From Octopus sinensis (Eukaryota), in the NCBI RefSeq assembly GCF_006345805.1, contig NC_043014.1:54994001-55058000 (forward strand): a DNA stretch of 64,000 nt, read 5' to 3'. Position 1 is the stretch's first letter, and every line of letters begins with the position of its first letter. This document shows, in pieces, positions 1 to 64,000 of the stretch. The notes beneath the pieces were generated by a model that made no database searches, was not told the DNA's origin, and saw nothing but the letters and a program-made list of their open reading frames with translations. A program made the translations under genes and the position numbers.

Positions 1-492
1 ATAAAATAACCCAAACAATCATTGGATCCCTTTTAATAAACCCCTTCTTTCTCATATAAGAACACGTTGCGGTTTCTATGGTATCAAAAATAAATAAAAA
101 CTTGAAAAGTGATACTGGGAATTTTTCACGCGCCATAAACATATTCTGGCAGGTATTATAATAAAAATGCAACCAATATATCAGCGGCCACATCATCTAA
201 TATATCCTTCCTTTGTAAAAGCTACAGTAAGGTAATAAAAGAAGTCTGGCTGTTGTTTCAAGCAGCTCGGGCTGCGTAGGTAGGAAGTATCAGAATTCAG
301 AAAGATAACGGAAAATACGTGTCGTTTCTCTGTTTGGCAAGGAATATTCTAATATCTGTAAAAGAGTTCTGAAGAGAAATTCGTAGGATGAATGGGTAAA
401 AAAAAAGGGGGGGGGAGATTTGGCGGGAAACTCGAGTTGTTTACAATATTAATTACACGTGCTGGGACAATACATGAATATGTCAGGCTGAC

Positions 493-654
493 CTGGTCGT
501 TCTGGCTCTGCTGCTCTTCGCTTTCAGGTTTGTTCGGGTGGCGGTATTCCCGCAAATGGTTCGGGTTCTTCCTGTAGCATTTCTCGCCGTATTTACACAT
601 GGGTCGCTTGTCTTGCTTCGCCGTGACGACGGCCGCGGGACTCACAGCTGCCAT
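493..654 (-). CDS. HPF1: First coding exon of an N-terminal PBZ (poly-ADP-ribose-binding zinc finger) protein, probably histone PARylation factor 1; gene continues off the left edge
   Basis: ATG at 654; 54 codons ending in phase 0 at CAG|GTCAGC (GT at 492-491). Translation contains CKYGEKCYRKNPNHLREYRHP, matching PBZ C-x5-C-x6-H-x5-H. An N-terminal PBZ is known from invertebrate HPF1 (Drosophila CG1218). The HPF1 core lies outside the window, so the symbol is inferred. Confidence 0.6.
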
Positions 655-2701
655 CTTTTAAGCTAAGAAATCTATCTCCCACAACGGAGAGTTCGTTGCT
701 CTTTCAACGATTTTCACCCAAAATGGAAAGGTTTTGGGCGAAACCCCTCTTCATTGCTTTCTTCTTTTATAATTCCATCCTCACCTGAGAAGCTTCGGGA
801 CTCGCTCACACCTCTCCACTACTCCCAAGTTGACAGGTAAGAGAGGTCGTCCTTAGTCGTTAAAGCAATTCTTGGACACTTTGGAAAGGAAAGTCTGGCA
901 TTCTTTCGATATGCGTCCCATTCACCTCACGTGTATTTGTTTACATTTGAAGAAGAAGAAGATCATCACTTTCTGTAAAATTTTAATTTTTTTCATATAT
1001 GTGGGTTTAGGGGTGGGGGGAGGGTATCTTTTTTTCTTCAGAAATCTAAATAAACCCACGTGGGTTTATAAGTGACAGCTATGTTACTAGTAACGAATGA
1101 TCGCCAAAAGTCTTTCCCTTCTCATGTCATTTTGTACCCTTCTCATTTTCTACTTTTAAACCTGCAGATATCTCTCAAGTCGTTTTTGTCTGTCAATACA
1201 GGCAACCTTCGCTGAAAAGGTCTAATAGGACTAAAACATGTCCAAAGTTGTCATCATGCTGCCAAGATCAGGCTCATTCTCTACTTAATTACCTGCATAC
1301 TAATTTCAGTTTATTTTAATTAATTACAATTTCAGGGTTGTCTCCCCTGCCTTTCTCGGCCAGAATTAGGCATTAAACAACTTGTTATTTCACCTCATTA
1401 TGGGTGTATATCTCATTGCACGAAGTATTTTACCACCGGTCTTGACTATATAATTGATTTTCCTGGAGAGTGTAACAAGATGTAACACACAGAAGTGCAA
1501 CAAGTGAGGTGTGACAATCCAGTAATGGGGGCCCTAGTTTCAGAAGTTCCAGGTTTTTGACAATTGTGGAATTACCTCTTAGGCATTATTGTTCCCAGGT
1601 CTGCTCTGACCCAGAGTAGTAGCACCTATCTGGGTTCTAGCTGTGGGTTAAACAGCATGTAACCACCTGAGCCAAGGTACCTTAAAATCATGGGATGCAG
1701 CATTGTGGATGTGAACAATTTCAGCAGATGAACTTATTTAGTCAACAGCCAACATCACTGGATGCTGAGCTGGTGAACGGACAACAAACTACTGTCTTCA
1801 TCATTGTCATCATCACCATCATCATCGTCCGCTTTCCATGCTGGCATGGGTTGGACGGTGCAACTGGGATCTGGGAAGCCAGAAGGCTGCACCAGGCCCA
1901 GTCTGATCTGGCAATGTTTCTACGGCTGGATGCCCTTCCTAACGCCAACCACTCCATGAGTGTAGTGGGTGCTTTTTACGTGCCAGACGAGGCTGGCAAA
2001 CGGCCACAATCGGATGGTGCTCTTTATGTGCCACCGGCACGGAGGCAAGGCGAGGCTGGCAAATGGTGTTTTGGTTGAATTAATAAAAAAGACAATGAAC
2101 ATAAAAGATGATAGGTCTGTTCTTTCTGTTGGGGCACCAGCTTCAGTTTTGTAGGGAATTAATAAGACTTTCATTATTGTATGTCTGACACGGCTGGAAC
2201 TTTGGAGATGACATTCTTCCACTGAAGTGGATTGCAGCAGGGCAGTCAGAATAATGTTATAGCCGTCCCCACCTGACCCTTTCAGGCAAAGCAATGTCCT
2301 TATATTAGCCTTGGGATCTTTAGACCTATGAGATCCTCACACAACTGGCCATTGGGCCCGTGCTTTAAGACAAGGAGGAAAAGGGAGCTGACAGTACTGC
2401 TGATTCTGAGAGAAAGAGAGGAGAGAGAGAGGGAGGATGATTGACCCCAGTACTTGATTGGTACTTTATTTTATCGACCCAGAAAGGATGAAAGGCAAGG
2501 TAGACTTAGGTGAGGTTTGAACACAGAGTGCAGAGGGTTGGAGTGAATATTGCAGTCTATTTGACAGGCTAACGACTCCCCCAATTGCCCCCCCCCTTTA
2601 TTAAGGAAACAAAAATACCAAATATTTGATAGACAATAGTTTAATAAGTATAAATCACATTCATGGTTTACATAGTTTTACTACAAATATTAACAGCATC
2701 A

Positions 2702-2745
<44 letters not shown>

Positions 2746-4461
2746 GTTATTATTACAAAGAATTTTATAGTGAGGGACATATTTTTAACACTTGTTACCA
2801 AAAAGAAAAGAAAGTGTTACATAGAATATTAGGTTCGAATTTTGGCACAAGGCCAGCAATTTCCAGCGGGGTGGGGTAAGTCGATTATATCAACCCCAGT
2901 TTGCAACTGGTACTTATTTTATCAACCCTGAAAGGATGAAAGGCAAAGTTGACCTCAGTGGAATTAGAACTTAGACTGTAAAGACGTATGAAATGCCACT
3001 CAGCGTTCTGCCAGCTGACCATTCCACTCTGGTACATAAGAATAATATCTTTTCTTGACAAAAATGTTTATCGAGAAATGTAATTGATTTGATAAATATA
3101 ATTTTCATACTGTTAGCCATTTTGTCACATCTTTGAAGAGGTGAAAGGAAAAAACTGAGCCTTTATTATTTTAATAGCTTAGTTAAAGGAGCAAATGTAG
3201 CATCTCATCTCTGACCCTTTTCAGGGATTCTGAGACTGGTAGGCAGGAATTCTCCTCAAACTGGACACTTGGCCCCAAAACTTCCAACAAAGTGGACATT
3301 GCTAAACACTTCCAAAGTGACCAAGTGATGGTGATTGTTAAACTGGACAACAAATTAAACCCCAACAACCCCAAAACGGGATTAGTGATCCCTTCAGTGG
3401 GGATTCTTCACAGTTTCTGTCACCCAGATTTTTATTAATCTGAAGTTTTGGTGAAAGACACTTGTTTCAAGTGCCACACACAAGATTGAACCTGTTGCTA
3501 TGTAGTTCCAAAGCAAACCTTTTAACCACTGAGCCAAACCCTTGAAATGGGAAGACAAGAGAAATAGGGAGATAGATCTGGGTCTGCTCCCTCTACTCTT
3601 CCTGCCAACTCGCTGCCCTTTATTACAGCAAATAGTTTATAAATTTTGGGGTTAAGGGTAGGGAATTGTCATTGATTCTATCAACCCCAGCACTTGATTT
3701 GTACTTTAATTTCATTTGGTACCCCTAAGGGATGAAAACGAAATTCTACCCAGTTGATTTGAACCTAGAACGTAAAACCAGAACATGACCAAATATTAGA
3801 CTTTATCAGTTCGTCCATTGTTCCTGCAATTCTGCCAGTCTTCCTGCGACCTTCATAACATACAAATGCCCAAAGAAAAAAAAAAATTTATAGTTTTTGG
3901 TAAAAAAATCCCAACTTTTTTTCCCATGTTTATTATTTTATTGAAAATTTTTCAATATTTGAAACGCAAAAATATGACACGTCATCATTTACAATATAAA
4001 ATTAACAAGAAAAATACATTTTTTCCTTCATACAAAAAGCTTAATTAAACTCAGTCTGGATTAGTAAATCTTTGATTCTCAGACTACTATTACCAATAAT
4101 AATAATAATAATAATAGCAATAATATACAAATGACCACACTGTTAACTTTGGCCTCTCAAGACCAATAGATGCCTACTACTACTATATATGTATATATAA
4201 ATGGGAGCTAAAATACTTAATATGATGAGGCATGGAAAAGAATTTTGACTTAATTTATAATTACACCCGTAATAAAGAGCAAAAACAATCATTAATTGTT
4301 AATGACGAAGTTGTGTGAAAGATAAAAAAAAGAAAGGGCAAGGGAGATAAATCGGAAATCCAAATATAAAATGCAGAGAAGAGTTTGAATCAATGAATGG
4401 AACCTGAAGTGTTTTGGACACAATTCCATTCAGTTATTGCTGGTATGAAATATATTTGATT

Positions 4462-4499
<38 letters not shown>

Positions 4500-5532
4500 A
4501 AGAAAAAAGTGTGAAAGGGAGAAAGAGAGCTCAGATGGCATTTCATTCCATCTAACACCCGTGGACATATTTTCAAAGTCAGAAAACAGCACAGCTCCCA
4601 TGACTTCAGGAAGCATTTTTTCACACTAAGAGTTGCTGAAGCATGGAACAAACTGCCGGCATCAGTTGTTAGTTGTCGGAGCACTGCATCCTTCAAAACT
4701 TCCATGCTTCATGTGATCTGCCAACACTACACCTAATTTTCTCCCCTCCATACACACACAGAAGCATCTATCTGACTCATACATTGTTCGCTTTCCAGAC
4801 ATTTGTACATTACTGCATATACTCTGACAAGTTGTGGTGCACCTGAGCACTGTATACAATAATTTCATTATTATTATTATTATAAAAAGAAAAACTCACA
4901 AAACAGATATTTCTAACAAGGTGAATAGAGAGATTATTATTGTGTTGAATAATTGAGGGATGAGACTTAGTGTAATAATAGTGATTTTAAAAATTCTTTA
5001 TTGCTATAATAATAATGATTATTATTATTCTTATTATTTCTGATACTGAAATTTGAGGGAGAGATCGTTAGTTGATACAAACGACCCCAGTGCATGGCTG
5101 GAATAATAAATAATAATAATAATAATTCTACTATAGGTACAAGGCCTGAAATTTGTGGGGAGGGGGACTAGTTGATTACATCGACCCTAGTATTCAGCTG
5201 GTATTTCATCAACCCCAAAAGGATGAAAGCCAAAGATGAGCACAGCAGAATAATAACAATAATAATAATAATAATAATTAGAAGAAGAGGAAGAAACCGT
5301 TCTACTATAGGCAGAAGGCTTGAAATTTTACAGGTGTGGGGGGGGTTGTCGATAATGTTAGTCCATGTACTCAACTAGTACATGATTGGTAGTTTATCTT
5401 GCCGACCTTGAAAGGATGAAAGGCAAAGTTAACCATGGTGGAGTTTGAACTCAGAACACAAAGAACTGGAAGAGATGCTGCTAGGCATCTTGTCCAATGC
5501 ATTACTAATGGTTCTGACTGTCCCCCACCTTC

Positions 5533-5563
<31 letters not shown>

Positions 5564-6006
5564 AAATAAAACTATAGGCACAAGGCCTGACATTTTGTGG
5601 GAGGGAGTTAGTTGATTACATCAACCCCAGTATTCAACTGGTACTTTATGTTATCAACCCTGAAAGGCAAAGTTGAGACCTTGACGGATTTTGAACTCAG
5701 AACATAAAGGCAGATGAACTGCCACTAGGTGCGTTCGGCCCCGTGTGCTGTCAATTCTGCCAGTTGTCCTCCTTCATTAATAATTCTTTCTACTCTAAGC
5801 AGAAGGCCTGACATTTGTAGGAATCATGTTTGTTGCCAGTTATACCAACCCCTCCACCCCCACTGCTCAGCTGAAACCCTTTTTATCTGTTGTGACAGGA
5901 CGAAAGGCCAAGATGGTCTCAATAAGAATATCACCCTATCAGTTTGAACTTAAGAAAACATTACGTGTCTGTCATTCCATTTGTAATTAGCAAACAATTG
6001 AAGTGA

Positions 6007-6294
6007 TGGAGTAAAGGCTGTTTGCCAACATAAACATGGCAGTCCTGGTTTAGGACGAATGTTGCTGTTATTTAGCCCCAGGAGACATCGTCTCCCACTG
6101 GCTATGCGACACGATCTATGTCCTTATATTTTCGAACAAAGGAATCTAGCACTCCTACTCAGCTCAAAACAATATAAGCACACAGATCATGTTGTATAGC
6201 CAGCTGGAGACGATGTCTCCTGGTGTTAAATTACAGCAACATTCGTCCTAAACCAGGACTGCCATGTTATGTTGGGCAAACAATCTTTACTCCA
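6007..6294. mobile_element. Fold-back MITE-like element with ~120-bp imperfect terminal inverted repeats
   Basis: tggagtaaag...acatggcagtcctggtttaggacgaatgttgctgt... mirrored by ...acagcaacattcgtcctaaaccaggactgccatgt...ctttactcca; no clear TSD. Confidence 0.8.
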
Positions 6295-6951
6295 AAGTAC
6301 TGTTGTTGAATATCTCACGTTGCGAGATTTAAAAATAGTAATTTTCTAATTGAAGTGATACTCCACTATTTCTCTAGGGACATTGACAAATTACCTCCAA
6401 GGTAGACATAGGCACATTCCAGAAAATAGCAATTTTAGGATCTGTAAACATTGTTAGTGTATTTATTCTTCCATGAAACATTTTTGCTCATCATAAATAT
6501 ATTTGTTCACCTGACACATTCTCATTAACCTTGATCATTCTTTGTTAACCTGATACATTCTCATTAACCTTGATCATTCCTCGTTAAATGATTTCCATTA
6601 TTAACACCCTCGTTTACTCTGAACACTTCCAGGCATCTTTTCCAAGTTGTCTCTCCAGATTCTTGTTTTGAAAAAGGAAACTCTTGATACATTTTTCAAA
6701 CCATGACAATAAAAATAATAATTGTTTTTAATTTAGACAAAAAGTCTGAAATTTATAGAAGGGAGTTAGTTGATATCATTGACCCCCATTACATGACTGG
6801 CATTTCATTTTATCAAACCCTACTAAAAAGATGAAAGGTAAAGTTTTCCATGGCAGGATTTGAACTCACAATCCACAGAATCATTATTAAATACCACAAA
6901 ATATTCTATCTGATGTTTAACAACTCTGCCAAGCTAATAATAATAATAATA

Positions 6952-6985
<34 letters not shown>

Positions 6986-8500
6986 CATCATCATCATCGT
7001 TTAACGTCCGTTTTCCATGCTTGCACGGGTTGGACGGTTCGACCGGGGTCTGGGAAGCCAGGGGCTGCTCCAGGCTCCAGTCTGATCTGGCAGAGTTTCT
7101 ACGGCTGGATGCCCTTCCTAACGCCAACCACTCCGCGAGTGTAGTGGGTGCTTTTTATGTGCCACCTTATGCCTTGATAATAATAATAATAACAATAATA
7201 ATAATTCTTTCTACTCTAGGCACAAGGCCTGAAAGGGGGACTAGTCGATTAAATCAACTCTGTCACTGGTCCTTAATTTATCAACCCCAAAAGGATGAAA
7301 GATAAAATCAATTCTGGCAGAATTTGAACTCAGAAAGACAGGTGAAAGGCTGCTGAGCATGGTCATGATTCTGCCAGCTCGTTGCCTTATTAATAATAAC
7401 AATAATAATAATATGTGCATCTCTGATCATGAGCAGAAGTAGTGGGGGAGCATCATAGCCATGTGTTGAGAGGGATTCTTTGGGGTTTGAATAATTCACC
7501 TCTGGAAACATGGGTGTTTCGTTCATCATCCTTAAACAACCCTTATTCAGGGACCTTTTGAGTAGGATGGGTTACCCGACCAGAAGAAAATTCTAACTGG
7601 GCCCCACCTGCAAGGTCATGTGCTGTTATCTTGAAATGAGATCACCATGTCGCGCACATATGGTTGTGATGCATATGCCTGGTGTACCCTTATCAGACGG
7701 GTAGTCCTGATGGGTATACTGGGTTTCGTATATTTTACCCCAGTGTCACTTTGATGGCATGCACTGCTCTCTCACTCAATAATAATAATAATGATAATAA
7801 TTTCTTCAGTGTAAGGCAAGAAGATAGAGACAATGCAATTGACCACCTGTGAATTACTAATTTTTTATTGCTCAAGGACACAACATGCTGCCAGCAATTG
7901 AACTCATGACCTTCTGATCATAAGCCAAATGCCTTTGCTCTGATGTGATACAAGAGAGCACAACATGTCTATCCAATCCATTGCTGTACATCACCGTGAA
8001 CAGCAGCAGCAGCCGTCCAAGAATTTGGACCTGGAGATTTCCATTTCCAGCTACTTCGAGGAGCACCTCCCAGTGGTGTCGGGCGTCAACAAAGAGCCCT
8101 CGACTACAACAAGACGACCAAATTTTTTTTTTTCTTTTTTCCAAGGTCTGGGGTCTCCCGCCCCTAAGCCCTAGACCATCACCTAATCACCCTGACCCGT
8201 CTTGTTGCTTAACAACAACAATAACAACAGCAGCAATGGTGCTTAGCTGAGCAGAAGCATGATTCAACTAAAAAGATCTCTGTAGGTGGGTTTTTCTCTT
8301 ACAAAACCATCATCCACAAGCTTCCACATCTTTCCATGTTTTGTGTCATCTTCTCTATGAAGTCCAAGGGTGTCGATGTTGTTTTCTTTTTTCAATATCC
8401 AGATCTGATAAGACGGTCCCCTTTTGCTTTGTTATTAATCTGTTCTTTATATCCAACTTGTTCTTTCCACTGCTTCTTCATCCAAAAGCTTTGTAAGCAC

Positions 8501-11500
8501 ATCTATGCAGAGGAGTCACGAAGAATCTATGCAGAGGAGTCACAAATAATTGATGCAGAGGAGTCACAAATTATCTATGCAGAGGAGTCACGAAGAATCT
8601 ATGCAGAGGAGTCACAAATAATTGATGCAGAGGAGTCACAAATTATCTATGCAGAGGAGTCACAAATAATCTATGCAGAGGAGTCACAAATCATTGATGC
8701 AGAGGAGTCACAAGTAATTGATGCAGAGGAGTCACAATTAATCTATGCAGAAGAGTCACAAATAATCTATGCAGAGGAGTCGCAAGTAATTGATGCAGAG
8801 TAGTCACAATTTATCTATGCAGAGGATTCACAAATAATCTATGCAGAGGAGTCACAAATAATTGATGCAGAGGAGTCACAAATTATCTATGCAGAGGAGT
8901 TACAAATAATCTATGCAGAGGAGTCACGAAGAATCTATGCAGAGGAGTCACAAATAATCTATGCAGAGGAGTCACAAATAATCTATGCAGAGGAGTCACA
9001 AATATTATATGCAGAGGAGTCACAAATAATCTATGCAGAGGAGTCACAAATAATTGATGCAGAGGAGTCACAAATAATTGATGCAGAGGAGTCACAAATA
9101 ATCTATGCAGAGGAGTCACAATTAATCTATGCAGAGGAGTCACAAATAATCTATGCAGAGGAGTCACAAATAATTGATGCAGAGGAGTGACAAATAATTG
9201 ATGTTGAGGAGTCACAATTAATCTATGCAGAGGAGTCACAAATAATCTATGCAGAGAAGTCACAATTAATCTATGCAGAGGAGTCACAAATAATCTATGC
9301 AGAGGAGTCACAAATAATTGATGCAGAGGAGTCACAATTAATCTATGCAGAGGAGTCACAAATAATCTATGCAGAGAAGTCACAATTAATCTATGCAGAG
9401 GAGTCACAAATAATTGATGCAGAGGAGTCACAAATTATCTATGCAGAGGAGTCACAAATGATCTATGCAGAGCAGTCACAATTAATCTATGCAGAGGAGT
9501 CACAAATAATTGATGCAGAGGAGTCACAAATAATCTATGCAGAGAAGTCACAATTAATCTATGCAGAGGAGTCACAAATAATCTATGCAGAGGAGTCACA
9601 AATAATCTATGCAGAGGAGTCACAAAATATTCTATGCAGAGGAGTCACAAATAATCTATGCAGAGGAGTCACATATAATCTATGCAGAGCAGTCACAAAT
9701 AATTTGTGCAGAGGACTCGCAAATAATCTATGCAGAAGAATGTCAAATAATCTATGCAGAGGAGTCACAAATAATTTATGCAGAGGAGTCACAAATAATC
9801 TATGCAAAGGTGTCACGAATAATATATGCAGAAGAGTCACGAATAATCTATGCAGAGGAGTCACAATTAATCTATGCAGAGGAGTCACAAATAATTGATG
9901 CAGAGGAGTCACAAATTATCTATGCAGAGCAGTCACAATTAATCTATGCAGAGGAGTCACAAATAATTGATGCAGAGGAGTCACAAATTATCTATGCAGA
10001 GGAGTCACAATTAATCTATGCAGAGGATTCACAAATAATCTATTCAGAGGAGAAACAAATAATCTATGCAGAGGAGTCACAATTAATCTATTCAGAGGAG
10101 AAACAAATAATCTATGCAGAGGAGTCACAATTAATCTATGCAGAGGAGTCACCAATAATCTATGCAGAAGAGTCACAAATAATCTATGCAGAGGATTCAC
10201 AAATAATTTATGCAGAGGAGTCACAAATAATCTATACAGAGGAGTCACGAATAATCTATGTGGAGGAGTCACTAATAATCTATGCAGTGGTGTCACAAAT
10301 AATCTATGCAGAGGAGTCACAAATAATTTATGCAGAGGAGTCACAAATAATCTATGCAAAGGTGTCACGAATAATATATGCAGAGGAGTCACGAATAATC
10401 TATGCAGAGGAGTGAAGAATAATCTATGCAGAGGAATCAAAAATATTCTATGCAGAGGAGTCACAAATAATCTATGCAGAGGTGTCACGAATAATCTATA
10501 CAGAGGAGTCACGAATAATCTATGCAGTGGAGTCACGAATAATCTATGCAGAGGAGTCACAAATAATTTATGCAGAGGAGTCACGAATAATCTATGCAGA
10601 GGAGTCAAGAATAATCTATGCAGAGGTGTCACAAATAATTTATGCAGAGGAGTAACGAATAATCTATGCAGAGGAGTCACAAATAATCTATACAGAGGAG
10701 TCACGAATAATCTATGCAGTGGAGTCACGAATAATCTATGCAGAGGAGTCACAAATAATTTATGCAGAGGAGTCAAGAATAATTTATGCAGAGGAGTCAC
10801 GAATAATCTATACAGAGGAGTCACGAATAATCTATGCAGTGGAGTCACGAATAATTTTTTGCAGAGCAGTCACGAAAAATCTATGCAGAGGAGTCACAAA
10901 TAATCTATGCAGAGGATTCACAAATAATCTAGGCAGAGGAGTCACAAATAATTGATGCAGAGTAGTCACAATTTATCTATGCAGAGGGGTCACAAATAAT
11001 TTATGCAGAGGAGTCACAAATAATATCTGCAGAGGAGTCATGAATAATCTATGCAGAGTAGTCACAAATAATCTATGCAGAGGAGTCACAAATAATTGAT
11101 GCAGAGGAGTCACAAATAATCTTTGCAGAGGAGTCACAAATAATTGATGCAGAGGAGTCACAAATAATCTTTGCAGAGGAGTCAGAAATAAGCTAAGCAG
11201 AGGGGTCACAAATAATTTATGCACAGGAGTCACAATTAATCTATGCAGTGGTTTCACAAATAATCTATGCAGAGGAGTCACGAATAATCTATGCAGATGA
11301 GTCACACATAATCTATGCAGAGGAGTCACGAATAATCTATGCAGAGGATTCACAAAGAATCTATGCAGAGGAGACACAAATAATCTATGCAGATGAGTCA
11401 CACATAATCTATGCAGAGGAGTCACGAATAATCTATGCAGAGGATTCACAAAGAATCTATGCAGAGGAGTCACAAATAATCTATGCAGAGGAGTCACAAA

Positions 11501-12310
11501 TAATCTATGCAGATGAGTCACACATAATCTATGCAGAGGAGTCACGAATAATCTATGCAGAGGATTCACAAAGAATCTATGCAGAGGAGTCACAAATAAT
11601 CTATGCAGATGAGTCACACATAATCTATGCAGAGGAGTCACGAATAATCTATGCAGAGGATTCACAAAGAATCTATGCAGAGGAGTCACAAATAATCTAT
11701 GCAGAGGAGTCACAAATAATCTATGCAGAGGAGTCACAAATAATCTATACAGAGGATTCACAAAGAATCTATGCAGAGGAGTCACAAATAATCTATGCAG
11801 AGGAGTCACAAATAATCTATACAGAGGATTCACAAAGAATCTATGCAGAGGAGTCACAAATAATCTATGCAGAGGAGTCACAAATAATCTATACAGAGGA
11901 GTCACAAATAATCTATGCAGAGGAGTCACAAATAATTTATGCAGAGGAGTCACAAAGGATCTATGCAGAGGAGTCACGAGTAATCTATGCAGAGGAGTCA
12001 CAAGTAATCTATGCAGAGGAGTCGCAAATAATCTATGCAGAGGAGTCACAAATAATCTATGCAGAGGAGTCACAAATAATCTATACAGAGGAGTCACAAA
12101 TAATTTATGCAGAGGAGTCACGAATAATTTATGCAGAGGAGTAACGAATAATTTATGCAGAGGAGTAACGAATAATTTATGCAGAGGTATCACAAATATT
12201 CTATGCAGAGCAATCAAATAATCTATGCAAAGGAGTAACGAATAATCTATGCAGAAGTGTCACAAATAATTTATGCGAAGGAGTTACACTTAATATATGT
12301 AGATGACTCA
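8501..12310. repeat. 24-bp minisatellite array, ~3.8 kb (roughly 155-160 units)
   Basis: Consensus ATCTATGCAGAGGAGTCACAAATA; variant units cluster by region; occasional 25-bp units shift the frame. Confidence 0.97.
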
Positions 12311-13739
12311 TATATAATTTACCCATGGTTTCCAAATAAGAGATGATACTTAAGCTGTGTAGAAGTCGTTCCTAAGTTACCAAGAACTCAGGCATAATTC
12401 CTTTGATACCAACCTGGCCCTGGTTCTTTAATACAAACCTTCATCTTTTAAAGGAATCTGAATTAAGAACTTGCATCCAAATTTCAGGTTAATTCTTTGT
12501 TCAGAACATCAGGTTAATTAATAACAAAAGTCGTTTCGTTAAGTTTTGCATTATTTTACAAACTAAGTGAAACAAAAGGCAGTGTGTTTGAGCAGAAAAA
12601 TATAAAAGAATGGGAGAAAGGTTATACAAATTATGCAAATTTGAGGTATAAGTTACAAAGGGATCACATAGAAGTTATGGGGAGTTCAGATGTAATTATG
12701 CAGTTATGCAGAGGTCATAGAATAAATTATGCAGAATTCACAGGAGTGGCTGTGTGGCAAGTAGTTTGCTAACCAACCACATGCTTCCGGGTTCAGTCCC
12801 ACTGCGTGGCATCTTGGGCAAGTGCCTTCTGCTATAGCCCCGGGCCGACCTATGCCTTGTGAGTGGATTTGGTAGATGGAAACTGAAAGAAGCCTGTCAT
12901 ATATATATATATGTGTGTGTGTGTTAGTGTGTTTGTGTTTGTCCCCCTAGCATTGCTTGACAACCCATGCCGGTGTGTTTACGTCCCTGTCACTTAGCGG
13001 TTCGGCAAAAGAGACAGATAGAATAAGTACTGGGCTTACAAAGAATAAGTCCCGGGGTCGATTTGCTCGACTAAAGGTAGTGCTCCAGCATGGCCGCAGT
13101 CAAATGACTGAAACAAGTAAAAGAGTATATAAGTTATGCTGGGTTATGCATACAAATCTCATCACTCTACACCAAAAAAATTGATTCACAATGCGAATAA
13201 TGACTCAAAACAACATTACTACAACCACCACCATCAGTCAACAACAACAACAACAGCAAAAAACCAGCAATAACAATGACCCACCAAGGAAGGCTTTAAT
13301 TGGTTGCTCAACTTCCTAGAAATAGCAACCAAATCCTTCCCACCATCACACCCTAGCATCTTCATGAGAAGACACAACAGTGCAGTCCTAGATACACAAA
13401 TGCACTGAATAAACACACAGGATGACCCTATCTGCACTGCCTCTGATCATGGGCTTCTCTCAGACAGGTCTGACCCGGGGCTAAACAACTGCAATGTCAA
13501 CAAACTGACTTTCTATTTGAAACACTTTTCTAGTCTCTTTGAATCACTGTTTAAAACCCACATGGGGCCTTCAAACAATAGGGTCCAGGTAGGGTCTTAA
13601 AACCTAAATTTTGCATAATGAACAACACAACCTCGTTAAGGACAAGATAATCACATCATCGTTAACAACAATAACAAAGATCAAGGTTATTTCTAATGCT
13701 GTTTATCACTTAAAGTTACAAATAAGAATTCAAACAAAG

Positions 13740-14035
13740 AAACATATATATATATATATATATAAATATATATACACACATATATATATATATAAATATA
13801 TATACACATATATATACACATATGTATATATATATATAAATATACACACACACACATATATATATATATATATGTAAATATACACACACACACACACATA
13901 TATATATATAAATATACACATATATATATAAATATACACATATATATATAAATATACACACACACATATATATATATAAATATACACACACATATATATA
14001 AATATATATGCATATATATATATAAATATATATGC

Positions 14036-14078
<43 letters not shown>

Positions 14079-14160
14079 ATATAGAAATATATATACATAT
14101 ATAAATATAAATATATATACATATATAAATATACATATATATATATAAATATATATACCA
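13740..14160. repeat. (TA)n/(CA)n compound microsatellite
   Basis: Visible directly; similar tracts at ~42335-42780, 51540-51960 and 54060-55400. Confidence 0.95.
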
Positions 14161-14512
14161 GGATAAAACACATCGAGGGGAGTTGCTACTCCAGATTATT
14201 TACAGAAAACAAGAATTTGGACAAAATCATTTGGCTTTAAATTTAAAAAAAAAAAAAGAAAAATTGCCCAGATTTCAAGACACTGTAACTTGGAAGTTTA
14301 TTGGATAAGATTTGGTTGAAATTCTTGTCTTATTTGAAACTGCAGTAAAGTCTCATGCGAAAGGGTATAATTGTGTATATATTAAAAAAAAAAAAAAATA
14401 TTTACAAAATTGATAAAAACAACATATCAAGCAGTGAATTCTCAGAAAAGTTTGCCCCAAATAAAAAAAAAAAAAAAAGTCGTTTTATTAAATCTGAGAA
14501 TTAAACTAAGAT

Positions 14513-14724
14513 TTAGCAGTCACTACTCTGTTCTCTTCTAAGTTTGTCCAATTCCTCTTCAACGAGTTTAGCCAGGTCGTATCGCTTCATGTCATGAAGA
14601 ATCTTACGGAAGTTTATTGCAGTGCTGTTCAGTGATGTATTATTCCAGTCGACCAAAACATTTATGCAGGGATCCTGGCTGCTTTCATATCTTCCGACCA
14701 AAGAAAGATCACAGTTCAAATGAC
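14513..14724 (-). CDS. Roco-like gene terminal coding exon (Death domain C-half)
   Basis: Acceptor tttcctcag (phase 1). GHLNCDLSLVGRYESSQDPCINVLVDWNNTSLNSTAINFRKILHDMKRYDLAKLVEEEL matches death-domain PxxxLLxxW...LxxxLxxMxRxD; stop at 14513. AATAAA on the minus strand at 14484-14489 and 14297-14302. Confidence 0.85.
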
Positions 14725-17700
14725 CTGAGGAAAGAAAACAGAACATTGATCAAGAAATATTTTCATATGTGTGTGTGTGTGTAATAAGCAGGAAACAGGT
14801 ATGGTATATAAAGGCGGCGAGCTGGCAGAAACGTTAGCGCGCCGGGCGAAATGCTTAGAGGTATTTCGTCTGCCGTTACATTGTGAGTTCAAATTCCGGC
14901 GAGGTCGACTTTGCCTTTCATCCTTTCGGGGTCGATAAATTAAGTACCAGTTACGCACTGGGGTCGATGTAATCAACTTAATACCTATGTCTGTCCTTGT
15001 TTGTCCCCTTTGTGTTTAGCCCCTTGTGGGTAGTAAAGAAATAGGTATGGTATATAAATAATAATAATAATGAAATTATTGTATACAGTGCTCAGGTGCA
15101 CCACAACTTGTCAAAAGTGTGTATAAAGTATATGCAGTAATGTACAAATGTCTGGAAAGTGAACAGTATATGAGTCAGATACATGCTTGTGTGTATGGAG
15201 GGGAGAAAATCAGTTGTAGTGTTGGCAAATCTCAGGAAGCATGGAAGTTTTGAAGGATGCAGTGCTCCGACAACTAACAACTGATGCCAGCAGTTTGTTT
15301 CATGCTTCGGCAAATCTTAACATGAAAAATGTTTCTGAAAGTCCTGGAAGGAGCTGTGCTGTTTTCTGACTTTGTAAACATGTCCACCTTTTTGAAATTC
15401 TACCATTTGTGGACATGTTTATAAATCCAAACAACAGGACATTTCTGAAAGTCATGGGTAATGTCCAGAATGTCCAAGAAAACCTGCCCCCACCATCACT
15501 TCACACTGACCAGTCAATAGACTGATCACGTGGAACATGTGGTGTTTTGCTCCTGATGTCTGACCATGTAAGCAGGGATTCAGTTTCAAATCTCCACCAC
15601 ACCACAAAGCACAGAAGTCTTAGAAGCAGATGTAAAAGTGTCCAGCCGCAGCAGCAGAGATGGAATTGCCAGGTCCATATTTCAATTTTCTTTAGTGCCA
15701 CCAGCAACAAACATCAAATTGTAACTGCATGCCCAACATGTTAGACATCCCATAAAAACATAAAAAAACCATCTTGTGTTACATCCCCAGCCTCTTTCAT
15801 CCGAGAGTGATATAGAGTAATTCCTCGTCCATCAACTCCGACGTCTGGCAGCTGACTTGGCAGACACCCATAAAATTATCAACCATCGTACAAACAATAA
15901 CTCTGAGCACCTTTTCAAACTCCACCCGTCTAACACCCGTGGACATGTTTACAAAGTCAGAAAACAGCACAGCTCCCATGACTTCAGGAAACATTTTTTC
16001 ACGGTGAGAGTTGCTGAAGCATGGAACAAACTGCCGGCATCAGTTGTAAGTTGTCGGAGCACTGCATCCTTCAAAACTTCCATGCTTTCTGAGATTCGCC
16101 AACACTACACTTGATTTTCTCCCCTCCATACACACACACAAGCATGTATCTTACTCATGCATTGTCCGCTTTCCAGACATTTGTACATTACTGCATGTAC
16201 TCTGACAAGTTGTGGTGCACCTGAGCACCGTATACAATAATTTCATTATTATTTAAAAAATTTTTTTATCCCATTTGGATTTCAAATGTAAATTTTGAGA
16301 GAGAGAGAGAGCAAAGATAGAAAACAAAAGCATCAGAGCTCCCTGCATAAAATGTGTTAAGACTGGCTTAGCCAAAAACGCAGAGCCATGCCAGTGATAA
16401 AGGGATCAATGAACATACATTGAGATTATGCATAACACTAAGGGACAAATATCCCCCCTGCCTTCGGGGAAAAAGTTCTCAAACTTACGAATGAGCCCAA
16501 CCTCCCCTAATATTAACGAAAGAACAAACAGGTTTTGATCCGTATAATTATTCTGCATCAAAATTATTCAGAAGTTTTAAGAAAAAAAGATTTAGCAAGG
16601 GAGATAACTCCAATAAAATGTAGTCGCTCTCCAGTGGGAGAGTCATAACTGGAAGGCCTCTAACTACGTGTCCGCTTGATCAGGGCTGAATTGTGGGCTG
16701 TACAACACCAATATGGCCCTTCCCAATCAGTTAGTTGCAATTCTTCAAGAATAAACAATGAAAATGAAAATATTCGAAAAATAAATAGGCGCAAGAGTGG
16801 CTGTGTGGTAAGTAGCTTGCTAACCAACCACATGGTTCCAGGTTCAGTCCCACTGCATGGCACCTTGGGCAAGTGTCTTCTGCTATAGCCCTGGACCAAC
16901 CAATGCCTTGTGAGTGGATTTGGTAGACGGAAAATGAAAGAAGCTTGTCGTATATATGTATATATATATATGTGTGTGTGTCTGTGTGTGTTTGTCCCGC
17001 TAGCATTGCTTGACAACCGATGCTGGTGTGTTTACATCTCCGTCACTTAGCGGTTCAGCAAAAGAGACCGATAGAATAAGTACTGGGCTTACAAAGAATA
17101 AGTTCCGAGGTCGATTTGCTCGACTAAAGGCGGCGCTCCAGCATGGCCACAGTCAAATGACTGAAACAAGTAAAAGAGAGAGTAAAGAGTAAGAGATTTC
17201 AATGCTTCCAAACCGGAAGGTCTTAGTTTCAAACCCACTGCACAGCACCCTGGACAAGTGTGTTCTACTACAGCCTTTACTGCAACCAAAGACCCTGAAA
17301 CTGAAATAACCCTGTTGTACATACACGTGTGCGTGAGTGTATGAATGTCTGTCTAGACATGGTGTGACAGTTGTAAACGAGTGTCACTGTCATACAAGCA
17401 GTGTCATTCGTTTCCTGTCTTCCTTGGAAACACATTCAACCATGGGGAAATATTAACCTTATCTGGAAACAGGTGAGGGTTAATGAGAGGAAGCACATCA
17501 GGCCATGAAAAGGTCAGCTTTGACAGAGTCAGGGAGACCCTTACAAGCATGGAAAGGAGGACATTTAAAACAACGACAAAGGTGTTGGATGTAGGTTGTA
17601 GGTTCTCTTACCAGCCAGCATTTTCCAGTTGAGACTTGGGTTAGAATTTAGTTCCAGACAGATGTGAAAGAGAATTTTGGAATTCAACTCAAGTACAGAC

Positions 17701-18013
17701 ATTTTTTCAACATCGATCACTTTACCCTGAAAATGGAATAAAAAGAAAGAAAAAAGATGAAAAGGAACTCGAAATAGCAGCGTTCAACATAGCTTCTTTT
17801 TAAATCTTTTGAAAATAACTTTGGCACAGGCCTGGCTTCATGGTTAAGAAGCGTGCTTCCCAGCCATGGGGTTCCAGGCTCAATACCAATGCATGGCATT
17901 TTGGGCAAGTGTCTTCTACTATAGCCTTGGACAGGCCAAAGCCTTGTGAGTGGATTTGGTAGACGGAAACTGAAAGAAGCCCGTCGTGTATGTATGTGTT
18001 AGTATACATATCT

Positions 18014-18046
<33 letters not shown>

Positions 18047-18183
18047 GCGTTAGGAAGGGCATCCAGCTGTAGAAACACTGCCAGATCAGACTGGGCCTGG
18101 TGCAGCCTTCTGGCTTCCCAGACCCCAGTTGAACCGTCCAACCCATGCTAGCATGGAAAGCAGACGTTAAACGATGATGATGA

Positions 18184-18223
<40 letters not shown>

Positions 18224-21200
18224 GTTTTACTTAGGCATAGCGATAGTAATAACTTGGGGTTAGAACTCAATAGATATATGCCTCAGAATAAAGCATTAGT
18301 TGAATACAGAGCATAATAAGAGATTAACTAAATGGTGAGGGAACAAGAAATTATGCAATGGACTGCATTAGCTTACAGCTGTTTCTGCTGTAAGATGCAA
18401 TGCACTCAACCAAGTGCTTGTGCATCACCTTATAGTTTCCATAGGAAAGCAATTATATACATGGAAAAGATCTAAGTAGCGTTTATCCTTCAAACTTTAT
18501 ACCCCATTTCTTATGTATTTTTATATTTTTTAAATTGTGATTGTTTCCATATATATAAATTAACTCTAACACATTGCAGATGCCAGCGCCACCTGACTGG
18601 CGTCCGTGTTGGTGACACGTAAAAGCACCAACCGATCGTGGTCGTTCGCCAGTCTCCTCTCGCCCCTGTGCCGGTGGCACATAAAAAGCACCCACTACAC
18701 TCACGGAGTGGTTGGCATTAGGAAGGGCATCCAGCTGTAGAAACACTGCCAGATCAGACTGGTGCCTGGTGCAGCCTCCTGGCTTCCCAGACCCCAGTCA
18801 AACCGTCCAACCCATGCCAGCATGGAAAGCGGACGTTAAACAATGATGATGATGATGACATTGCAGTCCAAAGACAGCTTAATGACCAAAACAGTAAAGA
18901 ACACACACAGAGAGGAATAACTTACGATTTGCTTCACTTGGGTTTCATTGATGAGATGTGTGCAAAAGATTGGAGATTCATGTTTCCTCTGAGAATGGCA
19001 ACAGTAGATGCACTGTGGGTTGTGGCATCGTCCGTAATACTTGAAGAAGCTGTATGGGAATACAGCCACGCAGACTTGATGAAGTTGTTGGAATATGTGA
19101 AATAGAGTTTCTTCATTGGACTGAGTTGTGATTCTAGAGAAAAGTAAAACGAAAATAAAGGACAGGTCAATATATATATAGACATAAATGTACCATGCAC
19201 CCCTCCACCACACACACATCCTTGGAAGCCCCGTCTTCATTCCGCAGAATGCCAGCTTTCTAAAAATTCCTTCCTTCCGTATGTTTTTGTGCAAACATTT
19301 CCTCCAAATTGTGATCAAACAAGTTGATCTCACAGGTATTGGGATCTAAGAAAGAGAAGAAAATAAAAAGGGTTCTTGTTCAGTTCCACTGTGTGGAACC
19401 TTGGGAAAGTGTCTTTTACTATAGCCATTGCTGACAAATGCCTTGTAAAGGAATTTAGTAGAGAGAGAATGTGTGGAGATCTGTTGTTTGTTTGTTCATA
19501 TGTGTGTGTGTGTGCGTGTGTTTATTTCAAAATGATCTAAACTGAAACCTTCTATAAAAATTTAATATTGATTTATTGGCATTAGGAAGGGCATCCAGCT
19601 GTAGAAACACTGCCAGATCAGACTGGGCCTGGTGCAGCCTCCTGGCTTCCCACACCCCAGTCGAACTGTCCAACCCATGCTAGCATGGAAAGCGGACGTT
19701 AAATGATGATGATGATGATGTCCCAAACACCAGCTTAATGATATAAAGTTATTTTATAAAATTCTCCATTATTTTTTTCAAAATTAATTAAAACAAAACC
19801 AGTGGATTTCTATAGAAATATGGTAACAAAACAGTTAAAGCAATCTTAATTAAAACCTTTCATCAAAGTTTCATGTTAATTTATGCTCTAAATGCCAGCT
19901 CAATAATAAATTCTTCATTATTTTCATAATTAAATGGAGCAAAGAGTATTTTAATAGGAATATGAAAACCAAAGGGTTGAGACACTTTCTAATTATGACT
20001 AAGCCTTTAGCATTCAAACCAGTCACATTCAGCCCAAATATTCAACGTTTTGGGTTCAAACCGTCAAGATCCAGCCACTCACACCTACCCTACAATGTCA
20101 TTCCAAAATATACAATCACATCATTGAAATCTCAAAGCTATGAGATAGTTAAGTTAAGTTAAGTTAATTTTTTGGCTCAAAAAGCAAAAAGCAAGGCCAT
20201 GTAGTTATGTACAGGGTGGTGTTCATGTAAAGAGTTCAGGCCACTTGTGGTCAAGGGAGACTTTGAACCGAGCGGTCATCGGCATCTTCACTATCTCGTC
20301 CGGCAGCTTATTCCATGGATCCGCAACCTGGACGGAGAAAGCCCCTCTCCTTCGATTGAGATGAAATCGTCGCAGATAGAGCTTTGCGGAGCGACCCCGC
20401 AGCCGACGCTCTGGAGCAGGAGTGAAGAACAGCTCTTTCGAGAGGTTACACTTTCTGCTTATGGATTCTGCAGATAATCCATGATTAATTCGAAACAATG
20501 AGAATAAATAAGGATTATATTTGACAGAGTAATCTGGATGCTAAAGGGTTAACGAGAAATTAATTGAATGCAAAAGGTAACTCACTCTGAGGTGATTTTG
20601 ACCTGCTGGGTCTGCCACTGGTATTGGAAGTGAACCATATGTGTTCCGACCATGATGTTGCACTGGGATAATTGGATCTCTTGAGGTAATTCCCAACCGT
20701 ATAAATTTCCAAAGGAAATGACCAGCCTGAGAAAGTCCGTGTGCTGTGCACTGCTGCAGAACTGAATGTAGAGTGAGAAAACATTATGCATCAACGGGTT
20801 CTGCACTTCCATTTGGTAACTGTGCTGCAAACAAGGGATGTAGTATTTGGTGCAGGCGTACTGGCCCGACTCCTTTAAGCTTAATATCACATTGTGGCTC
20901 TCGAGTAACGCAAGGACTGAATGGCTGAAGACATCACTGGGATACAAGTTGTCGACCAGAACCTGTTGGTCCACTATTCCGTTGGGTATTTTATGGTATT
21001 GAGAGAAAGTGTGACTTCTGCTCACTAAAGAAATTGGTTGATATGCAAGCTGAGACATGGAGTTTAAAACGTACTCAATGTTTACATATAAACTATTTCC
21101 TTGTGGTAAAAGAGCAGATTTTCTGGAATTTACTGGAAAATAGAAATAAATAAAAAAAGTTAATATAAATTGGAAAATATATATTCTATTTCTTGTTGTG

Positions 21201-23268
21201 TGCTGAAAAGGTCATTATGTCAATAATAACACACAGTCAGTGCATGTGTTATTGTTGGTGCAATGACCCTCCCAAAACACAAAATTTGTTTCAACACACA
21301 AAATTCACATCAAAAATCTTGCAAACCAGACACAGAAACAAACGAATATTCTACTAATTTAATTTTAATTTTTACACCATTTTGTGAAGAACAGGTTTCC
21401 AGCGGCACCAGTCATGGATTCCCTGTATTTTTCACAGTGAGAATAAGAAGGGAGTATATGTGCAGCTGTAACAGAACAAATATACAAGGTATTTTGGCTT
21501 GGAAACAATGGTTTTTATTGGTTTTCCTCACCAATGTTTACATTTTTCAGTGAAAATCAAAGACAGATGCATATTCATAAATTCAAAAAATGGTTTGCAT
21601 TGAGTTTCGTATTTTACAGAGACATATATCTGTATGAAGATAAACACACACACACACACATACGTATATCATATCTGTTTCCTTGTTTTTATGTTTGCTT
21701 TTCCATGGGTTAGACTAATATATTATTGAAGCACTATTTTAGCAATCATCATCATCATTGTTCGACCGTGGTCGAGACAATGGAATTTACCATGCTACGC
21801 CAGACTTCACGGTCCATCATGGCATTACGGAGGTCCTGTTGCTGGATGCCTGTATCCCTGGAGATTACATCAGGGTAGGAGAGTGTGCGCCCTCTGGTAT
21901 TGCGAGTAGATGGCTTCCAGAGGAGGAGAGTAGAAATTACCTTTTTTTCAGCTCTACAACAATGTCCAGCAAACTGGACTCTCCTACCTTTCACAAGAGA
22001 TGACACAGGTGGTAGTTTCCCATATATTTGCATTTTGGTTGGATGGCGCTTCCACGAGAGATTTTGAGCTCTCATTTTAGCAATGGACACCCCTCACATC
22101 ACCAAACCTTCCTTGTTTCTCAAGTATGAGATCTCCTATTTCTCATGTATTTCAAGGTGTGAAGTAAGCCACACACACACACACACACTTTAAAATGGTG
22201 AAACCTTGCTAAAAATGTGACATTGGAAGAAGACATGGTCGTCCAACTTATTGGATTCTGTTTGACCATCCAACTCATGCCAGCATGGAAAGCAGACAAA
22301 ATGATGACGATGATGATGATGTGGATGATTCTGTTTACATTTTATATGAATAGGCGCAGGAGTGGCTGTGTGGTGAGTAGCTTGCTTGCGAACTACATGG
22401 TTCCGGGCTCAGTCCCACAGCGTGGCACCTTGGGCAAGTGTCTTCTACTATAGCCTCGGCCGACCAATGCCTCGTGAGTGGATTTGGTAGACGGAAACTG
22501 AAAGAAGCCCGTTGTATATATGTATATATATATATATATATATATGCGTGTGTGTGTTTGTGTGTCTGTGTTTGTCCCCCTAGCATTGCTTGACAACCGA
22601 TGCTGGTGTGTTTACGTCCCCGTCACTTAGCGGTTCGGCAAAAGAGACCGATAGAATAAGTACTGGGCTTACAAAAGAATAAGTCCCGGGATCGATTTGC
22701 TCGACTACAAGGCGGTGCTCCAGCATGGCTGCAGTCAAATGACTGAAACAAGTAAAAGAGTAAAAGAGAGTAAAGAGTAATATGTCATCATCGTTGTTGT
22801 ACTGTCCACCTTTCTGTGCTTGGATGGGTCAAATGCATTTCACTGAGGCAAACTTTCTATGGTTGGATGCCCCTCCTCTACCAACCCCCATCTCTTTTCA
22901 AACAAATACTCCACCCCCCACGTAGATATATTAAAATGGAGAAGTTTTTGGTGAAGCAGGGTGTGATGCAGCTTTAAAGGGGTTTGTTGTGTAAGGGCCG
23001 GTCAATGTGAGAAGGTACAAAGTTAACAACAGACGGAAAAAGAAAACAAAGTGACCGCTTGACCTTTGCATTTCTATATTTTGGGGTTATGACACCTTCT
23101 TCAGGACATTTGGATAAAAAGCAAGGAATGGAAAATTTGTTGCTGAAATGTGTGTGGGAGGAAGGAAATATGTATAGACTGGTGTTGCTATAGCAACCAG
23201 TTTGCTAGATGTGGTTCCTTCCTGTTGTTAACGGCCGATCTCAATTTGTTTATAAGGAGGGACTCCAT

Positions 23269-23304
<36 letters not shown>

Positions 23305-26300
23305 GTATCTGATAGGCTTCCCCACAGTTTCCAATTACCAGGGTTCTTTCTCTTGGTGCTGGCTCCAGTCACTGGAATGAAGCCATTGCTAGGGCACCAC
23401 TTTAGAGAGTTTTAATTAATCCTATTCTTTGGTTGGTTCTTACCTCATAATTAAGAACAGAAGCAAAGCAAAATCAATTGAGTGCAAAGGGCTTCATACG
23501 ATATTTTGTTCAACAGACCAATACTGCCTTATCTTCCCATCATGCATTTATACATAGATTGGGTCTCATCCCATAAATAATGCAGGTTTTTTATAATTCT
23601 TTTATTTTTTCAAAATTAAGATAAAGTTCTTTTTTATTCTAAAATATCCTCTCCTTTATTTTCTACAATGCTCTTCCAACTAACTGGTAGACTTGCAAGA
23701 CCCCTCTTCTGGAATTCACTTTTCCGTGATGAAAAATACTCCACCAGTAACTGTTCTGACCTCGTCTACAGAATTCCTATTCAAAAACACAGAGCCATTG
23801 GTCATAATGTCAACAAAGAATGCCAACATCACCACCACAAGTCGGTTCAAGTAAAACATCATAAACAGACAATGTAGAATAAAGTACACACACACACATA
23901 TGCAACAAGCTTCTTGCAGTTTCTATTAACTAAATTTCTTCACCGAGCGAACCAATCCTATGACTGGCACCTGGCAGATGCCAGGACCCCTGGACTGGTG
24001 GTACATAAAAAGCACTATCCGAATCGTGGCCGAAGCCAGTGCCGCCTCGACTGGCTTCCATGCCGGTGGCACGTAAAAAGCACCATCCGAATTGTGGCCA
24101 AAGCCAGTGCCGCCTCGACTGGCTTCCGTGCCGGTGGCACGTAAAATGTACCAATCCGACCATGGACGTTGTCAGCCTCGCCTGGCACATGTGCAGGTGG
24201 CACGTAAAAAGCACCCACTACACTCACGGAGTGGTTGGCGTTAGGAAGGGCATCCAGCTGTAGAAACATTGCCAGATCAGACTGGAGCCTGGTGCAGCCT
24301 TCTGGCTTCCCAGATCCCTGGTCGAACTGTCCAACCCATGCTAGCATGGAGAACGGACGTTAAACGATGATGATGATGAGCATTGGACTTCTTGGGATGG
24401 TCACAAAGTTATTCCATTCTCCCTTGGATTGTTCCCTTCTCTTTCATTTGAGCCCCAATTTTTTCACCATGTATGTCATTTCCCCAGCATCTTAGCAGGC
24501 TTTGATTTCTTGGATACCAAATGGCAATTGTATGGACATCCTTTCTTGCAACCACAAAATACAAGAAGAGCCAGTTTTTCCTTAACCAAGCAGAGTTGTG
24601 TACCTTGCTCAAGAGCACAGCTTACTGTTTCTTGTAGGATAAGCAACCACAGAGAGGTTTCCTACATTGGCTTGTGAAAGACAGGTAACAGAGAATGGTA
24701 AGCAGTGGATTGAGTTAAATACGATCTGTTGAATGGAAAAGTCTGAGCACAACTGTGGGTTTCTTGCATTTTCTGTCTACCAAATCTAACGACATGGATT
24801 TGATTGGCCCAAGGTGCCACGTAGTGGGATCGAACCTGAAGCCATGTTGTTGATAAACATCTTAACATCAAGCCTGCGCCAATCAATGAAAGATGTGAAC
24901 CCAATAAACAGGTGCTTTTAAACAAAAATCCTTGGTCTCTGTTACATCCAAATTGTATTGGATGGTCATGTTGGGACCCTGAGCATCAAAAATGCTGTGA
25001 GTCATTGGCTGGTTTACTGGAAACTTAGAACCAGCAACCTCAATGTTTATAAATTGATAATGATGATGCTGATGATGATAGTAATTGCAATCAAGATTTT
25101 GATTATTATTGCCCTCCTCCTCCTCCTTCTTTAGTTGTATTAATTTAATTAATTAATCTTTAATATTATTACAATGATAAAAGTTAATTGATGAAATTAC
25201 AATAAAATAAGAAATATTTTCCCCACTCCAACTAACGACTTACCTCCAATATAATATTTGAAGGAACTCATTTCACGCACCGTTTGATGAAGATCCTGCT
25301 GAGAAATTTTATCAAAGACTTTGTGAACAGTTTTGAAAAAGTCAGTTGCAATACTTTTGCAGAGACCAAGATGGTAGAGCTTGTGCAGCGCATAAGCCGC
25401 ATGGTAACTCATTGAAATTTCCTTTTGTTTAGCGAGTTCAAAGACAGAATTGACAAATGTGTCACTGTTTTGGTCAGAATTTGAAGGAATAACAATGGGT
25501 TCCACCATTATTTTGTCAATGAAGTAATTGTGTTGATTGCGACATTGTTCACTGTTATCCTGACAGACACATTTCACTTTAATTTGTACCTCTTTTCCAA
25601 CGCAAGACTGAATCGTATGGATGTATCTCTTCAGCATTCGCAGTTCCGCTTGCTTGGATCCTTGCGTAACGCTAGACAGCTGACAGTCCAGCATGATGAA
25701 GAAAATGCTGTTTTTAGTAAAAGTGAGTTTCATGCAATGATGAAAGAAAGACTCGTCTGATGAAGCCAGTAGCTCAAGCGCTATCAGATGCTTCACGTCC
25801 AAATGGTAAAACCAGGATCGTTTACTCCAGGACTCAACAAAAAATGTCCCTCTCTGGGTCCACACACAGGAAGCTTTGAAAGCAGCTGTATCATTATTGA
25901 GATTTGTTTCTGGCATTGGATAATTCTGAGACGTTTTGTGACGGTTCGACTTCAGTCTGTTCACCAGGAAGTTGTAATACACCATGGCAGCAGGGCCACA
26001 CAAGAACACCCTTTTTATTGGACAAATCCTCTTCTGTTCAACACACGGATTGTTTCTATGTTTGAATTTGACGGGTCTTTGAATAATTAGTCGTAGCTCT
26101 GATTCGGTTTCTATTTTCTGGTCAATAACTTTTTTCTGGAGAATAAAAGAAAAGAATTTAATTTAAAAATTGAAGAAAAAAATTAATCAAAAGAAATATT
26201 ATTTTATCTAGAAAAAAAGAAAAAACGATATCAATGTTTTATTCTAAAATTAAATGTTGCATTTCAGTAAAGTCAAATTAGCCAATTTAGTAAAAATATA

Positions 26301-26828
26301 CTCCATTAAATTTATTGGGCTTATTGAGGTATGGCCTGTACACCTGATTACATTTGTGGGAAATTTCCAAAGTTCAATGACAAATGTATTTATTTAAGTT
26401 CTGGAATAATACAAGATTAGTATAACCCTCACATGTGTCCCTAGCTTTCAAAGTTGCTCTCAAAATCAATTAAGTTTTATGACAATAATTAAATAATATG
26501 TTTGATAGGATTTTCGTCAAACACCAAAAATAATTAAATATGTTAACCACCTTACAATATATATATTGTGGAGCGGTTAACAAGAGAGACAGAGAAAGGC
26601 AGAAACAAGGAAAATGCCACTTATATTTGAACACTATACAAATATTCCTTTAAAAAAACTTTTCTTTTAATTTATCTAAATTTAATTATTTAATCGTTAC
26701 AGTTGAAAAGGTCTCAAAATGACCGAAACCGGTACTGAAATGTTCTTTATAAAATTATTTTAGCATTTTCTATCTTGACTTGTTTTTTCATATATATCAA
26801 CTCGTGTGTTCCTTTTCACCCTTATACA

Positions 26829-26880
<52 letters not shown>

Positions 26881-29800
26881 AGAAATATATACACTCACCA
26901 CACTTAGGTCTTGACAAGCAATACCATTTAAAGAGAGAATGAGGTCACCAACTTTTAGCTTCCTGGCGGCATCATTTGATAGCTTGGTTATAAGAAAATA
27001 CTGGAAAAAATAGAAGAAAGAAAAATTACTAAATTTCAAAACTTCCACTTGTCTTCTTTCTACTTTTTTTTTCTATCAGGAGGATTTGCTTTCTGACCAA
27101 TATTTAACCCTTTAGTAATTTAAACCGGCCATATCCGGCCAAAATATTTAATCTGTTTTATGTTCAAACTGACCAGATCCAGGCCCTCACACCTACCCTA
27201 CAATGTTATTCTACATTAAGTAATTACACCATCAAGATCTTGAAGATATGAGATAATGCATGATTAATTCAAATCAATGGGAATCAATAGGGATTATGTT
27301 TGATAGAATAATCTAAACACTAAAGAGTTAATTATAAAAGAGTTCACAGAAGAATTGATGACACAGCAGAGCATCCAGACACTTGTGGAGAAGAAGGCAA
27401 CCCCAGACTGTGTCCAGTCTGCTCTGTAAGGTGGTCGACAAATGAAAGCAGCAGATGCAGCGTGAAGAGGGGCCTAAAGTTTGGTTGAGGACAGGAGAAT
27501 CTCTCCAGAGCTAGTGCTTACTCCCTCAACATCATTTAGTGTCTGCTTTCAATGGTGGCATGGGTTTAATAGTTTGACTGGAACTGGTAAGTGGGAGAGC
27601 TGTAACAGGCTCCAGCTTGGCCTGGTTTCTATGGCTGGATGCTCTTCCTAATACCTGTACGCTAAAAAATGGTAGACGGACAATTCATCAACCGACAGTT
27701 GGCCGAGAGACAACTTACAGACAGGACAATTGACCGATTGGACAATTTGCCAAAAGGACAATATGTCGATAATTTTTAAAAAACAAAGTAAAAATTATGA
27801 AAAAGTTTTATTAGACTTACAAATAAAAGTAATTTATTTATAAAAAGATATTACGCAAAATAGGTCAACATGAAAAAAAAGCACAAAAGGTTTTGTTTGT
27901 CTTACAAATAGAAATACAGAAATCACATACAGGAGTGGCTGTGTGGTAAGTAGCTTGTTTACCAACCACATGGTTCTGGGTTCAGTCCCACTGTGTGGCA
28001 CCTTGGGCAAGTGTCTTTTACTATAGCCTCGGGCCGACCAAAGCCTTGTGAGTGGATTTAGTAGACGGAAACTGAAAGAAGCCTGTCGTATATATATATA
28101 TATATAGCAATTAAGGACAACTACTTAATAAGGAAAACTTAACAAGAAATTGTCAGGTAGATAGCGTGAAAACCTCATAAGAGAAAAAATTTCGAAAATA
28201 ATTATTTCTTATTGAACATATTAATTTATATATAGAGGGCATTATACATACATGCCAGAAGGCATTATACATAAATGCCACACGCTAAGAGGGACAATTA
28301 GTCATTTCTACCAAAAATATTACTAATCCCACCGAATGCAATTTTTCAAAGTAAGACATTTAAAAAATATAGACCTGTATCACAGTGATTTCATACTTAC
28401 GTATTCATCAGCAGGCCTGAATGTATTATAAATAAACAACGACCTTGCCCCGCTTAAGCCGATCAGCTAACTGATCAACATCAACGACGCACATGGGTGA
28501 GTTTACATATATTACATCCGGATAAATGGCAAACTTTTACGAATTGCATTTCGGGAGAGGAAAAGTTTTTTCGGAATAAAAATTTAGCAATTAAGGACAA
28601 CTACTTAATAAGGAAAACTTAACAAGAAATTGTCAGGTAGATAGCGCTTAAGCGGGGCAAGGTCGTTGTTTATTTATAATACATTCAGGCCTGCTGATGA
28701 ATACGTAAGTATGAAATCACTGTGATACAGGTCTATATTTTTTTAAATGTCTTACTTTGAAAAATTGCATTCGGTGGGATTAGTAATATTTTTGGTAGAA
28801 ATGACTAATTGTCCCTCTTAGCGTGTGGCATTTATGTATAATGCCTTCTGGCATGCATGTATAATGCCCTCTATATATAAATTATATATATATATATATA
28901 TAATGTGTGTGTTTGTGTGTCTGTGTTTGTCCCCTTAGCATTGCTTGACAACCGATGCTGGTGTGTTTAGGTCCCCGTCACTTAGCAGTTCGGCAAAAAA
29001 AGAGACCGATAGAATAAGTACAGGGCTTACAAAAGAATAAGTCCTGGGGTCGAGTTGCTCGATTAAAGGCGGTACTCCAGCATGGCCGCAGTCAAATGAC
29101 TGAAACAAGTAAAAGAGTAAAAGAGTATACAATTATGGACACCTGTCCTTAAAAATTCCAACCCAGCTTCATCATTGTAATGAAGAACAAGTTTTAAGTC
29201 TTTCCTTTGGGTGAATTTATTTTTTGCTTTTCCTTGCCACTTCAATCCCTGAAATGGCCAGTTTTATTACCATTTCGGTTTGGGACTGTTCTACCTTAAC
29301 CCTTTCATTACCATATTTATTTTGAGATGTTCTGTGTTTCTTTCAATTATTTTAAATCATCATCATCATCATCATCATCATTTAGCGTCCGTTTTCCATG
29401 CTAGCATGGGTTGGACGGTTCAACTGGGGTCTGTGAAGCCAGAAGGCTGCATCAGGCCCAGTCTGATCTGGCAGTGTTTCTACGGCTGGATGCCCTTCCT
29501 AACGCCAACAACTCCGTGAGTGTAGTGGGTGCTTTTTACGTGCCACCCGCACAGGAGCCAGACGGAGCTGGCAAACGGCCACGAACGGATGGTGCTTTGG
29601 GCAAACGGCCATGAACGGATGGTGCTTTTACGTGCCACCGGCACGGAGGCCAGACAGGGCGGCGCTGGCAATGGCCACGAATGGATGGTGCTTTTTACGC
29701 GTCACCGGCACGGAGGCCAGTCGGGGCAGCGCTGGCAACGGCCACGATCGGATGGTTTAAATATAACAAAGAAATTAGTAAAATAACTTAGTTATCATTC

Positions 29801-32123
29801 AGCTAGTGTTTGGAACATAAATTGTGACTAAGGTTTGATAGAAGATTTTAATTCAAAACTTATGAAAACAAGACATTTGTACTACAGAGCCAGAAGTGGT
29901 TTCAGCCGGGTTGGTAACGAAAGGGTTAAGCTTCTCAATTTGGATATGTTAGGGTGATGGATGTTAATTCTTCTACTGAAGGCGTGGTGCCAACCTCCTA
30001 GGGAGTTGTTGGTTTCCGGGAGATCATTGAGAACTCTGTGGTAGCACTACCATAAAGAAAAGTCAGACAGTGGTCGTTGATGTCTCCCACATTGCATGAT
30101 TCCTACCCGAGTACACACAAAATAAGACAGGAATTCCTCCAAAATTTCATCAATTTGAACACTTAAAGAATGAAGGAATTGTTCAAACAGTATCTACGTC
30201 ATTAGGTGGCACAAAAGGTAACGCTTGCAGCTGTTTTATAATAAATGCATTTTCTCCTTAGGTAATAAACCACATTTGTAAACCTGTGCCCTGTATCTCA
30301 TAGCTTTGAGATTTCAGTGATGTGACTGTTTATTTTTAGAACGACATTGTAGGATAGGTGTGATAGGCTGAATCTGGCCAGTTTGAACATAAAATAGGTA
30401 GAATATTTGGGCCGGATGTGGCCAGTTTAAACCAGCCAAAGGGTTAAAATTCAGAACAAGCTACAAAGGACTAGGAAACGCACAGGTTTACTCACCATAG
30501 AAGTGTTCACCGAGTTTTTAGGAACCAACTGAAAAAAAGAAGAAGAAAAGAGATTGGTTAGATATGGATGGATGGAAGCACTCCGTCGGTTACGACGACG
30601 AGGGTTCCGGTTGATCCGAATCAGCGGAACAGCCTGCTCATGAAATTAACGTGTAAGTGGCTGAGCACTCCACAGACACGTGTACCCTTCACGTAGTTCT
30701 CGGGGATATTCAGCATGACACAGAGAGTGACAAGGCCGGCCCCTTGAAATACAGGTACAACAGAAACAGGAAGTAAGAGAAAGTTGTGGTGAAAGAGTAC
30801 AGCAAGGATCACCACCATCCCCTGCCGGAGCCTCGTGGAGCTTTAGGTGTTTTCGCTCAATAAACACTCACAATGCCCCGTCTGGGAATCGAAACCGCGA
30901 TCCTATGACCGCGAGTCCGCTGCCCTAATCACTGGGCCATTGATATGAAATAATATATGAATAACCTTTACTGCTACAAACACAAGGCCTGAAATTTTAG
31001 GAGCAGGGGTGAGTCAATTACATCAATCTCAGGGTGCAACAGGTGTATTCCATCGACCCAGAAAGGGTGAAAGATAAAGTTGACCTTGGCAGAGTTTGAA
31101 CTCAGAACTTAAAAACAGATGAAATGCCACTAAGCAGTTTGCCCAGAATGCTGACAGCTCTGCCGGCTCACTGCTGTGGTAAAGAATATAATGATTTACT
31201 AAAAGGACATATTGGAGAATGGTATCCAAATGAAAACTAACCAAAACCAATGACAGTGGCCACCACTTATGAAAGAAGCCACGTGTCGGCACAAGGGGGC
31301 CAAGGACTTATTCGTTTCCTCCCTGGAAGGATGCAAAAGTAAAGCAGAACTTGGTGGAATGCGAAATGAGAAACGTAAAGAGAAATAACAACAAGTTTGG
31401 CAGTGAAATATTTACCGAGGAAAGAAGGACTTCATAGACAAATCCAAATTTGCCGCTACTGGATCTCTTCAATATCACAGTTTTTGGTTTGGCATCCCAC
31501 TGGATGCTATCCGGATTCTTGAAGACAGCATCTTTCAGTGAGACTGTATCAGTGGCGACGGGTCTTGGCACCGGTTGACAATGACTGCTACCATCAGCAT
31601 CCAGCAGCAGAGAATTCATGCTGTTTGTGCTGCTGCTGTTGCTGCTGCTGCACACACTCGAGTTCAAACTCATCCTCTGAATATTATCATTGGAATCATG
31701 ACAGAGAGATCGGTACGCCTCCAAGAGGACAACGGTGCCGGACGACAGACTCAGCACACTCTCAACCTCCATTGGAGTCTTCAAGTGACGGATGTCAATT
31801 TCGTCGATTTTTGTGATGTAGTGGTATTTGGTCAACTCTCGTGACAAGCAGGTGTCTTTCACCTGCGTCACCTTGGCGATGTTTCCACTGGAACATTTCT
31901 GGGAAACAGAAAGAAAGAAAAAAATTGGATGAGTGAATTAGAATGCAATTAAAGAATACGTAGACGTAGGAGTGGCTGTGTGGTAAGTAGCTTGCTTACG
32001 AACCACATGGTTCCGGGTTCAGTCCCACTGCGTGGCACCTTGGGCAAGTGTCTTCTACTACAGCCTCGGGCCGACCAAAGCCTTGTGAGTGGATTTGGTA
32101 GACGGAAACTGAAAGAAGCCTGT

Positions 32124-32178
<55 letters not shown>

Positions 32179-33501
32179 ATATGTTTGTCCCCCTAGCATT
32201 GCTTGACAACCGATGCTGGTGTGTTTACGTCCCCATCACCTAGCGGTTCGGCAAAAAAGACCGATAGAATAAGTACTGGGCTTACAAAGAATAAGTCCCG
32301 GGGTCGAGTTGCTCGATTAAAGGCGGTGCTCCAGCATGGCCGCAGTCAAATGACTGAAACAAGTAAAAGAGTAAAGAGTAAGAGTAATACATCTAGGAGA
32401 CACTCATGCACACACACACACACACGTCATGAACACCTGCCAAGGTGGGCCAAAAGTCAAGAAGTATAAAAATACAGTTGGTGCAACAGCTGAAATCGCC
32501 AGGGTATATATATCCACAGACTGCAATATTCAGTCAGACCTTGTGTACACACACACACACACAGACACACACCAAACATACAAAACAGATTTGTAATGCC
32601 AGAATCGGTATTATGAGGTGAGTATAAGGGCACTGGAGAAGGGATTCCAGGAACTCTCCAATGGGACTAAAATGCTGCCAAAGTTCCATATTTTTACTTG
32701 TTACATTTTAGAAGTCAGAAAGTGCTCCAGCTGGACCAGTCACAGCCCAATGACTAAGACCAGTAAAAGAAAAGAATAACAACTGCACCATCACCATCAT
32801 CATCATCTAAAGCCAGTTTCCCATTGCACAAGTGCATCAGATTCCAGTGTCAGCCCTGGCATGGGTTCTGCGGCTGGATGCTGCCCTTCCTAATGCCAAC
32901 CACTTCACAAAGTGTGGACTAGATGCTTTTATACATCGTCGCCTTACTGGCACCTGTGCCGGTGGCATGTGTAAAAGATTCGAGCGAGGTCGTTGCCAGT
33001 ACCGCCTGACTGGCCCCCATGCCGGTGGCATGTAAAAAGCACCCACTACACCCTCGGAGTGGTTGGCGTTAGGAAGGGCATCCAGCTGTAGAAACCCTAC
33101 CAGATAAGATTGGAGCCTGGTGCAGCCATTTGGTTCGCCAGCCCTCAGTCAAAATCGTCCAACCCATGCCAGCATGGAAAGCGGACGTTAAACGGTGATG
33201 ATGATGATGATGATGATGATGATCCCTATTGAGGTTGTTATGCAGCTCACAAGACTAGAAACCCCGAGAGAAAAGGGGTCAGTATTAGGCTGTGAAAAAG
33301 GGGGAGAGAGTAAGAGGGATAGTGAGAGGCATCAAAGATATGTTAAAAAAAACCCCCAAAAAACCCAATTCTTACTTGAATAATTATGCTGAAACCCAAT
33401 TTGCCATCAGCCCTTCGTGGAACAGGAATCTTACAAGGTTTACCAGAATCAATAATGTCCTCATCCAGCCTAAAAAGCGGTTCGTCTTCTGCCATGCCCA
33501 T
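14513..33501 (-). CDS. Multi-exon gene: PDZ-PDZ-degenerate ROC-COR-Death domain protein (Roco-like), 858 aa
   Basis: Join of 33501-33376, 31898-31416, 27000-26899, 26135-25244, 21024-20586, 19133-18926, 17726-17612 and 14724-14513 = 2577 nt. All introns are GT..AG, phases match (0,0,0,1,2,0,1), and there is no internal stop. Domain motifs run across the exon junctions. Confidence 0.85.
14813..15050 (+). mobile_element. tRNA-derived SINE family B (MetaSINE-like central domain), representative copy
   Basis: GGCGGCGAGCTGGCAGAA...GAGTTCAAATTCC head and GCCTTTCATCCTTTCGGGGTCGATAAA..AGTACCAG domain. Other copies at ~52798-53035 (+), ~51010-51242 (-), and decayed ones at 2830-3020, 5140-5770, 6760-6930, 7210-7385, 30975-31170, 40835-40950, 55690-55910 and 56660-57060. 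Confidence 0.8.
15790..16250 (+). mobile_element. CR1-clade LINE 3' fragment (family 1)
   Basis: LFKLHPSNTRGHVYKVRKQHSSHDFRKHFFTVRVAEAWNKLPASVV matches the CR1 C-terminal motif. Other copies at ~4545-4880 (+) and ~15070-15390 (-). Confidence 0.85.
17612..17726 (-). CDS. Roco-like gene coding exon 7 (Death domain N-half)
   Basis: Acceptor ttccattttcag, donor G|gtaag. GKVIDVEKMSVLELNSKILFHICLELNSNPSLNWKMLA matches death-domain helices 1-2 (LCxxLD...WKxLA). Not in the ORF track. Confidence 0.85.
18926..19133 (-). CDS. Roco-like gene coding exon 6 (COR C-terminal, Cys/His-rich)
   Basis: Acceptor ttttctctag (phase 2), donor ATC|gtaagt. ITTQSNEETLFHIFQQLHQVCVAVFPYSFFKYYGRCHNPQCIYCCH... Confidence 0.8.
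20000..20552. mobile_element. TTAA-type MITE (family B) interrupted by a CR1-like LINE 3' fragment
   Basis: Same family as the intact copy at 27104-27331. LINE insert at 20148-20471 with 5-bp TSD AGATA (20143-20147 and 20472-20476). Confidence 0.8.
20586..21024 (-). CDS. Roco-like gene coding exon 5 (COR-like)
   Basis: Acceptor tttctttag (phase 1), donor GA|gtgagt. NGIVDQQVL...LLESHNVILSL...KYYIPCLQ...FLRLVISF resembles COR GxLxxxxL, LLxxF and YxIPxxL motifs. Confidence 0.85.
21747..22135 (-). mobile_element. RTE-like LINE 3' fragment
   Basis: LSWKRHPTKMQIYGKLPPVSSLVKGRRVQFAGHCCR...RGRTLSYPDVISRD...MMDREVWR; (atg)n tail. Confidence 0.85.
22358..22780 (+). mobile_element. CORE-type SINE family A, representative full copy
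   Basis: tRNA-like A/B boxes, CORE-like accttgggcaagt, internal (TA)n(TG)n and a (gagtaaaa)n tail. Other copies at ~12742-13126, 16793-17190, 31968-32380, 43075-43230, 43289-43705, 58324-58705 and 60547-60955 (+), and 46008-46425, 47930-48310 and 57140-57640 (-). Confidence 0.9.
23557..23790 (-). mobile_element. Mariner transposase C-terminal remnant with TIR-like end
   Basis: Minus frame LLVEYFSSRKSEFQKRGLASLPVSWKSIVENKGEDILE* resembles mariner FFxxKxxxFYxxGIxxLxxRWxxxVxxxGxY. attgggtctcatcccataaataatgc resembles a mariner TIR. Confidence 0.75.
23985..24378 (+). mobile_element. RTE-tailed short repeat family C, representative copy with tandem ~66-bp modules
   Basis: Tail ggagtggttggcgttaggaagggcatccagctgtagaaac...ggacgttaaac(gat)n, shared with the RTE LINE. 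Other copies at ~1815-2060, 6990-7165 and 29357-29757 (-), and 18040-18185, 18575-18855, 19580-19720, 32950-33220, 37890-38215, 50760-50990 and 58855-59150 (+). Confidence 0.85.
25244..26135 (-). CDS. Roco-like gene coding exon 4 (PDZ2 end, degenerate ROC domain, COR start)
   Basis: 892-nt open exon; acceptor ttttattctccag, donor G|gtaagt. ELRLIIQRP ends PDZ2. KRVFLCGPAAMVYYNFLVNRL lies at the P-loop position. FTKNSIFFIMLD...RYIHTIQSCVGKEVQIKVKCVCQD resembles ROC FLTxxAIYLLVFD...WLxxI...VILVGTHxD. Confidence 0.85.
26695..26742 (+). ncRNA. Type I minimal hammerhead ribozyme, U3-A8 variant
   Basis: cag-TTGAAAA-ggtc[tcaaaat]gacc-GAAA-ccgg-TA-ctg. Stems I and II are intact, stem III is palindromic (ACCGGT), and the core has C3->U and G8->A. 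Predicted cleavage 26734|26735. Confidence 0.7.
26899..27000 (-). CDS. Roco-like gene coding exon 3 (PDZ2 core)
   Basis: Acceptor ttttttccag, donor GTG|gtgagt. YFLITKLSNDAARKLKVGDLILSLNGIACQDLSV contains the typical PDZ LxxGDxILxxNG motif. Confidence 0.9.
27104..27331. mobile_element. TTAA-type MITE family B, intact copy
   Basis: ttaaccctttag...ctaaagagttaa-like termini. Related copies at ~30290-30448, ~36053-36285, ~41208-41645 (containing a family A MITE at 41335-41564) and ~57830-58085. Confidence 0.75.
28371..28418 (-). ncRNA. Type I hammerhead ribozyme (identical inverted copy, sense to the Roco-like pre-mRNA)
   Basis: Exact reverse complement of 28687-28734; predicted cleavage 28378|28377. 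Confidence 0.9.
28687..28734 (+). ncRNA. Type I hammerhead ribozyme, canonical core
   Basis: aggcctg-CTGATGA-atac[gtaa]gtat-GAAA-tca[ctg]tga-TA-caggtct. Stem I is 7 bp (one G-U), stem II is 4 bp with a GNRA loop, stem III is short and near-palindromic. Predicted cleavage 28727|28728. Confidence 0.9.
29296..29929. mobile_element. TTAA MITE (family A) split by an RTE-tailed repeat insertion
   Basis: MITE halves at 29296-29357 and 29756-29929; 7-bp TSD TTTAAAT at 29351-29357 and 29756-29762. Confidence 0.85.
30570..30945 (-). mobile_element. tRNA-derived SINE family D
   Basis: Minus head atggcccagtgattagggcagcggactcgcggtc...ggtttcgattcccagac. A related copy with a different tail lies at ~35062-35348 (-). 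Confidence 0.75.
31416..31898 (-). CDS. Roco-like gene coding exon 2 (PDZ1 C-half, Ser-rich linker, PDZ2 start)
   Basis: Acceptor tttctgtttcccag, donor TCG|gtaaat. KCSSGNIAKVTQVK...VVLLEAYR...SSSNSSST...KTVILKRSSSGKFGFVYEVLLSS. Confidence 0.9.
33376..33501 (-). CDS. Roco-like gene coding exon 1 (start; N-terminal part of PDZ1)
   Basis: Acceptor tcctttcag at 33532; in-frame TGA upstream of the ATG at 33501. MGMAEDEPLFRLDEDIIDSGKPCKIPVPRRADGKLGFSIIIQ ends at donor gtaag; GKLGF is the PDZ carboxylate-binding loop. Not in the supplied ORF track. Confidence 0.85.
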
Positions 33502-33765
33502 ATCATTAAACACTTGGTCAATACATCAAAACTGAAAGGAGAAGAGAAACTCGTTGAATTTTATTAATTTCCAGGTAATTCCTCTCTGTTTCTTTATAAT
33601 TTCATTAAACAGACACACAGAGATTCGTTTGGTAGACAGACAACTTGTATGAATTAAATTTTCAGGGTATTAATTAGTACGTGCAAATTAATAAATTAGT
33701 GAGAGAAATAGGAAAGATACTTCATGTGGCAGTGTTAAACATTTAAAAAAAAAATCATTATTTGA

Positions 33766-33814
<49 letters not shown>

Positions 33815-33819
33815 GATAA

Positions 33820-34055
33820 GGCAAATGGCGTAGTGGTTAAGAGTGCGGGCTACTAACCCCAAGATTCTGAGTTCGATTCCAGGCAGTGACCTGAATAATA
33901 ACAACAACAACAACATTGAAAAATACCTTAGGAATGAGAACCCAGGTTCGAAATTTCCCCAAGAGACCTGATGAAGGCTGGAGGGTATATCAGCCGAAAC
34001 GTGTTAACGACAAACAGGATGAGGACAAATATCCATCAAATGTAAATAATGTAAA
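33820..34055 (+). mobile_element. tRNA-headed SINE-like element with a decayed hammerhead/Penelope-like tail
   Basis: A box TGGCGTAGTGG and B box GAGTTCGATTCC (33820-33891), then (aac)n, then CTGATGA-a-ggctg[..]cagcc-GAAACGT at 33968-34002. Lies between (aat)n tracts. Confidence 0.65.
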
Positions 34056-37000
34056 TATTAATAATAATAATGATGAAATTATTGTGTATAGTGCTCAGGT
34101 GCACTACAACTGATCAAAGGTGCACATACACAGAATTATGTACCAACATTTAATCATCATAAAACAGACAGGTAGATAACAAGCAAACACTTTGACAGTA
34201 AATACGTTTAAATAGACTTCATTATAGTATAGATAACAAGCGCACACACGCACACAAATACATATTTCAGATTAGTAATTTCCCCCCAGCACAGATATGT
34301 CACCAACAGGTTCTTTTGTAATTACAATTCACACCTGATACAAACAACTTTCCTCTCCCCTGCTCTCCACATGACAGCGTTGATTCCGTTGTTCGTTTGT
34401 TTACTCTTGAGGAAAATGTCAACAAGGCAAACGACGGTCATTGTTTTGATAAAGGAAATAGCCGTTCTTCCTCCTCAGAGAATCCACGATTTAGCTTCTA
34501 GCTCCGTGTTTGTCGAGGTACTCCATGACCTGCTAAGTTTCTCTTTTATGTCAAACAATCCAAGTTGGAAAGACCCACCAGCATAACCACCACTGAACCT
34601 GGTTAATTGCTGCTGCAAAAAATCTGATCTGACTTTATGTTGTTTAAAAGAGACCCGCTTGTTTCAAAGGTTTACATTTTGCTGGCCCCGTCCCTGAGGT
34701 CTCCTGCTGTAACCCTTTCATCACCAGATTTCTATTGAAATCAACCATCATTTATACAAGTGATATTGAAAATAATGGAGTATTTTAGTAAAATGACCGT
34801 TAATGTTCAACCGGTGTGAGGCAGCAAGCTGACAGAATCGTTTAGAAGACAACGGGCAAACCATTTATTTATAGCCCTTAATGTTTAGAATTCAAATCCT
34901 GCCAGGGCTAACTTTGCCTTTCAATCCTTCGAGGGTCAATTAACCTTTTGATATCAAATCACCTGAGGCTGCCCCTGGTTCTGATATAAAAACTCCCTGC
35001 TTTCAAGAGAACCAAATTACAACCTTTCATCAAAATTTCCTGTTAATTTATGTTCTGTTTGTTCCTTCTCGAGCCATGCCTGGCTCATAAGGGCCGGTTT
35101 CCTTAGCGTATAGGTTCCCCACCTGGACAGGATGCCAGTCTGTCACAGGTGAGCTGCAAGATACAGGAGGAAAGAGTGAGAGAAAGTTGTGGTGAAAGAG
35201 TCAGCAGAAGTTCACCATTACCTTCTGCCAGAGCCGCGTGGAGCTTAGGTGTTTCGCTCATAAACACACACATCGCCCAGTCTGAGATTCGAACCTGCGA
35301 TTCCTCGACCACGAGTTCGCTGCTCTAACCACTAGGCCATGTGCCTCCACTAATTTATGTTCTAAAAGTCACTTAATAACGACAAAGTTATCTTACAAGA
35401 TTCTTCATTATTTTAAGAATTATTTGAAGAAGCAAAGGAAATGTATTTTGACATAAATATGGCAACAACAAAAAATGGTTTAATATAGAATCAGTCAACT
35501 ACTGAGGTTGATTTAGTTGACCAACTGAGTCCAAAGTTTAGGTCTTGTGCCTCTGTAACAAATGTGAATGCCAGACAATGTGGTGTGTGTGTGTGTGTGT
35601 ATTGAATATGTAGGTTGCTTCAAAGAACTCGATCAATTACTTCTGTAATACAAGGTCAAAGCCACAACTAACCAGCAGCTAGATGTCCTTCAAATCACAC
35701 AAAAATCTTTAAAATATCTTAAAAATATAAGGATTAATATAGCATTGGTCATGTGTGGAAGGACACATTAAATGATGCTGCAGTTTTATATGAATGAACT
35801 GTCCCCTCCAACCAAACTTATAACGCTAAACATAAAAGGTGGAATTTGTGGTCAGGGGTGACTTAGCTTAATGGTAGAGAGCCCTCAACCAGAATTTGAG
35901 AAGGACAGGCTTCGATTCTCTATAGTGGCTGGCTGTCCGGTTTTACCCCCAGTCTTCTAAGGGTACTTACCCCATCTTCTAAACTGTTTTCACAGAAATA
36001 TGGTAACGAAAGATTTAAATGTTCCCTGCAGTAAATATTTAACACAAACTGAACTTTGACCCTTTAAGCATTTACCCAGGTGATGTCCAGCCCAAAATAT
36101 TCTCTTTCTGTTTTGTTAAAAGTGACCAGATCAAGCCTCTCACACTTACCCTACAATGCCATTCTAAAAATATACGAACACAGCGCCGAAATCTTGAAAC
36201 TACAAGATAAAGCATGATTGACTCCGAACAATGTGAATAAATAATCATTACATTTTATAAAATAATCTAAACGTTAACGAGTTATGATATCCTGACAATC
36301 TTATTCACTTAACCACACGAAGATGAACAGTGGTCAGTGGCCAAAATGAGATAAAGTGGAGGATAAAAATATAGAAATAGAAGAAGAATCATCAGCCATT
36401 ACCTTTAATTCAGGGTTCCAAGCCTGTTGAGAGGAGGGCAGAAAGTGATTCTCTGATTAGGGACTTGTCTCAAATTCTTGGCAAGAGAGTGTAATTCTGC
36501 TAAAAAGCAGACATAGACCAAATGGTAATTTAAAACTGAGCAAGGAATTAAATAAATCCACTACTCAACAATGGAAACACTCCTTCCAAAAGGCTCCCAC
36601 ACAGTTTTTCAGTTTGTACTGAATTTCAGTGACTAAGATCTGGTTGTTGTGTGTCTGCAGGAGAAATAGTTTGTGAAAAGTGCCATCAAGCAGTGGGGAA
36701 GGACAAGGGTTAACCTTGGAATTACGTAAATGTGAAGTGAACTTGTTAACCACAAGGTTGAGAAAGAAAGAGAAGAATAACAGGAAAATGATTCTTAGAT
36801 GAGAAAATGTTATGAAACAAAGCAAAAAAACACAAAAAAACCGAGAAAGCAAAACAAAAGTCGACCCGGATATTATTGGCAGAGAAGTGGTTTACATAAT
36901 TATTTCAAATTGAATCTTCGTAAAAACAAAGATTTCAAGAGTCATGGGGGGAAGGAAATATTCATTGCAGAGTTTGAAGTAGTTTGTTTAGTTCAGGTAT

Positions 37001-38897
37001 ATCCTGCTGGTGGTGGTGGTGGTGGTGGTCGTGGAGTGCAGAGGTTATTGGTTGGTTGAACAGTTGAGAGACACGTGGGAGGGGGTGTCTGTGATTATTG
37101 GGGGCTGCATGAGTGGAAGAGGCAACAAGTTGCAGCAGAATGGGGAGAAAAAAAAATGGTCACTGCCCAGCTGGAGCAGTTATTCACGACTGGATGCTGG
37201 GAAATGTGGTTGTTTTAGTTAAAGGATTGCATTCATCCGACTTTGTGAGTCATCAATAAGGAACCAATGAGTCAAAGAAGGGATTTCTATACTGTAGTTG
37301 TTAGAAATGGCAGCTAATATCCTCCTGATTACACCTTATTATCTTCAAAACAAAGTATTTTAAATTATATAAACAGATGAGGTGGTCATGCATGGAACAC
37401 AGATCAGATATTTGGTCAATTAGGTTTGATCTGAGACTAAATGACAACAACAACAACAACAACAACAACACCACCAACAGAGCTAATGAAGTGTCACTGT
37501 TTAATCCCCCAACCTGAAATAAAATAGCAGCTAAATCTCCCTCTAATCACATTTTACCATACAGAAAGTAGATATAGATATACAAAAAAAAGGTTTGATG
37601 GTCAAAGCCGAAAATCCTTTGGTTAAAGGTCTGTGCAACCAAACATTGGCCTGGAGGTAATACAACATTAAAATGCAAAAAGGTGGAAAAATTGCTGAAG
37701 CTTATACATTTATACTTGAAGTTTCATTTCTTTACTTTCTCATTTCCAGATCATTTAGTTTATTATTGTTGTTGTTGTTGTATGTTAGAACTCGTGGAGT
37801 CTTGCATGCATAGCAGGTTTGCTACCAGCAGACTACGGTACTATGCTATCTGTTCTTTTCAACTATATACTGATCGTTACCGCGTCGCCTTACTAGCACT
37901 TGTGCTGGTGGCACGTGAAACATTCGAGCGAGGTCGTCACCAGTACTGCTGGACTGGCTCCTGTGCAGGTGGCACATAAAAAGCACCATTTGGGCATGGC
38001 CATTGCCAGTACAACCAAACTGGCCCTCGTGCCGGTGGCACGTAAAAGCACCCACTACACTCTCGGAGTGGTTGGCGTTAGGAAAGGCATCGTCTGTAGA
38101 AACTCTGCCAGATCAGATTGGAGCCTGGTTTGCCAGACCTCAGTCAAACCCCTCCAACCCATGCTAGCATGGAAAGCAGACGCTAAACGATGATGATGAT
38201 GATGATGATGATGAATAATTCTCCTGCAGATTCTGGTCGTGCCAAGGAGGCAAACTTTTCTAACAGTTCTACTGAACACTCTATTCCAATTTCCTTTATA
38301 TCCCCACCACCAATACCACCACCTTGATGCCTTCTGCTACAGTGTGTGTGTGTCAAGTGACATAGAATCCGTGAATTCACGGAAACACGATCTTAATAAA
38401 AAGTTCAAGTACGATGACGTAAATATGACAAGTGCTGATTAACAGTGGAGGACACACAACAACAACAACAACAACAACAGCAACAATTATACGCTCCACA
38501 TGCGATGCTTGAGTGCCAGACAGTGCTTAACGATTTCCATGATTATCTAAAAATGCTTTCATAGTCTTTCTCATGCGCGAAGACAGGTGAGATATCTGCA
38601 ATCAGACTTTTAGCTTTAATTTTAAGCTTCCAGGTCAGGTTTCTTACCCACTTCCATTCACCTGACACCAAGTAAGAACATGTCTTTCTCAAGGGAAATG
38701 GGAGCGACTGTCATGCTTGGCTTGTCATTAGCTTAAACTTCATTTCAGTATCAAATGTCTTGGCAATCTAATGAGTCAGCCATAGATTCAGGGAGTTGGA
38801 AGTTCAAAAAATTCCACTGAACCAGTGAAGGTTTCAAAGCTTCAAGCCTCACCTTCTTTGTATGGATGACACAACAATTAACTCTCTTATCTCTTGT

Positions 38898-39755
38898 TTA
38901 ACCCTTTCGATACCAACCTGGCTGAAACCAGCTTAGGCTTTGAGTACAAATGTCTTGTTTTCATAAGTTTTGAATTAAAATCTTCTACCAAACCTTTGTC
39001 ACAATTTACATTCCTAACACCAGCTTAATGATAACCAAGTTATTTTACTAAATTCTTTGTTATATTTGAAGTAATTGTAAGGAACACAGAGCATCTCAAC
39101 AGAAATATGGTAACAAAAGGGTTAAGGACAGTCAAATGTGTCTTCAATTTGCACAAGATTTGACTGCTATTTTTAACAAGTCAAACAACTATGTGAAACA
39201 AAATCTGCAAATTAACCCTTTGGATACCAACCTGGTTGAAACCACCTCTGGCTCTGTAGTACAAATGTCCTGTTTCCATAAGTTTTGAATTAAAATCTTC
39301 CACCAAACCTTAGTCCCAATTTATGTTCCTAACACTAACTTAATGATAACTAAGTTATTTTACTAAATTCTTTGTTATATTTGAAGTAATTGAAAGAAAC
39401 ACAGAGCATCTCAACAGAAATATGGTAACAAAAGGGTTAAAGACAGTCAAATGTGTCTTCAATTTGCACAAGATTTGGCTGCTATTTTTAACAAGTCAAA
39501 CAACTATGTGAAACAAAATCTGCAAATTAACCCTTTGGATACCAACCTGGTTGAAACCACCTCTGGCTCTGTAATACAAATGTCTTGTTTTCAAAAGTTC
39601 TGAATTAAAATCTTCCACCAAACCTTAGTCACAATTTACATTCCTAACACTAGCTGAATGATAACAAAGTTATTTTACTAAATTCTTTGTTATATTTAAA
39701 GTAATTGAAAGAAACACAGAGCATCTCAACAGAAATACGGCAACGAAAGGGTTAA
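38898..39755 (+). mobile_element. Tandem array of three ~228-bp TTAA-flanked (piggyBac-type) MITEs separated by an 86-bp spacer
   Basis: Copies at 38898-39125, 39212-39440 and 39527-39755. Termini TTAA-CCCTTT(C/G)GATACCA ... TGG(T/C)AAC(A/G)AAAGGG-TTAA; period 314-315. Confidence 0.85.
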
Positions 39756-40128
39756 GATGTGGCCAAATAAAGTGAGAATCTTGAGGTTTTGGGTTGTACA
39801 AACAGTTGGCAATAACAATGTTGTTTGTTTCTGCCCTTGCAAACATTTATGAAAGTTTGAGTAATCACAGAAGGCATCACCTGAATATAATCCATAGCAT
39901 GTGTTGATCATTAGCAACACATGTGCACACACACACACACAGGTGCAGTTGTGGCTGTGTGGTAAGAATAGCTCGATTCCCAACCACATGGCTTTGGGTT
40001 CAGTCCTACTGTGTGACATTTGGGTTAGTGTCTTCTACTATGGACTTGGGCTGACCAAAGCCTTTTAAATGGAGTGGTAGACAGAAACTGAAAGAAGGCC
40101 GTCATATATATATATACACACACACATA

Positions 40129-40650
40129 CAGGGGTTGGACAAAATAATGGAAACCCCATAAAATTTCAAACAAATCTATTTTAATATGGAGTAGGACTGC
40201 CTTTGGCAGTAATTACAGTTTGAATTCTACGAGGTATGGACTCGTACAAAGTTTGAATTGTTTCCAAAGGAATGTTTTGTCCATTCTTCAGCTAAAACAG
40301 TCTCCAGTTCTTGTAGTGATGACGGTGGACGATATGGACTCCTTACTTGTTTTTCTAGAATGCACCATAAATGTTCAGTAATATTGAGATCTGGGGACTG
40401 TGCTGGCCAGATAAGATGTTCAACTTCACTAGAATGTTCCTCATGCCATTCAATAACAACTTTAGCTGTGTGAATTGGTGCATTCTCATCCTGAAAGATT
40501 GCAATTCCCTCCAGAAACAGTTCCGCAACCATAGGATGAATTTGATCAGATAAAATGCTTAGTCTTGACTATTAATTCTGCCATGAAGGGAAACCATTGG
40601 GCTGGCGGAATTTCCAAGATACAGCCTCCCCAGATCATCACAGAGATGAT
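40129..40650 (-). mobile_element. Tc1-family transposon remnant (DDE C-terminus plus right TIR)
   Basis: FQDENAPIHT...WPAQSPDLNITEHLW are Tc1 DDE motifs. TA-CAGGGGTTGGACAAAATAATGGAAAC terminal repeat at 40127-40157. Confidence 0.9.
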
Positions 40651-40997
40651 TGGTGGTTTGCTATGTTTGAGGAAACCTGGCCACCACTGCAGAAATGATA
40701 TCCTAAAGCCACTTTCTATTTGGATACTACTACAACTACTACTATGACATCATTGTTCTCATTGTCATTGCCACTAGCAACGGTGCCGCTGTCACCACCA
40801 CCACTACCACCACTACTACTACAACTACTCCCCCCCCTGGTAGCTGTTTACGTTCTGAATTGAAATCCTGCTGAGGTCAACTTTGCCTTTCATACTTTTA
40901 GGGTTAAGAAAACATAGTACCAGTCATATACTGAGGTCCGTGCAACTGATTTACCCTCTTTCCTCAAAACTGCTGTCCTTGCACCAAAACTTGAAAG

Positions 40998-41028
<31 letters not shown>

Positions 41029-42139
41029 ACTACTACTACTACTACTGCTGCTGCTACTACTACTACTACTGCTGCTGCTACTACTACTACTACTACTGCT
41101 GCTGCTAACCATTTTAATTCCAAGCCGCTTGATTCTACGAAACAAACTTCCTGTTTCAAAGTGATCCAAATCAAAGTTATGTATTAATCAGGTCCAGAAA
41201 CCAGCTCAACCCCTTCAGCATTTAAACTGACCACATCTGGCCCAAATATTCTACCTGTTTTATGTTCAAACTGGTCAGATCCGGCCTCTCACACCTATCC
41301 TACAATGCCCTTCTAAAAATAAACATTAACATCATTAACCCTTTTGTTACCATATTTCTGTTGAGATGCTCTCTGTTTCTTTCGATTAATTTTAAATATA
41401 ACAAAGAATTTAGTAAAATAACTTAGTTATCATTCAGCTAGTGTTAGGAACATAAATTGTGACTAAGGTTTGGTGGAAGATTTTAATTCAAAATTTATGA
41501 AAACAAGACATTTGTATTACAGAGCCAGAGGCAGTTTCAGCCAGGTTGGTAACGAAAGGGCTAAAATCACAAAGCTATGAAATGGTCCATGATTGATTAA
41601 AAACAATGTCAATAAATATGCATTACATTTGACAGAGCAATTTGAATATTAATTTGAATCCGGGTTGCGGATCTGTGGAATAAGCTGCCGGACGAGATGG
41701 TGAAGATGCCGACGACCGCTTGGTTCAAAGTCTCCCTTGACCACAAGCGGCCTGAACTCTTTACATGAACACCACCCTGTACATAACTCCATGTTCCCCT
41801 ACATGGCCTTGCTTTTCGCTTTTTGAGCCAAAAACTAACTAACTAACTAAACGCTTAAAACTGCATTAATTTGTTCCAAAAAAAAAAAACAAAAAAAAAA
41901 TTAATAATAACAAAGTGTTTTTACTAAATTTTCATTATTTTAACCATTAATTGAAATGAAGGCAGTGGGTTTCAACAGGATTATGGCAACACGAAGGATA
42001 ATCCTATATTTATTAGGTTTCCTTTTTTTTTTTCAGTTCCAGCACATCTTCTGCTCAGACACACCATTGTTTCTGAACTAGTTCTTCACACATTCTTAAC
42101 TATTTTAAGCCCATTCCTAATTGCTCTGCTGCTACTGCT

Positions 42140-42177
<38 letters not shown>

Positions 42178-42391
42178 TCTTGCGTTACCTCTGCACCCAA
42201 CTGCAACAAAATGCCAACCACAAACACTTGCAGCAGCAGCAGCTGCACCCCTACCCTACAAACACACCGAATAATAGACATTGAAACTATGATGATGATG
42301 ATGATGGTGGTGACGATAAAGATACATTCAAGACACACACATTTATATATATATATGTATGTATATATGTGTGTTTTTATATATATATATA

Positions 42392-42478
<87 letters not shown>

Positions 42479-42584
42479 ATATATATATATATATATAAAT
42501 TTATATAAATAAGGATGCTGCTATTTTCAGCATGGTGGTATCTCGTAGATACCCTAATTTATAATTTTATATATGTATATATAT

Positions 42585-42630
<46 letters not shown>

Positions 42631-43231
42631 TACCTATGTGCATTAATGCGAATATGCATATGTATATATATATAATATATATATATATATGCATATATGC
42701 ACAAATGCATATGCACACACATACCTGCATAAACCCTGGCATGCATATACATACATGTGTATATACAATCAACACACGCACGCACACAACCTAATTGTCA
42801 AGTTGTTATTCACCGACGGAAGTAAGAGATCTTATGATGAAGAAAAAAAAAAAATTAAAATGTAAAAAATAAAATCAAAATGAAAAATATAAAATATATA
42901 AAAAAGAAAAAAAAAAGAAAGAGACACCGTGAATCTGTAGTTTGTAACCAGTTCTTAGCTTGGTTGACCTACTTCTTCCATGAAATTACAAACATACTGT
43001 TAATATTAAGTGTTGGGTTACAACTGGAAAAATTTAGTTGAGCAGATAAATAAAACATAAACAAATAAATTTGTGAGTGGCTGTGTGGTAAGTAGCTTGC
43101 TTACCAACCACATGGTTCTGGGTTCAGTCCCACTGCGTGGCACCTTGGGCAAGTGTCTTCTACTATAGCCCCGGGCCAACCAAAGACTTGTGAGTGGATT
43201 TGGTAGACGGAAACTGAAAGAAGCCCATCGT

Positions 43232-43274
<43 letters not shown>

Positions 43275-43859
43275 TATATATAAAACGCAGGAGTGGCTGT
43301 GTGGTAAGTAGCTTGTTACCAACCACATGGTTCCGGGTTCAGTCCCAATGCGTGGCATCTTGGGCAAGTGTCTTCTACTATAGCCTCGGGTCAACCAAAG
43401 CCTTGTGAGTGGATTTGGTAGACGGAAACTGAAAGAAGCCAGTCGTATATATGTATGTATATATATATAAATATATATATATGTGTGTGTGTGTCTGTGT
43501 GTCTGTGTTTGTCCCCCTATCATTGCTTGACAACCGATGCTGGTGTGTTTATGTCCCCGTCACTTAGCGGTTCGGCAAAAGATACCGATAGAATAAGTAC
43601 TGGGCTTACAAAGAATAAGTCCCGGGGTTGAGATGCTCGATTAAAAGGCGGTGCTCCAGCATGGCCGCAGTCAAATGACTGAAACCAGTAAAAGAGTAAA
43701 AGAGTATGCACATCAGAATTTTGTTTTGTTGTTTAACCCCAGGTCGGGCTTGACGAAGCGGGTCTTTAAGCGGGTCTTCTCCGTTTTTAAGACTACAATA
43801 ATATATAAGAGGATAGGGTATGCTTTGAGGGGGAGGTTAGCTTCTATTTTTAGTAGATC

Positions 43860-45180
43860 CAATGACCATGCAGAAGGTCATATATATATAAGGGCCTTAG
43901 GGTGAACCTTGCAAAAAAACAAATCTTAGTCAGTAGGAAGACAGACAAATCCCAAATCCCTTCAGGTAGATGGCCCTGCTCGATCTGTAGAAAAGATGCA
44001 GGTAAAAACTCCATAAGATACACCTGGTGTAATTTTTGGATGCGTAAAAGGTGCAGCAATACCAGAGGAAGGTTAAGAGGGAAAATAGCTTTTGTGTGTG
44101 GAAGATGCACAGGTGCAATAAACAGAGTAAATAGACTCCATCAACTGCCAGGTGAGTAAGCTAGAGGTAGAAGACAGCTTCTTCTGTTATCTAGGTGACC
44201 AAATTAGTAGCGGAGGTGGATGATCTGAGAGCATAGCTGTCAGAATAAGAATAGGCTGGGCAAAGTTCAGAGAGCTCCTACCCCTGCTGGCAACAAAGGG
44301 TCTCTCTCTCAGAGTGAAAAGCAGATTGTTTGATGCCTGTGTGCGAACAGCTATACTACATGGCAGTGAAACATGAGCTGTAACAGCCGAGGACATGCGT
44401 AAGGTTTGAAAGAAATGAAGCCAGTATGCTTTGCTGGATGTGCAATGTCAGTGTGCATGATCGACAGTGTGTAAAACATCATCATAGAAAAGTTGGGCAT
44501 TAGAGGCTTCAGATGTGATGTGCAAGAAAGACAACTGCACCAGTATGGTCATGTGATGCATATGGATGAGGACAGCTGTGTGGAGAAGTGTCACACTCAA
44601 ATGGTGGAGGGAACCTGTGGAAGAGGTAGACCCAGGAAGACATGGGAAAAAGTGGTGAAGCATGATCGTTGAACTTTGTGCCTCACAGAGGCAATGACTT
44701 GTGACTGAGACATTTGGAGATATGTCATGCATGAAAAGACCCCTCAAGCCAAGTGAAATCGTAGTCATGGCCGATGATGGAGTGATGTAACAGGCACCTG
44801 TGCCAGTGGCATATAAAAAGCATCTTTTGAGTATTGGGCCTCTTGGAGGCAAAGTAGCTGAGCTCCTTTCGAGTGTTGGGCCTCACAGAGGCAATGACCA
44901 AGACCTTTGGCATTATGTTGTGCCTGAGAAGGAGAACCATCAACGCAAGTAAAATTGCAGTTGTAGCAAATACCAGTGTCACGCAAATGGCACTTGTGTC
45001 AGTGGGACGTAAATGCACCCATTAAACTCTGAGAATGGTTGGCATTAGGAAGGGCACCCAGCTGTAGAAACCATGCCAAATCAGACTGGAGTCTGGTGCA
45101 GTCTTCCAGCCTTGCCAGCCCTGGCCAAACTGTGCAACTCATGCCAGCATGGACAATGGATGCTAAATGATGATGATACA
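43860..45180 (+). mobile_element. RTE-clade LINE 3' portion, degraded
   Basis: YLGDQISSGGG..AVRIRIGWAKFRELLPLL..LSLRVKSRLFDACVRTAILHGSET..GRGRPRKTW, with stops and frameshifts. 3' UTR ends in (gat)n, the same tail as the short repeats elsewhere in the window. Confidence 0.9.
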
Positions 45181-46207
45181 CACGATGGGCTTCTTTCAGT
45201 TTCCGTCAACCAAATTCACTGACAAGGCTTTGGACAGCCCAAGGTTATGGTAGAAGACACTTACCCAAGGTGCCACACAGAGGGATAGAAACTGGAACAG
45301 TGTGGTTGGGAAGCAAACTTCTTGCCACACAACCAAAAAGCCCGAAAAAGGACCACGAGGTATGTCATGGGTAGCATTGGGGAATTTCAGGGAGCATAGA
45401 ATTTATGTTGGCGTGTGTGTACATTTGTCCTTTGCCACCTGACAACCGGTGTTGGTTTGTTTATGTTCCCATAACTTAACAGTTTGGAAAAAAGAAGCTG
45501 GGAGAATAAAGAATAAATCCCTTATGATAATATAATGAGCACTGGGCACGATTTGATCAACTAAAGGTAGTGCTCCGGTATGGCCACAATCCAATGACTG
45601 AAGCAAGTAGAAGAATACCAGAATCAGCAGAAATGAGAAAATTAAATCCATTCGTTATCGTGGATATTAAATTACATCCCTGAGGAGGAATAAAATATCA
45701 AGAATTTCGAAATGGTTCTGGTTTCGGTGCTTGCTGCGAGAGAAGAAGCATATTGGGGCTGCCGACACAGCAGGGGATGAAGCCTGGATCACGAAACAGC
45801 AGATGTTTGAGTGACAGGGTTCTAAAATAAACAAATAAGTAGATAAATGAGCTAAGGGAGGTAACTCAAATGGACATAGGCATGAATTTGGATAAGTTGG
45901 AAGAATTATGTACTGAACGCTGTATGCAAAAGAAGAATAATGCTGCTGCCCCTACTTGGAGGAGGAGGATGAGGAGGAGGAGAAGAAGAGGAAGAGGAAG
46001 AGATTTTTCTTTCTTTTACTTGTTTCAGTCATTTGACTGTGGCCAGGCTGGAGCACCGCCTTTAATCGAGCAACTCGACTCCGGGACTTATTCTTTTGTA
46101 AGCCCAGAACTTATTTTATTGGTCTCTTTTGCCGAACTGCTAGGTAACAGGGACATAAACACACCAGCATTGGTTGTCAAGCAATGCTAGGGGGACAAAC
46201 ACACACA

Positions 46208-46254
<47 letters not shown>

Positions 46255-46773
46255 TATATACACATATATACGACAGGCTTCTTTCAGTTTTCATCTACCA
46301 AATCCACTCACAAGGCTTTGGTCGGCCTGAGGCTATAGTAGAAGACACTTGTCCAAGGTGCCACGCAGTGGGACTGAACCCAGAACCATATGGTTGGTAA
46401 ACAAGCTACTTACCACACAGCCACTCGAGAAATTTATATTTATAGAGGGAATATGATAGGGGTCTGCCAGCAAGATGCTTGAGGGTCACAGCTAAGAAAT
46501 ACTGATCAAGAGTGACATAATCCCAAATCTTTTGACACCAACTCACCTGATTGTCCCGAGTTCTATTATCAGAAAACCTTCTGTCTTACAAGAAATTTTC
46601 TTCATAGTTTATATTAGAAGCTTTTGCTAATCTATGTTTGAAGCACCAGGCAAACCTTTTTATTACAGACCCAACTGAGACGGATCCTAGCCCTAACGAT
46701 ACAAATTCCCTCTTATAATTGCAACTCAATTTAAACTTTCTGTTCAACAGCAAGACACCTATATTTGTCCCCT

Positions 46774-47595
46774 TTAACCCTTTTGTTACTGTATTTATTT
46801 TGGAATGCTCTGTGTTTCTTTCAATTACTTTAAATATAACAAAGAATTTAGTAAAAAAACTTAATTATCATTAAGCTAGTGTTAGGAACATGAATTGTGA
46901 CTAAGGTTTGGTGGAAGATTTTAATTCAGAACTTATGAAAAGAAGACATTTGTACTAAAGAGCCAGAGCCAGTTTCAGCCAGGCTGGTATCAAAAGGGTT
47001 AATTTACAGATTTTGTTTCACATAGTTGTTTGACTTGTTAGAAATAGCAGCCAAATCTTGTGCAAATTGAAGACACATTTGACTGACTGTCTTTAACCCT
47101 TTTGTTACCGTATTTCTGTTGAGATGCTCTGTGTTTCATTCAATTACTTTAAATATAACAAAGAATTTAGTAAAATAACTTGGTTATCATTAAGCTAGTG
47201 TTAGGAACATGAATTGTGACTAAGGTTTGGGGGAAGATTTTAATTCAGAACTTATGAAAACAAGACATTTGTACTAAAGAGCCAGAGCCAGTTTCAGCCA
47301 GGCTGGTATCAAAAGGGTTAATTTACAGATTTTGTTTCACATAGTTGTTTGACTTGTTAGAAATAGCAGCCAAATCTTGTGCAAATTGAAGACACATTTG
47401 ACTGACTGTCTTTAACCCTTTTGTTACCGTATTTCTGTTGAGATGCTCTGTGTTTCATTCAATTACTTTAAATATAACAAAGAATTTAGTAAAATAACTT
47501 GGTTATCATTAAGCTAGTGTTAGGAACATGAATTGTGACTAAGGTTTGGGGGAAGATTTTAATTCAGAACTTATGAAAACCAAACATTTGTACTT
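46774..47595 (-). mobile_element. Inverted tandem array of the same MITE+spacer unit (third copy truncated)
   Basis: Copies start at TTAA 46774, 47093 and 47412 (period 319). The spacer at 47003-47092 is the reverse complement of the 39126-39211 spacer plus a 4-bp duplication and a few substitutions. Confidence 0.85.
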
Positions 47596-48130
47596 AGGTT
47601 GAATTTAAGCTGCCTTTTTTTTCAATTTATTTCTAAAGTAATAAAGAATTTGGTAAAATAACTTTGGCATTATTAAGTGAATGTCTGGAACACAGACTAA
47701 CATGGAATTTTTACGGAAGGTTCTAAGATAGTTCGGTGTTAAACAGGAAGATGGTTTCATGCAACCAGGAGTGGTTTCAGATGGTTTGCTATCAAAAGGG
47801 TTCAGACAACAGGGTCAGAGGTCAAAGGAACTGGAGATAATTTGGAAGCTATTTTTATCAAGTTGAGCAATCATACAGAAACTTCCTTGACGGCTTCTCA
47901 ACAAACAAATACACACACACACATATATATAGTTTCGTTTTAGTCATTTGGCTGTGGCCATGCTGGAGCATCGCTTTTAGTCGAACAAATCACCCCCAGA
48001 ACTTATTCTGTGTAAGCCTAGTACTTATTCTATCATTCTCTGTTGCCGAACTGCTAAGTTACACGTACCAACATCGGTTGTCAAGCAATGGTGGTAGGGA
48101 CAAACAGACACACACACACACATATCATAA

Positions 48131-48161
<31 letters not shown>

Positions 48162-48939
48162 TGACGGGCTTCTTTCAGTTTCCGTCTACTAAATCCACTC
48201 ACAAGGCTTTGGTCGGCCCAAGGCTATGGTAGAAAACACTTTCCCAAGGTGCTACGCAGTGGGACTGAAACGGGAACTTTGTGGTTGGGAAACAAGCTGT
48301 TTACCTGCACCTATTCATTCTTCAAGAAAGGCATAAATATTTCAAAATCCAGGATTCTTTAAACCCTAATGAAAGACTTTGAAATATTCATGTCTTGCAG
48401 AATGAATGAACATATATATATATATATACACACACATACACATTTATGTGTATGTATATTTGTTCCATTTTGTATTTCTGCCTCTTCTCAAAACTCATCT
48501 TTATTTACCATTCCATTGACAGACCATATTTTGTTTTTCTCTTACAGTCTTTGTTTAAATTTTTCTGTCCACTCATCTCGACCCTCAGCAGCTTGGATTG
48601 CTGACACTGCAGAATTGAACGGTATTGTCAGAAGGTGTCAAAATGGTGACAATATTTGGTCAACAACTGATGAGAAACTGACCCGATCAGTATCCAGTCT
48701 ATGCAACTTTTACATTTTTGTTTTTCTATAAATTCTTTGCTGTCCTTCAGTGCCACAGTTTCCATTGTATGTACACACACACACACACTCTAACTCAAAA
48801 TTGGCTTCCACACAGTTTCCACCAACCAAATTCTACTCACAAGTGTTGGGCAATCCAAGCCAACAGAAACACAAAGTCAACCGTGGTTCTGTGCTGTATA
48901 ACCAAACATGTAACCAGGTATTTCTGAAGCCAATAACTT

Positions 48940-49070
48940 AATCCCCCGACGAAGAGCTCCGCTCGAAACGTCATACCCTCCTTCTTCCCTTTTTCCTGAG
49001 CGCCTAATAATAATACTTTAATTGTTCCACGTGTTGTTGTCTTTTCTGTTTTCCCGTTTGGATTAACCAT
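48940..49070 (+). mobile_element. Penelope-like terminal fragment with a degenerate hammerhead core
   Basis: CCGACGA-a-gagc[tcc]gctc-GAAACGTC at 48946-48972 (U4->C; stem I not formed); ends in (TA)n. Confidence 0.5.
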
Positions 49071-49196
49071 ATATATATATATATATATATATACCGGAGT
49101 AAACACATAAATGTGAAACAAAGTGGAAAAAAGAGTGCTCAAATACCAGGGGTAGAGTAATATACTTAATTTAAAAGCAGCAGAAATTTTAACAAA

Positions 49197-49234
49197 CTGT
49201 CTGACGAACGGGAACATGAAACTCCGAGTAACAG
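49197..49234 (+). ncRNA. Type I hammerhead ribozyme, one mismatch in stem II
   Basis: ctgt-CTGACGA-acg[ggaa]cat-GAAA-ct[ccg]ag-TA-acag. Core and stems I and III are intact; stem II has A-U, a C.A mismatch and G-C closing a GGAA loop. Predicted cleavage 49230|49231. Confidence 0.75.
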
Positions 49235-49513
49235 GTTTTGTTGAATTTCTGCTGCTTTTAAATAAAGTATATATATATATATATATATAAATAATATTCG
49301 TAGCCCTTTCAATATGGCTGTCCGTTCGAACGGACTTTGTTGCAATTTTTTAACCTCAAGAGAACATCTTGCGCTGATTAATGATGAAGTTACAACTACT
49401 GCGTTGATCTCTTTGAGACATTTTAGAATTGGCATTTTTGCTCATATATATATATATATTTCGTTTTGGGATTTGGTTTGCAAGATTCTTTATATGAGTT
49501 CGTATGTTGAAGC

Positions 49514-49768
49514 ATATTCTGTGGTGTCTGGGGAGAGTCATTTTCTTTATGTGCCTTATAATGTAACAAACACACCGGTAAAATATTCACTTTTTTCTTA
49601 CTTTTATTTTCCTAAAAAAATAGATAGTCAAGATTATTGGAAAGGGTGCAAGATGCAACGAAAATTTTAGGAAAATAAAAATAAGAAAAAAGTGGAAATT
49701 TTACCGGTGAGTGTGTTACATTATAAGGGACAAAAAGAAAATGACTCTCTCCAGACACAACAGAATAT
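49514..49768. mobile_element. Fold-back element with ~100-bp imperfect inverted arms
   Basis: 49514-49617 versus 49664-49768 (atattctgtggtgtctggggagagtcatt... / ...aatgactctctccagacacaacagaatat). A related sequence lies at ~21200-21345. Confidence 0.7.
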
Positions 49769-52195
49769 ATATATATATAAATAGATGAGTGTATTTTTAC
49801 CTTGTTAACAATTAACACGGAAAAAAGAAATAAATAGTTACCAGGGTAGCAAAAATCTCACAAGTAAAGATGTTGTAACTCCTTGTTTATAAAGGTAGAA
49901 ACTTCGTGTTTACCTGGAATATTTTGAATAATATATGAATAAATAAATGGAGTTTAACGCAGGTGTAATCAAATATTTTTACTTTCGACACATGTTTCGA
50001 AAATTCCACTGATACTATTCAAAAGAATAAATGGTATAAACAATGCAATCTTCTCCATTTGTTTATTCATATATATATATGTATGTAATATATATATATA
50101 TACATATATATATATCATACATAGGTTTATTGTTGTGTGTGAATAAACAATAAGAGTCTCATGGAAACTTAAAAAGAAAGACAAAGTAAACAGGAAGCGG
50201 ATTATCACAGCTTTGAGCCTCTTAAGATTGTAATCCATCTCCACTCCCAAAGTGGATTGCAAATGGTCCTCCGCAAAGTAACGAGGTATGTGGTCCCAGA
50301 TCTTGAATTAGGCACAATTGCTTCTTATCTGCTCGTTAAAAAAATTAGAACAACACTTAATTAAATTATTACAACCAAGAAATCAAGCTAGACACTGAAG
50401 TTTTGAAAATAACCATTATTTATGGAACTTGGGTTAAATCTCGATCACCAACACATGTTGGTTGCTAAGCACAGGTTTCACCTAATCAAGTAGTTCAACA
50501 TATATACAAAGGTGTTCCTGCTGTGACAATCACCTCAGAGTTTTTTCTGGGTCATGAATCATAAATCTTTGCTTTTCTAATCTTTGCTTTTCTTCTCATG
50601 AGTTTTTAGGCAATGAATCGGTAACATTTGTTACAGCATCAAATGGAATGCTCAACAGCATTTGCTTGCACTCACTGTGTTCTGAGTTCAATTTCCTGGT
50701 GAGGTTTTGTCCATCCAGAATTTCTCTAGAAATTCTCAAGGGTAGAGTCTTTTTTTTTTCGTTTATTGCTGGTGCCTGTGTCACATAAAAAGCCCTTGTG
50801 CTGGTGCCACATAAAAAGCACCCAGTACACTTTGTAAAGTGGTTGGCATTATTAGGAAGGGCATCCAGCCGTAGAAACCATGACACAAGAGATAATTGGA
50901 TCCTGGCGCTACTCTTCAGCCTTGCCATCTCCTGTCAAACTGTCCAACCCATGCCAGGAAAATGGTCATTAGATGATGATGAGGATGATTTAGTCAGGTG
51001 GGCAGGGAATACCTATTTCTTTATTACCCACAAGGGGCTAAACACAGAGGGGACAAACAAGGACAGACATAGGTATTAAGTCGATTACATCGACCCCAGT
51101 GCGTAACTGGTACTTGATTTATCGACCCCCAAAAGGATGAAAGGCAAAGTCGACCTCGGCAGAATTCGAACTCACAACGTAACGCAGATGAAATATCGCT
51201 AAGCATTTCGCCCGGCATGCTAACATTTCTGCCAGCTCACCAGGGAATACCTGTGACCCTTTTACAGGGTCTATGAGATTGGTGGGAGAAAGGGAAGAAG
51301 AAAAGAAAGTATCCTTGCATTGGAAACCTAATCTGAGTGCTTGCAACTGAGTGGGCCTGATTGAAGGTACTTAGGGGTCAGGTGATGGGTTAAGTTGTAA
51401 GAAGAAAAGTTCAACACACTGCCTCACCTGCCCCAGGGGGGTAAAAGGGGGAGGGGGGTAAGCCGTGTCAATTTTTTAACAAACAGAACATTTTTACAAT
51501 GACAGTCAAGCAAAACGATCCAAAGGAGATCATTGTAAACATACAAATATACACATATAAACATATGTAAGTATATATACATATATTCATATAAATACAT
51601 ACATATATAATACACACACACACATATATATAGATACATACATATATACATATGTATATACATACATATATACATAAATATACACATATACATACATATA
51701 TATACATATATACATAAATATACGCATATACACACACACACACATATATATATATATACACACACATACATACACACATGCACACACACATATATATATA
51801 TATATATTATATACATATGTATATACCTACATGCAAACATATATATATATACATACATATACACATATACATACATATATATATATACATATATATATAC
51901 ACATACATATATATATACATACATACACACATGCACACACACATACACACACACAAATGCTTGCATGTTATGGAGCTGCCTGAGGTAAATAAAAGATTAC
52001 ATTGAATATTAATAATCCAGTGACAATGGAAAGATTTACATCTCTAATAAAATTATGGCTTTATACACACATCAGAGTCTTTTTTTTTAATGTACATCAC
52101 AGCTTTATATATACACAGCCTTAACTCTTTTAGTATCACCTTACCCCAAATAACCTGAATGAAATCAATTCATTCCTTTGTTCAACTGTTTTTCA

Positions 52196-52630
52196 GGTGG
52201 TACTGGCAACAGCCATGCTCAGATGGGGTTTTTTATGTGTCACCTGCAGAGGAGCCAGTCCAGCGGCACTGGCAACAGCCATGCTCAGAGGGGGTTTTTT
52301 ATATGCCATCTGCAGAGGAGCCAGTCCAGCAGCACTAGCAACATCCATGCTCAGATGGGGTTTTTTATGTGCCACCTGCAGAGGAGCCAGTCCAGCGACA
52401 CTGGCAACAGCCATGCTCAGATGGGGTTTTTTATGTACCACCTGCAGAGGAGCCAGTCCAGCGACACTGGCAACAGCCATGCTCAGATGTGGTTTTTATG
52501 TGCCACCTGCAGAGGAGCCAGTCCAGTGGCACTGGCAACAGCCAAGCTCAGGTGGTGTTTTTTATGTGCCACCTGCACAGGAGCCAGTCCAGCTGCACAG
52601 GAGCCAGACACTGGCACTAGCAACGACCTC
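52196..52630. repeat. 66-bp tandem repeat (~6 units) derived from the family C module
   Basis: Unit starts at 52203, 52269, 52335, 52401, 52467 and 52532; contains ggggttttttatgtgccacctgcagaggagccagtccagc. Confidence 0.9.
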
Positions 52631-53269
52631 ATGACAAGTTTCTGCATTTTCTGTTTGAAATTTACTGATCAGGCATTGGGTCAGCCTAAGGTTATTGTAG
52701 AAGATTGACTGAAGCTGGACTGAACTTGAAGCCATGTGGTGGTGAAACAAACCTCATAACTATACAACCATGCCAAAGCCATCATATTATTAGTCAAAGG
52801 CGGCGAGCTGGCAGAAATGGTAGAACGCCGGGCGAAATGCTTAGCAGTATTTCGTCTGCCACTACGTTCTGAGTTCAAATTCCGCCAAGGTCGACTTCGC
52901 CTTTCATCCTTTCGGGGTCGATTAAATAAGTACCAGTTACGCACTGGAGGCGATATAATTGACTTAATCCATTTGTCTGTCCTTGTTTGTCCTCTCCATG
53001 TTTAGCTTAGTCCCTTGTGGGTAGTAAAGGAATATGTATTATTAGCCAACTGTACAGACTGGAGGCTTATACATTATACTACAAACTGAGTAAAAATAGA
53101 GAAAGAAAAAAAAAAGAAAAAAAACCATCTCCACGCATCACCTGAGATAAAACATGAAAACCACATGAAGCCATGTCTCTAAACATGGAAGAGATGTTGG
53201 TGTAGCAAAACCTCCACTGGCTTGGCATGTCCAAAGGCTGCAGAAAACTCAGCAAGACAAATAATCATC

Positions 53270-53675
53270 CTCAAGGCTGAAGACGCTCGACCTTTATTCT
53301 CTAGAAAATCGCCGCCGCCGTGGTGATCTCATTCTTGCTCACAACATCATAAGCAGAAAGTGTTACCTCTCGAAGGAGCTGTTCTTCACTCCTGCTCCAG
53401 AGCGTCGGCTGTGGGGGTCACTCCAAAAAGTTCTATCTGCGACGATTTCATCTCAATCGAAGGAGAGGGGCTTTCTCCGTCCGGCTTGTGGATCCGTGGA
53501 ACAAGCTGCCGGACGAGATGGTGAAGGTGCCGACGACCGCTCGGTTCAAAGTTTCCCTTGACCACAAGTGGCCTGAACTATTTACATGAACACCACCCTG
53601 TACATAACTCCATGTCCCCCTACATGGCCTTGCTTTTCGCTTTTTGAGCCAAAAAATTAACTAACTAACTAACTT
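53270..53675 (+). mobile_element. CR1-clade LINE 3' fragment (family 2)
   Basis: LENRRRRGDLILAHNII...FHLNRRRGAFSVRLVDPWNKLPDEMV...; (ctaa)n tail. Other copies at 20148-20471 (-) and ~41677-41850 (+). Confidence 0.85.
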
Positions 53676-54175
53676 ACCGCTGTTTGACCATGCAAGAAAT
53701 CACAAAGACAAGACGGAGATACAAAGAAACGGTTCAATGTAACATTCAAAGATGGACCAGAGTAGCTTAGGACAGAAATCAAAGACAAAGATATTAGGGA
53801 CCACTTTTGGTATGTATTCCTTCTTTAGGGGCAATCCTTGTTCACTATTGACTGACAGACTCTGACGATGCTGAGGTCACGAATGTAAGGTTTCAGAAAT
53901 TTCAGCAAATAAAAATTACATAAAAACACTTTCATTGGTTTTTTTTTCATATTGGAATGGCAGCAGAATTCTTTTGTGTCCTGAATCTGCAGAACTTGAC
54001 ACAGACTTCTGTGATTGAGATGTTTTGCAACAACCAAGGCATATCTGCTGCTAAGGTTACAAATTACACACACACACATATGTATGTGTGTGTGTATATA
54101 TATTAATATATATATAGATATATATATATATATATATAAATACATATAAATATATATAGATACATGCATATATAT

Positions 54176-54206
<31 letters not shown>

Positions 54207-54361
54207 CAAACATGCATATATATACATACATATATATATAATATATATTACAAACATGCATATATATACACATACATATATATATAAATATATATAATAT
54301 ACAAACATGCATATATATATACATACATATATATATACTATAAATATATATATATCTATAT

Positions 54362-54392
<31 letters not shown>

Positions 54393-54991
54393 CATGTATA
54401 TATATATACTCCTACTCTTACTTGTTTTCAGCACATACATACATATATACATGTATATATATATACACGCTATATATATGTATACACACACACAGACATG
54501 CACATATATATGCACAAATATATTTGTACATACATACATGCATATTTATAAATATATATATATATATATAATATATATATATATATATTATATATTATAA
54601 TATATATATATTATATATATATTACATACACACTTGCCATGTGTAGCCATTACTAATGTCAACATTGGCATTTGTTTTCCATTCACACACACACAAATTC
54701 TTTGTTGTTTTTGTCTTTCTATATTTACCCCGGGAATAATTCCATTATCTGAATTGGCGAATGGAACCAAACAAAAGGAATTAATATTTATTGCCCAGTT
54801 TTTAGCCTGGTTTCATGACAGCAAAGGTAATATACTTAATGGACGGTCAAGAATAAATTATTCATCAACTCATGTTATATACACATGTGTCATCTTGCAT
54901 GCACGCATGCGTGTGTATATATATATACATACATATATACATACATACATATACATGTATATATACATATATATATTATACATATATATAT

Positions 54992-55055
<64 letters not shown>

Positions 55056-55095
55056 ATATATACATATATATGTGTATATATATATATAGATTATT

Positions 55096-55221
<126 letters not shown>

Positions 55222-55251
55222 TATTAACATATATAATATATATACACACAC

Positions 55252-55282
<31 letters not shown>

Positions 55283-55984
55283 CATATATATACATATATA
55301 TTATAATATATATATATATATACATATATATACATATATACATATATTTATACATATATATATATATATATATAACACACACACATATATATAATGTATG
55401 TATGTGTGGTGTGTGTGCATTTGTATTTAGAGTAGATCTCTCTCTGTGTGTCTCTCTCTGCATATCTCTAGGTGGACATGTGTGCATGCACACACACATG
55501 TACACACGTGCACCACTCAAAGATTAGACACCTCTGAGTACCATTTCCCCCCTTCTTTCCATTATATATATTATATACACATAATAAACATATTAATTAG
55601 TCTATTTGTAATAAGTTCTTTTACTAAAGCACATAAGAACTGCAACAGCAGCAGCAACAACAGTCGCTACCACTAGCGCCATCACCACCACCACTGACCT
55701 GGTAGAATCGGTCGCACACCAAAGAAAGTGCATAGTGGCATTTCGTCCATCTTAACGTACTGAGTTCAAACTCCGTTCAGATTGACTTTGTCTTTCATCC
55801 TTTTGGGGGTTAAAATAAGTGCCAGTTGAGTGGGGGGAGGGCTGGGTGTAAACGCCCAACACCGTCCCCTAAAATATTTCAGGCTTTGTGCCTGGAGTAG
55901 AACGGATCAATATTATCATTGGTATTTTTATATACACACAACAGAGCAGACTGTTGGAAAAGGAAAAAAACCCTAACATTGGGT

Positions 55985-56640
55985 TACAACAAGTAACCTT
56001 AGATGCCAAGAACCCTCCTAAGTATCTTAGCTGTCCCTAATAACCCTTTTTTCTGGAGCAGTACTAAACTGGGTTTTATGCCTATTTCCTCTATCCATCT
56101 ATTCAGATCTTTAGGGATAGTTCCCAATGCACCTATAACCACTGGGATACAGTTTACCCACTCCTTCCATAGTCTCTGTAATTCAATGGCTAGGTCCTTG
56201 GCACTTGGCTATTTTTTCTATACCTCTCATATTGATTTTTTCATCATTTGGGACTGTAAAGTCATTTATCTGCCACTTTCTATTCCCTTTATCTACAACT
56301 ACTAGATCAGGCCTTCTAGCTTCTATTACTCTGTCAGTCTGTTAAAGTCCTACATCTTTACAAATTTACTAGGTTCATGTCCATATCATTTATCAGTGTG
56401 TTCAAATCCTAGCTTTCTACATAACTCCCAGTGGATTACTCTCCATAGGTTGTCAGGTCTTTTCTTGTATTCTTCCTGTGCCAGCATGCTACATTCACTT
56501 ACTACATGAGTAATGATTTCCTCTTTTGATTTGCACAACCTACATTGGGAATCTACTTGGTTTTTGCCTATCTTGGCTTTTATCCAATTAGTCCTTAATG
56601 CTTGATCTTATGGAGCTACTAACACACTTTCTGTCTCCCT
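55985..56640 (-). mobile_element. R4/Dong-like (restriction-like endonuclease) LINE 3' remnant
   Basis: Minus strand: IHWELCRKLG...RRPDL...AIELQRLWKEWVNCIPVVIGALGTIPKDL...LLGTAKILRRVLGI*. A partial second copy lies at ~57378-57555 inside a SINE. Confidence 0.8.
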
Positions 56641-59233
56641 TTTCAGCTTTACTCTTTGCAACCATAGCCATGAGTTCAAATTCCACTGAGGTTGACTTTG
56701 CCTTTCATCCTTGGGGGGGGGGGGTCGATAAATTAAGAACCGGTGAAACACTGGGATCAATATAATTGACTAGTCCTCTCCTCACAAATTTCAAGCCTTG
56801 TGTCTATAATACAAAGGATTATTATTATTATTATTATTAAGAAAACAGTTGAGCTGGCAGAATCATTAGCACACTGAGCAAAATGTACACCTACACATAT
56901 ATACATATGCATGCACGCACCTATAATTATGTGGATGTGTGTGTTGTTGTGTGAGTGTCTATATGTTAACTCTACTTCGTTGATACAGAAGGGGTGACAG
57001 GCAGAGTCAACCTCAGCCAGACCTGAATTCAGAACATAATGACCCAGAAGAAATGGTGCCAAGTCTGTGCAAGATTTTGATAAAACTGCTTATTTTTATT
57101 TTGCAACAATCACAATAACAACAATAAAAAATAGACTTTGAACTCTTTTATCTGTCATATGTTTCAGTCATCAGGCTGTGGCCATGATGGAGCACTGCCT
57201 TGGAAGATTTTTTAATCAAATCAATCAATTCCAAACTGCTAAGTTACAGGAATGTAAACACACTGACGCCAGTTGTCAAGCAACGACAAGGGACAAACAG
57301 ACACAAAGATACACACACACACACACACACATACGACAGGCTTCTTTCAGTTTCTGTTTTCCAAATCCACTCACAAACTTTATTCCTCAGATCTGTTCAG
57401 ATCTTATGGGACAGTTCCTAATGCACCTATAACCACTGGGATAACATTTTACCCACTCTTTCCATAGTCTCTGTTATTCAATGCCTAGGTCCTGGTACTT
57501 TGCTATTTTTTCTATACCTCTCATATTGATTTTTTTTATCATTTGGGACTACATTAGAAGACACTTGACAAGGGGGGACATGCAGTGGGACTGAACCCAA
57601 AACCCTGTGGTTGAGAAGCAAGCTTCTTACCACAACAGCCACCACCCATACTTATCCTACTCCACTTATACTAAGGTTAATGTTGTTGTGGTAAGTAGTC
57701 GCTCATGTCGAACTAGTACCCGGAACTAAGCTACTCTGGACTGACTGCTATTATGTGTATGCACGTTTAAAAATAGGGGGTGAGGACGGGGGGGGACAGG
57801 GCATTGAATTGTAGGAAGGGAACGTTGGAAAAGTGATCGATGCTTTTAGCAATTTAGATTACTCAGTCAAGCGTAAAGCTTATTTATCCTGATTGATTTG
57901 AGTTAGTCATCCTCCAGATTGTAGCTTTGAGATTTCAATGACAAGATTGTGGGTTTATAAAAGGTCGTTGTAGGGTCAGTGTGAGAGGCCAGATCTGGCT
58001 GGTCTGGACACAAAACAGAATATTTGGGCTGGACATAAAACAGAATATTTGGGCTGGACATAACTGGACATAACAGCTAAGTGTTTTTTAATAAAATTAA
58101 AAGAAGTGATGGTCAAAAGAAATTCATAAAGCATGAACATAGACGCTTGTTATAAACCATTTATGGAACATCCCTAGTGATAATGTGCCTTGGATGAGAC
58201 TAGCTAGACTCATCATCATCATCATCATCATCATCATCACTGTTTCTACGTCCACTTTCCCATGCTTGCATGGATCAGACTGAATTCACCGAGGCTGGAT
58301 GCCTTTCCTGTCACTAACCCACGCAGGAGTGGCTGTGTGGTAAGTAGCTTGCTAACCAGCCACATGGTTCCGGGTTCGTCCCACTGCGTGGCATCTTGGC
58401 AAGTGTCTTCTGCTATAGCCCCCGGCCGACCAATGCCTTGTGATTGGATTTGGTAGACGGAAAACTGAAAGAAGCCTGTCGTATATATGTATATATGTAT
58501 GTGCGTGTCTGTGTTTGTCTCCCTAGCATTGCTTGACAACCGATGCTGGTGTGTTTACGTCCCCGTCATTAGCGGTTCGGCAAAAGAGACCGATGAAATA
58601 AGAACTGGGCTTACAAAGAATAAGTCCCGGGTCGATTTGCTCGACTAAAGGCGTTGCTCCAGCATGGCCGCAGTCAAATGACTGAAATAAGTAAAAGAGA
58701 AAGAGAAATGTTTGCTGAGCAAGGCAATACTTCTCCAAGACAAGGGACACTGCTTGCATGATGGTGACACTTGTTTACAATTGTCATAGGAAGTCGAGGC
58801 AAGAACGCACACAAAATGAAGTTACTTTTCTGTCCATCAACTAAATCCACTCATTGCCAGTGCCACTGGACTGGCTCCCGTGCAGGTAGCACGTAAAAAA
58901 ACACCTCTTGAGCTTGGTCGTTGCCTGTACCGCCTGACTGGCCCCTGTGTTGGTGGCACGTAAAAAGCACCCGCTACACTCTCGGAGTGGTTGACATTAG
59001 GAAGAGCATCCAGCTGTAGAAACTTTGTCAGATCAGATTGGAGCCTGGTGCAGCCTCCTGGTTCACCAGTTCTCAGTCAAACCGTCCAACCCATGCTAGC
59101 ATAGAAGGAGGACGTTAAATGATGACGATGATGACGATGATGATGATGATATGGATACACATGCACAGCTGCTGTGTTTTTGTATTCTCATTATTTGTCT
59201 CTAAGACAAAAATATGAAATACATTGGCCCATT

Positions 59234-59349
59234 AGAGAGAGAGAGAAAGAGGAAGAGAGAAGAGAGAGAGAGAAGAAAGAGAGAGAGAGAGAGAGAGAAG
59301 AGAGAAAGAAGAGAGAAAGAGAGAGAGAAAGAGAAAGAGAGAGAGAGAA

Positions 59350-59396
<47 letters not shown>

Positions 59397-59452
59397 AAGA
59401 GAAAGAGAAGAGAGAAAAGAGAAGAGAGAAAGAGAGGAGAGAGAGAAAGAGA

Positions 59453-59486
<34 letters not shown>

Positions 59487-59510
59487 AGAGGAAGAGAGAG
59501 AAGAGTGGGG
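59234..59510. repeat. (GA)n-rich polypurine tract
   Basis: ~275 bp almost entirely G/A on the + strand. Confidence 0.95.
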
Positions 59511-59934
59511 GCGAGGGGAGGGGGAAGGTTAGTCAGGGTTTTTAGGAGAATCAAAAGAGGTTTAATGTATGGGAGAGGCTAATGCAATAAATTGAATGGC
59601 TGGTGCTAATGACAGAATGTGTGCAGAAATCTCCTTTGAGAATTGGTTTGTGATGATAACTAGAACAAATAAATGTGTTAGCAGGAAGCCTGCTATTTCT
59701 CTCAGCTATGTGGAGAATGTAAAGAGAGGAAGAGAGAAACGGAGAGAGAGACAGGTGAGAGAGGGGAGAGAGAGAGAGAGAGAGAATGGAAGGGAAGAAG
59801 GGAGATAAAGAGGGATAAAGGAAGAGAAGACAGGAGGTGGTTTAGAGGAAGATAATGGGAAAGTGCTCCCCCCTATCTCTCCTTAGAAATACTTTAAAAT
59901 ATAGGATATTAAATATTATCTTGAGAAGCAGCTA

Positions 59935-59965
<31 letters not shown>

Positions 59966-60707
59966 GTATTTATTTCCTTTGAAGCTATGGAAAGTGATAA
60001 GGAAGTGTGTTTAAATGACAATGAAATAAAGAGGAGGAATAAAAAAAAGAAAAACACAGACAAATAGTAAAGGAGAAAAAAATATATTAAAAAAAAATAA
60101 GTGGTGATTAATGGAGGGGAAAATTATGGCAAGAAAAGTTTAGAGATGAAAATAATAATAATAATACAAAAACAACAAAACTGGTGAGTCCTGAAGGTGT
60201 GGTGGTGGTGGTGTTCGGAGGTGATGGTGGTAGTGGTGGTGATGGTAGCGGTGGTGGTGATGGTAGCGGTGGTGGTGGTGTTTGGAGGTGATGGTGGTGG
60301 TAGGGCCACAATAAAAAAAAAATTAAAAGGAATAAAATGGTTCCTTAATGCATTTTTCTTTGGAATGTTCAGCTTCCTCATCCTCCCCCATCTCCATCTT
60401 TTCTTCTTCCTCTTCTACTCAAGGTAACTTTGCTAATTGTTGCTATTGATTCCTTGCCACGAAGCAACAAGGCTGATTCCAGGCTCCCAAGAAAAAGGGA
60501 TCCAACCTCCATCACCAAATTACTAATTCTTTATTGGCAATGGGCGCAGGAGTGGCTGTGTGGTAAGTAGCTTGCTTACCAACCACATGGTTCCGGGTTC
60601 AGTCCCACTGCGTGGCACCTTGGGTAAGTGTCTTCTACTATAGCCTCGGGCCGGCCAAAACCTTGTGAGTGGATTTGGTAGACGGAAACTGAAAGAAGCC
60701 CGTCGTA

Positions 60708-60740
<33 letters not shown>

Positions 60741-61559
60741 GCGTGTGTGTGTTTGTGTGTCTGTGTTTGTCCCCTCAGCATTGCTTGACAACTGATGCTG
60801 GTGTGTTTATGTCCCCGTTACTTAGCGGTTCGGCAAAAGAGACCAATAGAATAAGTACTGGGCTTAGAAAAGAATAAGTCCCGGGGTCGAGTTGCTCGAT
60901 TAAAGGCGGTGCTCCAGCATGGCCGCAGTCAAATGACTGAAACAAGTAAAAGAGTAACAGCACCCCCACCCCACACCCACCACCGACGGACACACACACA
61001 TGACTGGCTTTCCATGCAGTATCTGTTGGTCAGTCCGAGGCAATAGTAGAAGACACTTGCTTCTGGTGAGATAGAACCTAAGGCCATTCAGTTGCCAAGC
61101 AACTTTCTTAACCACACGGCTTTTAAATTCAATACAAAACGGTGAAATTTCGAGAGAAGCTTTAATAGGAGGAACACGTGACATTTGGAGTGTGTCCCAG
61201 GAACAACTGGCATCCAAAATGTTGTCAAGTAGCTCCAGCTGCGAATAGGAACCAGAGAGCAAATGTCTCCGAGCCACATCTTGTCTTCAGTGACATCCGA
61301 CATGACTTAATAAGAGCAGAGAATTTTGAAGAACCCACACCAATACAAGCCTGGTGCATAGTTTTTTCAAGGAATCTTCAGAAAATTTGATGTGGGTGGG
61401 GGTGGGGGGGTTGAACTCAGGATATAGAAAGAGGGGACCCGGGTATTTATGTCAGCACTACTGCCATTTCATCCCAACTCTAAGAACTTGTTCGTGTATA
61501 CAGTAAAAAAGGAAATGGTTAAATGTTTCATGATTGGAATGGCAGCAGCAGTGTTCCAG

Positions 61560-61940
61560 CAAATGCATTCCGTGTGGACAGCATCAAAGATCAGCTTTGG
61601 TGCAACGTTTCATCCGCAAAACTCCATCATTCTGCCTGCTGCCCTCCATGTCAGTGAGACTTGGAAGAGCACAACAAGGAGGAATGAAAAAAAAATAAAT
61701 GTATTCTATCAATAGTGGCTTGTAAAGATCATGATGGTCAACCGGGGTAACCATGCCATAAATGAGAAGATCCTGAGGTGAGCAAGGCCACAACCATTGT
61801 AAGAGACTGTAGCAGAGCACCAGTTCCACCTTGCTGAAGAATCAAAAACAGCCATGACTTGGGTACCAAGTGTGAAAGGGTGTGAAAGGGGCAAGTGTAA
61901 AAGGGACAAACTGAAGATGGTCACGGAATATGTGTACAAG
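61560..61940 (+). mobile_element. RTE-like LINE remnant
   Basis: ILPAALHVSETWKST..EKKINVFYQ..INEKIL resembles RTE LLYGxETW...F...CLRRIL...NEEVL; many disablements. Confidence 0.6.
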
Positions 61941-62085
61941 AATCGCTGCTGACCAAACTGGGTGGAGAAAGCTTGCTGCCTGCTGTGCTGAAGAGCGCAA
62001 GAGGAGCTAAAGCTAAGGCTGAGATGCGCTAAATGGACTAATTAGCTGTTAGTAATTAGGAATCTAATTCTGCATTAGTTTGACA

Positions 62086-62185
62086 NNNNNNNNNNNNNNN
62101 NNNNNNNNNNNNNNNNNNNNNNNNNNNNNNNNNNNNNNNNNNNNNNNNNNNNNNNNNNNNNNNNNNNNNNNNNNNNNNNNNNNNN
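62086..62185. other. Assembly gap (100 N)
   Basis: Run of exactly 100 N, a usual placeholder for a gap of unknown size. Confidence 0.99.
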
Positions 62186-63068
62186 ACTTAATGTATGTGT
62201 TTTGTTCTTACATTTATTTGCTGTGAAATTAATTGATCCTTGGAAAATCCCTTTCAGATGTTGATTATTAAAAAGGCACCAAAAACTTCAAAACCAGACA
62301 AAACAAATCCCTCCAGATGTGAACGAGAATCGTGGATATTTGATATTTTGTTCTCATTTCATTTCGTCAGCATCACATACCCAAGTTACCTTGAAATGCA
62401 TTCAAGACATTGGACTGCAGGTACACATGCAGATAGCATAAAAATCTATCTGCTAATGCACAATACTGCTGCACAACTAAAACAAAATGCTGCATTAAAA
62501 ACGGCTTGAATAATGCAATCCATTTCTGATGTCTGGTTCGTGTGTTTTGAGTCTACCTCCAAAGGTATTCAATGGTTTTTAACACTTGACACCTTAAAGA
62601 CATTTCTCCCTGGATAAATTCCACAGTTGATAAATATACACACAGAAAACATACATTATGTGATATCAATAATGTCTGTATTATTAGAGATGATTCTAAA
62701 CCGAAATATATAAAAGTCTACACCAAAGCACAAACTATAGACATCACTCTCCATCAAGTTTTACTTAGCAAGAATTCCCAGAAACAGTTGAGAGCAGATG
62801 TAGATGATGTTCTTTTAATCTTTCCATCTTTGGTCAAGTGGAATGTCCAGGATTGTGATAGCAAGAGAGAAGGAAAGCTGCACCATTATGAAGTTGGTAC
62901 TAATTCTTTGAGTTGGTTGCACTGGAGCAGCATCAAATGGAATTCCTTGTTCAAGAATACAACCATGATTCCTGGTCCTGGAACTGAACTCAAAACCTCA
63001 AAAGTCATGGACCTAACACCCAAAGAAGTAAGCCACATTCCTTCACTTTTTGTGGTGTGTGTGTGAAG

Positions 63069-63101
<33 letters not shown>

Positions 63102-63119
63102 ATTAAAGATAGAGAAATA

Positions 63120-63530
63120 AATATAGATAGTGTGATAGATAGATAGATAGATGGATGGATGGATAGATGGTGGATAGATAGATAGATAGACAGATAAATA
63201 GATGGATGGATAGATAGATAGATTAGATAGATATAGATAGGTAGATAGATGGATGGATAGATAGATAGATATAGATAGATAGGTAGATAGATGGATGGAT
63301 AAATAGATAGATAGATAGATAGGTAGATAGATGGATGGATAGATAGATTATATAGATAGAGATAGATAGGTAGATAGATGGATGGATAAATAGATAGATA
63401 GGTAGATAGATGGCTGGATAGATAGATAGATTATATAGATATAGATAGATAGGTAGATAGATGGATGGATAAATAGATAGATAAGTAGATGGATGGATGA
63501 ATGGATAGATAGATAGATAGATGGATGGAT
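63120..63530. repeat. (GATA)n/(GGAT)n compound satellite
   Basis: Visible tetranucleotide units with recurring gataggtagatagatggatggat blocks. Confidence 0.95.
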
Positions 63531-64000
63531 ACGTAGTTTTTAACTAGAGTAGGGCTTTGATTAGGGGAGACAATTCTGAGTCAGTTTGAGCAAAGGGAGA
63601 CAACTGCAGACATGGCTTAACAGCGGTGCTCAGCCAAGAAGAAATCAAACATAAAAGTGACACCCGTGGCTTGTCTTGGTTGCATGCTCCTGCTTGATGG
63701 GACTTAGGTCGTTCCAAGTTAGTGATGCAGAGCTGACCACGTCCACCAGTGCCCCCCCGCCCCATCATCGCCGTGTCAGCTCCTCTGCGTCCTCCATTGG
63801 AGTCCTGTGCCCATGGCAGACGATTCTTTCAAAGCTAATAACGCAGTATTCGGTGTTCTAACAATGCATCCCATGTCAAGATGGATTTAAAGATTATCTT
63901 TCGGTATTAGTACTACTGCTTCCATTGCTGATGATTTATTAAGACACGACGAGGTGGGAAAAGTTACTATACCGAAATAAAGCAATTAAAATAATTATAA

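What the first reader, a model, noticed from the sequence alone, without database searches (positions are those of the whole stretch)
14513..33501. Roco-like protein with an unusual PDZ-PDZ-ROC-COR-Death architecture
Seen: an 858-aa open, phase-consistent 8-exon model with two PDZ domains (GKLGF and GKFGF loops), a ROC/COR-like middle and a C-terminal death domain. Known: characterised Roco proteins (LRRK1/2, DAPK1, MFHAS1) put LRR, ankyrin or kinase domains before ROC; DAPK1 has ROC-COR-death but no PDZ. I do not recall a PDZ-fronted, kinase-less Roco. Inference: a membrane- or receptor-anchored scaffold linking PDZ-ligand receptors to death-domain signalling (innate immunity or apoptosis), possibly lineage-restricted. 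A small extra exon between 25244 and 21024, or between 18926 and 17726, cannot be excluded.
Basis: partly seen in the sequence, partly recalled or inferred. Interest (0 to 1): 0.8.

Follow-up and report, generated by a model that had tools for sequence, protein, structure and literature searches.

The report
PDZ-fronted dead-GTPase Roco death-domain scaffold
This is a real, expressed octopus gene for a protein with two PDZ domains, a Roc-COR core like that of LRRK2 whose GTP-binding motifs are all lost, and a death domain; it is so far seen only in cephalopods and abalone and is annotated as uncharacterised.

Summary
The gene is real. It lies on the minus strand from 33501 to 14513 and has 9 GT-AG exons, not 8. 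It encodes 905 aa, not 858, identical to XP_029647517.1 (Octopus sinensis LOC115221472, "uncharacterized protein").

- **PDZ and death domains:** family profiles hit only PDZ and death domains among solved structures.
- **Roc-COR core (aa 284-800):** no sequence method detects it (Pfam, HMM against PDB sequences, hhalign). Fold-level evidence supports it. Foldseek's first 28 hits for a low-confidence AF2 model are all Roc-COR proteins. The ESM Atlas model aligns over 420-441 residues (TM 0.61-0.65) to Roc-COR-A-COR-B clusters. Language-model neighbours are all Roc/COR clusters.
- **GTP-binding motifs:** G1, G3 and G4 are lost in every lineage, so this is probably a pseudo-GTPase.
- **Constraint:** dN/dS is 0.11 overall and 0.17 in the Roc-like part.
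- **Distribution:** single copy in octopus. Found only in Octopus, Argonauta, two unnamed transcript clusters and Haliotis.

Roc-COR-Death without a kinase is common in molluscs. The new features are the PDZ front and the dead Roc. A scaffold function is inferred, not shown. The only earlier scan note concerns an intronic hammerhead element, not this gene.

The parts
33376..33501 (-). Exon 1 (coding part), aa 1-42. Contains the start ATG at 33501 and the start of PDZ1 with the GKLGF carboxylate-binding loop.
   Evidence: Canonical GT donor after 33376. Translation identical to P0004. RNA-like contigs extend about 281 nt upstream of exon 2, which fits 126 nt of coding sequence plus a 5'UTR.
31416..31898 (-). 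Exon 2, aa 43-203. Rest of PDZ1, a Ser-rich linker, and the start of PDZ2 (GKFGF).
   Evidence: AG/GT borders. Covered end to end by contigs in X1, X16, X2 and X5; joint 30528>31416 seen in 4 runs. The PDZ1 part of the family profile hits PSD-95 and LIMK2 PDZ domains.
30496..30528 (-). Exon 3, aa 204-214.
   Evidence: Found by matching P0001/P0004. Joints 27000>30496 and 30528>31416 have CT..AC ends (GT..AG on the minus strand) in all 4 runs. 100% conserved in O. bimaculoides.
26899..27000 (-). Exon 4, aa 215-248. Middle of PDZ2 (KLKVGDLILSLNG).
   Evidence: Pfam PDZ, PDZ_6 and PDZ_2 weak hits. Contig pieces are contiguous with exons 3 and 5.
25244..26135 (-). Exon 5, aa 249-545. Last strand of PDZ2, the Roc-like pseudo-GTPase domain (aa ~284-490) and the first COR-A-like helices.
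   Evidence: The AF2 model has Ras-like b1-a1-b2-b3-a2-b4-a3-b5-a4-b6-a5 order. VIA gives Z 12.8, rmsd 3.2 A over 158 aa to LRRK2 Roc 1330-1518. G1, G3 and G4 motifs are absent. phmmer finds only 3 clusters in 1.84e9 representatives.
20586..21132 (-). Exon 6, aa 546-727. COR-A-like helices and the COR-B-like sheet.
   Evidence: Borders from P0004 identity. The Atlas model aligns aa 284-800 to Roc-COR-A-COR-B clusters at TM 0.61-0.65. The COR-only model has C. tepidum COR as its top 6 Foldseek hits and VIA Z 8.5 to 3dpu_A 782-918.
18926..19133 (-). Exon 7, aa 728-797. Long COR-B-like helix and a conserved Cys cluster (C764, C769, C772, C785).
   Evidence: The cysteines are invariant in family alignments. 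dN = 0 over aa 771-815 between two Octopus species. The cysteines line up with the CxxC...C of MFHAS1 homologues in a MAFFT profile alignment, with no statistical support.
17612..17726 (-). Exon 8, aa 798-835. Linker and first helices of the death domain.
   Evidence: AG/GT borders and phase. The family death-domain profile hits NRADD, p75NTR and IRAK death domains.
14513..14724 (-). Exon 9, aa 836-905 plus TAA stop. Rest of the death domain.
   Evidence: Pfam Death E 0.02 on this piece alone. Death is above the Pfam cut-off in orthologues P0005, P0006, P0010, P0011, P0012 and P0014.

Best explanation
This is a single-copy, expressed, selectively constrained mollusc gene. In Octopus sinensis it is LOC115221472, with 9 exons and 905 aa.

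The domain order is:
- PDZ1 (aa ~20-105)
- Ser-rich linker
- PDZ2 (~176-270)
- Roc-like domain (~284-490)
- COR-like domain (~491-770) with a conserved Cys cluster
- death domain (~816-895)

The middle is a very diverged Roc-COR tandem of the Roco family (LRRK1/2, DAPK1, MFHAS1, bacterial Roco). Its phosphate, Mg and guanine contacts (G1, G3, G4) were lost before cephalopods and abalone split. The Roc domain is therefore most likely a nucleotide-free pseudo-GTPase kept as a structural module.

Inferred mechanism: the protein is a non-enzymatic adaptor. The well-conserved, canonical PDZ1, and perhaps PDZ2, dock on C-terminal tails of membrane proteins. The Roc-COR core gives a rigid, possibly dimeric platform. 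The death domain, closest to the p75NTR/NRADD and IRAK/MyD88 types, recruits death-domain partners.

Shown: gene structure, expression, domain identities, motif loss, purifying selection and distribution. Inferred: lack of nucleotide binding, dimerisation, ligands and pathway.
For: - **Gene model:** the translation is identical to XP_029647517.1.
- **Splicing and expression:** spliced contigs occur in 4 runs of 3 studies. Full-length uninterrupted ORFs of 976-993 aa lie on 3.5-4.2 kb transcript contigs of two other species clusters.
- **PDZ1 and PDZ2:** the family profile hits only PDZ domains in PDB sequences. Pfam PDZ is above cut-off in Haliotis and other orthologues.
- **Death domain:** NRADD E 1e-8, p75NTR 8e-8, then IRAK3/4 and MyD88.
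- **Roc-COR, Foldseek:** ranks 1-28 are all Roc-COR proteins (3dpu_A E 2e-8 over 496 columns; COR-only 3dpt_A E 2.5e-5).
- **Roc-COR, VIA:** Z 12.8 to the LRRK2 Roc domain.
- **Roc-COR, ESM Atlas:** the Atlas model aligns at TM 0.61-0.65 over 420-441 of 517 residues to Roc-COR-A-COR-B clusters and DAPK1. All ten top feature hits are Roc/COR clusters scoring 0.90-0.92.
- **Motif loss:** G1, G3 and G4 are lost in all lineages.
- **Constraint:** dN/dS is 0.106 overall, 0.165 in the Roc-like part, 0.083 in the COR-like part, 0.069 in the death domain and 0.039 in PDZ1.
- **Copy number:** single copy in the genome.
- **Mollusc context:** Roc-COR is shuffled with Death, TIR and LRR domains in Aplysia (PMC9334734) and in the octopus MFHAS1 homologue.
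Against: - No sequence-level method finds Roc or COR. Pfam gives nothing at E<=1. The family HMM against PDB sequences gives only junk at E 0.6 or worse. hhalign against a 21-sequence MFHAS1 alignment gives only the death domain at E 0.04, and Roc-Roc at P 0.08. Pfam COR-A rings at 4 other loci of this genome but not here.
- Both AF2 models are of low confidence (mean pLDDT 45 and 44). The Atlas model is modest (pLDDT 0.58).
- COR-B on its own is tied with common alpha/beta folds (Z 7.5-8.5).
- Absence of nucleotide binding is read from motifs only.
- No partner, tissue or phenotype is known. The dimer test gave no answer.
Confidence: 0.65

Rival explanations
1. The Roc-like domain still binds and perhaps hydrolyses a nucleotide in a non-canonical way, so the protein is a regulated Roco switch rather than a static scaffold.
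For: The G-domain fold is retained. The switch-II-like block ESFFHH..FTK.S(I/L)F is among the best conserved stretches of the family and is under purifying selection.
Against: There is no P-loop Lys or Ser/Thr in any lineage (GPAAMVYY, GSGAGTYF, GNAANHLA). DxxG is replaced by ELLA or ELFV. The THxD/NKxD position is deleted. In the model the b1-a1 loop is only about 3 residues long.
Confidence: 0.1
2. The middle region is not descended from Roc-COR. It would be a generic Rossmann/Ras-like alpha/beta domain followed by unrelated helical and alpha/beta domains, and the fold searches pick Roco proteins only because of domain order and size.
For: All sequence-profile tests fail. The models are of low confidence. 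COR-B scores are tied with unrelated folds.
Against: Two different predictors and a language-model embedding all point to Roc-COR and nothing else. The Atlas alignment covers 420-441 of 517 residues in one rigid superposition. COR-only entries are the top hits for the COR-only model. Profile alignments place the b1, switch II, b4, a3 and b5 blocks and the COR-B F..F.RL block at the equivalent positions.
Confidence: 0.1
3. The locus is an annotation artefact or a decaying gene, with unrelated exons chained together.
For: Nothing beyond the weak Pfam scores in the O. sinensis protein itself.
Against: Spliced contigs span exons 2-5 and have the length of the full mRNA. Nine conserved exons rebuild the O. 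bimaculoides protein exactly. dN/dS is 0.11. The same architecture sits in single ORFs on transcript contigs of other species and in Haliotis.
Confidence: 0.02

Closest known systems
Mollusc MFHAS1/MASL1 homologues (LRR-Roc-COR-A-COR-B-Death), e.g. Octopus P0015
   Same: Kinase-less Roco with Roc-COR followed by a C-terminal death domain. A WP/FP motif and a Cys cluster after the COR-B helix line up in a profile alignment.
   Different: MFHAS1 has N-terminal LRRs instead of two PDZ domains. It keeps GxxxxGKT, DFGG and THAD, and is found by Pfam Roc, COR-A and COR-B. Sequence similarity to our family is not significant, so descent from it is only a lead.
DAPK1 (kinase-ankyrin-Roc-COR-Death)
   Same: Roc-COR-Death order. 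The Atlas model aligns aa 283-897 co-linearly to a DAPK1 C-terminal cluster.
   Different: DAPK1 has a kinase, a calmodulin site and ankyrin repeats at the front and a functional P-loop (established knowledge). Here there is no kinase, there are PDZ domains, and the G motifs are dead.
LRRK1/LRRK2 and bacterial Roco (C. tepidum, M. barkeri)
   Same: Best structural matches of aa 284-800.
   Different: Those are active GTPases with LRR, ankyrin, kinase or WD40 partners. None has PDZ or death domains.
PseudoGTPases (e.g. p190RhoGAP pG1/pG2, CENP-M; from general knowledge)
   Same: A G-domain fold kept while the nucleotide-binding motifs are lost, and used as a structural or interaction module.
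   Different: None of these is a Roc domain in tandem with COR. No paper combining 'pseudoGTPase' and 'Roco' was found.
PDZ plus death-fold scaffolds such as CARMA/CARD11 (CARD-CC-PDZ-SH3-GUK; general knowledge, PMC6156466 listed)
   Same: A PDZ module and a death-fold module combined in one adaptor.
   Different: Different order and different death-fold class, and no Roc-COR core.

Membership tests
Roco family | Roc domain with a Ras-like G-domain fold | tested here: met
   Secondary-structure order is b1-a1-b2-b3-a2-b4-a3-b5-a4-b6-a5. VIA gives Z 12.8, rmsd 3.2 A over 158 aa to LRRK2 Roc, with Rabs at Z ~12. The model is of low confidence (pLDDT 50-74 in this part).
Roco family | COR domain directly C-terminal to Roc (tandem) | tested here: met
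   Foldseek ranks 1-28 are Roc-COR tandems aligned over ~500 columns, and COR-only 3dpt_A scores E 2.5e-5. The Atlas model aligns at TM 0.61-0.65 over 420-441 aa to Roc-COR-A-COR-B clusters. COR alone is marginal.
Roco family | Functional GTP-binding motifs G1 GxxxxGK[ST], G3 DxxG, G4 [NT][KH]xD | tested here: not met
   G1 reads GPAAMVYY, GSGAGTYF or GNAANHLA. G3 reads ELLA or ELFV. The G4 position is deleted relative to THAD of MFHAS1 homologues.
Roco family | Recognised by Pfam Roc (PF08477), COR-A (PF16095) and COR-B (PF25497) | tested here: not met
   No hit at E<=1 in any of 9 family members. COR-A searched across the genome hits 4 other loci only.
PDZ domain | PDZ profile match and carboxylate-binding loop | tested here: met
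   The family profile hits only PDZ domains, for both PDZ1 (PSD-95, LIMK2) and PDZ2 (tamalin, CYTIP, INAD, syntenin) at E 1e-4 to 1e-2. Pfam PDZ is above cut-off in P0003, P0006, P0010, P0012 and P0014. GKLG is invariant in PDZ1. The PDZ2 loop is variable.
Death domain (PF00531) | Death-domain profile match | tested here: met
   Pfam Death scores 25.5-44.5 bits against a cut-off of 22.6 in P0005, P0006, P0010, P0011, P0012 and P0014. The family profile against PDB gives NRADD 1.2e-8 and p75NTR 7.7e-8. The O. sinensis protein alone falls below HMMER's filters.
PseudoGTPase | No nucleotide binding or hydrolysis | not testable with these tools
   Inferred from motif loss only. A biochemical assay is needed.
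MFHAS1 orthology or descent | Significant sequence relationship to the MFHAS1 Roc-COR-Death region | tested here: inconclusive
   hhalign finds only the death domain at E 0.04, and Roc-Roc at P 0.08. Congruent blocks and the Cys cluster align in MAFFT profile alignments without statistical support.

The most novel reading that the evidence does not exclude
This is the first natural Roco protein in which Roc has become a nucleotide-free pseudo-GTPase. Under purifying selection for several hundred million years, the Roc-COR tandem would serve purely as a structural or dimerising core that couples PDZ-bound membrane receptors to death-domain (p75NTR/IRAK/MyD88-type) signalling in molluscs. It would show what Roc-COR does when GTP cycling is removed.
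Probability: 0.45. Interest if true: 0.65.

Novelty: new variant of a known kind. Interest (0 to 1): 0.55.

Why it matters
Roc-COR is the disease-relevant core of LRRK2, and how GTP cycling relates to its dimerisation and scaffolding is still debated. A naturally GTPase-dead Roc-COR that has stayed conserved would separate the structural role of the tandem from its switch role, and would give a tractable comparison protein.

It also adds a PDZ-fronted architecture to the known habit of molluscs of combining Roc-COR with Death, TIR and LRR modules (PMC9334734). It is a candidate adaptor for cephalopod innate-immune, apoptotic or neuronal death-domain signalling.

It is also a practical warning. 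Standard annotation (Pfam, and the UniProt name 'PDZ domain-containing protein') misses the Roc-COR core entirely.

Tried and rejected
- **Pfam** on single exons and on nine full-length family members found no Roc or COR.
- **phmmer and family HMM against PDB sequences** for the middle region gave nothing or junk.
- **Pfam COR-A across the whole genome** hit four other loci, not this one.
- **hhalign of the family against a 21-sequence MFHAS1 alignment**, whole and domain by domain, found only the death domain at E 0.04. The Roc-Roc comparison gave P 0.08, no better than the mismatched domain pairs.
- **AF2 of aa 284-800 and of aa 488-800** with 6-7 sequences gave low pLDDT (45 and 44). I used these models only for fold searches.
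- **The COR-only model** gave Foldseek E-values of 1e-3 to 2e-2 and a VIA Z of 8.5 tied with common alpha/beta folds. It is weak on its own.
- **Complex prediction** on two copies of aa 488-800 returned no answer (score 0.00, partner fold uncertain). This is evidence neither for nor against dimerisation.
- **Searches for more relatives** with the family alignment and with the Haliotis Roc-COR-Death region found only Argonauta, Haliotis and transcript clusters.
- **A paralogue in the octopus genome** was sought and none was found.
- **Literature searches** for the architecture, for 'pseudoGTPase' with 'Roco', and for the locus name found nothing relevant.
- in alignments A3 and A4 I cut the Haliotis sequence at residue 560, which removed its b1/P-loop stretch. 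The Haliotis P-loop reading therefore comes from A2.
- **Species of the transcript clusters:** I could not name the species behind P0006 and P0011. Only SRA run numbers are given.


Full report
**1. The observation**

The region holds a minus-strand animal gene. Open frames with PDZ-like and death-domain-like translations were visible at once.

I chained GT-AG exons by hand. I then ran an exhaustive phmmer of the largest exon (aa 249-545) against 1.84 billion cluster representatives. It returned only three clusters. The best of them is a 905-aa protein, 100% identical over that exon.

Cluster look-up named the proteins:
- XP_029647517.1, 'uncharacterized protein LOC115221472' of Octopus sinensis (P0004)
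- the O. vulgaris copy (P0001)
- the O. bimaculoides orthologue (P0005), which UniProt calls 'PDZ domain-containing protein'

Guided by these, the window gives nine exons, all with GT-AG borders:

| Exon | Window coordinates (minus strand) |
|---|---|
| 1 | 33501-33376 |
| 2 | 31898-31416 |
| 3 | 30528-30496 |
| 4 | 27000-26899 |
| 5 | 26135-25244 |
| 6 | 21132-20586 |
| 7 | 19133-18926 |
| 8 | 17726-17612 |
| 9 | 14724-14513 |

Their translation is identical to P0004 over all 905 residues.

It lacks the 33-nt micro-exon 3. It starts exon 6 at 21024, 108 nt too late. It also misplaces the junction between exons 6 and 7. The extra exons it suspected in two other introns do not exist.

**2. Expression and constraint**

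Twenty public runs from nine studies hold at least half of the sampled words of exon 5.

I laid four of them (three studies) on window 26000-31999. In each run one contig of 2.7-3.2 kb lies on exon 2, the micro-exon, exon 4 and the start of exon 5. The contig coordinates are contiguous across these pieces. The joints 30528>31416 and 27000>30496 have GT..AG ends on the minus strand. The contig length fits a 2718-nt coding sequence plus UTRs. The runs are only guessed to be RNA, but spliced contigs can hardly be anything else.

The same nine exons are found one-to-one in O. bimaculoides and rebuild its protein exactly.

Nei-Gojobori dN/dS between the two species:

| Region | dN/dS |
|---|---|
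| whole protein | 0.106 |
| PDZ1 | 0.039 |
| PDZ2 | 0.265 |
| Roc-like | 0.165 |
| COR-like | 0.083 |
| aa 771-815 | 0 |
| death domain | 0.069 |

Every part is under purifying selection. The gene is single copy: a distant family member used as a probe hits only this locus in the genome.

**3. Relatives**

The family members found are:
- three Octopus species
- Argonauta hians (923 aa, 71-74% identical)
- two clusters of transcript contigs from unnamed species (976 and 993 aa, about 35% identical; uninterrupted ORFs on 3.5-4.2 kb contigs in about 30 runs)
- Haliotis rubra, H. asinina and H. rufescens (812-1208 aa, about 25% identical)

All full-length members share the same order of parts. Nothing outside molluscs was found. 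The word-indexed searches are not exhaustive, and the exhaustive search used only one octopus exon.

**4. The end domains**

*PDZ.* Pfam PDZ is weak in octopus but above cut-off in Haliotis (two stretches) and in other orthologues. A family profile of the N-terminal 270 residues hits only PDZ domains among PDB sequences. The first part hits PSD-95 and LIMK2. The second part hits tamalin, CYTIP, INAD, MAGI1, syntenin and syntrophin. GKLG in PDZ1 is invariant, while the PDZ2 loop varies.

*Death domain.* Pfam Death is above cut-off in six orthologues. The family profile hits NRADD (E 1.2e-8) and p75NTR (7.7e-8), then IRAK3/4, THOC1, MyD88, ankyrin and UNC5 death domains.

**5. The middle, aa 284-800**

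Sequence methods see nothing:
- Pfam has no Roc, Ras or COR hit at E<=1 in nine proteins.
- The family HMM against PDB sequences gives nothing real.
- Pfam COR-A rings at four other loci of the genome but not here.
- hhalign against 21 MFHAS1 homologues aligns only the death domain (E 0.04). Its second alignment puts the post-switch-II, b4, a3 and b5 block on the equivalent MFHAS1 block, but at E 0.48.
- Domain-by-domain hhalign is no better for matching pairs than for mismatched ones.

Fold-level and embedding evidence is consistent and specific:
- **AF2 model of aa 284-800.** Mean pLDDT is 45, and 50-74 in the Roc part. The Ras-like strand and helix order is complete.
- **Foldseek against 350,542 PDB chains.** Ranks 1-28 are all Roc-COR proteins: C. 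tepidum Roc-COR 3dpu_A at E 2e-8 over 496 columns, then LRRK1, LRRK2, M. barkeri Roco2 and the isolated COR domain 3dpt_A at 2.5e-5. Rab GTPases come only after these.
- **VIA-align.** Model residues 1-207 match LRRK2 Roc 1330-1518 at Z 12.8, rmsd 3.2 A over 158 residues, tied with Rabs at Z ~12.
- **COR-only model** (pLDDT 44). Its six best Foldseek hits are all C. tepidum COR entries, at E 1e-3 to 2e-2. VIA gives Z 8.5 to COR-B 782-918, tied with common alpha/beta folds. This is weak alone.
- **ESM Atlas, independent of my models.** The Atlas's own model of this protein aligns aa 284-800 over 420-441 residues at TM 0.61-0.65 to clusters carrying Roc, COR-A and COR-B, and to a DAPK1 C-terminal cluster. 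The ten nearest named clusters by language-model features all carry Roc/COR (0.90-0.92, 171-185 shared features). Several are molluscan and carry Death as well.

I rate Roc-COR descent at about 0.85.

**6. A dead G domain**

The family alignment and a profile alignment to MFHAS1 Roc domains show the state of the nucleotide-binding motifs:

| Motif | Canonical form | This family |
|---|---|---|
| G1 (after b1, RVF(L/M/I)xG) | GxxxxGK[ST] | GPAAMVYY (octopods), GSGAGTYF (second cephalopod group), GNAANHLA (Haliotis) |
| G3 | DxxG | ELLA, ELMA or ELFV |
| G4 | THAD in MFHAS1 | falls in a four-residue gap |

The block after switch II, ESFFHH..FTK.S(I/L)F..M.D, is the best conserved stretch and lies opposite HH.FLT.EAL..LVFD of MFHAS1.

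The loss predates the split of cephalopods and gastropods, yet the domain stays constrained. This is the signature of a pseudo-GTPase. Absence of binding is inferred, not measured.

**7. Context and origin**

The octopus MFHAS1 homologue (found through COR-A at G000:C9, locus L002; P0015) is LRR-Roc-COR-A-COR-B-Death with intact motifs. Many mollusc MFHAS1 homologues carry Death. In Aplysia, Roc-COR is combined with TIR, Death, LRR, EF-hand and Mbt domains (PMC9334734).

A kinase-less Roc-COR-Death is therefore not unusual in molluscs. The PDZ front and the dead Roc are the unusual features.

A MAFFT profile alignment of the COR-B ends lines up several features with MFHAS1:
- the F..F.RL strand
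- a conserved Trp
- the FP/WP motif
- three cysteines of the family's invariant cluster (C764, C769, C785)

This suggests descent from an MFHAS1-Death-like gene, but it has no statistical support.

No cluster with PDZ and Roc appears among the Atlas neighbours, and no paper describes the architecture or the locus.

**8. Mechanism**

Best reading: a non-enzymatic adaptor. PDZ1, which is canonical and the most constrained part, and perhaps PDZ2 tether it to C-terminal tails of membrane proteins. The Roc-COR core acts as a rigid and, by analogy with Roco proteins, possibly dimeric platform. The death domain recruits death-fold partners of the p75NTR/NRADD or IRAK/MyD88 type.

Only the domain identities are shown; everything else is inferred. 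A homodimer prediction of the COR region gave no answer.

**9. Verdict**

This is a real gene that is already annotated but uncharacterised. The Roco assignment holds at fold level only, and the GTPase is dead.

It is a new variant of a known kind. Interest is moderate (0.55).

Noticed in passing
window 28116-28604 (intron 3 of the gene): RNA-like contigs lie circularly permuted. In X2 a 464-nt contig has positions 314-464 on 28116-28266 and positions 1-313 on 28282-28595, and X5 shows similar pieces. This fits a circular or tandem RNA from the hammerhead/retrozyme-like element that another note of the scan (s1-114487) places at 28105-28884.
   Followed up: partly
window 349-654, minus strand: An ORF containing CKYGEKCYRKNPNHLREYRHP, which looks like a PBZ-type zinc finger (APLF/CHFR-like, from memory). 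It is probably an exon of the neighbouring gene downstream.
   Followed up: no
window ~8300-12200: A long minisatellite whose unit reads YAEESQII in one + frame and TPLHRLFV on the other strand. It gives ORFs of up to 414 aa that are almost certainly not genes.
   Followed up: no
window 40227-40532, minus strand: A 101-aa ORF resembling the C-terminal part of a Tc1/mariner transposase (…NAPIHTAKVV…WPAQSPDLN…EHLW…), judged by eye.
   Followed up: no
L002 = G000:C9:40289216-40292713: The octopus MFHAS1 homologue is LRR-Roc-COR-A-COR-B-Death (P0015, 1168 aa). At least 873 codons are uninterrupted in the genome. The death domain is absent from human MFHAS1 as I recall but is widespread in mollusc homologues.
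   Followed up: partly
window 31416-31898 (exon 2, Ser-rich linker): Transcript contigs carry a 3-nt length difference and two base differences (31554 G>A, 31702 C>T) relative to the window. This is probably an allelic Ser-repeat polymorphism.
   Followed up: no
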